IMG/VR virus record: IMGVR_UViG_3300045988_047309
Coordinates: 1 to 64,000 of that record
DNA from: a virus
Length of the DNA stretch: 64,000 bases
Strand: one strand, 5' to 3'
Of the stretch, positions 1 to 64,000 are shown piece by piece. The position numbers and the translations under genes were made by a program. Below the pieces are notes generated by a model. It was not told where the DNA came from. It made no database searches and saw only the letters and a program-made list of their open reading frames with translations. Positions within the stretch are counted from its first letter, which is position 1, and every line of letters starts with the position of its first letter.

Positions 1-203
1 CGCTGCAAAAAGTCCATTATATACTTTTATTATTTATAAGTTGCTGATAATCAGTCAACTTTGATTTATCTAATTAGTAACGAGTAACAAAATAGCAACT
101 TTAAAATGTTAATCTTTGCAAACCAGTTTGCTATGCTTGATACAAAGATATAAATTATACTTTGTTCACAATCAATCCGCAAAAAGACTTTAACTTAGAT
201 TAA

Positions 204-249
204 CACTAATACCTATTATATATCCATTGTATAGCCACTAATACCTATT
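204..249 (+). repeat. two perfect 14-nt direct repeats CACTAATACCTATT (204-217 and 236-249)
   Basis: Read directly. 32-nt period, upstream of the promoter at 284-314. Confidence 0.8.
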
Positions 250-283
250 TTCGATTTCCCTTACATTCAACACTTTTTTGCAT

Positions 284-314
284 TTTGTAGTTTCAGAAAT
301 TGCTTCTATCTTTG
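284..314 (+). promoter_or_regulatory. Bacteroidetes-type promoter: -33 TTTG (284-287), -7 TATCTTTG (307-314)
   Basis: 19-nt spacer. Matches the TTTG / TAnnTTTG consensus known for Bacteroides housekeeping promoters. Confidence 0.5.
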
Positions 315-380
315 CATTGTCATAGTTGCGATTGACATACACAGAACTTACCTCCTTCAGGCTTTAAGCCTACGAGATAT

Positions 381-427
381 GGAATCCCTTGGTTAGCGCA
401 ACATGACCTCGGGATTCCTCTTTTTTT
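381..427 (+). terminator. intrinsic terminator-like hairpin plus T7 run
   Basis: GGAATCCC (381-388) pairs with GGGATTCC (411-418) and is followed by TTTTTTT (421-427). It lies about 105 nt downstream of the promoter. Confidence 0.55.
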
Positions 428-771
428 ATCCCAGGTTTTTGACGAGACATACGAGGTTCAATCCGTGCAGTCCTCTTCGGATTTATCGACCGATATATAA
501 AAATGCTCAGTCTAATAGAATATATCCATGTAGGTAAACCCTGCTCTGTCCCATCCATTGACAACAGGTACCCATCTGCCGAAAGGCACTACCCCTACAT
601 AGATGAACCAAACAAAGTGGGTAACTTTGTTCTATGTAGGCTTTAGTAAGGAATAATCTACTGCTTATAGTAGTTGATAATTAAATAAAGATTTTCCTTG
701 CTGCTGCCCTCTCCCTTAGGGGATGGGTAAAGAATGGATAGTACATATTGTTGAACTAAAAATTAAATAAA

Positions 772-1374
772 ATGGCAGTAGTAAACGTAGATTTGTCTGA
801 GTATGATGCTATACGTAAGCGCAACTCGGAATTAGAGGAGCAAGTAAAGGAACTCAAAAAGTTGAATGATTCCTTGAAGCAGGGTGCAAAGGTAATTATT
901 CGTAAAGAGACGGTTGTAGAGCGTGAGGTTGACATTCCTTCTTATAGCCATTTGACAGGGCTGCCAACTTACAAACGATCAACGCATAGAGATAGAGTCG
1001 AGTCTTCTGAGTCCTATGTTAACTTCGAGGATGTCCGCTTTAAAGTCGAACAGACTATGCAAGATGAGATTAATCGTAGCATCCATAATAGAGACTGCGA
1101 AAGACAATCTTATGCTGATGCAAAAAGTAAACTCGATAATGAGTATAACTTGAAGAAAGCTGACCTCGAAAAGGAGTACAAAGATAAGACAGAGGACTTA
1201 GAAAGGAAAAATCATCGCAAGGAGTGTGATTTTGAAGCTGAAAAACTGCGCATTTTGAATCTACTTCCTAAAATCAACAAACTGGCAACAGAGTTGCATG
1301 ATGATTTAGTTAAGCGATTCTTTATGCCAAAGCATGCTGTAGAGTTAGCGGAATCTATCATAAATATAACCTAA
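772..1374 (+). CDS. hypothetical coiled-coil protein (200 aa)
   Basis: Clean ATG ORF with charged heptad-like composition. No catalytic motif seen. Confidence 0.6.
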   Translation: MAVVNVDLSEYDAIRKRNSELEEQVKELKKLNDSLKQGAKVIIRKETVVEREVDIPSYSHLTGLPTYKRSTHRDRVESSESYVNFEDVRFKVEQTMQDEINRSIHNRDCERQSYADAKSKLDNEYNLKKADLEKEYKDKTEDLERKNHRKECDFEAEKLRILNLLPKINKLATELHDDLVKRFFMPKHAVELAESIINIT

Positions 1375-1459
1375 AAGTAGGCTTATGAAGATAGAAGTTC
1401 ATAAGTGGTCGCTCATAGTGAGTCTTTCCAATTTGGAAATAATTGGAAAGAAATGGGAC

Positions 1460-1490
1460 AAAAAATAGGGAGTGCTCACGCATTCCCTAT
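1460..1490 (-). terminator. hairpin ATAGGGA/TCCCTAT with T5 on the minus strand
   Basis: 7-bp stem at 1465-1471 / 1484-1490. The A5 on the plus side gives a T-run for the leftward gene 1543..1851. Confidence 0.5.
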
Positions 1491-1542
1491 CTCCTTAATA
1501 ACAACCTTTTAACCTATAAACCAAAAACCTATACTTATAACA

Positions 1543-1851
1543 CTAACCTTCTTCCTCTGACATTTGTCTCAACTTCTCTGTGAGGGTATTGTGAACCTCA
1601 CGCTTATCGTCAAGAGTGACAGTCTGTAGCTTAGGGCAGTTGAACTCCAATATCTTGATGAATGATGTGACTTTATCCTTCGGTTCACATTTATTCCAAG
1701 CAACCAGGAAGTCGTCCCAAGCCTCTCGTGTAAAGGCAGCACACAGCTCACGAAACTCCTTCGTGATAGGAGACTCGTAGCCTTTCTGTTTCCCTCCAGT
1801 CTTTGCCCGACCTTTCTCGAACTGACCTTTAGTATTTCTGTCTGCTGCCAT
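1543..1851 (-). CDS. small basic protein (102 aa), possibly DUF5681-like
   Basis: N-terminal KGQFEKGRAKTGGKQKG resembles the Gly/Lys-rich N-terminus of that family. Weak. Confidence 0.5.
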   Translation of the reverse strand: MAADRNTKGQFEKGRAKTGGKQKGYESPITKEFRELCAAFTREAWDDFLVAWNKCEPKDKVTSFIKILEFNCPKLQTVTLDDKREVHNTLTEKLRQMSEEEG

Positions 1852-1938
1852 TTTTTTAACTATTTGACTGCAAAGTTAGCTATGTCTTGACACTTAGAAA
1901 CCTTATCCATTAACTTTGTGAAATTGCAGACACCTTAA

Positions 1939-1981
1939 TTAATAGATAAGATTGCTATTATATAAGGTGTGATTATCTTTG
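1939..1981 (+). promoter_or_regulatory. late-type promoter with a degenerate upstream box
   Basis: TTAATAGATAA (1939-1949), exactly 24 nt, then TATCTTTG (1974-1981). The ATG at 2012 follows. Confidence 0.5.
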
Positions 1982-2011
1982 TATCATTATTAATAATTTA
2001 TAATTTCATAT

Positions 2012-2653
2012 ATGATAGGTGCATTAATAGGTGCTGGACTTAGTATTGCAAGCAGTATCGCTGGTGGTATAGCTAACCGCAAGGCGAGACGTAAGCAGGA
2101 ACAGATGTTGGCCCAGCAACAGAGAGAAAATCAGGCATGGTATGACAGGAAATATAACGAGGACCCTACCAAACGTGCCGACACGGTAAGATTGCTCACT
2201 CAGATGCAGGAGCAGATTAAGAACAGAAACAGAGCAGCTAAGGGCAGAGAGGCCGTAATGGGCGGAACGGAAGACTCCACTACTGCGGTGAAGGAGGCGA
2301 ACAACAAGACTCTTGCTGATACAACCTCTCAGATAGTCGCTGCTAACGAAGCTCGTAAGGATGCTATCGAGCAGCAGTATCAGCAGAATAAGCGTTCTAT
2401 TCAGGGACAGCAAATGCAGATGGAAGCCGAGAAGTCGGCTGATACAGCCAATGTCGTAGCAGGAGTGGCTGGTACAGCCGCTAATATCGCTACAACACTT
2501 GATGCTGGTACGGGTGGATCAAAGAAGGCTCAGAATATGAATGCGACTCAGCAGTTGAATGGCATTGCAAAGAATCCTGACGATGTTCTTGGCTTGAAGG
2601 CGAAGACTATTGGCCTACCGTCTGAGGACGATCTGAAAAAAATAAAAGCATAG
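2012..2653 (+). CDS. virion-type protein with N-terminal Gly-zipper hydrophobic helix and a Gln-rich body (213 aa)
   Basis: N-terminus MIGALIGAGLSIASSIAGGIA. First gene behind the late-type promoter. Ends TAG-CCT-ATG in frame with the next ORF. Confidence 0.6.
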   Translation: MIGALIGAGLSIASSIAGGIANRKARRKQEQMLAQQQRENQAWYDRKYNEDPTKRADTVRLLTQMQEQIKNRNRAAKGREAVMGGTEDSTTAVKEANNKTLADTTSQIVAANEARKDAIEQQYQQNKRSIQGQQMQMEAEKSADTANVVAGVAGTAANIATTLDAGTGGSKKAQNMNATQQLNGIAKNPDDVLGLKAKTIGLPSEDDLKKIKA

Positions 2654-2656
2654 CCT

Positions 2657-3793
2657 ATGAAAGCATCAGACATGTTACAACAAAATAACGGCTTGAAGAC
2701 TACACAGAGTGTACTCAACAAGCAGCAGAGTGGGGTGGATGTGGCTCAAAAGGTGGCACAGACTCAGGCTCCAGTATTCACACAGCAGCAACTTGATGCG
2801 GCTGGCAAGAAGATTGACCAGATAAACGCTGCCACTCCCACCGATGGGGCTATGAAGGCAGCTAAGGCTAAGACTATCGCCACACAACAGGCCATCGCCA
2901 ATGGGGTGGACGTGAATCAGGGTGTCCCAAGCGATGAGGAAGATAAACCATCTGTCCCTATTGTCAAGAAGGAGGAGCCGAAACATCAGGCTAAGCAGTT
3001 ATCTTATGCGGATATGTATAAGATGCTGAATCCTGAGCAAGAGGAGACGGCAGAACAGAAGGAGAGAAGGGAGAAGAAGGAACGCACAAAGGCTCGTATC
3101 GCTGCAATCGGTGACGGTCTGCGTGCGCTCAGTAATATCTACTTCGCTACTAAGGGTGCCAAGGTGGTACACAATCCTGAGTCGGATATGACTAAGGTGG
3201 TGAATAAGCGCAAGGAGTACATGGATGCTCAGAGAGAAAGAAATCAGGCGGCATGGCTGGCTGGTTATCAAAGGGCGATGGCTCTTGATGAGGAAGCCCG
3301 AAAGAACGACCTGACTCTTGCGGAGCAAATCAGGTATCACGATATGATGAATGAAAACAATAAGACAAAGGCTGACCAAGGACAGCAGAGAATTGATATT
3401 AACAAAATGCGTATTACCAATCAGCAGGAATACAATCAGGCAAGGCTTGAGCTGGATAGACTTAGGATGGAAGATAAGATTACTCAAAGCGAGAAGGAAC
3501 TTGCTATCAAATACCTGAATGCACGAGCTAAACAAATCGCTCCAAACAGGTCTGGAGGTGGTCGTGGCAGTTCTTCTAAAGAAGACTGGGACGCTGAATA
3601 TCTCAAACTGAATGGAAAGTATCCTTCTGAGGTAGCAAATGCTAATCAAACCGTAGCAAAGGGAGGTATCAAACCAAATACTGCTGCTGGACGAAAGCAA
3701 GTTGTGAAGATAGTCAGAAAGAAGATTGCTCATAAGGGTGGCGGTACTTCTTCTAAAAGAAGTGCTAAAAGTAAATTTTCAATTCATCATTAA
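2657..3793 (+). CDS. Gln/Lys-rich low-complexity protein (378 aa), probable internal virion protein
   Basis: Composition and position directly upstream of the giant ORF. Ends KSKFSIHH. Confidence 0.55.
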   Translation: MKASDMLQQNNGLKTTQSVLNKQQSGVDVAQKVAQTQAPVFTQQQLDAAGKKIDQINAATPTDGAMKAAKAKTIATQQAIANGVDVNQGVPSDEEDKPSVPIVKKEEPKHQAKQLSYADMYKMLNPEQEETAEQKERREKKERTKARIAAIGDGLRALSNIYFATKGAKVVHNPESDMTKVVNKRKEYMDAQRERNQAAWLAGYQRAMALDEEARKNDLTLAEQIRYHDMMNENNKTKADQGQQRIDINKMRITNQQEYNQARLELDRLRMEDKITQSEKELAIKYLNARAKQIAPNRSGGGRGSSSKEDWDAEYLKLNGKYPSEVANANQTVAKGGIKPNTAAGRKQVVKIVRKKIAHKGGGTSSKRSAKSKFSIHH

Positions 3794-3804
3794 AAAGAAA
3801 CAAT

Positions 3805-6800
3805 ATGCCAATAAATAGTAAGGTTAAGAGACTGTATGATGCCTTGAAGGCTGATGGTGGTGATGTTGGTACACCAGAAGAATTTAACTCTTGGTTCTTT
3901 AAGCCTGGCAAGGAAGGTTACAAAAACAGAAAATCCGTATATGATACCTTCAAGGCTGATGGGGCTGATGTAGGGAAAAACTATGAGGAGTTCGGTAAAT
4001 GGCTTGGCCTTCATGCTGTTTATCCTACCGTAAACAAGTATCACCAGCAGATGCTGAACTCTGTTGACCCAAACAAGAGCAGGGCATCTGAACTTACTCA
4101 TAGAGCGGTTAGTCAGGCAAAAAGAGGAATGAATAATGTCCGTAAGCCTGTCCGTGGTGCTGTAGTCAACAAGCAAGGTAAAAAGGTGAGTGAATTTGAT
4201 ATTACTCCTGCCAAGACCGTAGAAGACCTTGATAGAGAGTATGCTCAGGAGACAACAAAGAACTGGGAGAATGAACTGCATGATCAGATGGCTGATGCCG
4301 ACAAGGATGCAGCAAAGATTAGCGATATGTTCAAGTCCTTCATCGGTTCTATGGATGAGGTCGGTAGCGTGTGGGGTAATATGACAAGAGGTGGCGGTAT
4401 TGCAGGTACTCCTCATAGTGTTACTACCAACAATGGTCTCATGAAGAATACTGAAGCTCGCCAACTTCTTATTGCTGGTGACTACAATCGTAAGAGAAGA
4501 GAACTCTTACAGTTGGAGCAGGATTCAAGAAATGGTGCTTTCTTTGACAATCATTCTTTTTTTAGAGGAATGTATGATGCTGCCAAAGACACTGGTTTCC
4601 TGACAGGTGGGGCTTTTAACCTTATCAGTGGTTTCACCATGCTTAAAACCAAGCAGGACTTGGATAATGGTGTCCATACGAAAGCTGGAGATATGCTGAT
4701 GCAGCAAGCGGTAAAGAATAGTAATGCACAGAGTCAGTATGGTGACAATCAGGGATGGATGTACACTGGTGGTGTTATCACTACCAATATGGCTCCTTTT
4801 ATAGTGCAGATTGCCAGTGCAGGATTCTCCAAGGGTTTGAGTACTTCAATCGGCAAGGTTGTGCAGGGCGCAGCTTCCAAGGTGGCACTGGGTACAATGA
4901 AAAAGGCGGCAGGATTTGCAAGTGCAGATTTGGCTAAGAACATCGGTAAGGTAACTGGTCTTACTACCAAGGCTTTCGGCAAGGCTATCCAGTATGGAAT
5001 CGTGGGTGCAGCCCAAGCTAATACAGTTGGTCTTGGAAATGTTGCTAACGATGTGATTAACCGCTATACGGGTCAGGTCTATCAGGATGAGCAGGGTAAC
5101 TACAAGTTCGGCACATTTGATAGTGATGGTAAACTTGTGCATGAAGGCGGTGAAGACTTCCTTACTGCCTTCGTAAAGGGTGATGCGGCTCAGACCATTG
5201 AGTTTGCTACTGAGTTGGCTGGCGGTGGCATTGATGCTGTGGGTACTGCCCTGAAGAACTTCGTTACCAAAGGTGGCAAGAAAATTATCAACAAGTACAA
5301 CATGGAGAATGTCTCCAAGGTGATAGACTTCTTGCTTAATAATAAAGTGTCAAAGAATGTAAGATATTTGAAGGCTGGTGCTGACAGAACACTTGGTAAG
5401 GTTGAAGTGAATAGTATTGTCGGTGAGTCTCTGGAGGAAGAGTTGGGTATCATCGCCAATACGGTCTTTACTGGTGATAACAAAATCTCAGACTTGTGGG
5501 ATGAAAAGCAGCAGTCACAGATATGGGGCGGTATGCTCTTGTCTATCGGATTGATGAAGGGTGTTGTTGCTCCTTTCCATGCTTATAATGCCAAGCAGTA
5601 TTATTCCTATAAGCATAAGCTAAACAAGGCTGATGTGAACTTGTCTCAGTTGCTCGGTAAAGAGAAGTGGGAAGAACTCCGTAATCAGATTGATGCTACA
5701 ACAAACGAGGATATGCCTGAAATGGTAAACAGAATCAATCGTGATGTTGCTCTTGGTAAGAACAGACAGCCAGTGCGTGAGTATATTCAGAACTTGCTCA
5801 TCATGCGTGGTTATGACATTGGTAATATGCTTGCAGCAAAGAAGGCAGTTGAAGATAAGGGTGAAGGTGTCTCCGTGAAGAATATGGAGAAGAATCAGGC
5901 ATATCAGCAGGGTCGTGATGCTTACGGCTATGATACACATGAGATTCAGTTAGACCAAGAAGACAAACAAAAGTCTCTTGCTCAACTTCTCGGTATATCA
6001 GAGCAGCAGTTGGCATCCATGAGTGATGAGGAGCTTGAATCATTCTCTGGTCGTGATGATAATATTGATAGGGCTATTTATGACTACCAGTTGTCGAGTG
6101 CTCGCTATGAAGGTGTTGTTGATAACGCAAGAGACCAGATAGACTTGGAGGTTCAGAGAGCAGCACAGGCGGTTGATATGTACACAGACAAGTCTCGTAA
6201 TACTATCCGAAACGCTACCATCAAAGCATCAGGCGGCTTGGAAGACTATGGCGTGTATATTATCAGCGGTAATATTGCTACTCATGATGATGGCTCCATT
6301 GATGTAAGCAATAGCGATGATATGATTCTGTATTATGACCCAACTACCAATACTGTTGAGCACGCTGATGCCATGATGTTTGCTGAACTGGGTAGTGAGG
6401 AGAATGCTGATGAAGTGAGAAGTCAGGCTATGGCTGATGCCAAGGAGAAGGCTATCAAAGAAACTACTGGTATCATTGATGGTGTTGTTGAGGTAGGTAC
6501 TCAGTTCAAGACCGTTGGTGCAGATGGAACAGAACATACTTATGAAGTACTCGCTGATAATGGTGATGGTACTGCCATGATTACTATTGATGGCAACATT
6601 CCAACAGAACTTGTCAAGGGTGAGAATGTAAATATTCCAGTCTCGTTTGAAGAGTTGCAGAAGATGAAGGATGAGTCTGACCAGCAGAGATTGCAAGCGG
6701 CAAAGGCTCAGCGTGAACAGGTGGAGAAGGAGCGTGCTGAGCAACAGATGCAAGCACAGACTACACAAGCAGAGAATCCAACTCAGGAAGATAATATCCA

Positions 6801-9800
6801 GTCAACACCTATCGAAGATAACATAGACTACTCTGATATAATCAGAGAGGATGGTAAGGTTCAGATGGTAGATGTTTCTGATAAGGATGGAAATAATCTG
6901 TTCCCTGATGCTAAAGATGTTTTCTATATCCAAGGAAACAAGATGAGAACCAAGTTTGTTTATATTGATGCAAATGGAGAGTTGAAGACTCAGAGTTTCC
7001 CTACTGGATTGGTTAAGATAAAGACAAGGGGTGAAGTATCTGTTGATGATTACAAGAAGTATCGCAATACGTTACTCTCTGCTGAATCTTCTGCCATACC
7101 TGAATCCTCAATGATAGAGGATAATAGTGGCACAATAGAGGCTAATAGAGGTGGAATAGAGGTTGAAGATAACACTCAGCCTTTATCGGAAGCTGATGCT
7201 GACAATGTAATCGCCCAGATGGAATCAAGTGCAGAGACCGCTCCTGATTTGGAACTTACACCAGACAACTGGACAGCAGAGTTTGGTGAAGATGGAATCT
7301 TGTCTACTCCTATAGGTGATGTGAAGATGGGAGAGAATCAGGTGGCTAAGTTGTTTGAGAAAGGTCGTTCCAAGGAGTTTGGTATGATTAAGCCAACGCT
7401 TACGAATCCTGATGTGATAATCGAGGTTCCTTCTCATTCTGCTGATGGCAATGAGGAGCGTTCATCATCTTATCTGTTTATCAAGACTTTCTTGGGTAAG
7501 AATGGCAAAAAGGTGTACTATTTCAAGTCTGTAACCATCAAGAAGGATGGTCTTGAAATCAGCATTAGCAGTAACTATGACAGAGCAAAGAGAGTAAAGG
7601 AGGCATTAATGAAAGGGAAGTTGCTATATCGTAAGAACGATGGCGCACAGACCGAGCAGAACCAGCCTTCTACTTCTGTGGCAACTTCCCAAGAGGATGC
7701 TGCTGGCTCTTCTGAAAGCAAATTTACAAACATTTCTGCAAACGACAATGAAAATAATGAAAGTTTAACATTTGAAGATGGTACTCCTATCCCAGTTGAT
7801 GAGAGTGGTGAGACTGACCTTAGTCAGACTGATGCTGCTCATGCTGCTGAGTGGTATGACAATAACCTCGGTGAGGATGCAGATGATTGGCTGGATGGAG
7901 AAATCAAGAAGGCTAAGAAAGTATTGGAGCAAGCAAAGAATAAGAAGTTGGCTGGCACTAAACCTTCTGAGTTGGTTGCAAGCAAGAAGGAGAAGGAAGC
8001 TGCAATAGCTGATGCCCAAGCACATTATGACTCTGCAATCTCTATCCGTGATTCGTTGAAGGAAAGAAGAATTGCCAAGGAAGAGAATACTGCTGAGGGC
8101 AGAAAGAGTCTCATTGAGAAGGCAAGAAGAAAGTTCACTCGATTGAAGAACAGCGAAGAATGGAGTGAGCGGACTGGTGACTTGTGGAATGAGACGGTTG
8201 GCAAGTTGCTACATCGTCTGTATGATGCTACAGGAATTGATGTTTTCGATGATACTCCTAATACTGTCTATGAGTATGTTGCTGAAAATGTCGGTCCGTA
8301 TAGCTTGAATTATGAAGGCAACGATAATTCGAAGGGAGTACAGCAGGAGACAGGTTTGTCTCGTTCTGACTTCGCCAAGTTAGGATGGCTCGCTGCCGAA
8401 GGCAAGGGTATGACTATTGATGCCAAAGTACACAGACTTTGGGAGAATAGGCCATCCAACTTGGAGAGTGCGGACACGCAGGAGATAAGAAACGCCTTGA
8501 TCAGTCTTATTACAAGCGGTCAGACCGCATTCCAGGCGAGAGATTATATCCTGAATCAGCGTATCGAACTTGCAGAGAGTGCGCTGGAGGAGCAACTGAG
8601 ACAGGAAGAAGATGCGGCCGAAGCTCAGAAGGCTAAGGAGGAGGAAGAAAAGAAAAAGGCTGAGCTGGAGAAGAAAGCAGAGGAGGAGAAGACGAATGAG
8701 AACAGAAATACTCCTGAACTTTCCCATGAACAACAAAAAGCTATGGAAGAGGGCGAGAAATTAGGTTTTCCTGCTGTTGACAAGGAAGGCGAACCTATCA
8801 ATCAGAATGTCATAGAACTTGCTAACTGGGCAAAGGAACAAGGCTTAGAGATAGACCCTACATCTAAGTCGAATAGCTACGCTGATTTGTACGTGATGTG
8901 TAAGGAAGGCTTCGGTGTCAGTACGTTGGTTCCTGATGTTGGCGAGGATATTAATCAGGTATTCTATTTCCCTGACAACGTACAAGGTGAGCAATTAGCT
9001 AAACTGCAAGAGGAATTTAATGTAGGTCGTGACCTTAAACACTCTGCTGATATGAATAGCGAACTAACAGAAGGTGTTATGTTCTATGATGGAGATACAG
9101 CGAGAGAGTTCAGAGATTTTGTTAATGAGAAGGTAAATGAGGAGAGCAAGACTATTGAAGTTCCTGAGGATGCAACGGATGATGCTCCTTTGGGTGAGCA
9201 ACTTGATGAATCCGACCTTCCTTTCTCTGCTAAGGATAACGGCCAACAACAGACAACATCTGAGCGTGCTGCTGACGTAGAGAAGAACAAGGTGGATGAT
9301 ATGAAGGTCGTTGACAACATCGTGGGGCAGAAGACTCGCAAGGCTTTCGATAGGTTAGCTAAGATGATGGGTGCCAACATTCAGTGGCAGTACTCAGACA
9401 AGTTGGGTAACGGCTGGATTCAGGAGACTACGGATGCCGATGGCAACGTGCATCGTACTATCTTCATCACTCTTGACTCTTCTATCACGGAAGGTGCTCA
9501 GTTTATCTTCGGCCACGAAATGACTCACCAAATCAAGAACCTGAACCCTGCTGCATACGATGAGTTGACTCAGCTTGTTCTTGATACCTATGGCTCTGAT
9601 GCCTTCGACAAGGCGGTAGATGAGACCATGCAGAGATATTCTGATGCAGGATTCTCTGGACGTGATAGAGATTACTATGCTGAGGAGGTTGTTGCTGATG
9701 CGGTAGGCGAAATGATTCGTGACCTCAACTTGGCTCACACTCTCGCTATGAAGATGTCTCATCCTCTGCTCGCTGCTATACATGAGATATTGCAGAAGAT

Positions 9801-12800
9801 TAAGTTGGCGTTCTATGGCACTGAGTATAGCGATGCGACCAAGAATATCATCCGCTCCATCGAACAAGCCTATGTGAAGACTGCAAAGGGTCTGGTGGAG
9901 AACTCTGATACTGGCGAAGATGTTTCATTCTCTCTCCGTCAAAAGCCTGAGCCTAAGAAGAAGGGTGTTGGCTACAAGGTGTTCGTATTGAAGGATGGCA
10001 AACTCTATCCGCCAATGGTAGCGAACCCTGATGGTGCTGCTACTCCAGTAGGTGTATGGCTTGATGCTGATGCTGCTCCTATTGCAGGAGAAAGCAAGAC
10101 TGGCAGACCTCAAGTTAAGCAGGGCGGTAAGGGAACACAAGGCGGTAGCGGTAAGTTAGCCTATAGACCAGGATGGCATCTTGGTGTGGTTCCTTACGCT
10201 ATCCAGTTTAACCGCAAGGATGCTGAGGGAAACAAGACTCTCTTCCCTAAGAACTTTGTCTTCGCTGAGGTGGAGTATGCTGCTGATGTAGATTATCAGG
10301 ATGAAGCTCGCCAAGAGGGTATCAATCCTTCGGGCAAGTATCAGCATTCTCTCGCTGGCTTGAAACATCTGCCAACTGATGGATATTATATGTATCGTAC
10401 CAACCCGAACCCTGAGACTGATCCTTGGGTGATTACTGGTGCGATGAAGGTGAACCGTATCTTGACCAGAGCAGAGCAAGCAGACTTGGTAATCAAGGCT
10501 GGACGTGAACCTCAGCAGATTCAGGAGGGTGATATTGTTACTGATGATGTTGTGAACAGCATCAATCAGGAGATAGCTGATGCTCCTAAGTTCTCGTTGA
10601 AGGTATATCATGGCAGCGGTGCTGACTTCACAGAGTTTGACTTCGACCACATGGGCGAGGGTGCTGGCTCCCAAGTATTCGGTTGGGGCGGCTATGTTAC
10701 TTCATCAAAGAAGATTGGTAAGAGCTATGCGAATCTTGTAGATGCTAACGCTCCTTATCAAGATGTAGAATATGTTGGTAATAACGCTCATGAATATACT
10801 GATATAGTTGCTGGCTTGTTTAATGGTGGTCAGAGAGATTATGATGATGTTAAGGAGTTCTTGCAGAATGGCTATAATTCCGACAAGGATAATGCTCGGA
10901 AGAAACAGATGTTGGAATGGTTTGAAAGTACAAAACCATCTGATTGGAAGTCTGTTAATGATGGAAAACGTAACCTCTATGAAGTGGATATTCCTGATGA
11001 CAATGGCAGCAACTATCTGGATTGGGAAAATCCTTTGAATGAGGAACAGATAAATGCTATTCGTGATGCTTTGGCTAAGAATGGTGTTGATGTTTCATCT
11101 TGGGAAAATAGAGGTTTCAAACTGGATTTGCCTTTTAAAGATGTATATGCAGCAGTTCTTCCAATGATGATGCGTTGTGAGCCAAAGGAAGTAAGCAAGT
11201 TCCTCTCTTCTCTTGGTTTTACTGGCATTAAATATCCTGCTGGTACTATCCAAGGTGGCGCAGAGGAAGGCGATACCAACTATGTTATTTTCAAGCCTGA
11301 GGATATGAAAATTACTCAGCATACCAAGTTCTCTCTCCGTTTGAAGGCTGCTATTGAGGAAACAGAAACCAATCCATCTGACGCACAGAAGGAGAGTGGC
11401 AACTACAAGAAGGGACACATCAAGTTCGGTGGCTACGATTACACAATAGAAAATCCAAAGGGTTCAACTCGTTCAGGCAAGGATGCCGATGGCAAAGAGT
11501 GGAAAATAACCATGCACGATACCTATGGCTATATCCGTGGTAAGTTCGGTAAGGATGGCGACCATCTGGATATGTTCATCAACGACAAGGCAGACCTTGA
11601 TAATTGGAATGGTGATGTGTTTGTCGTTGACCAAGTGAATCCTGATGGCTCATTTGACGAACACAAGGTGATGTACGGATATGACTCTATGGATGATGCA
11701 GAAAAGGCTTATCTCGCCAACTATAGCGATGGTTGGCAGGGTCTTGGAAATATTACTGGAGCAAGTAAGGATGAGTTCGATAAGTGGCTTGATACGAGCA
11801 ATCGTAAGCTAAAGCCGTTTGCTGACTATGCAAAGGTGAAGTTTTCTCATGCGCAGTCTGTTTCTAAACCTCGTTACTCGTTGAAGGACATAAAGCCTAT
11901 TGGTGTTGGTGCTTTTGGAAATATATACAATCAGTTCCGTGGCAAATCTAAAGCAGCTATAGAGTTCTTGAAGAAACTTGGTAGCGGTGAGGCAACTGCT
12001 GCTTTACATCATCATACTATTGGTGATATATCTTTGGTATGGGGAGATAAAAAGGCTGGTCTTGATAAGATTCTAAGAAAGCATCCTGAGGTTGTTGATA
12101 ATTTGCAGTCTATCATAGATAGTATGGAGGTTGTTCAAGAAAGCGATAATCGTGTCAAGTTGGAATCGCCTACACACTTTGCTGTAGTAAGTAAGGAGTA
12201 TAAGGGCGAACCAAGAGAACAATGGTTATTGACTGCATACGAAAAAAGAGAATCCTTGGAAAATGACAAGAGTATGGACACTGCCACTTCTTCGTTGGGA
12301 GGTGACACAGCTCTCTCCCAATCCAAGGGTTCTGCTGCAAAGATAGACAATTCTTCTGAAACAGCCAAGGAAAATGGCGAAAAGTTTTCATTGAAGGATG
12401 AGAAGACTCTTGCAGGAGTTCATAACATTACAGAGGAGAAGCTGAGAAAGGCTATCAAGCAGGGTGGTCTTGCCAATCCGTCTGTGGCAGTTATTGATTC
12501 CAGTAAGCAGAACCATGAGGACTATGGTGACATTTCTCTGATATTGCCTTCTGAAAAGGTGGCCAAGAGAACTGGAAAGAACGCTGGCACTTGGCAGGGC
12601 GATGCTTGGACGCCTACCTATCCGCAAGTAGAGAGACAGATGAGCAATAATGGGGCTGCAAAAGCATCTAAGGATGTTAGTTCTGTCCCTGGCGATATGT
12701 ATAACGAGGTAAGAAGAGGACTTGACCGATGGCTGGATGGTGGAGAAGGAAACTCTGCTATGGCTTATATTTTCCTTCACGAAAAGGGTGTGGCACCTGA

Positions 12801-15800
12801 ACCGAAGAAGATTCAGCATAAGTTTAGTGATGACGTATATAACGAGTTGAAGTCTATTACTGCTGGAGACTTCAATATCTATGGTATCGGAAAGGCTGAT
12901 GCCCAGAAAGTATTGGGTATGTACATTGATGCCAAGTTTGATGGCGATAAGGATTTGTATGAGGAGAAGACCAAGGCTTGGTTGGAAAGAAACAAGTCTA
13001 TCGTTGATGCTGGTAATAAGGGTGGAATGAGATATACCATTGCCAAAGAGAATGTTGAACTATACGATGAATATGGTTTCAACTATAAGAGTGTGCAGAC
13101 TTTCGTCCGTGATGTAGAGTATGACCATCGCAAGACAGGTGTTGACATGAATGCCACGCTTAATGATGTTGAAGACTACATTAAGACCAATAACCTGACG
13201 GATGAATTCAATACTTGGCTGGAAGGTAAAGAAAAGGAGTATGGTATTAAGGAGGTAATCTTTGATGGCTTCACTCCAAGCGGCAATCGTAGATATGTAC
13301 CAAACACCTTGGAGAATGTTTCCAAGATAATGAAGAAACAAGGCAGAAATGGTGCAACTGGAATATCGGTATCTTTCCAAAACTTCGCTGCAAGTTTGAT
13401 GCCTTCTTATGGAACATTGAAGGATATTCGCTCCAAGAAAGGCTTGTTGACTTCTGATCATGAGGATTTAGATAAGTTCAACGAAAAGTGGTCTAAAGTA
13501 TTCTTTGAACTTGGCATGAAGTGCCAGCCTGATGCAACTGGAACTTTTGATGATTATGGTTTGGCAAGGCTCTCTGAGGCGGCAAAGACAAGTGATCCAC
13601 AAGCCTATTTGAAGAAGGAGTACAATGTGGACTTCTCAGATGGGGATACGAAACGTTTGAAGGAAATGGTTAAGGCTATCAAGGAAGAGTCCCCAGCCAT
13701 GTACTTTGAAACAAAGTTTGAACGTCCTGTTGGCTTTAACGAGTTCTCTTCTGCTGTGGTCCCAACAACGGCAAGTGACGAGGTTAAGCAGGCTTTGCAG
13801 AATGCTGGTGTTCAGATTTACGAGTACGATAAGGAGAAGGAAGGAGACCGCAGTCGTGCCTTCAATGAAGCTATCAACGGTAGTGACAATATTCGTTTCT
13901 CTCTGAAATCAATGATGGAGAAACCTGAGGGATGGAAACAAGCCAACAAGAAGGCTATACATATTGCAGAAGCTATAGAGCGTGACCCTAAGTTCTCCTT
14001 GAAGAACCTTGATGGCACTCTCATTAAGGCAGGAACCTATTTCAGTGGTGGTGGTCTTGTTGAGGAAGGCTTGAAGGGTATCATCGACCCAGTGGTGGCA
14101 GTGGAGTATGACGAGAAGATAAGCGGTGTATATCGCAATAACTTCGGGCAGCACATCGTTACTGCTGATGTTCGTGATGTTGACCCTAAGGAGTTGGTGA
14201 AGCAGATAGATGGCGAGGTGGAGTACTTCCATGCCAGCCCAGTCTGCAAGAACTACTCTCAGGCGAAGAGTAACCATGCAGAGGTGGAACTTGACAAGGA
14301 GACTGCTGCAAGTACTGCCGAGTTTATCAATGCTATTAAGCCAAAGGTGGTGACCATTGAAAACGTGAAGGGATATAAGGATTCGGAAGCGATGAAGATT
14401 ATCACGGATGCCCTGGATGCCAACGGTTATACTTGGGATGCAGATGTGTATAATGCTGCTGACTATGGCGGCTACACCAACCGAGAGAGGTTGATTGTCC
14501 GTGCGGTTCGTGATGGTAAACTCCCTGAAAAGCCAAAGAAGATGGCACACAAGAGCGGATGGTATGAAGCTGTGGCTGATATTATCCCGACCCTGACCGA
14601 GAAGAAGAATGGTGTGGCTCCTTGGATGGATATTCGCTTGAAGGCTGATGGTATTGACTGGAGAAACATTGACAAGCCATTGTATGTGATGGGTAGTGCT
14701 TATGCTGATGGCAAGATTCCTCATGCTTTTGCTGACGAACTCCTGCCAACACTCAGAACCAAGAGTGGTGATGTGATTGTTATGCCTGATGGCAAGGTAT
14801 ATCGTGCTATGGGCAGAGTGCTCGCAAGAGTATCAGGAGTGAGCGATGATTACAAGATGCCATTCTCCGAGAACCTGAGCCATACCATCATCGGTAATGG
14901 AATACCTACCCAGTTGACGGAACATGTGATTGCTCCTCTTTTGCAGAACACCTTGCGCCCAACTACTCCTGATGATGGTAATACCAAGTTCTCTCTCCGT
15001 GGCTCCACACCTTACGACAAGCAGATGGAAGAGTGGATGGAGAAGAACCATTTAGAAAAGGGTGCTGTTCCTATGGAAAAACCTGTCATGAAGGAAGGTG
15101 AGAACATTTTTGATTATGCCAACAGAATGGTAGAGTGGACTCGCAATCAGAACTTGTGGAAGACCGCTCCTAAGCAGACTGGATTCCAAGATGCACTCGA
15201 CAAGTGGAAGGCTGACAATGGTCTTTCTCCTGATGCTTATCCACCTGTCCGTCCTCATCGTGAAAACTATTCAACAGAAATCGGTTATACAGAAGACTTG
15301 GAGGAGTACAACAAGAAGAAAGAACTCTGGAAGTCTGCTCCAAAGCCAAAGGACTTTGATTTGTCCGTTGACTTGGAGGATATGAACAAGCAGCTTCGTA
15401 ATATCAGAAGAGCGGTTCTGAATCAGAAGAACTATGACCAGAGAACGGTTAAGGCGGTATCTGACCTTGTAAGAAAGATGCTCAACATTGGATGGGGTGA
15501 CGGATTGAGCAGGGGTAAGGTAGGCAACCTTCTCTCTGCTGCCAAGAATGCCACTGGAGCCAATGACGTGAAGAAGTATCTCGACAAGGCTATGGGAATC
15601 CTTGCTGAAAACTATCTCAACCGTCTCTCTACTGCCTACGACAACCTTATCAATACCAGGGGTGCAAGGGCAGACCAGAGCGGTGTGATTAAGATGGGTT
15701 CTCTTGATGCCAAGGGTCAGGCTTTCATGAGCGAGTATAAGAAGGCTATCAATATGGATGATAGCTCTCTGAATACCTATATAGCAAACATTGAGGAAGA

Positions 15801-18800
15801 TTCTGCCAAGAATGAAGATAATGTGGAAATGAATGACTACAGACTGGCTGGTATTCAAGCTGCCATCATGTATAAGCAGCAGATTGGCGGCAATGATGCC
15901 GATATTTCCGAGTTGAAGAGACAGATTGGTGAGTTGAAGAATAAGAAGGATGCTACCAAGGAAGACAAGGATTTGTTGAAGTCCTTGGAAAAGAAACTCT
16001 TTGAGAATAAGTTTGACCGCATCACCATGTACGAGAATCTTCTGAATAATATTCAGAGAATGGTGAAGGAGAGTAAGGGTAGGGCAAAGGAGTTCCGAGA
16101 GGAGATTACTGAGCACAAGAATGAAATCCTGCATCGTGCCAACTTGGATTTGGAAGGTGTGGATTCTGCCTATTATGATACCACAACTGCCAAGAAGAAG
16201 TTTGTGAATAATCCTATTCTCCGTTTCGTCATGTCTTCAACATACACATTTGAGCAGTTCTTGAAGTTCTTTGGCAGACATCATGCAAATGGTGAAGGCT
16301 ATCTCTACAACTACTTTATGTCTGAATGGCAGGATGCAGCAGACGAACAGCAGTTGTATAATGAAATGAACCGCAATGCCCTTGATGAGAAGACCAAGGA
16401 GTTGTTCGGCAAGAAGAACTTCACAAAACTGGTAGGTATTGATGGCAAGGGTATGAAGGAAATGGACGTTGAGGTTACTGACTACTCCAACAAGGAGACT
16501 GGTAAGCGAACCATCCATCTGAAACAAGGTCAGATGCTCTATATCTATCTGGTCAATAAGGAGACTGATGGAGAAATGAAACTCCGTGCTATGGGTATCA
16601 CAGAGGAAAAAGTGGCTGAAATCGAGGAAAATCTTGACCCAAGAGTGAAGGCTATTGGTGAGTGGTTGCAGGATGAATATCTTCCTGAATGTCAGAGAAG
16701 ATACCAAGCTACCCATACCAAGTACTTCGGTGCTCCTATGAAGGAGGTGGAGAACTATTTCCCTCTTGCCATCAATAACCGGGCAAGAAATATCAGGGAA
16801 GATTTGAATCAAGATACTGATGCAATAAGTCGATTGGCTGGTACTTCTACTGGTGCTATTATTACACGAAGGGTGAACGTAATTCCTCTTGATATAGAGA
16901 ATGCCGATGCTTTTGCGGTTGCCTTCAACCATCTGGATGAAATGGAAGAGTGGTCTGCTTACTTGCCATTTATACAAGATGTCAACACCTTACTCTCTTC
17001 TACTCATTTCAGAAATCAGGTAATGAACATGTCTTCTGCTGCCTACGGAAGTGGTAAAACCTTATGGGAGGAGTTTAAGAAAGTGGCTCAGATTGCTGCT
17101 GGAACATACAAGCCAAAGGTTGACAATGGTATGATGGATAGCAAGATTGCTGCTGTTGTCGGTGGTATTGCTACCGCAAAGATTTCAGGTCGTTTGTGGA
17201 CTGCCTTTAAACAAACTCAGTCTGCAACCACGTTCCTTACTGAATGTGACCCAGCTAGATTCTTGTGGTATGGTGTTAACCCATACGGCTCATGGCATTG
17301 GGCTTATGATAACCTTCCATTGTTCCGTAAGCGTGTAGAGCAGTTGACTGCTGGTGATGTAAAGGTAAGACAATTCTTGGATGAGTTAGAGAAATACCAT
17401 GACTGGACAAAGACTATTGCAAAGGTTGGTATGTCTCCTAATATACTTGTTGACTCTGTAACTTGTGCGGTTGGTGCTCGTTCCGTTTATGAGACTGAAT
17501 TGAATAAACTGACCAAGTTGGGCTATTCAAAAGATAAGGCAGAGGAGAAGGCTATACAAAAGGCATCGCTTTCATACAATAAGACTCAGCAATCGTCTGA
17601 GGGTGCTTTCTTATCTCCAATGCAGGTTGATAGAACATACGTATCTGCTGCTTTGTCGCTCTATAAAAATGCTAACTATGCTTATGGTAGAAAGAAGATT
17701 GAAGCAATTAGAGGTATAGCCAAGACGTATAGATTCTGGGGTGAACATAAAAATGCCATGATTGGTTCAATGACAAGACAGATTATGGATGAGGATGGTC
17801 TTGATGAAAATGTTGCTAATGCTATCGCAAAAAGAGCATATACAAGAACATTTTGGTATAATATAGGTACGCTCCTGAATTACATGACTATCGTTCCGAT
17901 TTCTTGGGCTGCATACAAGGTGCTTCTATATCTCCTGAATGGTGATGATGATGACAAGAAAAAGAAGATGATTGAGGAAGCGTGCTTAAAAGGATTTGCT
18001 ACCACAACATTTGATGATTATGTGATTCCGTTTGCTTCAAATGTCCTGAATGCAGGATTGAACATAGAAGATGGCAAGATAGGTTTTGATACTGATGTTT
18101 TCAAGTATCAGAATTTATATATCAACCCAGCTACATCTGACTTGTCGAATATCTATTCTATGATAGGTAATCAGAAATGGTGGTCTGCTGGCAACAAATT
18201 CGGTATGCTTGGCATTCAGATGCTCGTAGGATTCAATCCTGAGACCATAGGAGCACTCTATCAGGCTTACGATGAGTTTGATAAGGATAGCGGTAATATG
18301 CCATTGGAGATTAAACTTGCCGTATTGAAGTCTATAAGTGCCCCTGAGGAGAGTATAAGAGGTCTCTATATGGATGAACTCGGTCTTGATAATGAGGATA
18401 GAACCAAGGTTCCATTGTCGGTACTGGAGCAGAGATATGCCGAGAGACAGATTAATCGTGACAACCTTCTGTCTCAGATTGCCATGCCGAAGGAAACTTT
18501 TGATGGCTATGTTGAAAAGTACAAAAAGTCTTTCGAGAAGAAGATTCAGGATAAGATGGATAAGATGGATGCTTACGACCAGAGGAAGTTTGATGCTATC
18601 TTTGATACTACTACAGACCCTGCATTGAAGGGTATGATGGAAAAGAAACGTACCAAGGATGCCAATGCTGCTGCTGACGAGCAGATAGCAAAGGAAGGTC
18701 TGAATCAAGAGAAGAAGGGTAAGGAGCCTAGCGAAGAAGCTTACGATGCAGTAAAGATGTCTATTGATGTGGCGGAAGATAATGCTATCAGTACCTACAA

Positions 18801-19065
18801 TAAGGTGCTCAACAAGCGATACGCTGCCCTGAATGATGAGTACAACAATCAGACAGATGCAATGAAGTACATCTTTATGAGTAAGCATCCAAACTTCAAG
18901 GCATACAAGGATTTGGAATCTGAATATACCACGTATGGCAAGAAGATGAAGGAGTTGAAGGAAAAACTGGTTTCTGCTGACGGATATGATGCCAAGCAGA
19001 CAATCCTGAAACAGATACGTGCCGAAAGAGAGAAGTTCAGTGAACTGCAATCCAAGGTAAGATAA
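3805..19065 (+). CDS. giant polyvalent protein (5,086 aa)
   Basis: Single uninterrupted ORF. Contains an HEMTH zincin motif, a DGDHLD pyrophosphatase-like motif and C5-MTase motifs I/IV/VI/VIII/X. A recurrent KFSL[KR] linker separates the modules. The C-terminal ~1,350 aa carry a hydrophobic helix. Confidence 0.9.
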   Translation: MPINSKVKRLYDALKADGGDVGTPEEFNSWFFKPGKEGYKNRKSVYDTFKADGADVGKNYEEFGKWLGLHAVYPTVNKYHQQMLNSVDPNKSRASELTHRAVSQAKRGMNNVRKPVRGAVVNKQGKKVSEFDITPAKTVEDLDREYAQETTKNWENELHDQMADADKDAAKISDMFKSFIGSMDEVGSVWGNMTRGGGIAGTPHSVTTNNGLMKNTEARQLLIAGDYNRKRRELLQLEQDSRNGAFFDNHSFFRGMYDAAKDTGFLTGGAFNLISGFTMLKTKQDLDNGVHTKAGDMLMQQAVKNSNAQSQYGDNQGWMYTGGVITTNMAPFIVQIASAGFSKGLSTSIGKVVQGAASKVALGTMKKAAGFASADLAKNIGKVTGLTTKAFGKAIQYGIVGAAQANTVGLGNVANDVINRYTGQVYQDEQGNYKFGTFDSDGKLVHEGGEDFLTAFVKGDAAQTIEFATELAGGGIDAVGTALKNFVTKGGKKIINKYNMENVSKVIDFLLNNKVSKNVRYLKAGADRTLGKVEVNSIVGESLEEELGIIANTVFTGDNKISDLWDEKQQSQIWGGMLLSIGLMKGVVAPFHAYNAKQYYSYKHKLNKADVNLSQLLGKEKWEELRNQIDATTNEDMPEMVNRINRDVALGKNRQPVREYIQNLLIMRGYDIGNMLAAKKAVEDKGEGVSVKNMEKNQAYQQGRDAYGYDTHEIQLDQEDKQKSLAQLLGISEQQLASMSDEELESFSGRDDNIDRAIYDYQLSSARYEGVVDNARDQIDLEVQRAAQAVDMYTDKSRNTIRNATIKASGGLEDYGVYIISGNIATHDDGSIDVSNSDDMILYYDPTTNTVEHADAMMFAELGSEENADEVRSQAMADAKEKAIKETTGIIDGVVEVGTQFKTVGADGTEHTYEVLADNGDGTAMITIDGNIPTELVKGENVNIPVSFEELQKMKDESDQQRLQAAKAQREQVEKERAEQQMQAQTTQAENPTQEDNIQSTPIEDNIDYSDIIREDGKVQMVDVSDKDGNNLFPDAKDVFYIQGNKMRTKFVYIDANGELKTQSFPTGLVKIKTRGEVSVDDYKKYRNTLLSAESSAIPESSMIEDNSGTIEANRGGIEVEDNTQPLSEADADNVIAQMESSAETAPDLELTPDNWTAEFGEDGILSTPIGDVKMGENQVAKLFEKGRSKEFGMIKPTLTNPDVIIEVPSHSADGNEERSSSYLFIKTFLGKNGKKVYYFKSVTIKKDGLEISISSNYDRAKRVKEALMKGKLLYRKNDGAQTEQNQPSTSVATSQEDAAGSSESKFTNISANDNENNESLTFEDGTPIPVDESGETDLSQTDAAHAAEWYDNNLGEDADDWLDGEIKKAKKVLEQAKNKKLAGTKPSELVASKKEKEAAIADAQAHYDSAISIRDSLKERRIAKEENTAEGRKSLIEKARRKFTRLKNSEEWSERTGDLWNETVGKLLHRLYDATGIDVFDDTPNTVYEYVAENVGPYSLNYEGNDNSKGVQQETGLSRSDFAKLGWLAAEGKGMTIDAKVHRLWENRPSNLESADTQEIRNALISLITSGQTAFQARDYILNQRIELAESALEEQLRQEEDAAEAQKAKEEEEKKKAELEKKAEEEKTNENRNTPELSHEQQKAMEEGEKLGFPAVDKEGEPINQNVIELANWAKEQGLEIDPTSKSNSYADLYVMCKEGFGVSTLVPDVGEDINQVFYFPDNVQGEQLAKLQEEFNVGRDLKHSADMNSELTEGVMFYDGDTAREFRDFVNEKVNEESKTIEVPEDATDDAPLGEQLDESDLPFSAKDNGQQQTTSERAADVEKNKVDDMKVVDNIVGQKTRKAFDRLAKMMGANIQWQYSDKLGNGWIQETTDADGNVHRTIFITLDSSITEGAQFIFGHEMTHQIKNLNPAAYDELTQLVLDTYGSDAFDKAVDETMQRYSDAGFSGRDRDYYAEEVVADAVGEMIRDLNLAHTLAMKMSHPLLAAIHEILQKIKLAFYGTEYSDATKNIIRSIEQAYVKTAKGLVENSDTGEDVSFSLRQKPEPKKKGVGYKVFVLKDGKLYPPMVANPDGAATPVGVWLDADAAPIAGESKTGRPQVKQGGKGTQGGSGKLAYRPGWHLGVVPYAIQFNRKDAEGNKTLFPKNFVFAEVEYAADVDYQDEARQEGINPSGKYQHSLAGLKHLPTDGYYMYRTNPNPETDPWVITGAMKVNRILTRAEQADLVIKAGREPQQIQEGDIVTDDVVNSINQEIADAPKFSLKVYHGSGADFTEFDFDHMGEGAGSQVFGWGGYVTSSKKIGKSYANLVDANAPYQDVEYVGNNAHEYTDIVAGLFNGGQRDYDDVKEFLQNGYNSDKDNARKKQMLEWFESTKPSDWKSVNDGKRNLYEVDIPDDNGSNYLDWENPLNEEQINAIRDALAKNGVDVSSWENRGFKLDLPFKDVYAAVLPMMMRCEPKEVSKFLSSLGFTGIKYPAGTIQGGAEEGDTNYVIFKPEDMKITQHTKFSLRLKAAIEETETNPSDAQKESGNYKKGHIKFGGYDYTIENPKGSTRSGKDADGKEWKITMHDTYGYIRGKFGKDGDHLDMFINDKADLDNWNGDVFVVDQVNPDGSFDEHKVMYGYDSMDDAEKAYLANYSDGWQGLGNITGASKDEFDKWLDTSNRKLKPFADYAKVKFSHAQSVSKPRYSLKDIKPIGVGAFGNIYNQFRGKSKAAIEFLKKLGSGEATAALHHHTIGDISLVWGDKKAGLDKILRKHPEVVDNLQSIIDSMEVVQESDNRVKLESPTHFAVVSKEYKGEPREQWLLTAYEKRESLENDKSMDTATSSLGGDTALSQSKGSAAKIDNSSETAKENGEKFSLKDEKTLAGVHNITEEKLRKAIKQGGLANPSVAVIDSSKQNHEDYGDISLILPSEKVAKRTGKNAGTWQGDAWTPTYPQVERQMSNNGAAKASKDVSSVPGDMYNEVRRGLDRWLDGGEGNSAMAYIFLHEKGVAPEPKKIQHKFSDDVYNELKSITAGDFNIYGIGKADAQKVLGMYIDAKFDGDKDLYEEKTKAWLERNKSIVDAGNKGGMRYTIAKENVELYDEYGFNYKSVQTFVRDVEYDHRKTGVDMNATLNDVEDYIKTNNLTDEFNTWLEGKEKEYGIKEVIFDGFTPSGNRRYVPNTLENVSKIMKKQGRNGATGISVSFQNFAASLMPSYGTLKDIRSKKGLLTSDHEDLDKFNEKWSKVFFELGMKCQPDATGTFDDYGLARLSEAAKTSDPQAYLKKEYNVDFSDGDTKRLKEMVKAIKEESPAMYFETKFERPVGFNEFSSAVVPTTASDEVKQALQNAGVQIYEYDKEKEGDRSRAFNEAINGSDNIRFSLKSMMEKPEGWKQANKKAIHIAEAIERDPKFSLKNLDGTLIKAGTYFSGGGLVEEGLKGIIDPVVAVEYDEKISGVYRNNFGQHIVTADVRDVDPKELVKQIDGEVEYFHASPVCKNYSQAKSNHAEVELDKETAASTAEFINAIKPKVVTIENVKGYKDSEAMKIITDALDANGYTWDADVYNAADYGGYTNRERLIVRAVRDGKLPEKPKKMAHKSGWYEAVADIIPTLTEKKNGVAPWMDIRLKADGIDWRNIDKPLYVMGSAYADGKIPHAFADELLPTLRTKSGDVIVMPDGKVYRAMGRVLARVSGVSDDYKMPFSENLSHTIIGNGIPTQLTEHVIAPLLQNTLRPTTPDDGNTKFSLRGSTPYDKQMEEWMEKNHLEKGAVPMEKPVMKEGENIFDYANRMVEWTRNQNLWKTAPKQTGFQDALDKWKADNGLSPDAYPPVRPHRENYSTEIGYTEDLEEYNKKKELWKSAPKPKDFDLSVDLEDMNKQLRNIRRAVLNQKNYDQRTVKAVSDLVRKMLNIGWGDGLSRGKVGNLLSAAKNATGANDVKKYLDKAMGILAENYLNRLSTAYDNLINTRGARADQSGVIKMGSLDAKGQAFMSEYKKAINMDDSSLNTYIANIEEDSAKNEDNVEMNDYRLAGIQAAIMYKQQIGGNDADISELKRQIGELKNKKDATKEDKDLLKSLEKKLFENKFDRITMYENLLNNIQRMVKESKGRAKEFREEITEHKNEILHRANLDLEGVDSAYYDTTTAKKKFVNNPILRFVMSSTYTFEQFLKFFGRHHANGEGYLYNYFMSEWQDAADEQQLYNEMNRNALDEKTKELFGKKNFTKLVGIDGKGMKEMDVEVTDYSNKETGKRTIHLKQGQMLYIYLVNKETDGEMKLRAMGITEEKVAEIEENLDPRVKAIGEWLQDEYLPECQRRYQATHTKYFGAPMKEVENYFPLAINNRARNIREDLNQDTDAISRLAGTSTGAIITRRVNVIPLDIENADAFAVAFNHLDEMEEWSAYLPFIQDVNTLLSSTHFRNQVMNMSSAAYGSGKTLWEEFKKVAQIAAGTYKPKVDNGMMDSKIAAVVGGIATAKISGRLWTAFKQTQSATTFLTECDPARFLWYGVNPYGSWHWAYDNLPLFRKRVEQLTAGDVKVRQFLDELEKYHDWTKTIAKVGMSPNILVDSVTCAVGARSVYETELNKLTKLGYSKDKAEEKAIQKASLSYNKTQQSSEGAFLSPMQVDRTYVSAALSLYKNANYAYGRKKIEAIRGIAKTYRFWGEHKNAMIGSMTRQIMDEDGLDENVANAIAKRAYTRTFWYNIGTLLNYMTIVPISWAAYKVLLYLLNGDDDDKKKKMIEEACLKGFATTTFDDYVIPFASNVLNAGLNIEDGKIGFDTDVFKYQNLYINPATSDLSNIYSMIGNQKWWSAGNKFGMLGIQMLVGFNPETIGALYQAYDEFDKDSGNMPLEIKLAVLKSISAPEESIRGLYMDELGLDNEDRTKVPLSVLEQRYAERQINRDNLLSQIAMPKETFDGYVEKYKKSFEKKIQDKMDKMDAYDQRKFDAIFDTTTDPALKGMMEKKRTKDANAAADEQIAKEGLNQEKKGKEPSEEAYDAVKMSIDVAEDNAISTYNKVLNKRYAALNDEYNNQTDAMKYIFMSKHPNFKAYKDLESEYTTYGKKMKELKEKLVSADGYDAKQTILKQIRAEREKFSELQSKVR
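9235..9927 (+). other. zincin-like metallopeptidase module of the giant protein
   Basis: FIFGHEMTHQ (HEMTH at 9514-9528) with downstream EEVVADAVGE. Bounded by PFSAK and SFSLR linkers. Confidence 0.7.
11341..11874 (+). other. inorganic-pyrophosphatase-like module of the giant protein
   Basis: YTIENPKGS...YGYIRGKFGKDGDHLDMFI...DEHKVMYGY. DGDHLD (11554-11571) fits the PPase D-x-D-x-x-D signature apart from His at position 4. Confidence 0.6.
11887..12384 (+). other. small module, tentatively a Barnase/EndoU/RelE-like nuclease domain as found in polyvalent proteins
   Basis: GDISLVWGDKKAGLDKILRKHPEV...FAVVSKEY...WLLTAYEK pattern. This is recollection of the family only and needs a profile search. 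Confidence 0.3.
14005..14988 (+). other. DNA (cytosine-5) methyltransferase module of the giant protein
   Basis: YFSGGG (motif I, 14038-14055), HASPVCKNYS (motif IV, Cys codon at 14245), TIENVKG (VI), TNRERLIV (VIII), IGNGIP (X). Confidence 0.8.
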
Positions 19066-19075
19066 AACAAAAAAG

Positions 19076-19107
19076 GGGAGTAAGCGCAATGCCTACTCCC
19101 TTTTTTT
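19076..19107. terminator. bidirectional intrinsic terminator
   Basis: Stem 19076-19085 / 19091-19100 with one mismatch. A-run upstream and T7 (19101-19107) downstream. Sits between the giant ORF stop and the end of the minus-strand ORF. Confidence 0.75.
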
Positions 19108-19108
19108 C

Positions 19109-19522
19109 TTACTTGTCTTCATCTTCTCCCCAACCTTCTGGGAAGGTAACTTCAACATTTGGTTTTAGAACCTCGAAGGCTCTTCTTAACTCCAGCATTA
19201 CCTCGATGGCTCTCCGAACCGTAGGGTAGTCTGTCCAACTTTGCAGGGGAGTAACGGCTAACTATATGGCTGCATCGTTAATCTCGTTGCACACTTCGTC
19301 AACGTCTCCAAATGTTGACTCTACCATCTTCCAAAGAAGATTTAAATCCTTTTTCTGTTCCATATTGTGGTAGAAACTATAAAGGGACAGACTTACCTTT
19401 TGTTCAACGCACTCTACCACAACATGCGCCCATGCACCATTACAGTACACGGAAAGGAGTCTGCCCCTAATATCCTATGCCTAGACAGCAGTTTGAACGT
19501 CTGCCATCATCAGCGATTCCAT
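19109..19522 (-). pseudogene. TAG-interrupted ORF (pseudogene or amber-readthrough gene, ~137 codons)
   Basis: One frame is open from ATG 19520-19522 to TAA 19109-19111 except for three TAG codons (19481-83, 19475-77, 19262-64). It ends exactly at the terminator. Confidence 0.4.
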
Positions 19523-19616
19523 ACAAATTACATTTTACTTTGTGGTAGAAAATGCTTTTTATTTTGAACGAAGCAAAAGTACTCATAAAATCTCAAAGTG
19601 CCAAACATCGTAATAA

Positions 19617-19637
19617 GTTTAACACTAGTTTAACACT
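19617..19637 (+). repeat. tandem direct repeat GTTTAACACT x2
   Basis: Copies at 19617-19626 and 19628-19637. TTAACACT also occurs at 200-207. Confidence 0.7.
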
Positions 19638-19915
19638 CGTGGCTAACCAGAAGGCGAAGACTGAGAAGTAATACATATATGCTATCCCTGAAGGTTCTTG
19701 GCTTTCGGGGGATATTTGCTTTCATTCTGAAAATTTTCGTTTCTTTAATTTGGATAAAACTTTCAATCTGTTAGTATTTGCAAAGTTTAATATTTAAAGT
19801 TTTATATAAATCAATATATTCCATTCCTTTTTATTAGATTTGCCAAATCTAAGAACGTTCATAAATTCTATAATTTAATAATTCTCAATCAAAAATAAAC
19901 TAAAAATGAAGGCTT

Positions 19916-20392
19916 ATGAAACAAGATGATGATGACCAACGGGTCAGAAAATTGATAGGAGAGATAACTAAACTTCTCCCTGAACGCAGTAAAATAAAAA
20001 CAGATTTACTTTACTTTAAGTATGCACCAATCTTGGTCATGCTTATCAGATGGTATGGTATATCTCAATTCTATGACAACAATATGGAGATTACACTATG
20101 GTACGAAGAGAACGAAGAACCCGTCTGGTTCTTCTATTTCATCACTTATATCCTTTACCCTATTTCCCTTTGGAAAGGGCAGGTGTTACACAGATTGTGT
20201 GTAGAATGGCGAATACCTATCTTGTATATTGCAGGAGTCAATGTGATACACATCATGTTCGGTTCTATTGTTGTCACAAACGATATGTATTATTGTGATA
20301 TGTTCCTGATTACACTCATTCTAATTCTATATGCTTATGTCGCAATTAGTAAATTACAGAATCATAGAGGCAGGACTTCGTGTTCTTGCTGA
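19916..20392 (+). CDS. multi-pass membrane protein (158 aa)
   Basis: Several hydrophobic helices in an AT-rich island between structural operons. Confidence 0.5.
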   Translation: MKQDDDDQRVRKLIGEITKLLPERSKIKTDLLYFKYAPILVMLIRWYGISQFYDNNMEITLWYEENEEPVWFFYFITYILYPISLWKGQVLHRLCVEWRIPILYIAGVNVIHIMFGSIVVTNDMYYCDMFLITLILILYAYVAISKLQNHRGRTSCSC

Positions 20393-20708
20393 TAAAGCGC
20401 ATGAATCAGCAGTAGCGCAAGAAGAAGGCAAACCAATACCTTGTGGTCTGTCAGAAGGGGACTTGGAACTGGTAGCACTCCTTACTGCCATGATGAATGA
20501 TACGCAAGCCAATAAGGGTTGGTGTGCCCACGAAATGGGTAAGTCTATCTCGTCATTCGAGAAGTATGTTCACGATGGCAAGATACCAGAAGGCATCCAT
20601 GACCAGTTCGGGCATGAGAAAAAATGGAATAAATCCCTTATCCGATTCTTTGCTAATAAGAAGGCTTTCTTCCGTAAGCAAGCAAAGAAGTATGGCATAA
20701 ATATTTAG
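20331..20708 (+). CDS. small HTH-like protein, start uncertain
   Basis: GWCAHEMGKSISSFEKYVHDGKIPEG resembles a helix-turn-helix. The annotated start overlaps the previous ORF, so an internal Met near 20491 is possible. Confidence 0.4.
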   Translation: MLMSQLVNYRIIEAGLRVLADKAHESAVAQEEGKPIPCGLSEGDLELVALLTAMMNDTQANKGWCAHEMGKSISSFEKYVHDGKIPEGIHDQFGHEKKWNKSLIRFFANKKAFFRKQAKKYGINI

Positions 20709-20913
20709 GAATAGCTAAACTGATATATAGGAGAAACTAAATAGCCTCTCCTAAACTCTTATGACCTTTTCCGTAATCACAAATCGCTGCTATTCAAATA
20801 CTTAAACAACCTTTTACGAGTTTATCTATCTCTATCCATATTATTCGTATCTTTGTGCTCGTAACGTTACGTAGTATTAATCAATTAATGTTTAACAAAA
20901 GATTCAGGATAAT

Positions 20914-21849
20914 ATGGAAAGTAAAACGTATGTATTCGGAAATGAAGGCTCCACATCTAACAATGGGATGCTCGGTCTTCTTGCACCTCTGCTCCAGAAG
21001 CAGGGTATTGATCCAAATGTCCTCCTTGCCATGAAGGGAAACAATGGTTTCGGTGGCGAAGGTGGATGGTTCATGTGGGTAATCTTCCTTTTCTTCCTCA
21101 TGGGCTGGGGAGGCGGCTGGGGAGGTTTCGGCAATAACGGTCGTGGTGGTCTCGCCAACGAGATTAACAATGACTATGGTCGTGGTCTCCTGATGGATGC
21201 CATCGGTGGCAACCGCAATGCACTCAGCAATTTGGCTACCCAGTTGAACTGCACCGAAGGTCAGATTCAGAGTGCTATTTCTGCCCTGACCTCTCAGGTT
21301 CAGAATGTAGGTAATCAGGTAGGTATGAGCGGTATGCAGACTATCAATGCCTTGCAGCAGGGTAATATGCAGATTGCTCAGCAGATTGCAAACTGCTGCT
21401 GCGAGAACCGCTTGGCTATCTGTCAGCAGACTGGAACCTTGCAGAATGCCATCAACAGCGTGGCAGTAGGTCAGGAGCGTACAGCTTCCTCTCTCGCTTA
21501 TGCTACTCAGCAGCAGACTTGTGACTTGCACAACGCTATCAAGGAAAGCACTCAGACTATCGTTGATGGTCAGAAGCAAGCCGAGATGCGTGAGATGCAG
21601 AACAAGATTGACTCTCTGCGTGAGGAGAACAGCACCTTCAAGTCTTCTGCAATGACCTCTCAGATTGTAGGTCAGGCGGTGGCTCCTATCAATGCGGTAT
21701 TGGCTGGTTTGCAGAACGAGGTGGCTGGTATCAAGTGTAAGTTGCCTGAGACCGTGACTACTCCTTACAGTCCATTTACTGCGGTTCCTAACTGCGTGGC
21801 TTATCAGTATGGTTTGAACGCTGCTAACAATGCAGGGTTCTGGGGTTAA
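20914..21849 (+). CDS. Gly/Trp-rich membrane-anchored, Gln-rich protein (311 aa)
   Basis: GFGGEGGWFMWVIFLFFLMGWGGGWGGFGNNGRGG, then a Gln/Asn-rich repeat-like body containing a CCC triplet. Confidence 0.6.
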   Translation: MESKTYVFGNEGSTSNNGMLGLLAPLLQKQGIDPNVLLAMKGNNGFGGEGGWFMWVIFLFFLMGWGGGWGGFGNNGRGGLANEINNDYGRGLLMDAIGGNRNALSNLATQLNCTEGQIQSAISALTSQVQNVGNQVGMSGMQTINALQQGNMQIAQQIANCCCENRLAICQQTGTLQNAINSVAVGQERTASSLAYATQQQTCDLHNAIKESTQTIVDGQKQAEMREMQNKIDSLREENSTFKSSAMTSQIVGQAVAPINAVLAGLQNEVAGIKCKLPETVTTPYSPFTAVPNCVAYQYGLNAANNAGFWG

Positions 21850-21866
21850 TTGGAAAGGAGGCTGCT

Positions 21867-22211
21867 ATGCTTTGGTTAAGACCATTTACATGGGTGAATC
21901 GTAACGGCTCGGCGGCTATCGCTTCTACTGGTGTAAAGGTGAATACTACCGATGTGGTGTTCACCTTCAAAAACCACGCTTTCGTGAATGCCAACTACAG
22001 GGGTACGATTTTCGTAAACCTGATGCAGGCTATTCCGACTGGAACGACTGGTACGCTGCCTATCCTTTTCGAAACCAACGGAGCGACACAAGCTGTGAGC
22101 AAGTTCAATGGCGCACCATTGACGGTTGCAGATGTGCCTGGTACTGGAGTAGTTCAACTCTGGTTTGAGAGAGACACTAACACCCTTCAACTTATGACGG
22201 GTATTGTTTAA
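21867..22211 (+). CDS. hypothetical structural-module protein (114 aa)
   Basis: Tight spacing after 20914..21849. Beta-rich composition. Confidence 0.5.
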   Translation: MLWLRPFTWVNRNGSAAIASTGVKVNTTDVVFTFKNHAFVNANYRGTIFVNLMQAIPTGTTGTLPILFETNGATQAVSKFNGAPLTVADVPGTGVVQLWFERDTNTLQLMTGIV

Positions 22212-22238
22212 CAAGAATAGATAATAGGAGATTACATT

Positions 22239-22739
22239 ATGTTTCAAGGTTTAAGAACTAATTCCTTATTTTATGTTCTCGACAAGGGCGAAAACCCGAA
22301 TTTACGAATCGGTCAGGTGGTTTCGGTAAGCAATCCTCAGACGAAATACCCTACCTTTAACAACGGCTTTACTCCTCAGCCTATGGAGACTGTGGTTGAT
22401 GTGAAGGTGAAGCTGGGTGACGAGGAAGTGGATTTCAAGCAATTGCCAGCAAACGGACAGATAGCCAACGACAAGAATCTTGTGGTTAGCGACAATAAGG
22501 ATGCCATGAGTGCAGAGGTGGATACTATGCTGAGACAATCCAAGGCGATACTGGAGAGCGTAGATTACAACAAGAGGGTAGTAGAATCTTGTGAAGGAAT
22601 GCTACAGCAACTCAACCCACAGATAGCCAAGGAGAAGGAACAGACCGAGAAAATCAACAAACTGGAAGGTAAGGTTTCAGGCATTGAGGGCAAGATTGAC
22701 AAGATGATGGGATGGCTCCAGCAGACCATGAGCAAGTAA
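22239..22739 (+). CDS. hypothetical protein with C-terminal coiled coil (166 aa)
   Basis: ORF structure and operon context. Confidence 0.5.
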   Translation: MFQGLRTNSLFYVLDKGENPNLRIGQVVSVSNPQTKYPTFNNGFTPQPMETVVDVKVKLGDEEVDFKQLPANGQIANDKNLVVSDNKDAMSAEVDTMLRQSKAILESVDYNKRVVESCEGMLQQLNPQIAKEKEQTEKINKLEGKVSGIEGKIDKMMGWLQQTMSK

Positions 22740-22770
22740 TCTCCTACCTATCTATTCATTTTAATATCTT

Positions 22771-23058
22771 ATGATTATGGTAATGATTGAGATTACAGAA
22801 GATAAGTTCGATGATTTGTATGACAACATCGAGTCTATGCTTGGTTTTGGCAGCAAGGCTATGTCTTGTCTGAAAAAGATGAAGCAGGAGCGTATGGGTG
22901 AACGTATGCCTGATTATCGTGACGATTGGAGAAGAGAACGTGAGGAGCGTGAAGAGCGTGAGAACAGACGTAGATTCAATAACGTCAACGATGATTGGAA
23001 CTACCCGAACCGCTATGGTGAAAGAGGTGGTGGCGGCTACAATGGTGGCGGTCGCTAA
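22771..23058 (+). CDS. Arg/Glu-rich protein with Gly-rich tail (95 aa)
   Basis: RREREEREERENRRR...GGGGYNGGGR. Confidence 0.45.
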   Translation: MIMVMIEITEDKFDDLYDNIESMLGFGSKAMSCLKKMKQERMGERMPDYRDDWRREREEREERENRRRFNNVNDDWNYPNRYGERGGGGYNGGGR

Positions 23059-23125
23059 TGTTTAACTTGGGAGTTTTGGTAGTGACATTTATGTCGGAAC
23101 CAGACTCCCTTTAATATTCAGCAAT

Positions 23126-23554
23126 ATGGGAAAATGCAGAATGCCATTGGATATGTATGACATTAAGCCTGAGGGAATGGTTTCTTATCTCAGATACAAT
23201 GGCTATCATTTCAGCAAGAAGATGTGCGAGTGGGCGGTAAGCCTGATGTATAAGTACGACCCTTCCTCCAAGCGTGATGTAAGTATCTCGTTTTGGGATA
23301 AGGAGAAGGTGGATGCCTTGTTGCTTGGTCAGGGAGTAGAGGTGAAGAATAAGATAGGCTACGACCATGTATATGTGGCGAATATGGCGAGGGCAGACTT
23401 CTACAAGTCTTCCATCAAGGATGAGGAGCAGTTAGCTCAGTTTATCAAGGATATGGTTGATGATGCCGACCAGAAGGACGGTTTTATCTTTAACAGATTC
23501 TATGCCGACTGCTGCCATAACGGTGTACCTATTCCATGGGAAGATGTACTATGA
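23126..23554 (+). CDS. hypothetical protein (142 aa)
   Basis: Clean ORF whose stop overlaps the next start (ATGA). Confidence 0.5.
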   Translation: MGKCRMPLDMYDIKPEGMVSYLRYNGYHFSKKMCEWAVSLMYKYDPSSKRDVSISFWDKEKVDALLLGQGVEVKNKIGYDHVYVANMARADFYKSSIKDEEQLAQFIKDMVDDADQKDGFIFNRFYADCCHNGVPIPWEDVL

Positions 23555-23934
23555 TCAGGAGAGCAATACAACTTCCGAAGTACGATTGGAGCATAGTATG
23601 TTTCATAGGTTATCAGCCAGATGATGCCGATGAGATATGCCATGCTCTTTCTGATATAGGCTGCAACGGAAATCCGCTATCAGAAGCATACGAGCATCTG
23701 TCTTTATCGAGTGGAGATAGGGGACTTACCTATTCCAATCTATCAGGAAGAAGGAGTGTGCTTGCCATTGGGAAATGTGAAGCTGATAGCAGCATCATCA
23801 ATACTATCGGGCATGAGCTTCTTCATGTGGTAGCACATATCTGTGAGCAGGATGGGATAGATATGATGAGCGAGGAGCCGTGTTATATCATGGGCAGCCT
23901 TTGCGAGCAGTTCTTCCAGGCAGTGCAACAATAA
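23551..23934 (+). CDS. small HExxH protein, putative minimal zincin-like metallopeptidase (127 aa)
   Basis: INTIGHELLHVVAH motif. Start chosen at the ATGA overlap with the upstream stop. Confidence 0.45.
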   Translation: MIRRAIQLPKYDWSIVCFIGYQPDDADEICHALSDIGCNGNPLSEAYEHLSLSSGDRGLTYSNLSGRRSVLAIGKCEADSSIINTIGHELLHVVAHICEQDGIDMMSEEPCYIMGSLCEQFFQAVQQ

Positions 23935-23935
23935 A

Positions 23936-23967
23936 AAAGATAGGTAAAATTTAATCTACCTATCTTT
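23936..23967. terminator. bidirectional terminator hairpin
   Basis: AAAGATAGGTA (23936-46) pairs with TACCTATCTTT (23957-67). Flanked by A-run and T-run between convergent genes. Confidence 0.7.
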
Positions 23968-23989
23968 TTGTCTGTAAAGCGGTTTACTA

Positions 23990-24211
23990 TTATTGCCACA
24001 ACAAAATATGAAAAACAGAACCTACTATTATCACAAAAGAGTATCTAATAATATCTTCCCACTCAAACTTTGCCAAGTGATAGTGTTTGTACTGGTAATA
24101 TTCCCTTACCACCATGATAGGCAAGGCAAGCAAACCTACCAATATACTGACAAGTAGCCAACAAGCAAGGCCAATCCAGTCTCGCTTGTTTAATTTTAAC
24201 ACATTCTTCAT
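23990..24211 (-). CDS. small membrane protein
   Basis: Two hydrophobic helices. Start chosen to minimise overlap with the upstream gene. Confidence 0.45.
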   Translation of the reverse strand: MKNVLKLNKRDWIGLACWLLVSILVGLLALPIMVVREYYQYKHYHLAKFEWEDIIRYSFVIIVGSVFHILLWQ

Positions 24212-24735
24212 AACGCACATGCCCAATAAGTAATATACACGTCAAGAAATCCTGCTACCTCTGCCATGTACCAGACAGGCTTACACTCGCCATCATCTTC
24301 CGAATAGCCCACAAGCAACAGATAGATAAATGCAAGAATCGCTGTAGGCACCCAGCACACAGACAGACACCAGCCAACGCACCCTGCCGCAGCTACAATA
24401 GCCCCTCCTTTATGAATAGGGTAGGCATCGGCATCAAGATAATTTGGTGCAGCACCAACGAACATCAGTCCTCCACAGCCGATAAAGGCGAGGCATTGAA
24501 CACCCTTGCCTGTGTCGAGCAAAGGAATGAGCATCGATATTGCACACGTAACCATAACGGCCGTGAATACCCATCCATAGTTCCGCTTGCGCTTATCGCC
24601 AATTACCTCGCTGCCCGTGCAATCCTGTAGCTGGTAATACACGTCACTCACCATTGCAGGAACACCAAACCTCATTGCTGCAAGAAGCAGAAACCCTCCA
24701 AGTAAGAGGAAAGAAATAACACTCAGTATATACAT
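24208..24735 (-). CDS. multi-pass membrane protein (175 aa)
   Basis: About five hydrophobic helices. Distal end of the tail-fibre operon. Confidence 0.5.
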   Translation of the reverse strand: MYILSVISFLLLGGFLLLAAMRFGVPAMVSDVYYQLQDCTGSEVIGDKRKRNYGWVFTAVMVTCAISMLIPLLDTGKGVQCLAFIGCGGLMFVGAAPNYLDADAYPIHKGGAIVAAAGCVGWCLSVCWVPTAILAFIYLLLVGYSEDDGECKPVWYMAEVAGFLDVYITYWACAL

Positions 24736-24793
24736 AGTCTTATTATTTTAGTTGTTAAACTACTATCATTTTGCTGACATCGGCAATATGATC

Positions 24794-25312
24794 CTACACA
24801 CTCATCTCAAGCATCTTCGGGTAGCCTTTCTTGTAATCGTAAGCCTCTACCTCCTCAATGGTTGTCAGCTCACTTACAACCGCCTTGTGGCTTGCCGTAA
24901 CGTTAAAGCACTCCAGGGCGTACATCTCAAGCACTGAGAGCAACTGAATAGCCTTGTCACAATCCACCACCAGTTTGATGCCTTTAAGCCACAGAGTTGT
25001 CGTTTGCTGTCCTGCCGCCTTGGCGATAGTGGTGGAGTTCATCAATCCCACACGAGTCGCCTTGTCAAGCCAAACAAGTAGTCCGTTCAGTATAAAGCCG
25101 TTCACCGATGATGAGGTATCGTAGGCTGTAATTTCAGCTATCTTCTCGACCTTTGCCTGTTCAAGCTTCTCTGACTCCGTAGGTACAGGCTCTTGATATT
25201 CCTTGTAGCCTGCCTGTCGCAGCATATCCTCTGTTGGGTTACACACCACGCATCCGTTTAACTCTATGGTGTCGGATGCAAAGACACCATTCTTAATCCA
25301 TTTCTTTGTCAT
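24794..25312 (-). CDS. DUF4376-like tail-fibre-associated protein
   Basis: EKIAEITAYDTSSSVNGF...WLDKATRVGL...LEMYALECFNVT...EEVEAYDYKKGYP matches the pattern I recall for DUF4376. Confidence 0.6.
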   Translation of the reverse strand: MTKKWIKNGVFASDTIELNGCVVCNPTEDMLRQAGYKEYQEPVPTESEKLEQAKVEKIAEITAYDTSSSVNGFILNGLLVWLDKATRVGLMNSTTIAKAAGQQTTTLWLKGIKLVVDCDKAIQLLSVLEMYALECFNVTASHKAVVSELTTIEEVEAYDYKKGYPKMLEMSV

Positions 25313-25341
25313 ACTTTATTTAATTCATTATTTAATTGTTA

Positions 25342-25950
25342 TTAACTTTTTGTAAATTCTATTTCATTAGAACTTGTATAGAACTTATTCTCAACTTTGT
25401 CTAATAGCCCTATCTTACCGTCGCTTCTGCGGCGAACAGGAATAAAGTCTCTAAGAAGCTTATTACCATTATAGATTCTTACATAGTAAACAAAGCCATA
25501 ACAAAACTTTTCATATAAGAAGAACAACTTTATCGTTCTGTTAGTAAAATAACTCTTTCTTCCTGCCTTAGGTGAAATAAGGTAATTATCATCCAATTTA
25601 GCCCAAAATTCATTTTCTCCGATTCCGTTTTGAAACTTGTATTCATGTGGCTCTGTTAGCAGCGTCTTGTAAAGATTGATATTTTCGTAAACAGCACCGC
25701 AACCTTGAATAAAAGTATTAGTTGTTTCGCTTCCATTTTTTCCACTATAAAATCTATCTTTATCTCCAGTAGCCAAACTACTTGACATAAAACGGAATGA
25801 CCAAGGCACAAAAGAAGGAGCCGAGAATTTAATATGAAAGATATAATTTCCTTCAGGGAAACCAGTATCAACATATCCACCATTAGTATATAAGCAATCC
25901 AAAATTTCATATTTTGTTTTGAATAACAGTTTTCTTCTTAAAGTTCTCAT
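25342..25950 (-). CDS. AT-rich distal tail-fibre / receptor-binding candidate (202 aa)
   Basis: ATGA overlap with the tail-fibre gene. The C-terminal ...LLRDFIPVRR..GKIGLLDKVENKFYTS motif is common in gut-phage fibre tips. Confidence 0.45.
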   Translation of the reverse strand: MRTLRRKLLFKTKYEILDCLYTNGGYVDTGFPEGNYIFHIKFSAPSFVPWSFRFMSSSLATGDKDRFYSGKNGSETTNTFIQGCGAVYENINLYKTLLTEPHEYKFQNGIGENEFWAKLDDNYLISPKAGRKSYFTNRTIKLFFLYEKFCYGFVYYVRIYNGNKLLRDFIPVRRRSDGKIGLLDKVENKFYTSSNEIEFTKS

Positions 25951-27368
25951 ACACTTTCCTCCTCTGTATTAAGTCTCCACTCTTGACAAAGGCCATAGTA
26001 CTTGCCACCTGTATATCTGATATTAAATTCGTAATGGGTATTTACATTTACGTTTGGCGTTTCTCCCCAAATTACGTTTGATGGAAAAGTTATCGTTGGT
26101 GCAGTAACTCCTGTGTCAAAGCTACCTTGATACTCGTTGGTTATTGTAGTATCTGTTGGTGGTGTTAATGCAAGAGTGAGAGATTCTCCAATAGCTATAT
26201 TATAAACCTTATTTGGTTCAAGTGTAACAGTATCACCACTTACGGGAACTTCTATGTTAGGTAACTTAACTAAATCGGTATATTTATTAACCTCTACCAT
26301 AGCTACTTCCTTGCAGCTTTCTACTACTTTGTCCTGCAAAGTTTTTAGCTGCTCTGGGGTAAAGTCGTCATAGGTAAAAGCGTCTCCCTTATCACCAATA
26401 TCTCCCTTTTCGCCTTTTATATTCTTAAAGTTGAAAGAAAGTTTTTGCTTGTTGTTTTCTACAGATTGATTTATCTCTACAGAAGGAGTTCCTACAGCAT
26501 TATCTACACTTCCCTCAGCAGTAATATTGAGGTCTAAAGTTTTCTTAACTCCTGTTCTGTCTGTTACCTCAAAGATATTTCCTTCCGTGATAGTTGCATT
26601 GACTTTCTCTGCGCCAGTAGTAGCTTTATTAGTATTATCGGCAGCGGTATTAGCAGCGTTGATGGATGCAGTAAGGGCATTGAGGTCTATCTTGTCAAGT
26701 TTACCCTTGTCGGAAGGTGACATAAAGCCAGCACTACCAGGAGATATAAAAGGCTTGCTTTTTTCGCTGTCACTTAACTCGGAGTTAGAACGTGATGTGT
26801 TTGTTGGTGCTGTGGCTTTAGGGACAACAAGATATTGGTGTGAACCATCGGCAAACTCAATTCTGATAGCTGTTTCAGATGGTGTGTCATCATCGCCATT
26901 CCATGCATCATCCCAAACTGGATCGTAAAATTTCAACTTAGCCACAGCCCCAGCCTTTTTGACATACTCTTGAAGGTCGAAGGTAGGAACGAAGTCACCA
27001 AGTTTCTCCCATTTTGTTGCATCAACATCTCCAGCTAAATCGCCTGCGTCTGTCAGGTCACCTGTGTAGATGTATTCTGCGTATTTATTGTTATCGCCAT
27101 CCTTGTTGCCCTTGAGGATATAGATATGTTTTTTGATGTTGCGAATATCAGTAGGGAGTTCTGTTACAACCTCAAAGAAGGTGGTGTCAAGGTTGCCCAA
27201 CTGAGAGAGAGGGACATTACCGCCAGCATCAAGCGAGGCAATACCATTCGCTTTGCCTTTTGTGTTTGTAATTCCTTCCGCTGCTGCGTTTATCTTATCT
27301 CTGATACCAGAAAGAACCAATGCAAGTCCCTCTGCGTCAAGATAACTGTTATATGTTTCGTTACTCAT
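25947..27368 (-). CDS. tail fibre protein (473 aa)
   Basis: GIASLDAGGNVPLSQLG motif typical of phage fibres. Short collagen-like GEKGDIGDKGDA segment. Confidence 0.7.
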   Translation of the reverse strand: MSNETYNSYLDAEGLALVLSGIRDKINAAAEGITNTKGKANGIASLDAGGNVPLSQLGNLDTTFFEVVTELPTDIRNIKKHIYILKGNKDGDNNKYAEYIYTGDLTDAGDLAGDVDATKWEKLGDFVPTFDLQEYVKKAGAVAKLKFYDPVWDDAWNGDDDTPSETAIRIEFADGSHQYLVVPKATAPTNTSRSNSELSDSEKSKPFISPGSAGFMSPSDKGKLDKIDLNALTASINAANTAADNTNKATTGAEKVNATITEGNIFEVTDRTGVKKTLDLNITAEGSVDNAVGTPSVEINQSVENNKQKLSFNFKNIKGEKGDIGDKGDAFTYDDFTPEQLKTLQDKVVESCKEVAMVEVNKYTDLVKLPNIEVPVSGDTVTLEPNKVYNIAIGESLTLALTPPTDTTITNEYQGSFDTGVTAPTITFPSNVIWGETPNVNVNTHYEFNIRYTGGKYYGLCQEWRLNTEEESV

Positions 27369-27385
27369 ATTTATAGCTATTTAAA

Positions 27386-27925
27386 TTAACCAAATGCTAC
27401 TAAAAAACACTGCTGAATTTCACCGCTATTCAAAGGCTTGGCTACTCCTCCATTGTTATTAAGGAGACCAAGATTTGAACGGTCGTGGGTTTTGAAGCCT
27501 GCTGCCTCTACATTACCATAGAAAGAAGTGTCTCTCCAAATAGTTACCCATTGGGGAACAGATACACCTTGATCTTCGTCGTCATTAGCACCTATTGTAA
27601 CTTCAGCATTTCTTAGATTAATAAAAACAGGAGAACTACTGTTTGACTCAATACTATTGACTCTATCTATACTATTACCACCCATATCAAGAGTATTCTT
27701 CATGCTGTTGCCTCCATCCAGCCTGAGATATTCGTTTTTGAGTTTATCCCAAACAGCCTGAGCAATCTGCTCAATCTCTATCTTATCCGTGGTATTCACC
27801 TTTCCATCAAGGGACTCTTTGATGGATTTACCAGTCTCTTCGTCCTTGATATACCTCGAATATGTCAGAGTCTCGTCTTTGCGTCCGCTAACAAGGATGC
27901 TGTTGTACTTTTTACTTTCTGCCAT
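27386..27925 (-). CDS. tail fibre / adaptor protein
   Basis: YLRLDGGNSMKNTLDMGGNSIDRV motif typical of fibre proteins. Start taken at MAESKK next to the upstream stop. Confidence 0.55.
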   Translation of the reverse strand: MAESKKYNSILVSGRKDETLTYSRYIKDEETGKSIKESLDGKVNTTDKIEIEQIAQAVWDKLKNEYLRLDGGNSMKNTLDMGGNSIDRVNSIESNSSSPVFINLRNAEVTIGANDDEDQGVSVPQWVTIWRDTSFYGNVEAAGFKTHDRSNLGLLNNNGGVAKPLNSGEIQQCFLVAFG

Positions 27926-27926
27926 A

Positions 27927-28901
27927 TTATTCTTTAAGTTTAATTTGATATTCATTATCATCACCAGCTACCAGTTCGTCTGACCAGTAGTAGTAGAGGT
28001 CTCCCAATTTGGTGGTATTCAAAGAAGCCTCAAAACCACATTGGCTAAAGACAAGTGGCTGTCGGCTTGCGAACCAGATGTATGGTTTTTCTTCCGTTGT
28101 TGCGATGGTTAGAGTCTGTCCGACAAGTGTACCTTCGTACATTGTGAGGTCTGACATGTTCAACTCGCCCATATTCTTGGCTGCTGATGCGCCATAATAG
28201 CTTGCCTTTACAGTTCCGCTTGCCGTGATGGTAACATAACCCGATACGGCAGGAATGAATACCTTATGAGTCGTACTATTGTAATATTCAACAGTAACGT
28301 CCTTTCCGTCCATAATAATCTTCACCTGACCGATACTAAAACCTTCGATTGGTAGGAACTCAGCCTCCAACTTCTTGCCGTTTTTGACAGTTCCGTTGAT
28401 CACAAAATTCTCCTGATTTTCCACCATTTGAGTTTCGTCATTGATGGTGTAGCTGAACTTAGCGTTATCAACGATGAACGATACCGGGCAAGTTGACTGA
28501 TTGCTGGTCACGATGTAGTAACGAAGATTGAATAAGCCAGTATGCTCACCTTCTGTAACACCGATAGGAACATTGCTCATAGAGTTGTGCTCAACGATTC
28601 TCAGAAGGTTGCGCTCAATGCTGACCATTTCGCTACCATCATACTTCCATGACACCCTGACGTTGTAATTACCGCAATCAAGGGAAGAAGGAATGTCGCA
28701 TATCAGTACATTCCCTTGGATTCCTGCCACTTGTACTGGAATGGAAATCGTATCGCAGCAAAAACCCGACAACTCAACCCTGATGTCGGTAGCCAGACTC
28801 ATATCAAAGTCAACGAGTCGCTGGAACTCTTTCGATACGTCCATCTTCCGCACCAAGATGTGCAGTTTAAAACTATTACCTTTAACTATTTTATAAATCA
28901 T
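27927..28901 (-). CDS. structural protein (324 aa), Ig-like beta-rich
   Basis: First gene behind late-type promoter 28926-28968. Confidence 0.5.
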   Translation of the reverse strand: MIYKIVKGNSFKLHILVRKMDVSKEFQRLVDFDMSLATDIRVELSGFCCDTISIPVQVAGIQGNVLICDIPSSLDCGNYNVRVSWKYDGSEMVSIERNLLRIVEHNSMSNVPIGVTEGEHTGLFNLRYYIVTSNQSTCPVSFIVDNAKFSYTINDETQMVENQENFVINGTVKNGKKLEAEFLPIEGFSIGQVKIIMDGKDVTVEYYNSTTHKVFIPAVSGYVTITASGTVKASYYGASAAKNMGELNMSDLTMYEGTLVGQTLTIATTEEKPYIWFASRQPLVFSQCGFEASLNTTKLGDLYYYWSDELVAGDDNEYQIKLKE

Positions 28902-28925
28902 ATACGTATATTATTAATATATAAG

Positions 28926-28968
28926 CAAAGATAGGCAGAATTCAATCTACCTATCTCTTATCCGTTAA
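28926..28968 (-). promoter_or_regulatory. late-type promoter TTAACGGATAA-N24-TATCTTTG (minus strand)
   Basis: The plus strand shows CAAAGATA at 28926-33 and TTATCCGTTAA at 28958-68, with an exact 24-nt gap. Confidence 0.6.
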
Positions 28969-28973
28969 CCTTA

Positions 28974-29279
28974 CTAAATCAAGCCTTTCCATCTGAGGAA
29001 CTTGCGCTTGCGGCTCTCCTTACCCTTCTTGCTCTTGCAGTTGGTGTGATAGACACAATCTCGGAACAGGTCCCTGACCATCATGTCGTTGTCAACCAGT
29101 TTTGTTCTCTTGAACGTCTCGAAGAGAGAGCGGTTCATGATCATCAGATTACCCTTCTGCGTAGGAAGAACATAGAAGATTTCGCCATTGTTCTTCTTGG
29201 ATGCGTAGTCAGCCTTAGCCGTAGCTTGGCGGTACATGATTTCGCACTTGATGCGCTTGAAAATCTTTGTTACTTTCAT
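28974..29279 (-). CDS. hypothetical basic protein (101 aa)
   Basis: Last gene of the terminase operon. Confidence 0.5.
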   Translation of the reverse strand: MKVTKIFKRIKCEIMYRQATAKADYASKKNNGEIFYVLPTQKGNLMIMNRSLFETFKRTKLVDNDMMVRDLFRDCVYHTNCKSKKGKESRKRKFLRWKGLI

Positions 29280-29304
29280 AATCGTAATTATTAATTGTTT
29301 GAAA

Positions 29305-31449
29305 CTATATGATGGTCGCTGCCGAAACAGAAACCTTTCTTGTCATTACTCTTGCCTTATACTCTATCATCTTAGGCATTTCCATTTCATTGAAACAGAT
29401 GTGGAGTCCGATGGCCCTCGTCATGAGCAAATCATCGTGCTTACCGTCTGCCGCCTCATACACCGTTCCATTCTTCTCGTAGGTGAGATATTCATCCAGG
29501 CATCTATCGTCACGCTCCACATAGAGTTGTTCACGGATAACCTGAACCAACACGGAGATAACCATTGGCTTGGTTGCCACATTGGTATGGAATCCGTACT
29601 TCACTGGAACCTTATTCTTGATGTCCGACTCGCTCTGCTTGCGAGCATAGAGGTTGTCATATACACCCTTGATTTGATTCAGGATGAACTCAGACTGGTC
29701 GCCACCTTCCAAGATATGCTCCTTGTCTTTCGTCTCCAAGGTGTTGGACTCAATGACCAAAAGAGCATCGTTGTAGTATTTGGCTATCTGAGCCGCCTTC
29801 CACGCCAGCAAGTCCATATCAATGTGGCCATACCATTGCGCTACCACATACGGCTTGCCGCCTTCCATCATCCAATAGCGGTCGAATACACAGATAACAG
29901 ACCAGTCGGCATTCTTGCTACGTCCACCAATATCCACAACAACCAGATAGCGGTTGATCACCTTGCAATCATCAAAGGTTTCAGGTTTGCTCCATATCCA
30001 CAACTGACCCTGCTTATCCTCACAGAATCGGACATTCTGCATACACTTCTTACCCTTATATCCGTCACCATAAACATCACCGATGAACTTAGGCGCACGG
30101 CATCCCTTGCGGAACTTGTCAACCTTGTCTTCGGCAAACACCTTGGCACCTGAATGTTTGAATGCCTCAATATCATCAGTAGGGTAGCCAGCAGCCATAT
30201 CGGCATGGTCGGTGAACTTCTTACGCTCGGCAATATACCAGTTGATGGCTTCGAGAGGAGCACCCAGCGTCCACAGCTTCCAAAGATAGGTGCCAGGCTC
30301 TTCTCGGTCGGACATCGTGTTGGTATTATTGCGGTTCTCGTATAGCCACTTAGCAAACTCCGTCTTCTGTTTCTTGCTCTCAAATTCAAGATGATACATA
30401 TCGTATATCTCGTACCAGGGAACAAAGAATGGCTCAAACTGAGACTCACCCTTGACTGCTGCAAGCCACTCCTTGTGGAAGAAGTTGCCAGTACCATTGG
30501 CGGTGGATTCATAGGCAATCATCGTGTATGGTCGGTACAAGATACCATTGGTAGCATTCTGCACCACCTCCTCAGGGGATTTACCATCCGTCTTTTTCCA
30601 CAAACCCACCTCGGAAAGGTGAACCAAGTTGTAGTCTTCACCATTGGCAGACAGCGGTCGTTCCATGGAACCCACCTTGATCTTGCAGAATCGCTGAGGA
30701 ACCTTCTTAACATTGCCCGATGTTCCCACACCCACAAACTTCGGCTCGTTCTCAGAGAACGCCTCACCCATATCGTAGAGGAACTTGGTAGGGAAGTTTT
30801 TCAGAGCTTCCTCGAACATACCACGGATAGTTTCAGCCGTGTCCTTGACCTGAGCCACGATGAGCGAGTTGAGGCCCTTCTGCCACATGAGTTGCAGCCA
30901 GAGGAAGTACATCTGAATAACCGTAGAGCCACCCCACTGTCTTGCTTTCAGCAGGATAAGACGGATAGGTCGATTCTTCTTTCTTCGTTCCTCCAGCCAT
31001 CTGAGCAATCTTCGCTGCGGTCTTCTGAGCACAAAACGGAAGGGGAGACCTCCACCTTTTGGTTTGATATAGATAAACGTGGCAAAGAAGAAGAAAGGGT
31101 CATGTTTCATCCTGATGCGAGTAAACTGCTCCACCAGTTGCTCCATTTCTTCCTCTATATTGTATGGCTCGTCTATATCCTTATGTAGTTCCTCAATTAC
31201 CGCCTTGCAGCTACCGAACTCGATGAGCATCTTAACGAGCGGAATCTTCTTCATCGAGACAGGAAGCTGTTGGCATTGAATCGGGAAATCAGGAAGAACA
31301 AGCGCAAATCGCTTGTCTCCACAACCTTCACCCTTGATGGGATTGAATGGTGTGTTGATTTTCTTTATTCGTTTCTCGTTCTCTTTCAGGATGCTCAATA
31401 CGTGTTTATCGAGTGCATCAGTCAGTTTTGCGGTTACTTGTCTTGGCAT
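29305..31449 (-). CDS. terL: terminase large subunit
   Basis: KARQWGGST Walker-A-like motif, LVHLSEVGLW Walker-B/coupling region, and nuclease-domain motifs VVVDIGGRSKNADWSV and GKHDDLLMTRA. Confidence 0.85.
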   Translation of the reverse strand: MPRQVTAKLTDALDKHVLSILKENEKRIKKINTPFNPIKGEGCGDKRFALVLPDFPIQCQQLPVSMKKIPLVKMLIEFGSCKAVIEELHKDIDEPYNIEEEMEQLVEQFTRIRMKHDPFFFFATFIYIKPKGGGLPFRFVLRRPQRRLLRWLEERRKKNRPIRLILLKARQWGGSTVIQMYFLWLQLMWQKGLNSLIVAQVKDTAETIRGMFEEALKNFPTKFLYDMGEAFSENEPKFVGVGTSGNVKKVPQRFCKIKVGSMERPLSANGEDYNLVHLSEVGLWKKTDGKSPEEVVQNATNGILYRPYTMIAYESTANGTGNFFHKEWLAAVKGESQFEPFFVPWYEIYDMYHLEFESKKQKTEFAKWLYENRNNTNTMSDREEPGTYLWKLWTLGAPLEAINWYIAERKKFTDHADMAAGYPTDDIEAFKHSGAKVFAEDKVDKFRKGCRAPKFIGDVYGDGYKGKKCMQNVRFCEDKQGQLWIWSKPETFDDCKVINRYLVVVDIGGRSKNADWSVICVFDRYWMMEGGKPYVVAQWYGHIDMDLLAWKAAQIAKYYNDALLVIESNTLETKDKEHILEGGDQSEFILNQIKGVYDNLYARKQSESDIKNKVPVKYGFHTNVATKPMVISVLVQVIREQLYVERDDRCLDEYLTYEKNGTVYEAADGKHDDLLMTRAIGLHICFNEMEMPKMIEYKARVMTRKVSVSAATII

Positions 31450-31913
31450 AGCGGTGCATTAAGATAACCCCACAACAGACCAAGTACATAGCAATAGATG
31501 TGGACTCCAACTGCCATGCAAGGGAAGAAGATTCCAACACAGATATATAGGAGAATGGTGAGATTGTATCTTACCTTATTCTCCACGTATGGGGCGATAA
31601 AGCCCATGTAAGCATAGATAAAGCCGCTGAGACCGATGATTGGTGCGGAAGATGCAAAAGGATAGCTTACGGCTATGAGATAGAATGCCAACATGTGTCC
31701 GATGCCACAAGGGATAGCTCGGTAACATTGGTGAAAGACGTAAAGGTTGACGGCTGCATGAAAGATGTTCTGATGGTAGAAAGGGTAGCTTAGTCGGTTC
31801 TGAATAGAACAACCATCAAAGAGACCCATGCCTTCATATCCTATGAGTGTGATACATGATATTATAACGTACCCTGTATAAAGTGCAATTTTCTCTGGCG
31901 AAGTTCGTAGCAT
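31434..31913 (-). CDS. minimal rhomboid-family intramembrane serine protease (159 aa)
   Basis: HQNIFHAAVN (H-x4-H-x3-N), GLSGFIYAYMGF (GxSG) and GVHIYCYVLG align with E. coli GlpG HFSLMHILFN, GLSGVVYALMGY and GAHIAGLAVG. Six hydrophobic helices. Confidence 0.8.
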   Translation of the reverse strand: MLRTSPEKIALYTGYVIISCITLIGYEGMGLFDGCSIQNRLSYPFYHQNIFHAAVNLYVFHQCYRAIPCGIGHMLAFYLIAVSYPFASSAPIIGLSGFIYAYMGFIAPYVENKVRYNLTILLYICVGIFFPCMAVGVHIYCYVLGLLWGYLNAPLCQDK

Positions 31914-32317
31914 CTCTTCTTCTCCTCCTTTCTCACCCGATGAAGTATGACGTGCATGGATTTAGGAGTGAGATAGAAACTCGGTGCTTCCTGATTGCAC
32001 ACATGCCATATTACATCCATCTTTGTGAGAGAAGGATGCTCCTTAGAATAAATCTTGTATCTACGGAAAATCTCCTGAAACATCTCTCTTTTCTGAGAGT
32101 TCATGTTGCTGATGGACTTACCGTTGAGCATATTGAGAATAACGTTGTATGCCCGATCTACCGATACCCAAAAGCGTTTGCTCGGAGATTGCAACAGTCT
32201 TCGCTCAATCTCCAAGAGGCCGATATTGTCTCTTACCGATATAACTTCCTTGTAAGCCCTCAATATGTCAGCATCACGTTCCTTAGTAAAGTCACATCGT
32301 GAGCCTTTATGTTTCAT
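31862..32317 (-). CDS. hypothetical protein, possible small terminase by position only
   Basis: First gene of the operon containing terL. Start taken at MKHKGSR, 11 nt from the -7 box. Confidence 0.35.
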   Translation of the reverse strand: MKHKGSRCDFTKERDADILRAYKEVISVRDNIGLLEIERRLLQSPSKRFWVSVDRAYNVILNMLNGKSISNMNSQKREMFQEIFRRYKIYSKEHPSLTKMDVIWHVCNQEAPSFYLTPKSMHVILHRVRKEEKKRCYELRQRKLHFIQGTL

Positions 32318-32328
32318 CGTATATGATG

Positions 32329-32372
32329 CAAAGATACAAAAATGTATTGAAATAACCAAATTAATCGGATAT
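32329..32372 (-). promoter_or_regulatory. promoter of the packaging operon with a variant upstream box
   Basis: -7 TATCTTTG (plus strand CAAAGATA, 32329-36), exactly 24 nt, then TTAATCGGATAT (32361-72). This is the box in inverted orientation with one extra nucleotide. Confidence 0.45.
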
Positions 32373-32384
32373 GATTAAGTATAG

Positions 32385-32427
32385 TTAACGGATAAGATTA
32401 ATAATAATCTGAAAAGCGTTACTTTTG
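32385..32427 (+). promoter_or_regulatory. late-type promoter TTAACGGATAA-N24-TACTTTTG
   Basis: Box at 32385-95 and -7 at 32420-27, upstream of the scaffold/capsid/portal operon. Confidence 0.6.
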
Positions 32428-32458
32428 GACGTTGATTTATAAATTTATACATATATAT

Positions 32459-33274
32459 ATGAACGAAAATGTAAATACAGAGCAGAATGCTGGTGCTGCA
32501 AAACAGCAAGACACCAAGACCAAGAAGGACTTGGCTTTGGAGCGTTTGAAGGTTAGGCATCCTGACACCGAGTATGCAGACGATGAGTCTATCTACGGAG
32601 CTATCAATGACGATTACGATGCCGACCAGAAGGCCTTGCAGGGTTACAAGGATAATGAGAAGGCGATGGGCGAGTGGCTTGGCAGCGACCCTGAGGCAGC
32701 CGCCTTCCTTCAAGCGATGAAGGCAGGCAAGAGTCCTTACGCAGAGTTGATTCGCACGCATGGCGAGGATGCCATAGACTACTATTCGGACCCAGACAAT
32801 GCAGACGAGATTGCAGCGGCTCAGTCGGAGTTCCTGAAGAATGCCGCCAACGGCAAGAAGTTGCAGGAGGAGTACGACAAGAACATGCCATCCAGCTATG
32901 AAGTCTTTGACAAACTGGAAGAGAAGTATGGCGAGGAAGCGGTAAACGAAGCTATCGACCAATGTTTCCAGACTATGCGCAATGTGGTGACAGGTAAGTT
33001 TACAGAGGAGATGATTACTGCATTCATCAAGGCAAAGAACCACGATACCGATGTGGCCGATGCCGCTCACGAAGGCGAGGTTCGTGGCAAGAACAGCAAG
33101 CACGTCAAGAACTTGGAGCTTCGCAAGAAGGGCGATGGCACTGCCGAACTTGATTCTGCCAATGCAGAGACCAAGCCAACGGATAACCAGCCAGACCTTG
33201 GTGCGCTTGATAGGGCATCACGCAGAGGAAACATTTGGCAGCGTGGGCACGAGAAAAGAACACGTATTCGATAA
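32459..33274 (+). CDS. scaffolding protein candidate
   Basis: Acidic helical protein directly upstream of the capsid gene. ATG at 32459 (the track start at 32432 is TTG). Basic C-terminus NIWQRGHEKRTRIR. Confidence 0.55.
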   Translation: MNENVNTEQNAGAAKQQDTKTKKDLALERLKVRHPDTEYADDESIYGAINDDYDADQKALQGYKDNEKAMGEWLGSDPEAAAFLQAMKAGKSPYAELIRTHGEDAIDYYSDPDNADEIAAAQSEFLKNAANGKKLQEEYDKNMPSSYEVFDKLEEKYGEEAVNEAIDQCFQTMRNVVTGKFTEEMITAFIKAKNHDTDVADAAHEGEVRGKNSKHVKNLELRKKGDGTAELDSANAETKPTDNQPDLGALDRASRRGNIWQRGHEKRTRIR

Positions 33275-33326
33275 TGCGATAAGATAAAAAGACAATTTAT
33301 ATGTTTAATTAATATTCAGAATAACA

Positions 33327-34868
33327 ATGAAGAAAAGTACATTTAATCGGCTGCTTTCCATTTTTCTGATGGTAATGGCGGTTATTTTTGGAGTGAATGG
33401 TCAGGTCGTTATGGCTGAGGCGGTTCTGCCTGATGGCGGTACGACCGAGGGTGGACATGCCGCTGAGGCTGGCGGTGCTACTGCTGCCGAAGAAGCTGGC
33501 AATGGCGGTGCGGCTCGTCAGGATGACGGTATAGCAACCGAAGGCAAAGGTCGTGAACACTTCAATGAGAACGGCACGGAGTTCTACGAGAACGACATCA
33601 ACGACAAGATTACGAAGATTCGTCCGATGGCCACTCCTGTTGACCAGATTTCACGTTATGCGACAACCAAGTCAGCCAGTTCGTTCGTAGTAGAATACTG
33701 GAGTATCGGTACACGTCCTATCAAGACCACCGTGAAGGAAACAACCGTAGAGAGTACAGGCACCTCTATGGTGTTGAAGGTTGAGGACCCAGAAATGTTT
33801 ACACTGGATGATACCATCCGAGTGGTAGGTGTGAAGGCAATTACCAACTACAAGAACCAGGCTTACGCAGACCTTACCGATGAGCCAACTCCAGATTTGG
33901 AACTCTGTGTGTGCGGTAAGGATAATGAGGGTTATCCTATCGTGTATGCAGTAAATGGTAAGTTGGTTAATAAGCAGCCTATTGGTATTCCTGCACTACA
34001 GAAGGGACAGAAGCTCATCCGTATGGCGAAGAGTTGCGGTGAGTTGGACGTACAGACAGGTCGTTTCAACAACCTTCCTGCTTCTGAGATTCAGTACTGC
34101 CAGAACTTCATGATTCAGATTGAAGAGAGTACCTTCAATAAGATTGCCGCTAAGCGAGTGGATTGGGACTTCTCAGACATCGAGGAAGACAGCATCTATG
34201 ACATGCGTCTTGCGATGGAGGGCACTTATCTCTTTGGCGATATGGGCTGTATCAAACATACCACCAAGAACAACTCAGCCCAGTGGTTTACCAAGGGTAT
34301 CTGGTGGATGGCTGGCAAGGACATCGAGGTAGGCCATGTTGCTACAGCCGATGACATGAAGAAGGGCTACAACAAGAATGAGCGAGTGATTACCGACTTG
34401 GAGTTGGTTGACATTTCCAAGGACTTGTTTGTGGGTACAGGTATCGGCAACAAGCGCAAGGTGATTATCGCAGGTTCAGGCTTCGTGAGCGCATTCAGTA
34501 AGATTGATTCTGACAAGTTCCGTCTGAAAGACACCGTAGAGGTTTGGGACCTGAAGTTCAAGAGTTGGGAGACCGACTTCGGTGAGGTGCTGATGATTCA
34601 CTCAGAGCTGTTCGACCTCTTTGATATGAGCGACTGCGGCTTTGCCATTGACCCAGAGTTCCTGGTTAAGCGAGTACACCTGTCTTGGACTCGTAACGTA
34701 CTCGACCTGAAGAAGGCTGGCATCCGTAACACCGATGCAGTAGTCATCCAGGAGGTTGCCTGTCTCTACTTGAAGTACCCTAAGGCACACGCTCGTATGC
34801 GCCTTGCTGCCGTGTCTGCCGCAGAAGGTACATCTGACACTGGTGAGAACAAGGACACCAATGTCTAA
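33327..34868 (+). CDS. major capsid protein, start uncertain
   Basis: ENDINDKITKIRPMATPVDQISRY and overall pattern typical of HK97-fold capsid proteins of Bacteroidetes phages. Strong terminator follows. The N-terminus has a hydrophobic segment. Confidence 0.7.
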   Translation: MKKSTFNRLLSIFLMVMAVIFGVNGQVVMAEAVLPDGGTTEGGHAAEAGGATAAEEAGNGGAARQDDGIATEGKGREHFNENGTEFYENDINDKITKIRPMATPVDQISRYATTKSASSFVVEYWSIGTRPIKTTVKETTVESTGTSMVLKVEDPEMFTLDDTIRVVGVKAITNYKNQAYADLTDEPTPDLELCVCGKDNEGYPIVYAVNGKLVNKQPIGIPALQKGQKLIRMAKSCGELDVQTGRFNNLPASEIQYCQNFMIQIEESTFNKIAAKRVDWDFSDIEEDSIYDMRLAMEGTYLFGDMGCIKHTTKNNSAQWFTKGIWWMAGKDIEVGHVATADDMKKGYNKNERVITDLELVDISKDLFVGTGIGNKRKVIIAGSGFVSAFSKIDSDKFRLKDTVEVWDLKFKSWETDFGEVLMIHSELFDLFDMSDCGFAIDPEFLVKRVHLSWTRNVLDLKKAGIRNTDAVVIQEVACLYLKYPKAHARMRLAAVSAAEGTSDTGENKDTNV

Positions 34869-34904
34869 AAGCAAGTAGATTTACAGATAGTCATTAAATA
34901 GTGA

Positions 34905-34936
34905 GGGGTGTGGGCACTTGCCCCATCCCTTTTTTT
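34905..34936 (+). terminator. strong intrinsic terminator after the capsid gene
   Basis: GC-rich hairpin at 34905-34929 followed by T7 (34930-34936). Confidence 0.8.
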
Positions 34937-34964
34937 AGTAACACATATATAATAAGATATAATC

Positions 34965-35372
34965 ATGTTTAAGAAATATCAAGCAGGTACAGATTTAGCA
35001 TTTAGTGTCATGGTAGGCGATGAGAGAATGCGTATTATTTTCGAGGGCAAGACCATGGGCTGTAGTGTCTATATGACAAGAGACCCAAAGGTACAGAAGG
35101 CCATTGAGTCCCACTATTGGTACAAAGACAAATTCTTCTTGGTAGAGAGTGTTGACGAGAAGAAGGAAGCCGCAGAGGCCAAGAAGAAGGCCGATGCCAA
35201 GGCCAAGAAGAAAATGGCTGACGAGAAGAAGACTCACGTAGTGACAGACGTTGAGGATGCCAAGGACTATTTAGCTGAGACCTTTGGAGTGAGCCGTTCA
35301 AAGATGAAGACCAAGGAAGACATCTTGGCCATCGCCAAGGAAAAGGGTGTTGAATTAGAAGGACTGGAGTAA
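34965..35372 (+). CDS. head-module protein (135 aa) with Lys/Ala-rich linker
   Basis: Position after the capsid gene. TAATG overlap with the next gene. Confidence 0.5.
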   Translation: MFKKYQAGTDLAFSVMVGDERMRIIFEGKTMGCSVYMTRDPKVQKAIESHYWYKDKFFLVESVDEKKEAAEAKKKADAKAKKKMADEKKTHVVTDVEDAKDYLAETFGVSRSKMKTKEDILAIAKEKGVELEGLE

Positions 35373-36028
35373 TGAGAACGTATGCTGTATCTGAACTGGT
35401 GAAAGAAGTAAAGGTACTCCTTGACAGGAACCAGGAGTCCGCTGGACTGCTGACTCCTGGCGATACCGATACGCTATCACAGGGCGAGTTGATTCAGAGT
35501 AAGATAGTAGATGCAGCAAGAATCATATTGATGGATGCTCCTGCCTTCATGCTGGACGGAAAGGACTACAATGGGCTGAATACATCTTGGGCAGAATCAG
35601 ATGGTGCTTATGTAGGAACCACCCATCTACCTTCCGACATGATCAGACTCCTTAACGTGAAGGCCAGTGACTGGAACCGCTCGGCAGAGATCATCACAGA
35701 GGAGGATGATGCCTACAAGGTACAGTGTAGCCGATTCGGAGTAAGAGGAAACCCAGAGCGACCTGTCGCTGCACTCATCCATAGAAGTGGCGAGCGACTC
35801 TTGGAGCTATTCACAAGCAAGAGCAATACCGCCACCGTGTCGCTCACCTATGTCGGTATGCCTTCTATCAGTGAAGGCAATATCGATTTGCCCGAAACAT
35901 TGAAGGACTCCATCATATATATGGCTGGCTATCTTACTTGCATCAGTCTTGGCGATACCGACACCGCAAGCGGATTTCTCGGAGTGGCCAGAAAACTGGC
36001 GCATATTGTTGAACCTACGACATCATAA
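35372..36028 (+). CDS. head-module protein (218 aa), possible connector/completion protein
   Basis: Position between capsid and portal only. Confidence 0.45.
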   Translation: MRTYAVSELVKEVKVLLDRNQESAGLLTPGDTDTLSQGELIQSKIVDAARIILMDAPAFMLDGKDYNGLNTSWAESDGAYVGTTHLPSDMIRLLNVKASDWNRSAEIITEEDDAYKVQCSRFGVRGNPERPVAALIHRSGERLLELFTSKSNTATVSLTYVGMPSISEGNIDLPETLKDSIIYMAGYLTCISLGDTDTASGFLGVARKLAHIVEPTTS

Positions 36029-36031
36029 ATT

Positions 36032-38068
36032 ATGGCAAAGAAGAAAGAAGAAACCAAACTGCTATCATTGAGCAGGGTGCTTGACAAGGAAGAACTGGAT
36101 AGCGTGAAAGCATCCAAGAGCCGATTTGACAAGCCATACGAGCGTGCCTTCTCTATCTTGCTGGAGGCCCAACGATACTACAACAACATGGATAACTTCC
36201 GAAAGCGAAGACTGAGAAACAAGCGATACTGCTATGGAGACCAGTGGGGCGATACCATTACGTTTAAAAACAAGTGTGGCTTCAAAAAACGTATCAAGGA
36301 GGAAGACTATATCCGTGAGCAGGGCAGTGAGCCGTTGAAGAGTAACCTTATCAGAAGATTGGTGAAAAACGTGCTGGGAGTATATCGCTCACAGAGCAAG
36401 GAGCCAACCTGTAACGCAAGAGATAAGGACGAGAAGCGATATGGCGAGACCATGAGCGTGGTGCTGCAATGCAACCGACAACTGAACAGAGAGTCGGAGC
36501 TGGATGCCCGAACCATGGAAGAGTTCCTGATAAGCGGTGCCGCTATCTATAAGAAAAAATACGGATGGCGAAGAGGCAGGTTGGATTGCTGGACGGACTA
36601 CGTGAACCCAAACAATTTCTTCATAGACAACAATATGAGGGATTTCCGTGGATGGGACGTAAGCTGTTTGGGCGAGGTACACGACATCACCATCGGCAAT
36701 GTGCTGAGAGAGTTTGCCAAGTCTCCTGCTGAGGCTCGTAAGTTGAAGGAGATATATCGGTTGGCGGCTAACCGTGATTTCGTGATTGCAGACTGCACCC
36801 AGCGATTCGGAGAGTTCGACCCCAAGACCATCGACTTTATGAATCCTGCCAACCCATCTCTTTGTCGAGTGATTGAGGTGTGGCGCAAGGAAAGCAAGCC
36901 CAGATACCGATGCCACGACTACAACAATGGCGATGATTTCAAGATAGACATTGAAGACAAGGCCGACATTGTAGATGCCGAGAATAGAGATAGATTACGT
37001 AGAGGTCTGGCCGCTGGCATGCAGGAGGAGGATATTCCTCTGATTGATGACGAGTGGTTTATGGACGATTACTGGCATTTCTACTACCTTTCCCCATTCG
37101 GTGATATACTGAGAGAGGGTGAGACCCCTTATGCACACGGCGAGCATCCTTACTGCTTTAAGTTCTATCCATTCATTGACGGAGAGATTCACAGCTTCGT
37201 GGAAGATGTGATTGACCAGCAGAGATACGTGAACCGACTTATCACGATGTACGACTTCATTATGAGGGCGAGTGCAAAGGGTGTGCTGCTCTGTCCTGAT
37301 GACTGCCTCCCTGATGATATGAGTTGGGATGATTTCTGCGATGAGTGGAGTAGATTTAACGGAGTAGTGAGGTACAAGCCCAACACAAGCGGTCAGGTTC
37401 CTCAGCAAGTGGCGAACAACTCTACGAACATAGGCATCGGTGATTTGCTCAGTTATCAGTTGAAGTTCTTTGAGGATATATCAGGAGTGACAGGAGCGTT
37501 GCAAGGAAAGCAAGGAGCATCGGGAACGAGCGGTTCGCTCTATGCCCAGCAGACACAGAACGCCACCATGTCGCTGCTTGATATTTTGGAGAGTTTCAGT
37601 CAGTTTGTCATTGACGGTGCGTACAAGACAGTGAAGAACATGCAGCAGTACTATGACGTGGCCCGCAATTTCAATATCGTTGGCAGGGCAGGGCAGATAG
37701 TGCGCTACGATCCTAAGAAGATACGAGACGTGGAGTTTGACATCAATATCACGGAAAGCACGGCTACACCCGTATATAGACAGATGGCCAACGAGTTCCT
37801 TATGACCTTGTGGCAGAATCAGGCTATCACGTTGGAGCAGTTGTTGCAAGTAGGAGACTTCCCATTTGGCGAGGAGCTGTTGCAATCGGTAGCATCCAAC
37901 CAGCAAGCCATTCAGAATGGCGAGACCCCACAAGGATTCTCTCCTCAGTTGCAAGCACAAGTGGCTCAGGCATCACAGAGCAATCCGAAGGCCCAGGCGA
38001 TGCTACAGCAGATGATGAGTGGTCAGGGAGTGAGTCCTGACGGACAGACCCCACCGCTTGCAGCTTAA
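36032..38068 (+). CDS. portal protein candidate (678 aa)
   Basis: Size, head-module position and Gln-rich C-terminal tail. No catalytic motif is expected for a portal. Confidence 0.6.
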   Translation: MAKKKEETKLLSLSRVLDKEELDSVKASKSRFDKPYERAFSILLEAQRYYNNMDNFRKRRLRNKRYCYGDQWGDTITFKNKCGFKKRIKEEDYIREQGSEPLKSNLIRRLVKNVLGVYRSQSKEPTCNARDKDEKRYGETMSVVLQCNRQLNRESELDARTMEEFLISGAAIYKKKYGWRRGRLDCWTDYVNPNNFFIDNNMRDFRGWDVSCLGEVHDITIGNVLREFAKSPAEARKLKEIYRLAANRDFVIADCTQRFGEFDPKTIDFMNPANPSLCRVIEVWRKESKPRYRCHDYNNGDDFKIDIEDKADIVDAENRDRLRRGLAAGMQEEDIPLIDDEWFMDDYWHFYYLSPFGDILREGETPYAHGEHPYCFKFYPFIDGEIHSFVEDVIDQQRYVNRLITMYDFIMRASAKGVLLCPDDCLPDDMSWDDFCDEWSRFNGVVRYKPNTSGQVPQQVANNSTNIGIGDLLSYQLKFFEDISGVTGALQGKQGASGTSGSLYAQQTQNATMSLLDILESFSQFVIDGAYKTVKNMQQYYDVARNFNIVGRAGQIVRYDPKKIRDVEFDINITESTATPVYRQMANEFLMTLWQNQAITLEQLLQVGDFPFGEELLQSVASNQQAIQNGETPQGFSPQLQAQVAQASQSNPKAQAMLQQMMSGQGVSPDGQTPPLAA

Positions 38069-38096
38069 TTCAGTTATTCATTAAATAGATAATAGT

Positions 38097-38318
38097 ATGA
38101 TAGCAGACAAACCAAGCGACAATGAGTGGTATGGCAACGGAAACCCCGATACCAGCCAAGGCAGCAACCCCAATAACGGAATAGCTACGGAGACCCAAGG
38201 CAGGGAAGCTAAGCCCGAACTTTACGAGAATGATGTATTCGGCAAGGTGTCGAAACGTAAGAAGAACGACATCTGGGCGAGGGGCAAAGAGAAACGAACC
38301 AGATTTAAGGACGAATAA
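38097..38318 (+). CDS. 73-aa protein sharing motifs with the capsid N-terminus and the scaffold C-terminus
   Basis: GIATETQGRE..LYENDV matches capsid GIATEGKGRE..FYENDI. DIWARGKEKRTRF matches scaffold NIWQRGHEKRTRI. Confidence 0.6.
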   Translation: MIADKPSDNEWYGNGNPDTSQGSNPNNGIATETQGREAKPELYENDVFGKVSKRKKNDIWARGKEKRTRFKDE

Positions 38319-38451
38319 AGAAAGGAGGTGTTTTTATCGTAACTGTATTTGTCTGACACTCAGATAGCTACAGAGATATTTATGAGTTTATGGTGCTGTG
38401 TTAAAGATATTCCTATCTTTGCAGCATCATAAACTTTTAAATTTAACAGGT

Positions 38452-38937
38452 ATGAATTTCGTAGAGTTTGTCGAAAAGTATCAACAGGATATGACTCCTG
38501 AACAGATGTTGAGTATAGCCAAGGCTATCGGTAAGTATCTCTCGTGCAAGTTGAGCGATGCAGAGGTGCATCATCTATGTGCGATGGTGCATGGCGTATT
38601 GAGTGAAGAACATTTTGACAAGTACTTTGCCGATGATGCTATCAGTAAGATGTGGTATGAGGATGCAGACGGAACCAGGCACACGGCACCTTTCTTTACG
38701 GACGAAGAGATAAAGGAGGTCTTCGATGAACACAAGGATGACATATCAGACTATACCATCCATGACTTGGCAGTAACCATGAATTTGCTGAGGAGCGACC
38801 ATCATGTTCTGCTGGAGCGGTACAGTGAGGATGCAGAGGAGTTGAAAGAAATGGTGGTGTTGATGGCAATAGAATACCTCCAAGACCCTGACTGTCTGTA
38901 CCCAACGAGCAAGATATGGCACAACATTAACGGATAA
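38452..38937 (+). CDS. hypothetical acidic protein
   Basis: ATG at 38452 lies downstream of a TATCTTTG box at 38414-38421. The stop is embedded in the next late box. Confidence 0.5.
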   Translation: MNFVEFVEKYQQDMTPEQMLSIAKAIGKYLSCKLSDAEVHHLCAMVHGVLSEEHFDKYFADDAISKMWYEDADGTRHTAPFFTDEEIKEVFDEHKDDISDYTIHDLAVTMNLLRSDHHVLLERYSEDAEELKEMVVLMAIEYLQDPDCLYPTSKIWHNING

Positions 38938-38969
38938 GATGATGAATTGGAAGACATAACTTATCTTTG
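38927..38969 (+). promoter_or_regulatory. late-type promoter TTAACGGATAA-N24-TATCTTTG
   Basis: Box at 38927-37 and -7 at 38962-69, upstream of the lysis cassette. Confidence 0.6.
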
Positions 38970-39000
38970 CGTATTATTAATATTTTATAAAAGATAAGTT

Positions 39001-39264
39001 ATGACTCCAAATGTACGTGAAGGATTGCAATATGGTGCAGCTATAGGAATGCTTTTGAGCGGTGTTGTGCTCACCTTCCTATCGTTCTTTCTCAACAATT
39101 ATGTAGTGTCGGAAGGCGTGCTGTGGTACGTCAGCCAGACACTGGTTTACTCAGGAGCGATATTCGGAGTAAACGTTTATTTCAAGACCAAGTTGGGCAA
39201 CTTTGAGAGCAAAGTAAAAGGAGAACTTGCAAGTATGATAAAACAAGTGAAGGAGGGTAAGTAA
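39001..39264 (+). CDS. holin candidate (87 aa, two hydrophobic helices, charged C-terminus)
   Basis: Topology, and position immediately upstream of the endolysin with a TAATG overlap. Confidence 0.6.
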   Translation: MTPNVREGLQYGAAIGMLLSGVVLTFLSFFLNNYVVSEGVLWYVSQTLVYSGAIFGVNVYFKTKLGNFESKVKGELASMIKQVKEGK

Positions 39265-39812
39265 TGAAGGTAACAAGAGAACAGGTTTTGGCTATCATGC
39301 CGAATGCAAAGGACAGGGTGGATGCTTTTCTTCCCTATATCAATGGTTATGCAGAGGTTTTTCATATTGATACTGCCCAGCGAATGGCCCACTTCCTGGC
39401 TCAGATAGCACATGAGAGTGGCGAACTGAGATACACCAAGGAACTCGGCAACAAAAACTACTTTCACAAGTATGATGTCGGGAAGTTGAAGAACATGCTC
39501 GGGAACCTGAAAGATGGAGACGGTTACAAGTATCGTGGTAGAGGATTGATTCAGATCACAGGCAGAGCCAACTATCAGGCTTTTCAGAACAGCAAGTATT
39601 GCTCTGACGATATTATGGAAAACCCCAAGCTGTTAGAGCTTCCCCTATTGGCAACCAAGAGTGCGATGTGGTGGTGGTGGAAACACGGTCTGAACAAACT
39701 GGCTGACAGTGATTGTATTGTGGCTATCACCAAGACTATCAATGGAGGGACCAACGGATTGGAATCAAGACGAAAGTTCCTTGCAAGAGCAAAGAAAGTT
39801 TTCAAAGTTTAG
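39264..39812 (+). CDS. endolysin, glycoside hydrolase family 19 (chitinase-like) type
   Basis: AHFLAQIAHESGELRYTKE, YRGRGLIQITGRANY and INGGTNGLESRR motifs. Confidence 0.85.
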   Translation: MKVTREQVLAIMPNAKDRVDAFLPYINGYAEVFHIDTAQRMAHFLAQIAHESGELRYTKELGNKNYFHKYDVGKLKNMLGNLKDGDGYKYRGRGLIQITGRANYQAFQNSKYCSDDIMENPKLLELPLLATKSAMWWWWKHGLNKLADSDCIVAITKTINGGTNGLESRRKFLARAKKVFKV

Positions 39813-39815
39813 CCT

Positions 39816-40274
39816 ATGAAGACAAAGTGGTATGATTGGCAAGTAGCACCCTGCGTGATAAGCCTCTTGTTGGCGGTGTTTCTTCTGTCGGGATGCAAAA
39901 CGAAGTACATTCCGATAGAAAAAGTTGTATATCAGAATGCGATAAAGCACGATACGCTGCATACTTCTGACAGCGTTTTCGTGCGTGATTCTGTATATCT
40001 CAGGCAAAAGGGAGATACGTGTTATCTTGACCGATGGCATGAGAAAACCGTCTTTAAGAATGTGTATATAGTAAAGGTGGATTCCTTCATGAAAAGAGAT
40101 TCCATCCCAGTGCCCTATCCAGTAGAAAAGCAACTCTCCAAATGGGAGCAGATTCAGTTGAAGTATGCAGTGTGGTCGTTTGGCGCACTCTGCATGCTGC
40201 TTATCATATTAGGTTATAAACTCTATAAAAAGATAAAGAATGGCAGATTTCACATTAACAATCAAGAAAAATGA
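39816..40274 (+). CDS. unimolecular-spanin-like protein (lipobox plus C-terminal TM)
   Basis: LLAVFLLSGC lipoprotein signal at the N-terminus and AVWSFGALCMLLIILGYKLY helix at the C-terminus. Follows the endolysin. Confidence 0.55.
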   Translation: MKTKWYDWQVAPCVISLLLAVFLLSGCKTKYIPIEKVVYQNAIKHDTLHTSDSVFVRDSVYLRQKGDTCYLDRWHEKTVFKNVYIVKVDSFMKRDSIPVPYPVEKQLSKWEQIQLKYAVWSFGALCMLLIILGYKLYKKIKNGRFHINNQEK

Positions 40275-40698
40275 CATCTATGAAGAGGTGGAGAAGACCA
40301 CTGCCTACATAGGTAAGAAGGCAACCGTAGAGGATGGCAAATCGGCTTTTGATCAGATATTCGTAACGGAAGCAGACTTGGCAATGATAGAGCGGTTCTT
40401 CAACGAGTCGTTGGATGCGCTAAGAAATGTTCTGAAACGATTTATCTCAGGAGGCTCAGGAGTAGACGGGACCATCAACTGGGAACTTGAGATGCCCAGC
40501 AGATTCGATGGCAACCTACTCGATTCCATCAATTCGTCAGCCAACTCGTTCTTGGTAAACAGTATTATCGGGAAATGGTGCGAGATAGTCGCAAACGAAA
40601 AGGCAAAAGAGTATGCGGATAACGCTGCTGCATTATTGCTCGACATCAAGGATAAAGCGTTCTACAAAAAGAAACCGGCACGAACAAAAATATCATAG
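40240..40698 (+). CDS. structural paralog 1 of 3 (152 aa)
   Basis: Shares the C-terminal ..N..I..W..I.. pattern with the next two ORFs. Confidence 0.5.
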   Translation: MADFTLTIKKNDIYEEVEKTTAYIGKKATVEDGKSAFDQIFVTEADLAMIERFFNESLDALRNVLKRFISGGSGVDGTINWELEMPSRFDGNLLDSINSSANSFLVNSIIGKWCEIVANEKAKEYADNAAALLLDIKDKAFYKKKPARTKIS

Positions 40699-40699
40699 T

Positions 40700-41203
40700 A
40701 TGGCAAGAAAGAGTTTAACGATTACGTTGTATATGAGTGAACTCATTTACGACTTTCAGAATAAGGCGTTCCTTACAGGACGCAGTAGAAGAGCTGCCAG
40801 TATGGATGCAGAGGCGGCAAGTAATATCCAGGCGAGCGATGATGACGAAGACAAGAATCAGGCATTGCGTAGCATTCAGAATGCGTACAGTCAACTGCTT
40901 GTGGAGTTGAGTGAGTCAGTTCAAACAGACACAGGTACCACTGCGTCTAACGAGTTGATAAGTGGCGATACCAATATCACCATCAACCTCTCCCTTCCAT
41001 CAAACTATCCACTCGCCTTGAAGGATGCGCTTACCAGTTCCATCCATGACTACATTATCAACAAAGCCTTGATGGACTGGTTTATCATTACCAATCCTAA
41101 CGAGTCGAAGACTTATTCAGAACTGTCGATAGCTGCTATCAAGAATCTGCATGAGACCTTTAACAGACGTGAGAGACCCAGCAGGACAGCTCCCAACGAA
41201 TAA
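40700..41203 (+). CDS. structural paralog 2 of 3
   Basis: SIHDYIINKALMDWFIITNP. Start at MARKSL, 2 nt after the upstream TAG. Confidence 0.5.
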   Translation: MARKSLTITLYMSELIYDFQNKAFLTGRSRRAASMDAEAASNIQASDDDEDKNQALRSIQNAYSQLLVELSESVQTDTGTTASNELISGDTNITINLSLPSNYPLALKDALTSSIHDYIINKALMDWFIITNPNESKTYSELSIAAIKNLHETFNRRERPSRTAPNE

Positions 41204-41217
41204 GGAAGGAGGTCATC

Positions 41218-41772
41218 ATGAAAGAATGCAGAGTATGCAACCTTGGGTACAAGGTGATGATAGAGCTTCAGAAGAAGGAGTTGATTTTTGACATCAAGAA
41301 TACGGCTGCCGTTTACGCTGATTCCATCTCCAGTTCTGTAGAAGATTCCCATTCTATCCACAACATCTACGATGTGGGCGAGGATGGCAACAGAGATAAG
41401 TTGGCAAGGATTCTTGATTCAGCAGTAGAAGACTGCAACGAAATGCTTTTCAGATATACCAAGATGGAAATGCTTGGTGGCGGTTTCGATTCCAATGAGT
41501 GGGAAGAATGTATAGGTTCGCCTACAAACGAGGAAGAAGCATACTATTTGGCGATGAGAATACCGCAGGGTTTCTCTAAGACGAGCGTACATACCATGAC
41601 GGTATATATCCATGACTACATAGTCAATCAATGCCTATACGAGTGGTTGACGATTGTTTATCCCGATGGTGCTGACAGATTCCTGGCACTTGCCGAGGAG
41701 AAGAAACAGAAGATCAAGAGCGCAAGCAATCGGTCGGCTGGCAGGGCAAGAATTACTTTGCATCCATTTTAA
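41218..41772 (+). CDS. structural paralog 3 of 3
   Basis: YIHDYIVNQCLYEWLTIVYP parallels paralog 2. Confidence 0.5.
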   Translation: MKECRVCNLGYKVMIELQKKELIFDIKNTAAVYADSISSSVEDSHSIHNIYDVGEDGNRDKLARILDSAVEDCNEMLFRYTKMEMLGGGFDSNEWEECIGSPTNEEEAYYLAMRIPQGFSKTSVHTMTVYIHDYIVNQCLYEWLTIVYPDGADRFLALAEEKKQKIKSASNRSAGRARITLHPF

Positions 41773-41793
41773 GATTTTTGATTAAGATAAAGC

Positions 41794-41826
41794 AAGGGTA
41801 GCTATCCATCACGGACTGCTACCCTT
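41794..41826. terminator. bidirectional hairpin between convergent operons
   Basis: AAGGGTAGC (41794-802) pairs with GCTACCCTT (41818-826). Confidence 0.6.
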
Positions 41827-41858
41827 TATCTATAAACATAGTGAAAAAAGAAAATTAC

Positions 41859-44780
41859 TTATCTAAGTTTGTTCTGTAATCTCTCCTGAAACGCAGTTGA
41901 CAAACCGCTTATAGATTCGTTGGGGGCAAGTTTGCCAATGAGCGCAATCCTGAAATATTTGTACGGAGAACCTACAAGGCTTCTGAGAAATATATTAACA
42001 GAAGAACTAATGTAATACCAATTAACAAGGTCGTTACTCCCGAACAGAACCATTCCACATTTCCCTGCCTGGACGCTGCTGAAATATCCTCTTGTGATGC
42101 AATCGAACATAGTCTTATAGACATCTTGCCCAAGCGTTAAAGGACGGCTGCAAAGAAAGAACGGAACACTTTCCGATGGTTCATTCACGTACACATTAAG
42201 GATTTTTCCTGCTTTGTCTGTAGCGTATGCCTCAGGATATATATTCACTCGCTTGTTGAAGACATTGTGCATGGTACCCCACATCTTGCTTTTCAAAGAG
42301 TAGACGTAAGCATAAGTGTAGTACGGATTGAAGACGATGATGCGGCTATCGTAATAGTCGTAAATCATATCTGCCTTTTCGAGATACTTACGGAAACGGA
42401 TATACTTCACGTCTGACTCGGGAATTTTACCTGTCGCAAGGAGTTTATTCGGATAGGTCTTATCCTTTGTTGAATGAGAATAAATGGATAGAAAATCGAA
42501 AGGATAATCATCCAGTGCGTCTGTTATACATACAGACTCTCTTCCCTGCTGCATCATGATGCCTCTTTCGGTAGGATAGAGGACTGCATCATCTATCTGC
42601 AAAATGCCTTTAGGGTTGGAGCAGACATCTCTATTGGATGGCTGTCGGGCAATATAGGTTCCTTCTTCGCCCAGCATCAGTACCCAAACACCTTCATCTG
42701 TAAAAGCGTAAAGTGGAGCTTCGCCAAACTGACCTTCGCTGATTGGTCGGGTGTTGGCGGCAAGAGCAAAGATAGCAGAAGAACCTACCTGAACACTATT
42801 CTTGGCAGGGAAAATTAGAGGATTCTCAGCTTCGCTGACCTTGATTAGAGAATGGTTGCTTGATGTAGTGTATTCTTTCTCTACTTTTTTATAATTGTCT
42901 GTAAACTCGGATTGGGAACTATCCTCAAAGACATTCGTTTTCGTATTTCGTACATTGCTCCACTTCTTTATGGTTGTCGTAACACTTCCTGTCGTATATG
43001 TGTAGTCTTGTAATTTATAATAATAGCGAGACATGAAAATTGGCAAGTTTTCATCATCAGGGAGTATAAAAGTCTTGTCGGTAGGCTCTGATTTGTTAGA
43101 ATTTGTTGGTTCGTCCACTCTTCCTCCAAATCCGTCCTCATAATCTGAGCCGTTTCCACGTACAGCCTCAGTTCTTCTGTTTCCACCAAGATTAACATAG
43201 TACGACATCCCCATTGTATCAGATTGGTGTAATGTCATTGTTTTCTTGAAGTAAGTATTGTCAAATGTATTGTGGAGGAACAAAGTCATCTTTGTAGCGT
43301 TACTGTCTGGATATGCTATGATAGGCGGTAACGGATATTGGAGTTTTGTTTTTTCATATATAACCTTATCTGTTCCGTTGACTGATATTGTTACTGCAAT
43401 CACAGCTTCACACATCATGCCTTTGTCGCCATTTAAATCAAGACGGTTGTTTAGATACATTTCATATTTATCTGAAAGGTTTTCTCGGAGATTTGTGTTG
43501 ATCGCAAATTTCTCTTCTACAAATGTAGAAAAAGCGTTTTTGGTAGTAGCTTTCACATTGCCAATATGTAGCCTGTTATTATAGGTATATGCAACCTTTC
43601 CTCCAAATGTTTTCTTTTTGAAGTCTGCCAATGATAGACTTTGATTAGTCTCCATAACTCTTTTGAGTTTCACAGGCTTACCGAAATCGTTGGTGTCAAT
43701 GCTTACGCTAAGGAAGAAAGACATATTATCTATTGTATTATATACCTTTTTTTGTGGCATGAAGTCCATGGCGAAACTATATACATCTTTCTCCGCCTTA
43801 GGTCCATGTAAGAAATTAGATGCGTTGTTTATCGTATGAAAAGATTCCTCAGTATTAAGAAATGATTCTGGTGTTGATAAGAAAACATCAGCTCCGATTA
43901 TTAAATCCTTTAGTTCCTCTGGAATATTGGTACTAATGGTAATTTTATGTTTGTGAGCGTTAAAGTAAGTTTTAATTTTCTTTGTTGAGTCCCTCCAAAG
44001 GAATTTGTTTGATATAAATCTTGGTGACAGAACAAATGGAGAACTGATGTTTCTATATGTCCCATCGTACATTTTTAAGGCTACAACTCCAAGCGACAAG
44101 TATTTGAATGTATATTGGTCTATCTCTTCAATTCGCTTGTTGATAATAGCGTCAATTCCTGAGAATACAATCTGCGACGCTGACGGATTCTTTGCAGTAC
44201 CGCTGGTGTTTACAAAATGTCCGTTGTCTTTCCATATTGCATCCCAGTCTTGCGTAAAGTCGCATATTACACTATAGTAGTCTTGAATAACATACGTCCC
44301 TGATTCTATGGATTTTTGATCCGTGATAGTAATGTCATATTGGAACAGAGAATCATCAAAAATATTATATTCTACGTTTTTCCAGTATGCGTATTTAGTA
44401 GAGTTGTCTCCTACAAAGCATAAGATATTCCCTATAGCAGTAACAGAGTTAACCTTGAAATCCCCCAGGTCTAACTTGTGCTTGGTCCCATCTCCTCCCT
44501 TTTCTGTCCAGTACCAGGAATAAGGCGAACCATTAGTACAATTCACGATGTAGTGTGAGTGGTTTTCGTTTTCATGCTCTGCCTTATGTACGTACCTGAT
44601 AGAGCAAGTGCTATTAGGCAGCGTGATGTTCTGCTCGGCCACTACAGGCTGGTGGATAGGGTGGAGTGCCCCATCCTCGTTGATGAGGTTGAGGCAGGTA
44701 GCCAACTCGCCATCCTGACAATTATAGTCGGATGGAGAGTTGGTGAGTCCTTTGAATATTACATCTTGTCTTGTCGCCAT
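41859..44780 (-). CDS. large structural protein (973 aa), tail / receptor-binding candidate
   Basis: Size and late-operon context only. Confidence 0.4.
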   Translation of the reverse strand: MATRQDVIFKGLTNSPSDYNCQDGELATCLNLINEDGALHPIHQPVVAEQNITLPNSTCSIRYVHKAEHENENHSHYIVNCTNGSPYSWYWTEKGGDGTKHKLDLGDFKVNSVTAIGNILCFVGDNSTKYAYWKNVEYNIFDDSLFQYDITITDQKSIESGTYVIQDYYSVICDFTQDWDAIWKDNGHFVNTSGTAKNPSASQIVFSGIDAIINKRIEEIDQYTFKYLSLGVVALKMYDGTYRNISSPFVLSPRFISNKFLWRDSTKKIKTYFNAHKHKITISTNIPEELKDLIIGADVFLSTPESFLNTEESFHTINNASNFLHGPKAEKDVYSFAMDFMPQKKVYNTIDNMSFFLSVSIDTNDFGKPVKLKRVMETNQSLSLADFKKKTFGGKVAYTYNNRLHIGNVKATTKNAFSTFVEEKFAINTNLRENLSDKYEMYLNNRLDLNGDKGMMCEAVIAVTISVNGTDKVIYEKTKLQYPLPPIIAYPDSNATKMTLFLHNTFDNTYFKKTMTLHQSDTMGMSYYVNLGGNRRTEAVRGNGSDYEDGFGGRVDEPTNSNKSEPTDKTFILPDDENLPIFMSRYYYKLQDYTYTTGSVTTTIKKWSNVRNTKTNVFEDSSQSEFTDNYKKVEKEYTTSSNHSLIKVSEAENPLIFPAKNSVQVGSSAIFALAANTRPISEGQFGEAPLYAFTDEGVWVLMLGEEGTYIARQPSNRDVCSNPKGILQIDDAVLYPTERGIMMQQGRESVCITDALDDYPFDFLSIYSHSTKDKTYPNKLLATGKIPESDVKYIRFRKYLEKADMIYDYYDSRIIVFNPYYTYAYVYSLKSKMWGTMHNVFNKRVNIYPEAYATDKAGKILNVYVNEPSESVPFFLCSRPLTLGQDVYKTMFDCITRGYFSSVQAGKCGMVLFGSNDLVNWYYISSSVNIFLRSLVGSPYKYFRIALIGKLAPNESISGLSTAFQERLQNKLR

Positions 44781-45202
44781 GTGCTCGAATTTAAGTTTGG
44801 TCGCATGATTTCGTAGTATGGCTCACCTTTGCCTGACTTGCGTGGGATGCAAGTAAGGCGAACCATTCTGTTGAGCGGAAGATTGTACTCGTCCAGGATG
44901 GCGGTGACGGAAGGACGGTCACTTCGGAACCCCACCTTCTTATGCTCCTGATTGAATTGAAGCTGAGTGAAGGCGGTGTTTGCCTTGCAAAGTTCTTCCC
45001 AGTCCTCACGCATACAGAATCCGTATGTTCCTCTGTATGATAACCTGAACACGAAGACGGAGTGATCTGTACGCTCCTTCTGTATGATATGCCTGTATAC
45101 ACCCTTAGAGAGTGTGACAGAGTTTGCTCTTCCGTCCAGTATCACAAAGTAGTTGTGATACCTGAACCCTAAGACTTTAACTATTAAATGCTTGAATTTC
45201 AT
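44759..45202 (-). CDS. hypothetical protein (147 aa), first gene of a late operon
   Basis: The ATG lies 5 nt from the -7 box, so the mRNA is probably leaderless. Confidence 0.5.
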   Translation of the reverse strand: MKFKHLIVKVLGFRYHNYFVILDGRANSVTLSKGVYRHIIQKERTDHSVFVFRLSYRGTYGFCMREDWEELCKANTAFTQLQFNQEHKKVGFRSDRPSVTAILDEYNLPLNRMVRLTCIPRKSGKGEPYYEIMRPNLNSSTWRQDKM

Positions 45203-45206
45203 AGCG

Positions 45207-45249
45207 CAAATATAATAAGTAAATTGATAAGATATTTATTATCCGTTAA
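45207..45249 (-). promoter_or_regulatory. late-type promoter TTAACGGATAA-N24-TATATTTG (minus strand)
   Basis: The plus strand shows CAAATATA at 45207-14 and TTATCCGTTAA at 45239-49, with an exact 24-nt gap. Confidence 0.6.
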
Positions 45250-45263
45250 CTTTATATCCGACA

Positions 45264-45560
45264 CTACTTGTTGGCCAGTTCCTTCGCCTCTTCAAGTGAA
45301 ATAGGCTTTCCGCTAAGAGGAATGCGGAAGTCGAACTTGGAACGGAAAGAGTAGTAGCCTACGAAATCGAAGCTCTGTTTCATGCGCTCGTCTGTGGTGA
45401 TATACTTCTTATAAGCCTCCACTTCCTTTTTAGAGCGATAGATGGTAGAGTTGACGAAATAGGAACAGGTTCCCTTGTTTGCGATAACTGCAATAAAGAA
45501 CTGTTTGCCAAGGAACTTTTCCTTGATACGTTGGATAATTGAGATTTTCTTTGTATTCAT
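45264..45560 (-). CDS. hypothetical protein (98 aa)
   Basis: Clean ORF at the distal end of the early array. Confidence 0.5.
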   Translation of the reverse strand: MNTKKISIIQRIKEKFLGKQFFIAVIANKGTCSYFVNSTIYRSKKEVEAYKKYITTDERMKQSFDFVGYYSFRSKFDFRIPLSGKPISLEEAKELANK

Positions 45561-45603
45561 ATTAAATTAGATTGATTGTTATGATGAATGCAGACAGGCT
45601 TCA

Positions 45604-45795
45604 CTATTCTATAGCGCAAGACACGATGCAATCTTCTGTGTTGATGCCACGATAGTATTCACATCGCTGGCAAGCAAGGCTGCCAACCATCAGGACCTCA
45701 TTGGTGTATCTGCCATGCATACCGAATGGGCATGGAGTGGTGTACTCGAAGTGGCCACCTACAAATTCGTTGAGATTATATTTTGGATATTTCAT
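45604..45795 (-). CDS. small Cys-rich protein (63 aa)
   Basis: CPFG...CQRCEYY...C..C pattern. ATGA overlap with the upstream gene. Confidence 0.45.
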   Translation of the reverse strand: MKYPKYNLNEFVGGHFEYTTPCPFGMHGRYTNEVLMVGSLACQRCEYYRGINTEDCIVSCAIE

Positions 45796-46352
45796 TTGGT
45801 TGTTTTGTCTATATACACTAATCTATGGTATTTAAATGTCCCAGCCAAGCTAAAGCCGCACGATTTTGGCTCAGGGCAGAATCCTCTGTAAACGCATTGA
45901 GGAACACAAGCGGATGCAAGATAAGGCTCTATTTGAGCCAACTCGTCAATCACCTTATACCATATCTCTCTTGTTTCCTTGGATGCCTTATTGCATAGTC
46001 TCAGCTTCGAGATATTGATAATCTCCTGAGCGTTGAGAGATAGCTGCAAGTTGACCAAATCATCCTGCCGCATATCGTGGCGAGATACCTTGGAACCAGT
46101 AATATCTGGTCTTGATGTAGAAACGAATGGTTGGGCATGAACGTGGCGTACAAAGTGATTGCTCACCCAGTATGGTATGCCATACATCTTAATATCAAAC
46201 TCCAATTCTCTGAGCGGTGAATGCTCGCTGAGAATCATTTGTTTCTTGAACTCATCGCTTGGCTCATGTCCTAACGATTTCTTGCCTTGCGTGAACCGAG
46301 CAGCATCAACGACACGCTGCCAGTCGGTTACTTTTGTGATTTCTATTTTCAT
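45792..46352 (-). CDS. ThyX-like (flavin-dependent thymidylate synthase fold) protein, compact and divergent
   Basis: EHSPLRELEFDIKMYGIPYWVSNHFVRHVHAQPFVSTSR aligns with ThyX [35 protein letters not shown]. The RHR triad reads RHV here. Confidence 0.55.
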   Translation of the reverse strand: MKIEITKVTDWQRVVDAARFTQGKKSLGHEPSDEFKKQMILSEHSPLRELEFDIKMYGIPYWVSNHFVRHVHAQPFVSTSRPDITGSKVSRHDMRQDDLVNLQLSLNAQEIINISKLRLCNKASKETREIWYKVIDELAQIEPYLASACVPQCVYRGFCPEPKSCGFSLAGTFKYHRLVYIDKTTK

Positions 46353-46419
46353 AGGCTACTTCTTCATATCGAATTTATTTACTTAATATAGTCAGTCGTG
46401 ATGACTTGTTGGGTGTCTT

Positions 46420-46812
46420 TTATAAATGACCATCACAAACAAAGAAATGAGTATTATCGGGGAGATTTTCAAAGTACGTTTTAATGTCACTTTCTGCCTC
46501 AAACTCCCACTTTAAGTTGTGTTCTGGAGTCTCATCTCTGATGTCATAGCATTCATAATATTGCCTCTTTCTAACTATTTTGTCATATAATTCCATATCA
46601 TCCTTAGTAAACTCACAATCCTCTTGTTCTGGATATAAAGATTCAGGATGATGTGGGAGGTTTCCTAAAAGTTCTTTTTTCGTATATACTGTAAGGTAAT
46701 CATACGAAAATGCTATTTCGGAAGGTGATTCACATAATAAATCTGGGCAGTCCTCAAAAATGTGGAACATATTCTCTATTGTTCCAACGAATAAAACTCT
46801 ACAATGTGACAT
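46420..46812 (-). CDS. hypothetical early protein (130 aa)
   Basis: Tightly packed minus-strand array. Confidence 0.5.
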   Translation of the reverse strand: MSHCRVLFVGTIENMFHIFEDCPDLLCESPSEIAFSYDYLTVYTKKELLGNLPHHPESLYPEQEDCEFTKDDMELYDKIVRKRQYYECYDIRDETPEHNLKWEFEAESDIKTYFENLPDNTHFFVCDGHL

Positions 46813-46814
46813 CG

Positions 46815-47177
46815 CTATTCTTCTTGAAGTTCTACATCATCACCAAGAACATCATTGATTTTCTTTTTGATAAACTCATCAGAAGTACTCTCCTTTATCA
46901 GAGCATCAATGTTTGGTAACTCTGCATCAACTTTGTCTTCTTGCATTTTTGAGGTAAGCATACCAATTACTAATTTCGCCCAAGGACTATTAGCTATATC
47001 TGTTAACGAATCCTTTTGAAGATCATAGGCTTTCTTCAACTCTCCGTTATCACGGAAATATCTGAGTACTTCCGTCAATGCAGCAACAAAGTTTTTGTCT
47101 GCCATCTGTTCACCCTTTGCTTCTTCCAGTTTAATCATTAGGAAGAGTAAAGATGAATGTAAATCTGTTTTGTTCAT
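46815..47177 (-). CDS. hypothetical early protein (120 aa)
   Basis: 2-nt gap to its neighbour. Confidence 0.5.
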   Translation of the reverse strand: MNKTDLHSSLLFLMIKLEEAKGEQMADKNFVAALTEVLRYFRDNGELKKAYDLQKDSLTDIANSPWAKLVIGMLTSKMQEDKVDAELPNIDALIKESTSDEFIKKKINDVLGDDVELQEE

Positions 47178-47186
47178 AAGCTATAA

Positions 47187-47387
47187 TTATTTAAGTTCTA
47201 CTGGCTCATCGTTCCAGGATAATTCTCTTCCGATGAGCTTTTCAATACTACCTTTAGGAAGTTCTACGTAGTCGTACACTCTATTTTCGTATTCGCAAAA
47301 TGTTGGCGCCCATACACAATGAAATCGTTCTGGCATTGCTTCATAGATGTATTCGTCACCATACCTATTAACTGCTACCCATGCCAT
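47187..47387 (-). CDS. hypothetical early protein (66 aa)
   Basis: Tightly packed array. Confidence 0.45.
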   Translation of the reverse strand: MAWVAVNRYGDEYIYEAMPERFHCVWAPTFCEYENRVYDYVELPKGSIEKLIGRELSWNDEPVELK

Positions 47388-47389
47388 AA

Positions 47390-47761
47390 CTATTCCTCCA
47401 ATTTTAAATCAGTTCCACTATTACGACTTTCCTTTAAGAAGTTATTAACTTCTTCCTTATAGGAGTAACCGCAATCCTTCTGTAGAGCCTTTATCTTCTT
47501 GTAACCGATACCTGCTTCTCGGCAAAGTTCTGCTGCCAAGCTATAGTTTTCGACATAGCCAATAACGTTCTGAATGACCGACCACTGACCTCGCTCGAAG
47601 TCTGTAATGCTATCATCTTTGAAACGACCTAATGCTTTATCGCACAGGCCACACACTCTTGCCATTTCTTTTATAAGCTGTTCAAAGGTGTACTGGCTCC
47701 AGTGATAAGTAAGATAGCTTGCGCTATTCAATGCTTCTTTAACTTTGTTGTCCATAAGCAA
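47390..47761 (-). CDS. hypothetical early protein (123 aa)
   Basis: Tightly packed array. Confidence 0.5.
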   Translation of the reverse strand: MLMDNKVKEALNSASYLTYHWSQYTFEQLIKEMARVCGLCDKALGRFKDDSITDFERGQWSVIQNVIGYVENYSLAAELCREAGIGYKKIKALQKDCGYSYKEEVNNFLKESRNSGTDLKLEE

Positions 47762-47774
47762 TTCCTCTTTGATT

Positions 47775-47918
47775 TTAACCTATGTAATTTTTTATTCTTC
47801 CACACTTTCTGCACTCGTCAAAATTAATTCTACCTAATTCTTTGTGGAAATATTCATGGCGGCAAGTGATATTTTGCTTCAACCATTTCTTTAAGAATAA
47901 TATTATATCTCCAATCAT
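47775..47918 (-). CDS. 47-aa zinc-ribbon-like ORF, below the ORF-track cutoff
   Basis: Translated by hand: MIGDIILFLKKWLKQNITCRHEYFHKELGRINFDECRKCGRIKNYIG. It fills the gap between neighbours (2 nt and 13 nt). Confidence 0.4.
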   Translation of the reverse strand: MIGDIILFLKKWLKQNITCRHEYFHKELGRINFDECRKCGRIKNYIG

Positions 47919-47920
47919 AA

Positions 47921-48292
47921 TTATTTCTCCTTTACTACAAAACCACGTCCAACACGTTTTAACAACTCCAAAAAGATTCTGTGCTCATTATAAACAGGTA
48001 ACCAAGGCTTGCTGTCTTTTTGTCTTTTTACTTTAGATTCACAATGAGAAACGAGGAGATTATACATATCTTGCGATAATCCCTCAATAGGTTCAACCTT
48101 TTTTGTATGCTGTTCTTCCACTTTTGTAAATTCCTTTATGAATGTAGTACACCTTATAGCTTTATTCCTGATTGTAGCTCCTTGGTGTGAAACATTGCCG
48201 CTTGTGAGTTTACTACAGGTATCCTCAATATTTTCAAACCACGATATAAGCATATCTCTAAACTCTTTGTCAATTATATACTCTTGTTTCAT
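47921..48292 (-). CDS. hypothetical early protein (123 aa)
   Basis: Tightly packed array. Confidence 0.5.
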   Translation of the reverse strand: MKQEYIIDKEFRDMLISWFENIEDTCSKLTSGNVSHQGATIRNKAIRCTTFIKEFTKVEEQHTKKVEPIEGLSQDMYNLLVSHCESKVKRQKDSKPWLPVYNEHRIFLELLKRVGRGFVVKEK

Positions 48293-48294
48293 GT

Positions 48295-48690
48295 TTAATC
48301 CTCCTCTAAAATTCCAAAATGAGTGCCATCGGCAAATGTGTAAATATCAAACATGCGCTCAAATAAAACAGAGCCACAACTAAACATAACTCCTTCGTTG
48401 TGTATATAGTTTATTTCGGTTCGCACATTTCGTTCTTTTTCCTTCACCCACCCGAATGGCTGGTGTTTCAGCATCTCTTGCCAACACTCTTCTGCGTCCT
48501 TGAATGGGCGATATTTTAGCTCAGGCTTAGTACGAAAATTGTTTGGTTCTTCTTCTAAAATTCCAATAGGTAAGCCTTCTCTTTCTGTTAGGTCAACCCA
48601 TTCGCCTCTTTCATTTAAGATTTGAATAGTCTTACCATCTGCAAAGGCAGAAATTATACCTATATTCTTTTTAACGTTTTCTCTTTTCAT
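48295..48690 (-). CDS. hypothetical early protein (131 aa)
   Basis: Tightly packed array. Confidence 0.5.
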   Translation of the reverse strand: MKRENVKKNIGIISAFADGKTIQILNERGEWVDLTEREGLPIGILEEEPNNFRTKPELKYRPFKDAEECWQEMLKHQPFGWVKEKERNVRTEINYIHNEGVMFSCGSVLFERMFDIYTFADGTHFGILEED

Positions 48691-48794
48691 TGCTTTTTTG
48701 TTAAATTATTTTTTTTCTTCGTGGTCTTTCGCCCAATCCATAAAAAACTCTCGTAAAAATTTTATAGTATTTTTTGCTTCTTCTCTTGTCATAC

Positions 48795-48998
48795 TCAATC
48801 ATTTTTATATTCTTCCCATCCATTCTCCCATAAGCCACCTGAACGGATAGTCCAAAACTCATGTTGAGGAAGGATAGTTCCTTCTTCATCAACTAACTCC
48901 TTTCCTTTATATCGAACGAACTCACCTTTTGAGAACGAGTTGTGTCTTATCGGCTTTCCTACGCTGATAGCGAAAGCCATTGCTTCTTGCTTTGTCAT
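48795..48998 (-). CDS. hypothetical early protein
   Basis: Start taken at MTKQEAM, directly after the upstream stop. Confidence 0.45.
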   Translation of the reverse strand: MTKQEAMAFAISVGKPIRHNSFSKGEFVRYKGKELVDEEGTILPQHEFWTIRSGGLWENGWEEYKND

Positions 48999-48999
48999 A

Positions 49000-49209
49000 T
49001 CAATCATCCAACTCTTTAAGATAAACATGTACATCTGTAAATGTAAAGTTTGTCAGTTTTTTATATCTATTTACTATATCTTCTACAAGATACCATTTGT
49101 TTTCAATGATAACTTTCTCACCTATACGAGGAATATTATTGTAAGGGCATGTTTCATATTGCAATATGAAATTTTCCTCATCCTCTTTTTTATAAAAGAA
49201 CACATTCAT
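49000..49209 (-). CDS. hypothetical early protein (69 aa)
   Basis: ATGA overlap with the upstream frame. Confidence 0.45.
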   Translation of the reverse strand: MNVFFYKKEDEENFILQYETCPYNNIPRIGEKVIIENKWYLVEDIVNRYKKLTNFTFTDVHVYLKELDD

Positions 49210-49371
49210 AACAATCCATTCAATTTTAAAGTCATTTCCTCAACCAAGTTTTCAACTTCTCCCCAGTCGTGAGGGTCAAATCCTTCATCAAATAAGGCAC
49301 TCTCAGCTATTTTTTTGTATTTTGTTTAAGAGTTTAAGAAAATCTTCTTTGTCTATTTCTACTTTACTCAT
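49206..49371 (-). pseudogene. small ORF frame-disrupted at an A7 tract (plus-strand T7 at 49310-49316)
   Basis: MSKVEIDKEDFLKLLNKIQK then, one frame over, IAESALFDEGFDPHDWGEVENLVEEMTLKLNGLL. Both ends make ATGA overlaps with neighbours. The span is 166 nt (3n+1). Confidence 0.5.
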
Positions 49372-49544
49372 TGCTTATCCTCCTTTGCCTTTAAGTATCT
49401 TCGCTTGAAACTTTTGAACTGTTTGTTTATAGCATAAGCCTCTTCATCAAAGCCTTCATCTAAAGTACCAGACATAGCCATAAGGGATTCTGTTGCTTGA
49501 AAGAAAGCTTCAAAGTCCTTTTCTGTTACATTCATTTTTGCCAT
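49368..49544 (-). CDS. 58-aa ORF, paralog of the frame-disrupted neighbour
   Basis: Hand translation MAKMNVTEKDFEAFFQATESLMAMSGTLDEGFDEEAYAINKQ... shares the DEGFD motif. Confidence 0.45.
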   Translation of the reverse strand: MAKMNVTEKDFEAFFQATESLMAMSGTLDEGFDEEAYAINKQFKSFKRRYLKAKEDKQ

Positions 49545-49592
49545 ATTCTCTTCTTTTTACCCTCTCCCTGTTGCCAAGGAGAGAGTGGTTAG

Positions 49593-50081
49593 TTAATCTT
49601 TTTTCGGCTTAATACCCCATGCAAGGCATCCTAATCTAATATCTGTATCAATGTTTGAGCCATCAAAAACTCTCTCTTCTCCACTAATACATGTTAGGGT
49701 AATACCTATAGGCAATGAAGGGTAGAGATATAGCGGAATCAAACGAAGTCCAAGAGTGTTTCTCTCATTAGCAACCTTCTTATCAAATTCCTCCTTTGTA
49801 AGGTATCCATAGTCTAATTCTGACTGCAAGCAAGAAATTTCTTCCTCAACATCTCCTTCGGATTGCCAACTTCCAAAATGCAAGGCCTTACACTGACTTT
49901 CCGTAAGAGCATTCCAATCAATATCTTTCTTGAACTGTTCTTGAACTTTTTGCCAAGCATCATCGATACTTTCCTTTTTGTATTCTTCGTCCCACTTCTT
50001 ATATACTTGGGTACATGCAATTTGGTTTGCAAGCCATTTCAAAGTATTACTAACTTTGTCTTCTAATGAAATTTGTTCCAT
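49593..50081 (-). CDS. hypothetical early protein (162 aa)
   Basis: Clean ORF. Confidence 0.5.
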   Translation of the reverse strand: MEQISLEDKVSNTLKWLANQIACTQVYKKWDEEYKKESIDDAWQKVQEQFKKDIDWNALTESQCKALHFGSWQSEGDVEEEISCLQSELDYGYLTKEEFDKKVANERNTLGLRLIPLYLYPSLPIGITLTCISGEERVFDGSNIDTDIRLGCLAWGIKPKKD

Positions 50082-50110
50082 ATTACTTATATTTATCCTT
50101 TGCAGGATGG

Positions 50111-50416
50111 TTAGTTGATTTTCTTGATACTATCAATTTCTCCATAGTAAAGTACGAACTCTCTATTAGAGCGAGTACCATCTTTCTTTGCAGGATTGAC
50201 TCTTACCTCAATATCGCCAGTGAAATGGTTTCTATATTTCTCAGGAACAATACTTGCGATCCAGCATACATCACATCGGCTGCAGCTTACTTTGTCTCCA
50301 GCCTTGTATGGAAGACTTTCGATGTAGTCATTCACGCAAGAACAAATCTCATCGTTAGCATCATTGATGATGCTTTGTTGCTTTGCAACCTTTGCTTTTA
50401 ATTCTTCTTTTGTCAT
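50111..50416 (-). CDS. hypothetical early protein (101 aa)
   Basis: Clean ORF. Confidence 0.5.
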   Translation of the reverse strand: MTKEELKAKVAKQQSIINDANDEICSCVNDYIESLPYKAGDKVSCSRCDVCWIASIVPEKYRNHFTGDIEVRVNPAKKDGTRSNREFVLYYGEIDSIKKIN

Positions 50417-50420
50417 ATCA

Positions 50421-50948
50421 TTATATTTTTAAGTTACTATCTATATGCAAAGCATATAATAAATGTTGGAGTTCGTGAACATAGGTAAACTCAAAACGAA
50501 AATCGTGATTACATTCATTTATATAGTTCCAATCTCTAAGATTTTCACATTGACTGATTTGTAAGTCACCATAAGTCATTCTATCAAGCTCGTCCCATTT
50601 ATCATCCAATTCCTTGGAAAACTGATAGCCACGCTCTTCGCTGCCAGCGTAAAACCAGCTTATGGATTTTTCCCACCCATTCTTTTCTAAGATAGCAGGA
50701 ACAAGAGGAATGGGAATAATATCCTTAACCCATGCACCACAATCGCCTAAGAGATAACCTTTATCTCCAAATTTCGCACCTTCGAGGTTATCCAAGCGGA
50801 CAGTACCTTTCAGAACTGTTCCATCGTCTAACTCCAAAGTCTTTGACGTGTCGGAAGCTGCTACTCTGTAAACGACATCTTTTGCAGTACCTAAAGGTAC
50901 TCCGTTTGTCATCACCATATCTCCTGGAATGTATTCTAACTCATTCAT
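50421..50948 (-). CDS. hypothetical early protein (175 aa)
   Basis: Clean ORF. Confidence 0.5.
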   Translation of the reverse strand: MNELEYIPGDMVMTNGVPLGTAKDVVYRVAASDTSKTLELDDGTVLKGTVRLDNLEGAKFGDKGYLLGDCGAWVKDIIPIPLVPAILEKNGWEKSISWFYAGSEERGYQFSKELDDKWDELDRMTYGDLQISQCENLRDWNYINECNHDFRFEFTYVHELQHLLYALHIDSNLKI

Positions 50949-50953
50949 ATGCT

Positions 50954-51208
50954 TTATTTTATTCTTTTAAATCTGATAACAGCCTCTACTTGCTCATATG
51001 TTGTATGTGAAAAGATATAAAAATAGTAGCCTCCTCGACTATGATCAATTCCATCAGAAGCATTAACATCTACATTGTTAAACTTGTAAACAAAAGTTTT
51101 ACCGTCAATAAAGGTTAACTCATACACTCTTGTCTCAGTTTTAATTGGCTCTCTTTTGCATGCCGTAAATTGTAATACAAAGAATATTGCAAAAATTATC
51201 TTTTTCAT
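50954..51208 (-). CDS. small lipoprotein (84 aa)
   Basis: MKKIIFAIFFVLQFTAC signal peptide with a lipobox-like FTAC. Confidence 0.55.
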   Translation of the reverse strand: MKKIIFAIFFVLQFTACKREPIKTETRVYELTFIDGKTFVYKFNNVDVNASDGIDHSRGGYYFYIFSHTTYEQVEAVIRFKRIK

Positions 51209-51220
51209 ACGCTATTTATT

Positions 51221-51418
51221 TTAAACATAACAATCTGCTTCAAAAGGGTTTCCGAACCTGTCACAGATAATAATATCGGCTCGATCATTGTTTACCTCCT
51301 CTCTGATTGCTTCTAATTGCTGAATAATGTTATCAATCGTCTTACCACTATAGTCTATAGCTATCTCTTTCAAAACAGCAATTTTAGCATTAAGCCTTGC
51401 GTATTCTCCTACTGTCAT
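51221..51418 (-). CDS. hypothetical early protein (65 aa)
   Basis: Clean ORF. Confidence 0.45.
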   Translation of the reverse strand: MTVGEYARLNAKIAVLKEIAIDYSGKTIDNIIQQLEAIREEVNNDRADIIICDRFGNPFEADCYV

Positions 51419-51852
51419 TATTCTTCACCTCCTTCCTTTGGTAGTAAATCATCAATATAAAACCAATCCGATGTTCCAAGATTAGAGTTTGCTTTATTCC
51501 ATACTTCCGAAGGATTTTTGGAATACATATCACATGGAGGCGTGTATGTTGTGTAATAAAAAGGATATTTTAGTAATGTATCCTCTTCTGTATCGTATAT
51601 TGCTTTAGCTAATATGGATGCATTTGGTTTTGTTGGAATTTCACTTGCAGGATGCCACAGGTTCTTCAAGAACTCATTGATAGCCCACTTAGCACCGTCC
51701 TTAAATAATTTTGCACCAAATTCTTGACAGAAATGATGTTGACCATCAACCTCTGTGTCTTCATTATAAGACATTATAGGCAAATCTTGTTCATATAAGT
51801 CTGCTGTTTCTCTTGCAGCTTGTTCAAGCTTCTTGTTGTCTATCATAACCAT
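51418..51852 (-). CDS. hypothetical early protein (144 aa)
   Basis: Clean ORF. Confidence 0.5.
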   Translation of the reverse strand: MVMIDNKKLEQAARETADLYEQDLPIMSYNEDTEVDGQHHFCQEFGAKLFKDGAKWAINEFLKNLWHPASEIPTKPNASILAKAIYDTEEDTLLKYPFYYTTYTPPCDMYSKNPSEVWNKANSNLGTSDWFYIDDLLPKEGGEE

Positions 51853-51985
51853 CTAAGTATTTTACACATTATTAAATAAATATTATAAACATAGCGATTG
51901 GACGGATAATTATTACAGAAATCTCCTAAATCATTCGTTCAATCTAAGACCCACTTTGTGTGTAGTAACAACCACAAATCTCTTT

Positions 51986-53002
51986 TCATCCTTTCCACTC
52001 ATCGGTTGTACCCACGAGGAGCTTAGTCTGGTCGTTATAAGGAAGGATAATTAAGTTAACCAAATCTTCATCTTTAGACGCACCCATTGGAATAGCACCA
52101 TACTCATCAACATAAGAAACGAAACTTGCTTGCCATATAGAGCCTTCGCAATTCTGTATCTTCCAAATACATCTGTCGAATGGTTTGAGTTCAACTTTTG
52201 GCTTCAAATCTACTATCTGTTTTTTCTCTGCATCCCAAGCTTTGCCTTTCTCTGCGAGAGCTTCAAAGAGTTGTTTCTGCTCTTCTTCTGTAGATGGACG
52301 AGCTGTACAGAAGTCTTTTTTACAATAACCATCATCATTAACAATAGCTATGTTTCCATCGAGGAAAGCATGACAGTAATACTTTTCGACATCTTTTGCC
52401 CTGAAGATAAAGATAAGATTATTTCCAATTTGAGGCGTAATGGTAATAATATCCCCATCCTTGAACTCAGGATGAGGTTTCTCTACTTCCAAGGTCTCAA
52501 GGTTAAGCTTACCACCTAATCTTTCCTCGATGTTTTTGATATAGGACTGAGCTTCATTATCGTTGGCTTTCTCAAATATAGAAGTAAGCATTTTGGTTTC
52601 TTCTTTACTATAATCTTCTTCGTCACATTCTTTCCAAAGATAATGCTTGCCTTTAAATCTTGTGTAGGTATTATCCTCAAACTTTTCAAAGATAATGTGT
52701 GTGTTATCTTTACAAATCAAGACATCACCTTTCTTTAAATCGAACTTGTGCCAGTCACGCATTTCTTTTGAAGGAAGAAGAGTCTGTAAACCATCAGGAC
52801 ATCCTCTTACTGTACCAAATTCGGAATAACTACGATGGCAAGTAGTATTATTATCGGTCTCATTTGTACACCAAACTACTGTTTCTGTATCTGTAGTGCT
52901 GATTGTATCTAACTCGACATCTACATTATACAGCAAATCATATAACTTAGTTCCTTGCGGTTTATCTTTAAGAATTTCCGCTATGTTAATCTTTGCTTCC
53001 AT
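51986..53002 (-). CDS. hypothetical early protein (338 aa)
   Basis: Longest ORF of the early array. No motif recognised. Confidence 0.55.
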   Translation of the reverse strand: MEAKINIAEILKDKPQGTKLYDLLYNVDVELDTISTTDTETVVWCTNETDNNTTCHRSYSEFGTVRGCPDGLQTLLPSKEMRDWHKFDLKKGDVLICKDNTHIIFEKFEDNTYTRFKGKHYLWKECDEEDYSKEETKMLTSIFEKANDNEAQSYIKNIEERLGGKLNLETLEVEKPHPEFKDGDIITITPQIGNNLIFIFRAKDVEKYYCHAFLDGNIAIVNDDGYCKKDFCTARPSTEEEQKQLFEALAEKGKAWDAEKKQIVDLKPKVELKPFDRCIWKIQNCEGSIWQASFVSYVDEYGAIPMGASKDEDLVNLIILPYNDQTKLLVGTTDEWKG

Positions 53003-53013
53003 ATTATTTTACT

Positions 53014-53214
53014 TTAATTTCTCATTATATGTAACTTAACAACTTTGTTTGCCGTGAGCGGTTGCTGTTTATTGAATTTCTCGATAAGCCTTCGTTCCAT
53101 CTGCTCGGGGAAGATGGGCTTTGTCGGCTTTGGGATGGTGATAGTAGCTTGTGTTTTGCTACCATCACTCAAAGTCATCAAGCATCTTCTTGTGATTTGT
53201 TCTGTTTGAAACAT
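53014..53214 (-). CDS. hypothetical early protein (66 aa)
   Basis: Clean ORF. Confidence 0.45.
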   Translation of the reverse strand: MFQTEQITRRCLMTLSDGSKTQATITIPKPTKPIFPEQMERRLIEKFNKQQPLTANKVVKLHIMRN

Positions 53215-53243
53215 ATTTTATCCTCCTAATATTTCTTTCATAT

Positions 53244-53468
53244 TTACTTTGATTTAATTTTTCTGATAGTGAAGGCACTATCGTTGAGTGTTCTGCACCA
53301 GTCTATCTTGCCTTCTGTGTATAACTCATTCAGGGCTTGCTGTGGCTGGTGGACTCCTCGTTTGATGATTTCGGTGGTAAGAACGTGGCAGGGGACGATG
53401 TTTGCCGCCTTACGCTCGGACTGAATATCAGCGATGATGGCTAAGACTTGTTCTTTCTCGGTCTTCAT
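53244..53468 (-). CDS. hypothetical small protein (74 aa), possibly winged-helix
   Basis: Composition only. Confidence 0.4.
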   Translation of the reverse strand: MKTEKEQVLAIIADIQSERKAANIVPCHVLTTEIIKRGVHQPQQALNELYTEGKIDWCRTLNDSAFTIRKIKSK

Positions 53469-53505
53469 CTGGTGGGAAAGGTAAGAATGATACGTGAGTT
53501 ACTTG

Positions 53506-53793
53506 TTAAAAGAGTGATAGCTGACCCTCCTTGTCGTGATAGTGATTCCCTGATGGGAATATCAGTTCCTCGAACATAGCAGACAGGCAGTTGGTGACTA
53601 TTGAATTTCCTGCCAGGGCATAGAGCTTGCTTTTGCAGATGATGGGTGATCCGTCTTTCTCCTTGCTCAGGAGTTTGTCTATGTCAGCTTCATGTACTCC
53701 CATCAGACGGAAACAATCTCTTGGAGTGTACTTCCTGATGGAGATGGAGTATTTCTTGCCGTTGGGTGCGGTGTGAATGATTTCTTTATTCAT
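53506..53793 (-). CDS. C5-methyltransferase C-terminal fragment (motifs IX and X)
   Basis: IRKYTPRDCFRLMGV (IX) and AGNSIVTNCL (X). Confidence 0.8.
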   Translation of the reverse strand: MNKEIIHTAPNGKKYSISIRKYTPRDCFRLMGVHEADIDKLLSKEKDGSPIICKSKLYALAGNSIVTNCLSAMFEELIFPSGNHYHDKEGQLSLF

Positions 53794-53803
53794 TGTCCAG
53801 TTT

Positions 53804-53989
53804 TCATACCTCTTTAATGATTAATACTAAATTGTCTGTGAAGAAACTTGTGATGGTGTTACTAAGTCCATCGGTACGTGGTGTTCTGTGTTTCATCTTT
53901 GCTTGGAAGCTGCACTTATGAGTGTCGTATGCTTTGCGCATCATCCTTCCTTCGACTGTGCGTTCCTTGTAGAGGATGGCTTTTCTCAT
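53804..53989 (-). CDS. C5-methyltransferase TRD-like mini-ORF C (61 aa)
   Basis: RTVEGRMMRKAYD...PRTDGLSNTITSFFTDNLVLIIKEV. ATGA overlap with ORF B. Confidence 0.6.
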   Translation of the reverse strand: MRKAILYKERTVEGRMMRKAYDTHKCSFQAKMKHRTPRTDGLSNTITSFFTDNLVLIIKEV

Positions 53990-54147
53990 GTCTCTTTAAT
54001 GATTAAGAATAGTGGTATGCAGCCACCCCCATGGCCCATGGCAGAATTAAGGGTAGGAGAGATTCCTTTAGTGGAATAGACCCTGGTATGCTGTTCGATT
54101 CTGCCTTTAATATGGAGGTTTGCCAACTTTATAATTTTGTCACACAT
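53986..54147 (-). CDS. C5-methyltransferase TRD-like mini-ORF B (53 aa)
   Basis: Hand translation MCDKIIKLANLHIKGRIEQHTRVYSTKGISPTLNSAMGHGGGCIPLFLIIKET. TAATG overlap with ORF A. Confidence 0.6.
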   Translation of the reverse strand: MCDKIIKLANLHIKGRIEQHTRVYSTKGISPTLNSAMGHGGGCIPLFLIIKET

Positions 54148-54275
54148 TATATTTCCTTGATGATTAAAACTCCACCTTTCGGATAATGAGCCGTGTCAAT
54201 GAAGTTCATTACACTTGCCTTACCGATACTGGCGGTGACTGCAACTGAGCATCCGTCAGCCGTTTTTGGTATCAC
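54147..54275 (-). CDS. C5-methyltransferase TRD-like mini-ORF A (42 aa, GTG start)
   Basis: Hand translation (M)IPKTADGCSVAVTASIGKASVMNFIDTAHYPKGGVLIIKEI. The GTG overlaps the TAG of the N-terminal fragment (TAGTG). Confidence 0.45.
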   Translation of the reverse strand: MIPKTADGCSVAVTASIGKASVMNFIDTAHYPKGGVLIIKEI

Positions 54276-55018
54276 TATCTTCGGGGGGGGTAGAGTTTTT
54301 GGATTGCTTCATTGATGTCTGCTTTGGAGAGATACTTTTCAAGAAGGGGTTGGGACATGAAATATTCTTGAGATACATTGTCTTCAAGTATGTCCTCAAC
54401 CTTTGTGGTGAGTGGTATCGGTGAAGGAAAATGATACTCAGGGTTCGGGTCCTCGTCTGTTCTTAGAATGGAAAAGACAAATATTCGCTCTCTGTTCTGA
54501 GGAATACCGTAGTCCTTTGCGTTCAAGACCTTATAGAATGACGCATAACCAAAACTCTCCAAATCTTTGAGATATTTGAAAAAGAAGGGCAGCATTTTCT
54601 TGGTGAGCAGTCCTTTGACATTCTCCAACATCACATACTTGGGGTGCTTTGCTTCTATCATACGTCTTTCCTGAAAGATAAGTGACGATCGTGTTCCGCT
54701 GCCTTCCTCTGCGCCTTTCCGCAGTCCTGCCATTGAGAAATCCTGACAGGGTGAAGACCAACTGATGAAATCGAAGTCAGGAACCTCGTTCCAGTCTATC
54801 CTCGTCACATCACCGAAGTTAGGAGCTTCCCATCCGTGAAGCAGCCGATAAGCCTGAATAGCAGATGGCTCTATCTCGGATATGCCCACCACCTTGAAGT
54901 CGAAATCAGGGTGTTTTTCTTTCAGATACTTAAACGAAAGAGACTGACTGCCATATCCTGCGAAAGCCTCGAAGACTCTTAATGGGTTTTGCTGGTTGTA
55001 GTTGCTTGTTGCTATCAT
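54275..55018 (-). CDS. C5-methyltransferase N-terminal catalytic fragment (motifs I-VIII)
   Basis: FAGYGS (I), SPCQDFS (IV), ENVKG (VI), QNRERIF (VIII). The ORF stops 3 codons after a C8 tract. Confidence 0.85.
   Translation of the reverse strand: MIATSNYNQQNPLRVFEAFAGYGSQSLSFKYLKEKHPDFDFKVVGISEIEPSAIQAYRLLHGWEAPNFGDVTRIDWNEVPDFDFISWSSPCQDFSMAGLRKGAEEGSGTRSSLIFQERRMIEAKHPKYVMLENVKGLLTKKMLPFFFKYLKDLESFGYASFYKVLNAKDYGIPQNRERIFVFSILRTDEDPNPEYHFPSPIPLTTKVEDILEDNVSQEYFMSQPLLEKYLSKADINEAIQKLYPPRR
54283..54290. repeat. G8/C8 homopolymer at the 3' end of the methyltransferase N-terminal fragment
   Basis: Read directly. One extra C would fuse the N-terminal fragment to mini-ORF A. Confidence 0.9.
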
Positions 55019-55020
55019 TC

Positions 55021-55560
55021 TTATAACAGATTTGTAGGGATGCCAAGTCGTGCAAAGGTCCCGTTGTCACGATATATCTCCAACTGCGTTTTGCATAAGC
55101 TATCGGGATTCTTTTGCAGAAGCTCCAACATGCCGATAATGCGTTGACGAAGAACGTTGTCCTTTGTTCTTTTAGTATGCAACTCCTGTTCGGCCTTTGT
55201 TTTTGAGATAAGCTGGCTTATCTTAGAAGGGTGCACGTTGGCGGCTACTGGCGGTTCTTTTGCTCCTATAAGTTCGTCCTCCCATCCTCGCTGATTGAGG
55301 AACGTTTGGAAATTCTTGCGATACTGCTTGTCGGGTTGGGAGAGTACATAGAGAGGAATGTACTCTATAGCAGCCTTGCGGTCTTTCTTGCTCATAGAGT
55401 TCCACTTCTTTTCCAACTTAGATTTGCAGCCGACTTTCTTTTCGTAGAGATTCCATGCCCGATCAAAGGTATATTCGTCTTTGACTTCCCTGGGTGGAGA
55501 AGTAACTTTGTAGCCGTTTTCTGTAAGAAATTGTATAGCCTGTCTGATTGCTTCTGTCAT
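55021..55560 (-). CDS. hypothetical replication/recombination-module protein (179 aa)
   Basis: Operon context only. Confidence 0.5.
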   Translation of the reverse strand: MTEAIRQAIQFLTENGYKVTSPPREVKDEYTFDRAWNLYEKKVGCKSKLEKKWNSMSKKDRKAAIEYIPLYVLSQPDKQYRKNFQTFLNQRGWEDELIGAKEPPVAANVHPSKISQLISKTKAEQELHTKRTKDNVLRQRIIGMLELLQKNPDSLCKTQLEIYRDNGTFARLGIPTNLL

Positions 55561-55976
55561 AGTTCACCATTTAGATAATTGTCGATTGCTTGGATAAACT
55601 CGTCTATAGAACGGATGACGATGTACTTTCCTCCGTGCCGCTCCACTTCGCACTGAAACACCTTTTGCTCTGGCTCTTGTCTGCCTTTAGGTGTTTTGTT
55701 TTCGATGCAGAGGAAACCGAATTGAGAGGTGCGCTTTAGGAGCAGCATATCAGCAACTCCTGCCTTCATGCCTTCTTCTTTCAGCCATGCGGCTTGTCGT
55801 GAGGTTCGCTTGCCACCATTCGGAACGGCAAAGAAGACACCTTCAAGGTCAGGATATACCCCACGGATATATCTGACCTCTGCGGCTTGCAAGTTATGCT
55901 CGTCATAAGATGCACGCTTGCGTATCTTCTTGTCTTCCTGTTCTAACCTTGCCTTGATTTCTGCGTATGATGTCAT
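55557..55976 (-). CDS. VRR-NUC domain nuclease
   Basis: FFAVPNGGKRTSRQAAWLKEEGMKAGVADMLLL...FLCIENKTPKGRQEPEQ fits the VRR-NUC PD-(D/E)xK pattern. Confidence 0.7.
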   Translation of the reverse strand: MTSYAEIKARLEQEDKKIRKRASYDEHNLQAAEVRYIRGVYPDLEGVFFAVPNGGKRTSRQAAWLKEEGMKAGVADMLLLKRTSQFGFLCIENKTPKGRQEPEQKVFQCEVERHGGKYIVIRSIDEFIQAIDNYLNGEL

Positions 55977-56734
55977 TACCAGTCAGTTGAGAAAAGGTCG
56001 TTGAGAGATTCTTTACCCATGATACGGATGGCTTCTTTTGTAAGGTCTTCACTCTTGAAGTAAACGCTCGCGTCGTTTATTGCCTGATTATATCGAGTAG
56101 AGAAACTTTCTCCATCCTTAACGATACACCATTTTTTTTCGGGGCTGCGAAAGTCAGGTTTCCATCCTTTGTTGAGATACTTGGCGATGTTCTGCAACTT
56201 ATTAAAAGCGGCCAACCGCTTTGCTTGAGCCGTACTTGTACAGTTGCTTAAATCATTATAAGTAATATACCCTGAAACGTTATTTTCGATTTTTTTATCA
56301 TAAACCCAGTATGTTCTTTTGTGTAAGAACAGTTTCTTGCAAATATCATCATAAGTGATAGGGTTTCCTTCATCATCTTTAGTAGGCTTCTCGTCTCCTT
56401 CAATCTTCTTACGAACCATCAACTTACCATCCTCAGCGAAGAAGAACTGGAGGTTATCAGGTACAGGGTACTCAACTGCCGAACCATCAGCAGGAATACG
56501 CAACTTAGATAAGGTTGCATTGCCGTTGTTGATGTTGTTGATGTCCTTGTTGGTAATTCCTTTAGCATGAATATCAGGAGTCTTTTTTGCTTCTGCCATT
56601 TTCTCAGCAATCATTTCCGTACCCTTGCCAAGTAATGCTCCGAAAAGCATTGATACGAATGGTGATAACTCCGTTTTGTTGTTGTTGCGCTGACGATCAT
56701 GTCTGTTGTTGCGCTTGTTGTTTCTGTGTGTCAT
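55976..56734 (-). CDS. hypothetical protein with Arg/Asn-rich N-terminus
   Basis: Start at MTHRNNK next to the upstream stop. Confidence 0.5.
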   Translation of the reverse strand: MTHRNNKRNNRHDRQRNNNKTELSPFVSMLFGALLGKGTEMIAEKMAEAKKTPDIHAKGITNKDINNINNGNATLSKLRIPADGSAVEYPVPDNLQFFFAEDGKLMVRKKIEGDEKPTKDDEGNPITYDDICKKLFLHKRTYWVYDKKIENNVSGYITYNDLSNCTSTAQAKRLAAFNKLQNIAKYLNKGWKPDFRSPEKKWCIVKDGESFSTRYNQAINDASVYFKSEDLTKEAIRIMGKESLNDLFSTDW

Positions 56735-56735
56735 A

Positions 56736-57173
56736 TCAACTATAATTTTGTAAAATGTTATTAAACTCGTCTTCTGTGACACCATTGGCTACCATGACGG
56801 TAAGGATGGTGTCTAAGACCTTAGAATAAACTTCATTAAAGGCTGGCTCATCCATCTTGGCGAAGGAGATAGACTTGGCCTTCTCCAAGAACTTCTGTCC
56901 GTTCAGGTCGTAGAGCGGTTCGCTGAATCCTGACGTTATCAGAAGCTGTTCACGAAATGTATCTACTGAGCGTAGGTTGGTGCGCTGCTGCTCGGTAAGA
57001 CAATCCCATGCCGCTCTGATAAGAGAGAAAAACTTGCGATGGAACTTCACGTTGCGAGGTCGGACGATGTTCGCCTTGACGATTGTTCCAACCTTTATTT
57101 TTTTCATTTCCTCATAATCATCGTCCGAATATGGACGAAGACCAGTAGATGTTCGTACAAGATGGATTTCCAT
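56736..57173 (-). CDS. DUF1367-family phage protein
   Basis: IHLVRTSTGLRPYS...KVGTIVKANIVRPRNVKFHRKFFSLI matches the PRN..FHRKFFALL signature I recall for DUF1367. Confidence 0.6.
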   Translation of the reverse strand: MEIHLVRTSTGLRPYSDDDYEEMKKIKVGTIVKANIVRPRNVKFHRKFFSLIRAAWDCLTEQQRTNLRSVDTFREQLLITSGFSEPLYDLNGQKFLEKAKSISFAKMDEPAFNEVYSKVLDTILTVMVANGVTEDEFNNILQNYS

Positions 57174-57183
57174 GTCTTATGTA

Positions 57184-57582
57184 TTAACGTTGAGGGAATG
57201 GGATATTCCCTTGCTGTGCCCCTCCATACGAAGGTTGCTGATATGGGGTGTTTTGTGGCTGTTGGGGTGCGCCTATCTGACTCTGAGCAACCTGACCGCT
57301 TGGCCGTTCCACCTTCCAGCAGTCCAGTTGATTGAACCATCTGCCATTGGTGCGAGACTGGTTCGCCTTCAAACCGATATGGGCAGTGATAATCTCTCCT
57401 GCCTGGATATTGAATTGCTGCAACTTGTCCGACCCGAACACCTGAAAGACGGATCGTGAAGGATATTGCTGGTTCAATTCCTCTATTACATACTCGCACG
57501 AACTCCATTGTTGTCCGTTTTGCGAAGTGCCCATTTGCACTTGTCCTACGGCAATAATCTTGCCTGTAAAAGTTACATTCAT
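57184..57582 (-). CDS. DUF3127 OB-fold protein, probable ssDNA-binding protein
   Basis: TGKIIAVGQVQMGTSQNGQQW...YVIEE..QYP..V.F.V.G.K...FNIQ.GE......NGRWFN....WKVER fits the Bacteroidetes DUF3127 pattern. Gln/Pro-rich tail. Confidence 0.7.
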   Translation of the reverse strand: MNVTFTGKIIAVGQVQMGTSQNGQQWSSCEYVIEELNQQYPSRSVFQVFGSDKLQQFNIQAGEIITAHIGLKANQSRTNGRWFNQLDCWKVERPSGQVAQSQIGAPQQPQNTPYQQPSYGGAQQGNIPFPQR

Positions 57583-57590
57583 ATTGTTGC

Positions 57591-58508
57591 TTAATTAAGT
57601 TTGATTCTGATTGACGGTTTGGTTTCTACCTCCTTGAGATAATGCTCGTAGTGGTCTGGCTCTGTATCCTTGAAAAGTTTAGTGTCGAAAGTTTTCTTGG
57701 TGGTAGCTTCCACGTAAGAGTATGTACCGATATTGGTCTTGATAGACTTCTGCTTATTCCCTTCCATCAAGCACATCAGCTGCTCCTTGATAGAATCCTG
57801 ACGAAGTTTCAGTGCATCTATTCGTGCCGTGAGAAGTCTGTACTCCTGCTCCAAGGCTGAGAACTGCTCGGGTACTTCCACCTTGTAATGATAGTCTGCA
57901 TCGTCTGTGAGATAAGCGTAGATTAAGTTCGTTATTGTCTCATCAGATACTCTTGGCAGTGGCTGGAACCTGCTCTTGCCATCCTTGAACCACATGCAGA
58001 CAATCTCCTTCACCTTTAGGTTGGGATTCATCTGCTCGAACCATTTGGCATAGATGGATAACTGGAGAGAAACGTTGTTATAGTGCAGGGTGGAGGTGGT
58101 CTTGTAGTCAACAAGGTAGATATTTCCTTCGTTGTCAGCGAACACACCATCTATGGCCGATGCAAAATACTTGTTATCTGTGACAAGATACTCGCTATCC
58201 ACATGATGCAGTCCGTAAGCATGCAGCATATCGCTGAAGTCACGTATCTCCTGTGTCGGATTCGGATATGCGCTTATGTCCGAATCAAAGATGGTACAGA
58301 ATAGCTCAAAGGAGTTGTGAATCATTCCACCACGTTCGGCAGCCTTAGCCAACACACTGTCTGGTATGTCCTTATATGTATCAGGAAAGGCAAACTTGAT
58401 GAGCGTTCCAGTGATACCTGATAGCTGTTTCTTTCCAAGATGGTAGGTGTGGTTGATCTCATCGAACACCACCTTGCTTTTCTTTAGCTTTATTTCCTTT
58501 GTTTTCAT
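57591..58508 (-). CDS. PD-(D/E)xK (RecB/Cas4-like) exonuclease
   Basis: INHTYH, ERGGMIHNSFE, AIDGV, YLVDYKTT and QLSIYA motifs in canonical order. Confidence 0.7.
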   Translation of the reverse strand: MKTKEIKLKKSKVVFDEINHTYHLGKKQLSGITGTLIKFAFPDTYKDIPDSVLAKAAERGGMIHNSFELFCTIFDSDISAYPNPTQEIRDFSDMLHAYGLHHVDSEYLVTDNKYFASAIDGVFADNEGNIYLVDYKTTSTLHYNNVSLQLSIYAKWFEQMNPNLKVKEIVCMWFKDGKSRFQPLPRVSDETITNLIYAYLTDDADYHYKVEVPEQFSALEQEYRLLTARIDALKLRQDSIKEQLMCLMEGNKQKSIKTNIGTYSYVEATTKKTFDTKLFKDTEPDHYEHYLKEVETKPSIRIKLN

Positions 58509-59113
58509 ATTCCTAATTCCTTTCTCTTAGCAGATAGCGTCTGCATGAATTGTGCGTTGCTCATCAACGGCTTGTAGGTCTGCATTACCCATACAAGGTT
58601 GTCCTTGTTCACGCAGCGTGATACCATCTGTATCGCCTCGTTGATGTCGTTAGGGTGATACTGAGGGTCTGAGGTTGCTGGTACGTTATTGCTGCTTTTT
58701 ACTTTTTGCTGGCTTTGCTGGTCTTTCTGGTTTTCAATATTAGTTGTATCGGAATCTGCATTGTCATCAATAGCAAAAAGACCATTCAGTGCATACTTTC
58801 GTGCATAAGAAGATGCAGCCCCAGTAATCTGGCTCCCATCCATTCCCTTCTTGGTTTCTTCCTCTCTTGCATAACCTGTCGTTATTTCTATTTCGCCTTT
58901 GCTGTTTTTGAGAGTAGCGGTTGCCTTTACATATATGCGATTGCCAACCATTTCTATATCGTCTGTCATAACCAGTGTGCAACCAAGATTGGACATTATC
59001 GGCTTAACCGCTTCTAATATATCCTCAACCTTGCGGTACTTGTAGTTGCCAAAAGCATTGAATTGAGATTTCGGTGCTTTAAGCGTTGACTGAATTGTTA
59101 TAAGTTCTTTCAT
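58505..59113 (-). CDS. ERF-family single-strand annealing protein
   Basis: KAPKSQFNAFGNYKYRKVEDILEAVKP...GAASSYARKYALNGLFAIDDNADSD. Confidence 0.75.
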   Translation of the reverse strand: MKELITIQSTLKAPKSQFNAFGNYKYRKVEDILEAVKPIMSNLGCTLVMTDDIEMVGNRIYVKATATLKNSKGEIEITTGYAREEETKKGMDGSQITGAASSYARKYALNGLFAIDDNADSDTTNIENQKDQQSQQKVKSSNNVPATSDPQYHPNDINEAIQMVSRCVNKDNLVWVMQTYKPLMSNAQFMQTLSAKRKELGI

Positions 59114-59124
59114 ACCTTATTATA

Positions 59125-59466
59125 TTAGTTAGTTACACAGATGTCGCAGTCACACGTCCATCCATTGCACTCCTTGATGAGCTTCTTGATTCGCTTGTTG
59201 TTTGGGTCTGATTCCAACTCACCTTGCAGTCTTTTTTTCAACTCTTTGATGAGGTCTAAAGGTGTCATGTAGTCTTCAATGAGGTCTTGCTTGATGCCTT
59301 CCTCATCATCGGAAGAAGAGGTAACCGTAAACGACTTGTCGAGCGTGAATGATGCCGTAACATCGTAGTCCTGATACTCAGGATATTCAGGCTGATTGTA
59401 AGGTGCGAATGGGTCGTTTGCTGCGCCTGGTGGATAATTTCCACTTGTTGAATTGTTCATAAGCAT
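59125..59466 (-). CDS. hypothetical acidic protein (113 aa) with C-terminal CxC..C
   Basis: First ORF after the terminator at 59490-59523. Confidence 0.5.
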   Translation of the reverse strand: MLMNNSTSGNYPPGAANDPFAPYNQPEYPEYQDYDVTASFTLDKSFTVTSSSDDEEGIKQDLIEDYMTPLDLIKELKKRLQGELESDPNNKRIKKLIKECNGWTCDCDICVTN

Positions 59467-59489
59467 AATATTTTAATTGTTTGGCTTTC

Positions 59490-59523
59490 AAAATAAACCC
59501 CACGATTCTCACGAATGGTGGGG
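59490..59523 (-). terminator. intrinsic terminator closing the tRNA / structured-RNA unit
   Basis: CCCCAC..GTGGGG plus ATTC/GAAT stem (59498-59523). On the minus strand it is followed by TTTATTTT. Confidence 0.65.
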
Positions 59524-59597
59524 GAAAATTTTAAATATTTATAAGTTGAGCGGTCGCTACCGCAAAAATGTAAATGTATAGAAATATGATATATCAG

Positions 59598-59998
59598 CGA
59601 AAAAGGGAGCATGTTCCCAGGCTTTTAATTCCATTCATGCTCCCAAAGACACAAGTCGGGCCACGCTTTCGCCTAAGGACATGTGTCTTTAAGTTCCCTT
59701 CTGCATTCCATTGGAGGCTTAGGACTCCCAGTGCTATGTTTCGTACTGGCTGCATTAGAACTTTATTGTAGTTGTGCGCTCCTGCCATTGTGCTACCTCT
59801 TACAAGGGTCTCGGCATCAGGCCTGCTTCTTCACAAGTGAACTCCAAGACGTTCCCAATTCCACCTGTTGCGGTGTAGGTAATAGTCCTGCCACTTCCTC
59901 GTCTAATCGTATGTTGTGGTTGCATACGCTGCTTTTGACTACGAGTACCTCTCAAGGAAGGTTTATCCTATCCGAAACAATGCCTCGGTATCGGGCTT
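59598..59998 (-). ncRNA. candidate large structured RNA (~400 nt) directly 3' of the tRNA
   Basis: No credible ORF and visibly GC-richer than the flanks. Two abutting perfect 9-bp helices (59605-13/59636-44 and 59645-53/59682-90), further 5-6 bp hairpins, and TTTTT after the last helix. Confidence 0.4.
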
Positions 59999-60077
59999 TG
60001 GGACGCAAGGTGGGACTCGAACCCACGACCTCGAAGGATAGGGAACCTTCTGTTCTACCAACTGAACTACTTGCGTC
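59999..60077 (-). tRNA. non-canonical tRNA: His-like G-1:C73 acceptor, encoded CCA, 8-nt anticodon loop UUCCCUAU
   Basis: Hand fold: G-1, ACGCAAG/CUUGCGU acceptor, canonical D arm (GUUC AGUUGGUA GAAC), anticodon stem GAAGG/CCUUC with an 8-nt loop, 6-nt variable region, T arm GUGGG UUCGAGU CCCAC, then C73 and CCA. Confidence 0.7.
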
Positions 60078-60318
60078 AAAGAACAACTACAAAACAATAC
60101 AGGATATTGTGGTGGGTGGAAGTAGTGAGCTTCAAAAAACCTCCACGGATATGACTGATTAATAACGAACTTGATATATTCCTATGAACTTTTGAGGTTC
60201 ACCCACCTTGTTGTTACTTACCCCATTCTTTGAAGGAGCTGTATATCTCGTTGATCAATACGCAAAGCGTTGCGATTGATAATATTAACATGATTGTCGA
60301 AAACATATTCTAATTTTA

Positions 60319-60633
60319 TTAATGTGTTGAACAATAGGCTGCTGCCTCTGATTCTATCTCTGTCATGCTCTTGGAGCGGTTCTGCATCATCCAGTCCTCT
60401 AACTCGCTCTTCTTGAAGTAGAGTCGATTGACGTTCGGCTTGTAGCAAGGTAGGATATGATTTCTTACGTTCATTCTGACTCCTTCTACAGTCATGCCGA
60501 GTATAAATGCAGCTTCCTTGATGTTGAGCATTGACTTAGCTGCTATCATCGAATACTGCTCGATGCGGTCTAACTGCTCTTTAATCTGTGGGTCTATCAT
60601 ATCAGTTGAATTTGATGGTTTACTGACAGGCAC
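60319..60633 (-). CDS. excisionase-family (MerR-like) HTH protein
   Basis: LNIKEAAFILGMTVEGVRMNVRNHILPCYKPNVNRLYFKKSELEDWM. Confidence 0.65.
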   Translation of the reverse strand: MPVSKPSNSTDMIDPQIKEQLDRIEQYSMIAAKSMLNIKEAAFILGMTVEGVRMNVRNHILPCYKPNVNRLYFKKSELEDWMMQNRSKSMTEIESEAAAYCSTH

Positions 60634-61462
60634 CAGTTGTCTTTGACGACTCTGTTCTACCAGTGCCCTTAACTCTGGGAGTGCATTCCTGCTCTATTAA
60701 GGGGAGAATGCCCTTCGCTTTGAGTGCATCATAAAGGAAGATTCTTCCCTTGGTCGTACACTCGGTGTTATACTTCACATCATGTCTTCCGTCTGAACGG
60801 ATGATGTCAACTGCTCTGCTATGAACGTAGCCGCCAGTAAGGAACTGTCCGTACAATATCCACTGACCTCGAACCTTATGCTGGATTCTCATAGATTCCA
60901 ACTCTTTGTTCATTCTCACCGCACTCATTCCGTAGTCCTGCGCTATCTGAGTGATGGTCATGGTGGCATTGCTTTGCAGGATTTGGTCGTAGTAGCTTAC
61001 CTTAGGAAGCATTTCTGTAATCTTGTTCCCAAGTTCCATGTTCTCCTTGCTGATAGTGAGGATGGTTGCTTGCTGCTGCTTGTTCTCCAAGGCTAACTGC
61101 TGCTTCTCTTCTTCTGCCTTGACCAGAGATTTGAGAGCTTCGAGATAGTTTTGAGGGACGGATGGCTTTTGATGTTGCTCCTCCAGTTCCTTCCATCGTT
61201 TAATCAACTTGGCTCTCGCTTCATCGTTGAACTTGGTGGCGATGTAGAGACACTCTTCCTTGTTGAGGGAGTAGCAAGGTCTATCTTGATTGTTTTCATC
61301 TTTGTAAGACCCGAGGGAAAATTTGCCCTCGGCTACTTTTTCCCAAGCTGGCTCCATCTTTCGGATGGATTTCATCACATCAGCATGACGCTTGCCAGTA
61401 ATCTCTGCAATCTGTAGTGATGTCATTCGCTCACCATCTACAATAGTTGAAATTTCATTCAT
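60620..61462 (-). CDS. antirepressor, Rha N-terminal domain plus KilAC C-terminal domain
   Basis: MTSLQIAEITGKRHADVMKSIRKM (Rha) and ITQIAQDYGMSAVRMNKELE...GQWILYGQFLTGGYV (KilAC). Confidence 0.75.
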   Translation of the reverse strand: MNEISTIVDGERMTSLQIAEITGKRHADVMKSIRKMEPAWEKVAEGKFSLGSYKDENNQDRPCYSLNKEECLYIATKFNDEARAKLIKRWKELEEQHQKPSVPQNYLEALKSLVKAEEEKQQLALENKQQQATILTISKENMELGNKITEMLPKVSYYDQILQSNATMTITQIAQDYGMSAVRMNKELESMRIQHKVRGQWILYGQFLTGGYVHSRAVDIIRSDGRHDVKYNTECTTKGRIFLYDALKAKGILPLIEQECTPRVKGTGRTESSKTTGACQ

Positions 61463-61619
61463 AGGGTTCCTCCGTTTTTAAAATCGGGCGGTAGTGTATG
61501 AAACAGAAAGTGACAAATTTTCATTTTATACATTATTATATCTACCGTTGCCCGATTGTAGTTTTTATTTTGTACCTTTGCGGTTGACAAATTTTTATTT
61601 TAACTTAATTCAATTTCGT

Positions 61620-61823
61620 ATGAAACAGCAAAAAGTAATTATGTTCACCTATCAGACAGATAACTTGGATGAGTTGAACGAAAAGATTAATTCTCGTATT
61701 GACAAACTAAATGCTAACGAATGGAGAGTTGTAAGTATCTCTTCTTGTAATAGCACTATCGTTTCTAATGGTATGACACCATTGAACCAAGTTACAGTCT
61801 TTCTACTTGTGGAAGAATCTTAA
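61620..61823 (+). CDS. hypothetical small protein (67 aa)
   Basis: ATG at 61620 lies downstream of a TACCTTTG box at 61573-61580. Confidence 0.45.
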   Translation: MKQQKVIMFTYQTDNLDELNEKINSRIDKLNANEWRVVSISSCNSTIVSNGMTPLNQVTVFLLVEES

Positions 61824-62060
61824 TAATGTTTCTGCATCTTTTACAGAATATGCTACGTTTATGACTCCGTATTGATTCTTTGTTATCCATCCATATTCGT
61901 TTTCTCGGGATGAACAGATACAGAAGATTCTAAGATTCCATTCCCATATTGGCGACCTGTATATCCATTGAAATATTTCTTCAAAATCTACATGGTTGCC
62001 AATATTCTGATACAACTGATGCCTCAGCCATGTTCTGAATAATCTCTTAATCATATTCAC
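61803..62060 (-). CDS. hypothetical protein (85 aa)
   Basis: Lies downstream of the Cro-like gene on the same strand. Confidence 0.4.
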   Translation of the reverse strand: MNMIKRLFRTWLRHQLYQNIGNHVDFEEIFQWIYRSPIWEWNLRIFCICSSRENEYGWITKNQYGVINVAYSVKDAETLLRFFHK

Positions 62061-62069
62061 CTCCTTCTT

Positions 62070-62267
62070 TTAGTAGAAGAGTACCTTATCGACTACGACT
62101 CCTCCGAACTCCTTCAAGGCATCCTGTCTGATGTATTCGGATTGCTTGCTCTGACTTCTAAACCCTAAAGCGTTGTAAATGGTCTCTCTACTGCAACCAT
62201 ACCGCTCGGCAAGTTTTTTCCGTCCTTCACGCGAAACTTTGATAATTTTTATCTTTTTTGCTTGCAT
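62070..62267 (-). CDS. Cro-like small HTH regulator (65 aa)
   Basis: RKKLAERYGCSRETIYNAL helix-turn-helix. Divergent from the CI-like gene. TACCTTTG -7 box on the minus strand at 62327-62334. Confidence 0.6.
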   Translation of the reverse strand: MQAKKIKIIKVSREGRKKLAERYGCSRETIYNALGFRSQSKQSEYIRQDALKEFGGVVVDKVLFY

Positions 62268-62341
62268 AACTTAATTTTTTGTTGTATTTTTGCTTTTAAT
62301 AATTAAGCACTAATTGATTACGAGTGCAAAGGTATATAATA

Positions 62342-62359
62342 TCTTGCAAAAATGCAAGA
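62342..62359. promoter_or_regulatory. operator palindrome TCTTGCA-AAAA-TGCAAGA
   Basis: 18-mer in the divergent intergenic region. An identical copy sits at 62655-62672. Confidence 0.6.
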
Positions 62360-62374
62360 CTTTTGTCGAAAAAG

Positions 62375-62390
62375 TTGCGCAAATTTGCAA
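62375..62390. promoter_or_regulatory. related operator-like site TTGCGCAAATTTGCAA
   Basis: Contains the perfect 10-nt palindrome GCAAATTTGC and a TTGCAA half-site. Confidence 0.45.
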
Positions 62391-62421
62391 TATTTAATTA
62401 TGGTATAAAAATGTAAAATGT

Positions 62422-62805
62422 ATGGAAGTATCTGTAATTGAACGTATTAACGTTGTTTTAAAGCATTTTTGTAAAACTCCAAATGGCCTTGCAAATATGC
62501 TTGAAATGATTCCGAGTACGGTTAATAGACAATTAAAAGGAGACCAAGCTTTGTCATCTAAGGTGATAGAGGGAGTCCTTTCTGTCTTTCATGACGTTTC
62601 TGCCGAATGGTTATTGCGTGGAAAAGGCGAAATGCTTATTAGTGAACAAATGACTCTTGCAAAAATGCAAGATACTAAAGGAAGAGAATCTGATGTAGTA
62701 GAACATGATTCTGTCTGGAAGGCGAAGTACGAAGCTATTAAGGATTGCTACGATATGTTGGTGTCTAATCTTGGCGGTGTTATGGGTAAGAGAAGTGTAG
62801 GATAA
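62422..62805 (+). CDS. CI-like repressor (HTH, 127 aa)
   Basis: PNGLANMLEMIPSTVNRQLKG...AEWLLRGKGEM is typical of Bacteroidetes phage-repressor HTH proteins. Confidence 0.65.
   Translation: MEVSVIERINVVLKHFCKTPNGLANMLEMIPSTVNRQLKGDQALSSKVIEGVLSVFHDVSAEWLLRGKGEMLISEQMTLAKMQDTKGRESDVVEHDSVWKAKYEAIKDCYDMLVSNLGGVMGKRSVG
62655..62672. promoter_or_regulatory. second copy of the 18-nt operator palindrome, inside the CI-like gene
   Basis: Identical TCTTGCAAAAATGCAAGA, 313 bp from the first copy. Confidence 0.55.
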
Positions 62806-62821
62806 TTAATGTGTGGTAGGT

Positions 62822-64000
62822 ATGAAAAGAGTAATGTTTGTTTTGTCTTTTATGTTAATTAGATTATGTGTTTTTTCACAAACAGTTATAGAAATGACAA
62901 AAGATGGTGGTGTTTTTACGGTTCCGTGTACAGTTAATGGCTATAAAGTTAGTATGATATTTGACACAGGAGCATCCGATGTTAGTCTGTCTTCTAAGGT
63001 TGCGTCTTATATGTTCCGTAATGGATTGTTGCGTGAAACAGACGTTATTGGCGAGGGGTCTTCTACTATTGCGTCTGGTGAAAGTATAGACCATATTGTT
63101 GTTAAAATAAAAAGATTAGAGATAGGTGGTATTAAAATTGATGATGTCGAGGCTGTTATATTGGATAGTCAAAGAGCACCTTTATTGTTAGGTTTGTCTG
63201 CAATTCAGAAAATTGGTAAGGTTGGTATAGATGGGAACAAGCTTATTATAAATAAATCAACGGCAAATTATAGCCCTGAGTATATAGATAAAGTATATGA
63301 AGGTTTAGAATCTAATTTTTCTTCTGGAAGTTATAGTATGATTATTCATCAAATGGAAGATTTTAAATATAAAAACCTTTTAACGGATAAAGGCTACAGA
63401 TACTTAGCAAGATGTTATCTTAGTACACATAAAGATAGAGAGTGTATTGATGTATGTAACGAATGGATTGATGACCCTTATATATATTTGTCAGACGATT
63501 CTTATTTCTATTCATATTATTATCGAATGATAGCCTATGATGGTTTAAAGGATAGAGATAACACGATATTATATTCGGAAAAACTGATAGATTGTATTGA
63601 GCACAAGGGACAATACTTATCTCTTTCCTCTAATTTGTTGAATGAACTTTTGGGAGATGCATATTATATGCAAGGCTTTGCATATTACGACAAAAATGCG
63701 TACACGTTAGCAAATTCTTGTTTCGAGAAAAGTTTGTCTGTATTACAAGATAGATATGGCTTATCCAAAATAGATGTACTTGATGGAAAAGGTCGAGTTA
63801 ACGATACAATAGGAAGTTGTTTTCTTATGATGGCAACTATTTCTCAGAAACGAGGTGATTATAATGGGTATATTTGTAGTTTGGTTTTTGGCGCAATGTC
63901 TGGCAATGATGTAACCATAAATCATTGCCGTTTAAATAACATTGATTATATAACAAAATCAAAAATCTTAAAAAATCAAATACAAAGTTTGGGGATAAAA
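62822..64000 (+). CDS. secreted retropepsin-like aspartic protease with helical-repeat C-terminal region (partial, runs off the window)
   Basis: Hand translation gives 393 codons with no stop. Signal peptide MKRVMFVLSFMLIRLCVFS, then VSMIFDTGASDVSLS (D-T-G-A). The ATG is 16 nt after the CI-like stop. Visibly AT-rich. Confidence 0.7.
   Translation, partial: MKRVMFVLSFMLIRLCVFSQTVIEMTKDGGVFTVPCTVNGYKVSMIFDTGASDVSLSSKVASYMFRNGLLRETDVIGEGSSTIASGESIDHIVVKIKRLEIGGIKIDDVEAVILDSQRAPLLLGLSAIQKIGKVGIDGNKLIINKSTANYSPEYIDKVYEGLESNFSSGSYSMIIHQMEDFKYKNLLTDKGYRYLARCYLSTHKDRECIDVCNEWIDDPYIYLSDDSYFYSYYYRMIAYDGLKDRDNTILYSEKLIDCIEHKGQYLSLSSNLLNELLGDAYYMQGFAYYDKNAYTLANSCFEKSLSVLQDRYGLSKIDVLDGKGRVNDTIGSCFLMMATISQKRGDYNGYICSLVFGAMSGNDVTINHCRLNNIDYITKSKILKNQIQSLGIK

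Follow-up and report, generated by a model that had tools for sequence, protein, structure and literature searches.

A cytosine-5 methyltransferase locus in pieces in a phage genome, with candidate target-recognition mini-genes and homopolymer tracts

The 64-kb stretch of gut-phage DNA analysed here (hereafter the window) carries a locus that is probably an orphan phage multispecific C5-methyltransferase in pieces; as judged from sequence comparison, its target-recognition (TRD) modules would be translationally coupled mini-subunits that are switched by slipped-strand tracts. All pieces lie on one strand and overlap tightly as a single unit, and an ATG belonging to each module coincides with or overlaps the preceding stop. 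The modules are conserved as protein, each in its own frame, and have been gained, lost and shuffled between phages within a fixed order. Tracts in these arrays differ in length between otherwise identical genomes, and each such change brings a module in or out of frame or fuses it to the catalytic piece (alpha) or to the next module. More tentatively, with a confidence slightly below even, we propose that the free peptides of 42–61 aa are exchangeable specificity subunits between alpha and the last piece (beta), that each is tract-switched independently while a three-frame junction keeps the array translated, and that a combinatorial, population-level variable phage methylome may be the outcome.

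Layout and reproducibility of the split locus

The split C5-methyltransferase locus lies on the minus strand and runs from 55018 to 53506. Reading its ORFs gave six, in the order of a 247-aa motif I–VIII fragment (alpha, the N fragment), three mini-ORFs of 42, 53 and 61 aa (cassettes A, B and C), a five-codon ORF and a 95-aa motif IX–X fragment (beta, the C fragment). The features are listed below.

54275..55018, minus strand: alpha piece, 247 aa; motifs I–VIII and the first part of the variable region; ends KLYPPRR, then stop
54283..54290, minus strand: poly-C tract C8 (G8 on the plus strand) at the alpha/cassette A junction; candidate slipped-strand switch
54256..54312, minus strand: short +1-frame ORF, MKQSKNSTPPEDSDTKNG, then stop; starts from the ATG that opens A in the C4/C7/C10 phases
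54147..54275, minus strand: TRD cassette A, 42 aa, GTG start; ..PKTADGCSVAVTAS..HYPKGGVLIIKEI, then stop
54144..54172, minus strand: junction repeat copy 3, at the end of A; diverged (66% identity); two frames closed, the third being the B frame
53986..54147, minus strand: TRD cassette B, 53 aa; MCDKIIKLANL..RVYSTKGISPTLNSAMGHGGG..LFLIIKET, then stop; HhaI-type TRD core; ATG in the TAATG overlap
53983..54011, minus strand: junction repeat copy 2, at the end of B; 83% identity; designed as copy 1
53804..53989, minus strand: TRD cassette C, 61 aa; MRKAILYKERT..PRTDGLSNTITSFFTDNLVLIIKEV, then stop; ATGA overlap
53801..53829, minus strand: junction repeat copy 1, at the end of C; LIIKE, with TAA in both other frames, then stop and next ATG
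53790..53807, minus strand: five-codon relay ORF, MKTGQ, then stop; ATGA overlaps at both ends
53506..53793, minus strand: beta piece, 95 aa; motifs IX (IRKYTPRDCFRLMG) and X (GNSIV); without its own TRD

The joints between successive ORFs are TAGTG, TAATG, ATGA, ATGA and ATGA overlaps. An earlier note on this DNA had described the split ORFs with these stop/start overlaps, and its ORF coordinates proved right; 79 related loci share the layout. Relative to the N fragment the frames are 0, 2, 1, 0, 2 and 1, so that each ORF stands one frame back, as the note had also said; this shift arises because of the 4-nt and 1-nt overlaps and is no independent signal. The repeat encoding LIIKE belongs to a 29-nt, three-copy family, within which we recovered the exact 15-mer claimed at 53810-53824 and 53992-54006; the claimed variant is also present, but at 54153-54167, one base away from the 54154-54168 given for it. 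Stops in three frames at the junctions fall between −16 and +3 nt from the next ATG.

The 1513 nt of the locus were assembled identically, with 0 mismatches, from six other samples, and all seven assemblies of the window's own strain, the window included, have C8. Samples with this phage include SRR8090771, SRR4408286 and ERZ28649208. The C8 state leaves A uncoupled and B and C open, with no TRD in beta itself. Gene callers leave much of the array region unannotated.

Alpha and beta pieces

The alpha piece matches PF00145 with E = 1.6e-52 over profile positions 2-226 of 324, and the motifs FEAFAGYG, SSPCQDFS, ENVKGL and PQNRER (the FxGxG AdoMet site, the catalytic PC dipeptide, ENV and QxRxR) are readable in it; motifs I–VIII thus indicate, at the level of sequence, membership in the C5 cytosine DNA methyltransferases. 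Most homologues of alpha, to identities as low as about 50%, have 243-264 aa and share the same end point; the pN/pS of alpha is 0.12. In an AF2 model the catalytic domain had a pLDDT of about 90, the best structural matches found by Foldseek being M.HhaI, M.HaeIII and M.MpeI. The codon for Asn236 is AAT, creating an ATG, in all 65 unique N fragments.

Beta alone gave a weak match to PF00145 (positions 272-322, E = 0.03, below the cut-off), and its pN/pS is 0.08. Among the best 120 of its 259 homologues, all were 82-167 aa and none was full length, most being either 95-110 aa (no TRD) or 141-159 aa (TRD F fused). Motifs I–VIII and IX–X are encoded by separate ORFs with the break in the variable region, as in M.AquI, and homologues of both pieces are likewise small separate proteins. 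The relay ORF in front of beta contains an A4 run, which is A6 or A7 in relatives, and the same bridge is present in the related loci L002 and L008.

TRD cassettes and related loci

When A, B or C was placed singly between the N and C fragments, each chimera gave one continuous PF00145 match (2-322/324, 199-202 bits), with motifs IX and X colinear behind the variable region, as in PF00145 members. The match of a chimera to M.HhaI reached residue 288, about 40 residues into B (phmmer). Each module consists of a hydrophobic strand at the beginning, an x-T-(L/I)-x-(S/T) recognition core, often a GGG loop, and the LIIKE strand at the end. The pLDDT of the cassette was below 50 in the alignment-based AF2 model, and 33 for the N+B+C chimera without alignment. 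The same TRD types are found in frame in contiguous multi-TRD enzymes, of which P0337 (612 aa) is one, and also in beta subunits with several TRDs, such as P0313.

The 79 related phage loci have the same split and the same cassette order, while the number and type of cassettes vary: there are 37 architectures, all in the fixed order N, A or A2, E, D, B, C, F, C fragment. The type of joint is kept whichever cassettes adjoin, with ATGA from B to F 38 times, TAATG from A to B 29 times, TAATG from E to B 16 times and ATGA from B to C 14 times. Every cassette has a pN/pS of 0.08-0.23 in its own frame versus 0.5-4.5 in the other frames; in the window's cassettes the values are 0.17 for A (1.65 and 2.59 in the other two frames), 0.08 for B and 0.12 for C. 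Changes of frame are confined to junctions or tracts, and indels within cassettes are rare. Cassette B has 37 homologous clusters, all of 47-93 aa and mostly of exactly 53 aa. An exhaustive search for cassette C found 77 clusters, which comprise stand-alone forms of 60-72 aa and copies inside contiguous multi-TRD methyltransferases such as P0337. At larger distances, four loci of 37-55% identity (L084, L086, L088 and L089) have the same array design with other junction motifs (VYEE-stop, IYE, ILIEYE-stop); in L086, whose alpha is 49% identical, a homologue of cassette C (37% identity, E = 1e-9) has its own ATG and stop.

The view in the earlier note that this is a modular multispecific enzyme is thus strengthened by the gain and loss of cassettes in a fixed order with purifying selection in their own frames, by the continuous profile matches of single-cassette chimeras, and by the in-frame presence of the same TRD types in contiguous enzymes. 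At least two tandem, non-overlapping TRDs between motifs VIII and IX, which characterize multispecific C5-methyltransferases, are present here (three in the window, up to six in relatives). These are not within one polypeptide, a stop and a start being present at each boundary, and the locus would therefore work like the multispecific family without being a classical member of it. The note had named two outcomes that together would speak for an assembly error, namely one continuous ORF in related genomes and indels supported by reads; since the relatives have no single continuous ORF and the sequence is reproduced across samples, that objection falls away.

A nucleotide search of deposited phages gave no match, and a protein search gave only relatives below 60% identity. 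The array was absent from the cultured phages that were found, the BMBphi gene being contiguous and those of Javan prophages two-piece.

Homopolymer tracts

The C8 tract is the sole G/C run of at least 6 in the 64-kb window, and the stop of alpha comes three codons past it (CGA AGA TAG). In the C8 phase cassette A is out of frame with both alpha and its usual ATG, and only the GTG in the TAGTG overlap is left; the +1-frame ORF at 54256..54312 meets a stop in this phase and never reaches A. Of 74 loci, 70 have an upstream ATG in frame with A, 13 codons before the PKTADGCS core. C4 is the state of most relatives, with a +1 offset in place of a slippery run; some relatives carry A9 or G8 tracts at the junction where the window has C8.

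Among cluster members of at least 90% identity, C4, C5, C7, C8, C9 and C10 variants occur in nature, with the ends of the products as expected. Over 5873 nt, a relative of the window with C8 (L001) shows 0 substitutions against a C9 locus (L106), the only difference being the one extra base in the tract, and C9 gives a 290-aa alpha-A fusion (P0123). Two further loci (L081 and L083) likewise have 0 substitutions and differ only in G9/G8 versus G8/G7, and a pair of near-identical contigs (L107 and L108) differs in G7 versus G8 at the cassette B site, where the window has a G5 run (54026-54030), and in A6 versus A7 in the relay ORF. At the A2/E junction, the length of the poly-G modulo 3 predicts the product in 28 of 28 loci. 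The density of G or C runs of at least 6 is 1.2 per kb for the arrays and 0.011 per kb for the flanks, an enrichment of about 100-fold.

The tract is accordingly an intragenic one whose change in length shifts the frame, tract length varies between otherwise identical genomes, and such tracts are over-represented, which are the features of a contingency locus. The differences in tract length between assemblies could partly be homopolymer sequencing error, by which the enrichment would not be explained. Switching is seen in sister strains, the window's own strain being C8 throughout. The proposal that C8 acts as a phase switch gains from the natural variants, which cover the three tract phases and include the C9 fusion of L106 in comparison with L001.

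Proposed mechanism and alternative explanations

We know of no three-piece C5-methyltransferase. For the split itself there is precedent in the two-subunit enzymes M.AquI and M.EcoHK31I and in complementation between C5-methyltransferase fragments (PMC3404938), and for the coupling in hsdM and hsdS, which are translationally coupled with a 1-nt overlap (PMC3510504). In the mechanism that we propose, ribosomes would move from ORF to ORF through termination and reinitiation, and the LIIKE junction, closed in three frames just before the next ATG, would reset the reading frame; a switched-off module would thus leave the later modules and beta translated. A module peptide may dock between alpha and beta and complete the small domain, thereby acting like a specificity subunit, so that one phage could have several enzymes with different targets. 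Slippage in the tracts would then produce subpopulations that methylate different sets of sites, which may serve as a hedge between hosts with restriction enzymes that must be blocked and hosts in which methylated DNA is attacked. Points against it are that the natural in-frame fusions (alpha-A, B-beta and F-beta) could be the sole active forms, and that the present phase leaves cassette A without an ATG.

If the covalent fusions alone were active, the enzyme would be of a two-piece, M.AquI-like type, and the free mini-ORFs would be a reservoir of spare modules that are translated only as a relay to beta and stay intact since slippage or recombination often brings them into fusion. We regard this as unlikely, though it is the likeliest of the alternatives. 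Fusions are indeed common: F-beta is present in most loci, alpha with F-beta being the form of most of the window's relatives, the natural fusion of B with the C fragment (P0180) has 61 member sequences, C9 yields alpha-A, the A2/E tract toggles two TRD forms, and two-piece enzymes have precedent (PMC3404938). The state of the window would, however, be fully inactive under this explanation, alpha and beta both being TRD-less, yet its haplotype was found in seven samples. TRD-less beta is moreover frequent (about 20 of the 79 loci, and clusters of 337, 127 and 63 members), a deletion from one LIIKE repeat to the next leaves the −1 offset in place and makes no fusion, and B, which is nearly always free-standing, is under the strongest purifying selection of all parts (0.08).

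Joining during expression, which the earlier note had raised alongside separate coupled peptides, is a good deal less probable. Ribosomal frameshifting or RNA polymerase slippage at C8 or the junctions would give one or more long polypeptides like the classical contiguous multispecific enzyme, and the sequence TA C CCC CCC G does fit X XXY YYZ formally; a −1 shift there gives ..KLYPPPKIVIPKTADG.., which is the same join as in the natural C9 fusion. The A9 or G8 runs of relatives at this junction make transcriptional slippage plausible, and A AAA AAA is present at the A2/E junction. Against this, the 88 nt following C CCC CCC fold like shuffled sequences (z = 0.06), and no RNA structure signal was found downstream of C8 and the junctions (z = 0.06, 1.44, −0.13 and 0.98), the LIIKE junctions are closed in three frames without a slippery heptamer, each following ORF has a conserved ATG, the C4 phase of most relatives offers no slippery run, and the frame would have to shift four or five times in a row for a full-length product. 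That a once-contiguous methyltransferase was broken by indels, whether as a decayed pseudogene or through faulty assembly or sequencing, is very improbable; it would account for several frame changes within 0.7 kb, one of them adjoining a homopolymer, and for the region being largely unannotated by gene callers. The seven identical assemblies, the ORF boundaries that are conserved across 79 loci and also among relatives of 37-55% identity, the pN/pS well below 1 in each cassette frame, and the restriction of frame changes to junctions and tracts all speak against it, and the split locus is neither debris nor an assembly error.

Several other routes were considered and rejected. Reassignment of stop codons fails to join the frames on readthrough of TGA or TAG; hopping of ribosomes between identical LIIKE 15-mers would end at a landing site just before a stop; and deletion between LIIKE repeats, as a route to fusion, preserves the −1 offset. 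A promoter and terminator scan was unremarkable, and its lone "terminator" call, at 54275-54293, corresponds to the G8 run of the non-coding strand.

Significance

If the mini-ORF products work in trans, no smaller natural specificity subunit of a DNA methyltransferase would be known, and these products would provide a plug-in toolkit of recognition modules for targeted 5mC. A possible rationale for the split is that a contiguous enzyme dies from a frameshift in one module, and splitting lets each specificity switch alone; the system, if true, would be the C5 counterpart, in function, of HsdS-based specificity switching. Phage contingency loci have been described only recently, in poly-G tracts of receptor-binding proteins of Campylobacter Fletchervirus and in T2/T4 (PMC12633550), and would here be extended to anti-restriction epigenetics. 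The array carriers are abundant Bacteroidales phages of the human gut and the rumen, in which a methylome that varies could influence host range and how Type II restriction is balanced against methylation-dependent restriction. For annotation, the arrays are mostly unannotated or look like pseudogenes to gene callers.

Comparison with known systems

The split-array architecture combines known kinds, and our literature search found no description of a split alpha/mini-TRD/beta architecture. The Bacillus phage enzymes M.SPRI, M.Phi3TI, M.Rho11sI and M.H2I, studied by the Trautner laboratory, are multispecific with tandem TRDs in one polypeptide, and we know of no homopolymer switches described for them. 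These enzymes and contiguous metagenomic relatives such as P0337, in which TRDs homologous to cassette C lie in a single ORF, resemble the present locus in being phage-borne orphans with several TRDs of about 40-60 aa in tandem between motif VIII and motif IX, a T-(L/I/V) core in each TRD, and modular gain and loss of TRDs. In contrast to the present locus, where stop and ATG overlap at each boundary and alpha and beta are separate genes, their TRD boundaries (..DNLIVEP..) have neither stop nor ATG.

With M.AquI and M.EcoHK31I the locus shares the position of the split, past motif VIII and within the variable region, with an alpha of about 250 aa and a beta containing IX–X (PMC3404938), and two-gene splits are found also in Streptococcus Javan prophages (in Javan172, adjacent genes of 212 and 154 aa). 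Those systems have two pieces and one specificity, whereas here up to 6 extra free-standing TRD genes are present and beta is often TRD-less. The likeness to Type I restriction-modification would be one in mode of working and not in membership: a separate gene product, like HsdS, would give specificity to a common catalytic core, hsdM and hsdS have a 1-nt stop/start overlap with translational coupling (PMC3510504), and specificity varies through repeats or recombination (PMC7394358). Type I enzymes are, however, N6-adenine methyltransferases of a multimeric M2S class, whose HsdS has about 400 aa and two TRDs, as compared with peptides of 42-61 aa.

Contingency loci and phasevarions, such as Type III mod, the poly-G of C. 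jejuni Cj0031, and the TA repeat of M. hominis dcm8/dam3, are similar in that intragenic repeats differ in length among clonal genomes and thereby shift the frame, and a Type II methyltransferase "phase-varion" was postulated in 2023 as the first of its kind (PMC10305163). Those systems switch a whole enzyme on or off, whereas here the tracts lie in or beside single TRD modules of a split, phage-borne methyltransferase, single specificities could switch independently, and one phase of the tract gives a fusion instead of an off state.

Organization of the locus

The minus strand of the window carries, from 55018 to 53506, six ORFs arranged one after another, including three mini-ORFs that are called cassettes here.

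Features of the locus in the window
54275-55018, minus strand: N fragment (alpha), 247 aa, PF00145-type C5 cytosine methyltransferase (profile 2-226 of 324, E = 1.6e-52)
54283-54290, minus strand: C8 tract, three codons 5' of the N-fragment stop
54147-54275, minus strand: cassette A, mini-ORF of 42 aa, GTG start
53986-54147, minus strand: cassette B, mini-ORF of 53 aa
53804-53989, minus strand: cassette C, mini-ORF of 61 aa
53790-53807, minus strand: bridge ORF of five codons
53506-53793, minus strand: C fragment (beta), 95 aa, with motif IX IRKYTPRDCFRLMG and motif X GNSIV

The FxGxG, PC, ENV and QxRxR motifs are present in the N fragment, and the C fragment alone gives a weak family match (profile 272-322, E = 0.03). 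The junctions are, in order, TAGTG, TAATG, ATGA, ATGA and ATGA, and the reading frames run 0, 2, 1, 0, 2, 1 because these overlaps yield exactly such shifts. Cassettes A, B and C end in VLIIKEI, FLIIKET and VLIIKEV, which are encoded by three copies of a 29-nt direct repeat. When the window was re-read, the ORF layout, overlaps, frames and LIIKE endings described in the earlier note were all found at the positions it had assigned, as were its repeat copies except the third, whose coordinate was one base off. A perfect 11-nt inverted repeat (TAAGAATGATA / TATCATTCTTA, 53482-53492 and 55013-55023) brackets the array almost exactly, one arm overlapping the N-fragment start codon and the other lying just beyond the C-fragment stop; about 0.3 such pairs are expected by chance per 1.7 kb on a rough estimate, and the repeat may mean nothing.

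Conservation and selection

The N-fragment protein of the window is exactly that on record as P0121 (DAP62914.1). Assembly error, which the earlier note had named as a possible refutation, fails as an explanation, since six contigs from other samples carry the array (whole, or the portion reached by the contig) with 0 mismatch and all with C8. A scan of viral contigs gave 80 loci with N fragments 82-98% identical, many of them from one big metagenome project (3300045988) and others from independent ENA and Logan samples. The C fragment is a separate reading frame 0.3-0.8 kb downstream in 79 of the 80, and the stretch between the two fragments is a series of short frames, every one with a LIIKE-like end. 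We assigned the cassettes of these 79 loci to the classes A or A2, E, D, B, C and F; these always follow one order but are not all present in every locus, which makes 37 architectures, and that of the window (N, A, B, C, C fragment) is seen three times. The comparison with related phages that the earlier note had proposed thus found the split, the separate frames and the cassette order retained in 79 loci. Indels are seldom found within cassettes and are concentrated at G runs.

Selection was examined by pooled Nei-Gojobori pN/pS on unique intact copies. In the annotated frames the values are 0.12 for N, 0.17 for A, 0.08 for B, 0.12 for C, 0.20 for D, 0.23 for F and 0.08 for the C fragment, against 0.5-4.5 in the two alternative frames, a difference indicating that selection keeps every mini-ORF as a protein read in its own frame, and does so as strongly as for the catalytic fragment. 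The locus is neither an artefact nor a wreck.

Cassettes as recognition modules

When the N fragment is joined to the C fragment through A, B or C, a single continuous Pfam match results (2-322 of 324, 199-202 bits), and when the two fragments are joined directly the match reaches position 250 only. The phmmer match of an N+B+C chimera to M.HhaI extends to residue 288, about 40 residues inside B, and we take KIIKLANL..RVYSTKGISPTL..GGG of B to align with KTVRLGIV..RIYSTDGIAITLSAYGGG of HhaI, which holds both recognition loops. All cassettes have in common an x-T-(L/I)-x-(S/T) core, reportedly described by Kumar et al. in 1994 as a hallmark of the target-recognition domains (TRDs) of C5-methyltransferases. 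Cassette C, used as query in an exhaustive phmmer search, matched 77 representative clusters, in which some matches are free-standing (60-72 aa) and others are tandem copies within long proteins. Among related clusters, P0337 (612 aa) is an unbroken, complete enzyme, motifs I-X included, with several TRDs in a single frame, these ending in ..DNL(I/L)(V/F)EP without stop or ATG, and P0313 (239 aa) is a beta subunit with several TRD-like modules. Judging from these forms, the window stands at the fragmented end of a series leading from a contiguous multispecific enzyme through a two-piece enzyme to a many-piece array. The modular multi-TRD reading of the earlier note is supported, because any one of the three cassettes completes the PF00145 match and the same modules stand in tandem in contiguous enzymes; each cassette appears to be a complete recognition module.

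Junction design

Throughout the family the ATG of the next ORF overlaps or abuts the preceding stop, independently of which cassettes are neighbours.

Junctions between cassettes in the related loci
A to B: TAATG, n = 29
E to B: TAATG, n = 16
A to D: ATGA, n = 11
D to B: 20-nt overlap, n = 18
B to C: ATGA, n = 14
B to F: ATGA, n = 38
B to C fragment: ATGA, n = 8

The 15-mer TTAATCATTAAAGAG of the window encodes LIIKE and also a TAA in each of the two remaining frames, so that no frame stays open at the B/C and C/bridge junctions, all three being closed from -16 nt to +3 nt of the next ATG. In the distant locus L086, three-frame closure is likewise reached through a different junction sequence. 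The statistical weight of this closure is modest, since off-frame stops are frequent in AT-rich coding sequence and the repeats are non-independent; we infer that the LIIKE junction is a frame-reset and restart element. RNA folding 3' of the C tract and of each junction was no better than in shuffles (z = 0.06, 1.44, -0.13 and 0.98), which speaks against structured RNA elements that stimulate frameshifting and is consistent with open initiation regions. In two loci (L055 and L070), a 124-aa NUMOD4 + HNH_3 homing-endonuclease ORF is placed like a cassette between A and B, about 851-1244 nt past the N-fragment start; it is preceded by ..VLIIRRIK and a stop, itself ends in ..EVLIIKRVS and a stop, and overlaps B by TAATG. 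Homing may target the LIIKE junction, or cassettes may move by way of it.

Homopolymer tracts

The C8 tract is the sole G/C run of at least 6 in the 64-kb window. Such runs occur at 1.2 per kb in the arrays versus 0.011 per kb in the flanks (79 loci, 620 kb of flanks), and in distant relatives the cassettes densely hold G7-G11, A9 and C8 runs. With tract lengths as read in the assemblies, six alternative alpha ends were found among members of the same 90%-identity clusters.

Alpha end by length of the C tract
C4: KLYPEDFNTENG
C5: KLYPRR
C7: KLYPPEDSDTKNG
C8 (window): KLYPPRR
C9: KLYPPPKIAIPKTADGCS...VLIIKEI (P0123, 290 aa, alpha-A fusion in frame)
C10: KLYPPPEDSDTKNG

In C4, C7 and C10, alpha ends with ..EDSDTKNG and a stop, and A shares its frame with an ATG that precedes the PKTADGCS core of the cassette by 13 codons. 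This ATG is present in 70 of 74 loci, and the Asn codon that makes it is AAT in all 65 unique sequences, other conserved Asn codons being mostly AAC, a bias that lends weak support to this start. C6 and C9 give the alpha-A fusion. In C5 and C8, the phase of the window, alpha ends with ..RR and a stop, the upstream ATG leads to an 18-codon dead end (54312-54256), and the sole start for A is the GTG overlapping the alpha stop, so that cassette A of the window is probably off or made at a low level; the B and C frames are open, and beta, which has no TRD of its own, is reached through the bridge ORF.

Closely matched pairs of loci differ at just such tracts. L001 (C8) and L106 (C9) have 0 substitutions in 5873 nt and one C as the sole difference; L081 and L083 have 0 substitutions in 5689 nt and differ solely in two array poly-G tracts (G9/G8 vs G8/G7), one of which opens or closes an F-beta ORF; L107 and L108 are set apart by two indels, each within a homopolymer of the array (in cassette B, G7/G8; in the bridge ORF, A6/A7). 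At the A2/E junction, poly-G length modulo 3 predicts the product in 28 of 28 loci: a fused A2+E module at 0 (10 loci), truncation at 1 (7 loci) and a short A2 ending in VLIIKKL at 2 (11 loci). According to frame, one stretch of bases encodes either VLIIKKL or GTDNKKT, and the roughly equal population of the phases is the pattern expected of contingency loci. This dual-coding stretch lies about 840-870 nt past the N-fragment start in the 28 loci (e.g., L002, L003, L006); one frame gives GVLIIKKL and a stop, the normal cassette end, and another gives GGTDNKKTISRKLL.. into the ATG-less cassette E, the frame being chosen by a G4-G10 tract, with an A7 run within the same stretch. Poly-G is also found in other small genes near the array in L084 (1123, G8; 2022, G10) and L086 (5226 and 5355, G7), and these phages may have further contingency loci. 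The possible phase switch that the earlier note saw in the C8 tract is supported by relatives, whose varying tract lengths are predicted to change the frame or fusion of A.

Age and spread of the split

Homologues of the N fragment in the protein collection, followed down to about 50% identity, for the most part measure 243-264 aa and stop at the corresponding point, and the dominant clusters have hundreds to thousands of member sequences each; longer homologues are mostly singletons or small clusters arising from deletions or indels. The best-scoring 120 of 259 C-fragment homologues are all small proteins, most of them of 95-110 aa without a TRD or 141-159 aa with F fused in frame. Cassette B has homologues in 37 clusters (47-93 aa, mostly 53 aa exactly). 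A like construction with different junction motifs (..VYEET and a stop, ..IYE.., ..ILIEYE and a stop) is found at loci whose N fragments are 62%, 55%, 49% and 37% identical, namely L081-83, L084, L088 (Alistipes MAG), L086 and L089 (Prevotellaceae MAG). In L086 the next ATG lies inside the Y-E codons (TATGA), and a homologue of cassette C is free-standing, having an ATG and a stop codon to itself (37% identity, E = 1e-9). The split is thus old and widespread.

Two other arrangements were observed. L089 (800-3855 of CADADN010000004.1) is permuted: cassettes ending in ..ILIEYE and a stop, with G8-G10 tracts, lie upstream of an ORF that opens with motif IX IRKLSPRECLTLMG and continues with motifs I-VIII, and one more cassette (..GIIIEYY and a stop) lies downstream. 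In L039 and P0024 (329 aa, 8 members, 12 contigs) the N fragment is fused in frame straight to the C fragment without a TRD (..AIQKSIQIRKYTPRD..), a recurrent deletion product.

Proposed mechanism and alternatives

The sequence data show that the locus is a conserved, selected, modular, split multi-TRD methyltransferase locus with start/stop coupling at every boundary, in which tract-length polymorphism alters the modules that are in frame or fused. On the interpretation proposed here, ribosomes would move down the array by termination and reinitiation, and the module peptides would fill in the small domain between alpha and beta non-covalently, giving several specificities, each switchable on its own. 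Separate ORFs with frame-reset junctions would permit this independent switching, whereas in a contiguous enzyme a frameshift in one TRD would lose motifs IX-X and kill everything. The split has precedents in M.AquI and M.EcoHK31I, each of which functions as a pair of polypeptides, and in the complementation between fragments of monomeric C5-methyltransferases (PMC3404938); for coupled ORFs there is Type I hsdM/hsdS, whose translation is coupled by an overlap of 1 nt (PMC3510504).

The chief rival holds that activity is limited to the fused forms and that the free modules serve as a reserve. Fusions such as alpha-A do occur, but seven samples yielded the window haplotype, in which nothing is fused, beta pieces without a TRD are common, and B, the most constrained part, is nearly always free-standing. 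The earlier note had also considered joining of the pieces by slippage; ribosomal or transcriptional slippage is plausible solely at the C tract, the LIIKE junctions being implausible sites for it.

Genome context and comparison with known systems

The window encodes a portal and a large terminase and belongs to a tailed phage. The locus lies within the module for replication and recombination, where its neighbours are a RecE-like exonuclease, a replication-initiator-like gene and a nuclease-like gene (VRR_NUC in relatives); with no restriction gene evident beside it, the enzyme is an orphan methyltransferase, probably with an anti-restriction role. The finding of relatives in MAGs of Alistipes and Prevotellaceae suggests Bacteroidales hosts. 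Elsewhere in the window, 3805-19065 (plus strand) is one ORF of 5086 aa, about a quarter of the window, which is exceptionally long in a phage of some 60-70 kb.

Nucleotide and protein searches found the array absent from deposited phages, and full-text literature searches turned up no account of TRDs arranged as a series of coupled mini-genes that are switched module by module. The interest of the locus lies in possible peptide-sized specificity subunits and in a hypothesis that is clear and testable. Each of its elements has been described before: phage methyltransferases with several specificities, C5 enzymes of two subunits, phase variation of methyltransferases through homopolymers, a Type II 'phase-varion' postulated in 2023 as the first of its kind (PMC10305163), and phage contingency loci, as in the poly-G tracts of Campylobacter phage (Sorensen 2021) and in T2/T4 (PMC12633550).

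Follow-up and report, generated by a model that had tools for sequence, protein, structure and literature searches.

The chemistry of twister self-cleaving ribozymes is well understood. Their biological role in bacteria and phages is still described as undetermined (PMC6765202). Theta (minimal HDV-like) ribozymes abut phage tRNAs in Bacteroidota phages and gut Caudoviricetes (PMC10879173), and the GOLLD and ROOL RNAs adjoin tRNAs in phages and prophages and may be co-transcribed with them (PMC5737381). Our literature search found no paper linking twister ribozymes with tRNAs in phages.

Here we describe an ORF-free stretch near an odd tRNA in viral DNA of 64,000 nucleotides, the whole of which we call the window. 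An earlier note had taken positions 59490 to 59998 for a single RNA of 400-500 nt. The interval is instead a series of modules (Table 1), and every feature of the cassette lies on the minus strand. With a probability of roughly 0.75, we propose that a temperate Prevotella/Segatella phage here encodes a small operon of non-coding RNA, whose middle part is a new pseudoknotted RNA of ~240 nt with a tRNA-like element on one side and a twister ribozyme on the other. The twister thereby gets a testable job.

A non-coding RNA cassette in gut phages

The cassette is flanked by regulatory genes (Ant, HTH/Xis-like) on one side and by recombination genes (Erf, RecE-like) on the other, a position that is constant in all carriers, and the order Ant, HTH, RNA, small ORF, SSAP/exonuclease is retained in divergent clades. 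More than 170 IMG/VR gut-virome contigs carry the RNA (nhmmer), as do nine further metagenome contigs that make up two divergent clades. Two bacterial genomes carry the cassette, the Segatella copri HDE04 chromosome and one Prevotella genome assembly; a distant-mode blastn search of 50,697 GenBank phage records gave no match to the RNA. The parts, their order and conservation, the covariation of the RNA and the ribozyme, and the surrounding gene order are established here. Experiments are feasible, as the element is apparently carried by a cultivable lysogen, S. copri HDE04.

No promoter-like break separates the tRNA-like element from the structured RNA. A TGTTTT motif is conserved 20-35 nt upstream of the tRNA, a region with no exact match to the Bacteroidetes-type promoter TAnnTTTG, and no confident promoter for the RNA operon was identified. 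Searches of PHROGs and Pfam found neither a partner protein or target of the RNA nor a phage-encoded ligase, RtcB, RT, Ro60 or nuclease partner.

Table 1. Coordinates of the cassette features in the window
Feature	Position	Strand	Sequence, basis or remark
tRNA-like element	59999..60076	-	acceptor, D and T arms; encoded CCA; 8-nt anticodon loop UUCCCUAU
Pseudoknotted RNA (cargo)	59757..59998	-	~242 nt; nhmmer relatives and covariation; 3' end by predicted twister cleavage
Pseudoknot 1 (Hb/Hc)	59947..59970	-	UAGGA 59970..59966/UCCUU 59958..59954; ACCU 59962..59959/AGGU 59950..59947
Pseudoknot 2 (PK2)	59891..59919	-	CCAC in hairpin loop of three-way junction, 59919..59916/GUGG 59894..59891
Predicted type-P1 twister self-cleaving ribozyme	59693..59761	-	Rfam RF03160 and covariation
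Twister P1	59761-58/59696-93	-	
Twister P2		-	UGCA/UGCA
Twister P3	59748-43/59734-29	-	one A.C mismatch in the window copy
Twister P4		-	GGA/UCC
Twister loop	59725..59716	-	GUCCUAAGCC
Twister T1	59723-21/59699-97	-	CCU with AGG
Twister T2	59750-49/59718-17	-	GC with GC
Accessory hairpin	59645..59690	-	abuts the ribozyme; outer stem AAAGACACA/UGUGUCUUU; inner part includes GC-GAAA-GC
Probable intrinsic terminator of the RNA operon	59600..59644	-	GGGAGCAUG, 22-nt loop, CAUGCUCCC, UUUUU
Second conserved hairpin and U-run	59490..59523	-	CCCCAC..GUGGGG, inner AUUC-GUGA-GAAU; outside the structured RNA

The structured RNA

The cargo folds into 14 helices, two pseudoknots included. Its 5' domain comprises helix Ha, a simple hairpin made of the first 27 nt, the H-type pseudoknot Hb/Hc and a three-way junction, Hd/He/Hf; in the 3' domain Hg encloses Hh/Hi and H11 encloses H12-H14. 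The conserved fold measures ~242 nt, with a length of 238-266 nt among members of the divergent clades. A CGTATG/CATACG helix singled out previously is present at 59908-13/59923-28.

Evidence for this fold comes from compensatory change. In a MAFFT-only alignment (A1), compensatory changes occur in 14 of the 56 pairs, with 99.3% of cells paired. When the two divergent clades are added (A4), compensatory pairs number 23 of 56 across five clades with 97.9% of cells paired, counts that overstate the number of independent events given that the sequences are related and that A4 was fitted to a model. A4 is a covariance-model alignment, as MAFFT misaligned the 3' domain of the divergent clades; its covariation score is 0.288, whereas shuffles gave 0.120 (0 of 500) and slid partners gave 0.01-0.056. 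An all-against-all covariation scan was swamped by phylogenetic signal and was replaced by helix-stack filtering and by pair counts with controls.

The compensatory count includes both pseudoknots, which the covariance model left out. Because that model lacked the correct Hb or Hc, the pseudoknot pair counts are not an artefact of model fitting. One Hb pair is A-U, G-C and C-G in three clades, and one Hc pair changes from U-A to A-U in a single relative (L096). In PK2 all cells are paired, and a change from C-G to U-A is seen in 10 of the 35 sequences; these ten come from at least four lineages (L013/L020, L167, L110 and clade D). Hg, H13 and most of Ha are invariant among relatives, so that these long-range helices are predicted only, and in clades D and E helix H12 either is missing or cannot be aligned.

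By other measures the sequence is ordinary. Folding of the 242-nt core carries no thermodynamic signal relative to shuffled sequence (z = -0.29), and an earlier impression of GC enrichment did not hold up: the GC content of the interval is 0.452, the mean for the window is 0.425 +/- 0.046, and a value this high occurs in 30% of stretches of the same size. Because GC content and folding energy are unremarkable, the case for a real RNA rests on covariation. We regard it as a new RNA family, common in human-gut Prevotella/Segatella phages.

The twister ribozyme

The most informative feature of the interval, the ribozyme, had escaped the earlier note. RF03160 aligns over its full length (1-68 of 68) with 44.2 bits (E = 3e-8 locally and 1.8e-6 for the whole window), and is the sole significant non-tRNA RNA match in the 64 kb. 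This score lies below the Rfam gathering score of 67.2 bits; at that threshold the tRNA alone is found, and a permissive mode was needed to reveal the twister. The twisters of relatives score 40-66 bits and likewise fall under it. We consider the threshold very strict, because phage twisters close to the consensus also fail it (53.9-66.1 bits).

The helix set is complete and in order, P1, P2, (P3) and P4, with the UAA internal loop at the predicted cleavage site. All of the core nucleotides are present (UAA, GCC, GUCCNAAGCC, AA and GANGG), and the core departs from consensus at only two places, a C to U in the loop and a G to A in GAGGG, which pair with each other in T1 and so compensate. T1 is complementary in all 74 distinct copies, as CCU/AGG in 65, UCU/AGA in five and CAC/GUG in four; clades D and E have CCC/GGG, which makes four versions overall. 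Both GC dinucleotides of T2 are present and invariant among the copies, hence without a covariation signal. P1, P3 and P4 covary among relatives, in which P3, the CCAGT/ACTGG helix reported earlier, may be short, long or absent. Two loci have tandem duplicate twisters.

The position of the twister, between a covarying RNA and its terminator, implies a job that can be tested, namely 3'-end formation and removal of the terminator.

The tRNA-like element

ARAGORN and Rfam recover a cloverleaf with acceptor, D and T arms; the Rfam tRNA model scores it at 53 bits and ARAGORN reports a tRNA with a four-base anticodon, 'ccct'. A decoding tRNA has a conserved 7-nt anticodon loop with three anticodon bases, and with its 8-nt loop the window element departs from this form. 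Among 81 distinct relatives, 12 have a canonical 7-nt CAU loop, 62 have 8-nt loops and seven are not recognised as tRNAs. The 8-nt loops are of 12 kinds, with 12 different four-base 'anticodons'. In clades D and E the loop grows to 11 and 10 nt, respectively, the clade D element having no Rfam tRNA match, and in some relatives the anticodon arm is lost or replaced.

The other half of the molecule is kept: the acceptor and T stems covary across relatives and the T loop is conserved. Since the anticodon loop varies while the acceptor and T arms are conserved, we read the element as a handle, proposed to act in 5' processing or in stability. It retains the acceptor, T and D arms on which recognition by RNase P, RNase Z and the CCA-adding enzyme depends. 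With its drifting anticodon arm the element looks like a natural instance of a tRNA gene that has been converted to serve in processing or stability.

One could instead regard the tRNA as the product, either as a decoder or as a quadruplet or frameshift suppressor, with the ~240 nt and the twister serving as a regulated long 3' trailer for its maturation. Such a logic has been proposed for theta ribozymes abutting phage tRNAs in Bacteroidota phages (PMC10879173), and canonical tRNAs, Met-CAU and Ile-GAU, lie upstream in two other architectures described below (family 2 and L255). Loop lengths are moreover not random, and the predominance of 8-nt loops (62 of 81) could be the outcome of selection, for example for quadruplet decoding, rather than of decay. 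However, the twister would cut 242 nt from the tRNA 3' end and cannot make a mature tRNA end, and the intervening RNA has a pseudoknotted, covarying fold of its own. In addition, decoding is impossible for the variants of clades D and E and for seven of the 81 in the main family, which have a loop of 10-11 nt or have lost the arm but retain an intact RNA and twister. We therefore think it unlikely that the tRNA is what the locus is for.

A proposed route to the mature RNA

In the reading that we favour, that of an operon whose product is the ~242-nt RNA, we infer self-cleavage, termination, RNase P and RNase Z processing and action in trans. A single transcript would run from the tRNA-like element through the ~242-nt RNA, the type-P1 twister and the accessory hairpin to the intrinsic terminator. 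The tRNA-like element, its anticodon arm freed from constraint, would set the 5' boundary by means of RNase P cleavage. Cleavage of the RNase Z type at 59999/59998 may then free the ~242-nt RNA from it. An encoded CCA is an RNase Z anti-determinant in some bacteria, and separation of the two parts is uncertain because the CCA of the window element is encoded. At the other end the twister would fold and cut itself at the predicted point, U59757/A59756, shedding a tail of 157 nt that consists of ribozyme plus terminator, and the upstream RNA would keep a precise 3' end with a 2',3'-cyclic phosphate. The mature RNA, compact and end-protected, would act in trans in early infection or lysogeny; binding of a protein or service as a scaffold is its most plausible role.

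Downstream hairpins and the extent of the RNA

The outer stem of the accessory hairpin covaries between clades (AAGACAC, GGAGCGA and UAGUUGA types). The hairpin is missing by deletion in two relatives (L016 and L026), and a different hairpin takes its place in clade D. The terminator stem also covaries, in four versions, and a U-run always follows. In the window a hairpin at 59644..59605 with U5 ends the unit, as in a Rho-independent terminator, and is probably the intrinsic terminator. The second hairpin, 24 nt before the ATG (59466) of the next gene, is conserved in all five clades, with compensatory changes and the same UUCGUGAGAA apex throughout; termination, attenuation or a place in the promoter region are all possible roles. 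A simple terminator scan flagged neither of these minus-strand hairpins, owing to the 22-nt loop of one and a mismatch inside the other.

Several helices of this region had been recognised before. Two abutting, perfect 9-bp inverted repeats, of which ~0.003 would be expected in 500 nt (our own arithmetic, 4^-9 x ~20,000 placements each), had been read as a sign of an ornate RNA. Both are present, GGGAGCATG/CATGCTCCC at 59605-13/59636-44 and AAAGACACA/TGTGTCTTT at 59645-53/59682-90, but they are the terminator and the accessory hairpin, and they lie outside 59998..59757. A stem capped by GAAA belongs to the accessory hairpin (59672..59665), and T-runs do follow 59605 and the hairpin at 59523..59498.

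These assignments bear on the suggestion that the whole ~400-500 nt interval is one large ornate RNA of the GOLLD/ROOL kind, co-transcribed with the tRNA. Part of it stands: the setting next to a tRNA in a phage or prophage is that of GOLLD and ROOL (PMC5737381), the interval holds many helices, and there is a structured, covarying RNA 3' of the tRNA on the same strand. Its size, however, is ~242 nt rather than 400-500 nt, and the remainder of the interval is taken up by the ribozyme, the accessory hairpin, the terminator and the stretch that leads to the next gene. A cut at the predicted twister site would divide the interval, and the hairpin is optional, being deleted in some relatives. The proposed Rfam scan of 59300..60400 gave no family match for the cargo even at E <= 10, with GOLLD, ROOL and HEARO among the families sought; the GOLLD and ROOL covariance models had no match in the whole window at E <= 0.05, and hammerhead, T-box and riboswitch families had no Rfam match. 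A single ornate RNA is in our judgement quite improbable.

Nor do we expect the interval to control the downstream 113-aa gene in cis, as a regulatory leader or as an expression switch built on the ribozyme. This gene lies directly downstream in the same orientation, the conserved second hairpin stands just before it, and a weak alternative pairing of UUGGAGUU with AGUUCUAA overlaps the twister P1 and the predicted cleavage site. However, the probable terminator stands between the RNA and the gene, and a 240-nt fold with two pseudoknots far exceeds known leaders of this kind. Because the downstream gene differs by clade, with three unrelated N-termini, while the RNA is conserved, the evidence argues against a leader role, and we consider it very improbable. 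We can practically dismiss the idea that the conservation stems from a DGR template repeat or from a short ORF that encodes a protein: the interval from 59466 to 60319 has no credible ORF, as had been stated, the sole long one (159 aa, antisense to the tRNA at 59683..60162 on the plus strand) is not conserved, no conserved ORF exists in the 240-nt core of 110 relatives (longest stop-free stretch 32-79 codons, in varying frames and strands), substitutions are pairwise compensatory and not three-periodic, and the window has no second copy of the region, a search for an internal repeat, target or DGR template repeat giving chance-level matches of 12-19 nt only.

The same layout with other cargos

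The order of a tRNA, 241-251 nt of RNA and a twister also occurs with middle RNAs of unrelated sequence, in family 2 (L273 and relatives) and in L255/L474. Together with the window family this gives at least three sequence-unrelated cargos with the same spacing, and among 219 twisters about 0.06 such spacings would be expected by chance. L248 has a longer cargo. The window cargo has no homology to those of family 2 or L248, also with filters off.

We had expected a general linkage of tRNAs and twisters and dropped the idea: 194 of the 219 phage twisters sampled have no same-strand tRNA in the locus, and the linkage is limited to a few architectures. More tentatively, a tRNA or tRNA-like element followed by ~240-270 nt of RNA and a twister may be a general, undescribed natural phage cassette for exactly trimmed, end-protected RNAs, a generalization that we hold to be possible but still doubtful. 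If true, it would give twister ribozymes a defined biological role, and its cargos would be new functional RNA classes, for instance protein decoys that counter host defence or RNA-only assemblies like those of ROOL and GOLLD. On this reading, conflict with host nucleases that attack tRNAs might be what makes the anticodon loop of the handle hypervariable, as in an arms race.

Comparison with known systems

The ribozyme itself is closest to the type-P1 twister of RF03160 (Roth et al. 2014), with the same element order of P1, UAA, P2, GCC, P3, P4 loop, AA, P2', GANGG and P1'. Further likenesses are a P3 that is variable or dispensable, an association with phages, and sequences that allow both pseudoknots. 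The window twister differs in its sub-threshold score, in a T1 of CCU/AGG rather than CCC/GGG, and in a position that suggests a concrete job at the 3' end of a structured non-coding RNA.

With the theta ribozymes the locus shares a small self-cleaving ribozyme, a phage tRNA gene, an association with Bacteroidota phages and an implied role in RNA end formation. However, theta ribozymes cut at the tRNA 3' end, whereas the ribozyme here is of another class and lies 242 nt downstream with a structured RNA in between; no HDV-family Rfam match occurs in 59300..60400 at E <= 10, and what begins at the tRNA 3' end is the plain hairpin Ha, not the nested double pseudoknot of an HDV-like fold.

GOLLD and ROOL are, like the window RNA, structured RNAs of phages and prophages with no known function and, commonly, a tRNA neighbour, and the place of the RNA, directly 3' of a tRNA-like element in a temperate phage, is of the GOLLD/ROOL type. 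They are ornate, multi-domain RNAs of about 580-800 nt, whereas ours has ~242 nt, and they are found chiefly in Firmicutes and other hosts rather than in Prevotella. We know of no ribozyme flanking either of them. Other compact, strongly conserved bacterial and phage RNAs without a known biochemical function resemble the cargo in that each is followed by its own terminator; they differ in lacking a ribozyme between RNA and terminator, and none of their models matches here. A drum RNA adjoins tRNAs in one of the phage loci examined.

MALAT1-mascRNA, plant tRNA-snoRNA precursors and the E. coli 3'ETS-leuZ sponge are instances of tRNA-linked processing signals or functional trailers. In such cases RNase P or RNase Z is drawn to a fold that is a tRNA or resembles one, which fixes the end of a neighbouring functional RNA, and the trailer of a tRNA precursor can be functional. 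There, however, protein enzymes act at both ends, whereas the 3' end here would be made by a predicted ribozyme, and the 3'ETS sRNAs are far smaller and less structured than the window cargo.

Finally, the cassette mirrors the synthetic tRNA/ribozyme cassettes used for guide RNA expression. In engineered designs such as RGR, PTG guide-RNA arrays and Tornado, a cargo RNA is flanked by a tRNA and/or a self-cleaving ribozyme, and the design idea is the same: exact ends, whatever the promoter and terminator. Those constructs are synthetic, whereas the cassette in the window is natural, conserved and phage-borne.

Relatives of the module and its host

The tRNA and all neighbouring genes are encoded on the minus strand, and the interval 59490-59998, which an earlier note had read as one structured RNA of ~400-500 nt, therefore lies downstream of the tRNA. 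By blastn the region has no match among 50,697 GenBank phage records. Queries with two invariant 15-17-mers and with the proteins encoded on either side recovered the same module from more than 170 IMG/VR contigs, and a scan of species-representative genomes added two bacterial occurrences, one on the chromosome of Segatella copri HDE04 and one in an uncultured Prevotella assembly. These occurrences indicate a Prevotella/Segatella host and a temperate phage. A pattern built to leave out the main family was used to seek divergent clades in metagenomes, and yielded two, D and E. Gene order is the same in the window and in both clades: Ant anti-repressor, HTH/Xis-like protein, RNA module, small variable ORF, Erf or other exonuclease, and RecE-like exonuclease. 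This ~65-kb phage also has a single ORF of 5,086 aa in its structural region.

Features of the window
Feature	Coordinates	Strand	Remarks
Very long ORF	3805..19065	+	structural region
Upstream hairpin	60138..60118	-	conserved U6 run and small hairpin, 40-100 nt upstream of tRNA; all main-family clades
tRNA-like element	60076..59999	-	
Structured RNA (cargo)	59998..59757	-	~242 nt
Cargo segment UUGGAGUU	59847..59840	-	invariant
Possible partner AGUUCUAA	59762..59755	-	P1 5' strand and cleavage site
Twister, type P1	59761..59693	-	full-length match
Accessory hairpin	59690..59645	-	covaries; deleted in some relatives
Hairpin and UUUUU	59644..59600	-	read as the unit's terminator; stem covaries, four versions
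Second hairpin and U-run	59523..59490	-	24 nt before next ATG; kept in all five clades
Long ORF	59683..60162		antisense; not conserved in relatives

A twister ribozyme downstream of the tRNA

At curated thresholds the tRNA is the sole Rfam match. In permissive mode the twister scores 44.2 bits (E-value 3e-8 locally, 1.8e-6 across the whole 64-kb window) and is the only significant non-tRNA match in the window. This score is below the Rfam gathering value of 67.2, as are those of near-consensus phage twisters (53.9-66.1 bits). The T1 pairing is complementary in 74 of 74 distinct copies, as CCU/AGG (n=65), UCU/AGA (n=5) or CAC/GUG (n=4), and takes the canonical form CCC/GGG in clades D and E. 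Helices P1 (GUUC/GAAC, GUUU/AAAC, GGUU/AACC), P3 (AGCAC/GUGCU, AGUGC/GCACU) and P4 (GGA/UCC, GUA/UAC) covary as well. The window's P3 measures 6 bp; in most relatives an AT-rich stretch of ~70 nt is inserted into it, and clade D lacks P3 altogether, a variability that would be expected of the optional P3 of twisters. By these comparisons the twister is real, a new addition to a known class; it is the feature that the earlier note overlooked, and we propose it as the maturation agent of the cargo RNA.

As established for twisters (Roth et al. 2014 and the crystal structures), cleavage takes place on the 5' side of the UAA loop's conserved A, which puts the predicted site in the window between U59757 and A59756. 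The cargo segment UUGGAGUU is pairable with AGUUCUAA; this pairing is G.U-rich, does not covary and in clade E is kept only in part, and it may reflect chance or an alternative fold by which cleavage is delayed. In clade D, two complete tandem twisters stand directly 3' of the structured RNA (L363 10327..10426 (-), and L368).

The ~242-nt structured RNA

The core between tRNA and twister folds no better than shuffled sequence (z = -0.29). RNAalifold, given 39 MAFFT-aligned sequences, returned 52 pairs, 12 with compensatory changes, and our curated structure has 14 helices, two of them pseudoknots, and 56 pairs. With MAFFT alone as the aligner, pairing holds in 99.3% of cells and covariation scores 0.189 versus 0.078 for shuffles (0/500) and 0.008-0.024 for slid partners. 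Aligning clades D and E with a covariance model built from the cargo (alignment A4) gave 97.9% paired cells and a score of 0.288 versus 0.120 for shuffles (0/500) and 0.010-0.056 for slid partners. Double changes occur in 14 of the 56 pairs before this addition and in 23 after it, counts that come from related sequences and, for A4, from an alignment fitted to the model. Helix Hc stood one column off in that model; the pairs were counted on the corrected structure.

The pseudoknot helices Hb and PK2, which were left out of the model, pair in 98-100% of cells; one Hb pair is A-U, G-C and C-G in three clades, and in PK2 no fewer than four lineages have U-A in place of C-G. H11, a long-range helix, is UUGUG/CACAA; clade E has AGGUG/CACCU there and clade D.GGUG/CACC., and hairpin Hf contains five covarying pairs. 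Clades D and E do not conserve H12. Covariation across homologues, one of the checks that the earlier note had asked for, exceeds the controls. Hg, H13 and most of Ha are invariant and remain predictions.

These comparisons argue that the sequence between tRNA and twister is a structured RNA. The idea of a structured phage RNA, probably co-transcribed with an odd tRNA, holds in part, at ~242 nt instead of the size first proposed. The helices listed for it were all found, the two "perfect 9-bp helices" belonging to the accessory hairpin and the putative terminator. The interval is free of credible ORFs as described, its single long ORF being antisense; a conserved small ORF does not account for the core, where the longest stop-free run is 32-79 codons with frame and strand shifting among relatives. 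The GC content, reported as rich, is ordinary on measurement (0.452 versus 0.425 +/- 0.046 for the window, 30% of equal-sized windows being equally rich). Kinship with GOLLD, ROOL or HEARO found no backing, since neither these families nor HDV-like ribozymes match in Rfam even at E <= 10. The cargo is a new RNA family, not GOLLD- or ROOL-like.

The second hairpin, whose stem-loop spans 59523..59498, has an invariant apex, UUCGUGAGAA (GUGA tetraloop), and compensatory stem changes, even where the downstream gene differs. A sequence close to the Bacteroidetes -7 promoter box overlaps its U-run, and the hairpin may be a terminator, an attenuator or promoter context. In the upstream hairpin the stem GRAR/YUYC covaries (GAAG/CUUC, GGAG/CUCC, GGAA/UUCC) around an invariant loop, UUYRCUA. 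It occurs once in the window, has no Rfam match, and could belong to the same transcript or act as a regulatory site.

The tRNA-like element

Among 81 distinct main-family variants, the anticodon loop is CAU with 7 nt in 12, while seven are not recognised as tRNA, the anticodon arm being replaced (in some by a short stem). The predominance of 8-nt loops (62/81) might reflect quadruplet decoding, deliberate inactivation or an anticodon-nuclease arms race. Such loops present 12 different four-base "anticodons" (cccc, tatg, cttc, ccat and others), and the loop is hypervariable among otherwise near-identical relatives (the window; loci L001-L217 and L361-L369). It has 11 nt in clade D, whose element is without CCA and without an Rfam tRNA match, and 10 nt in clade E. 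Covariation is seen in both the acceptor and the T stem, and the T loop is conserved. What is common to these elements is therefore the half used by RNase P, RNase Z and the CCA-adding enzyme, not decoding, and we infer a processing or stability handle.

Proposed maturation and unlikely roles

We hypothesize that a single transcript ends at the putative terminator and that the twister cuts it at 59757/59756, shedding a 157-nt tail. From twister chemistry, the upstream RNA would be left with a 2',3'-cyclic phosphate end. RNase P would trim the tRNA-like fold at its 5' side, and a cut at 59999/59998 might then remove the tRNA-like part. The resulting ~242-nt RNA would work in trans. A pure tRNA trailer is unlikely because 242 nt separate the proposed ribozyme cut from the end of the tRNA and because the RNA persists where the tRNA has decayed. 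A cis-acting leader for the downstream gene is likewise unlikely, as the putative terminator stands between the two and the RNA stays conserved across clades that differ in this gene.

Twisters and tRNAs in other phages

A sample of 219 twister-like elements was drawn from IMG/VR by two pattern scans; for most, a same-strand tRNA is absent from the locus, so the tRNA-twister linkage is not general. The layout of tRNA, 241-251 nt and twister nevertheless occurs in three sequence-unrelated groups: the window's family, a tRNA-Met group (L273 and relatives) and a tRNA-Ile group (L255/L474), where the chance expectation for such spacings among the sampled twisters is ~0.06. The cargo covariance model did not detect the other groups' cargos. 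A canonical tRNA (Met-CAU or Ile-GAU), an unrelated cargo and a twister-P1 follow one another at L273, L298, L306, L312, L315, L346 and L358, at L255 and L474, and at L248, where the cargo has ~340 nt versus ~242-251 nt in the others.

Other arrangements were also seen. At L266, L294, L320, L343, L347 and L275, a complete tRNA-Ile-like cloverleaf takes the place of twister P3 and is thus nested in the ribozyme, which a strong hairpin precedes; at L266 a drum RNA (RF02958) adjoins tRNAs. L271 and L319 have the reverse order to the window, twister-P1, ~30 nt, then a tRNA-like element with an 8-nt loop ("gaag"). Twisters with a UGCA P2 (TAATGCAGCC...AATGCAGA; IMG/VR loci L370-L489) are very abundant in viral contigs, often two to four per contig and mostly with no tRNA close by.

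In reviews, the function that twisters serve in bacteria is still described as undetermined (PMC6765202), and our literature search found no paper tying twisters to tRNAs in phages. The loci with other cargos may encode further ribozyme-matured phage RNAs. We propose that the cassette of tRNA-like element, structured RNA, twister and terminator represents a new form of ribozyme- and tRNA-assisted RNA processing.
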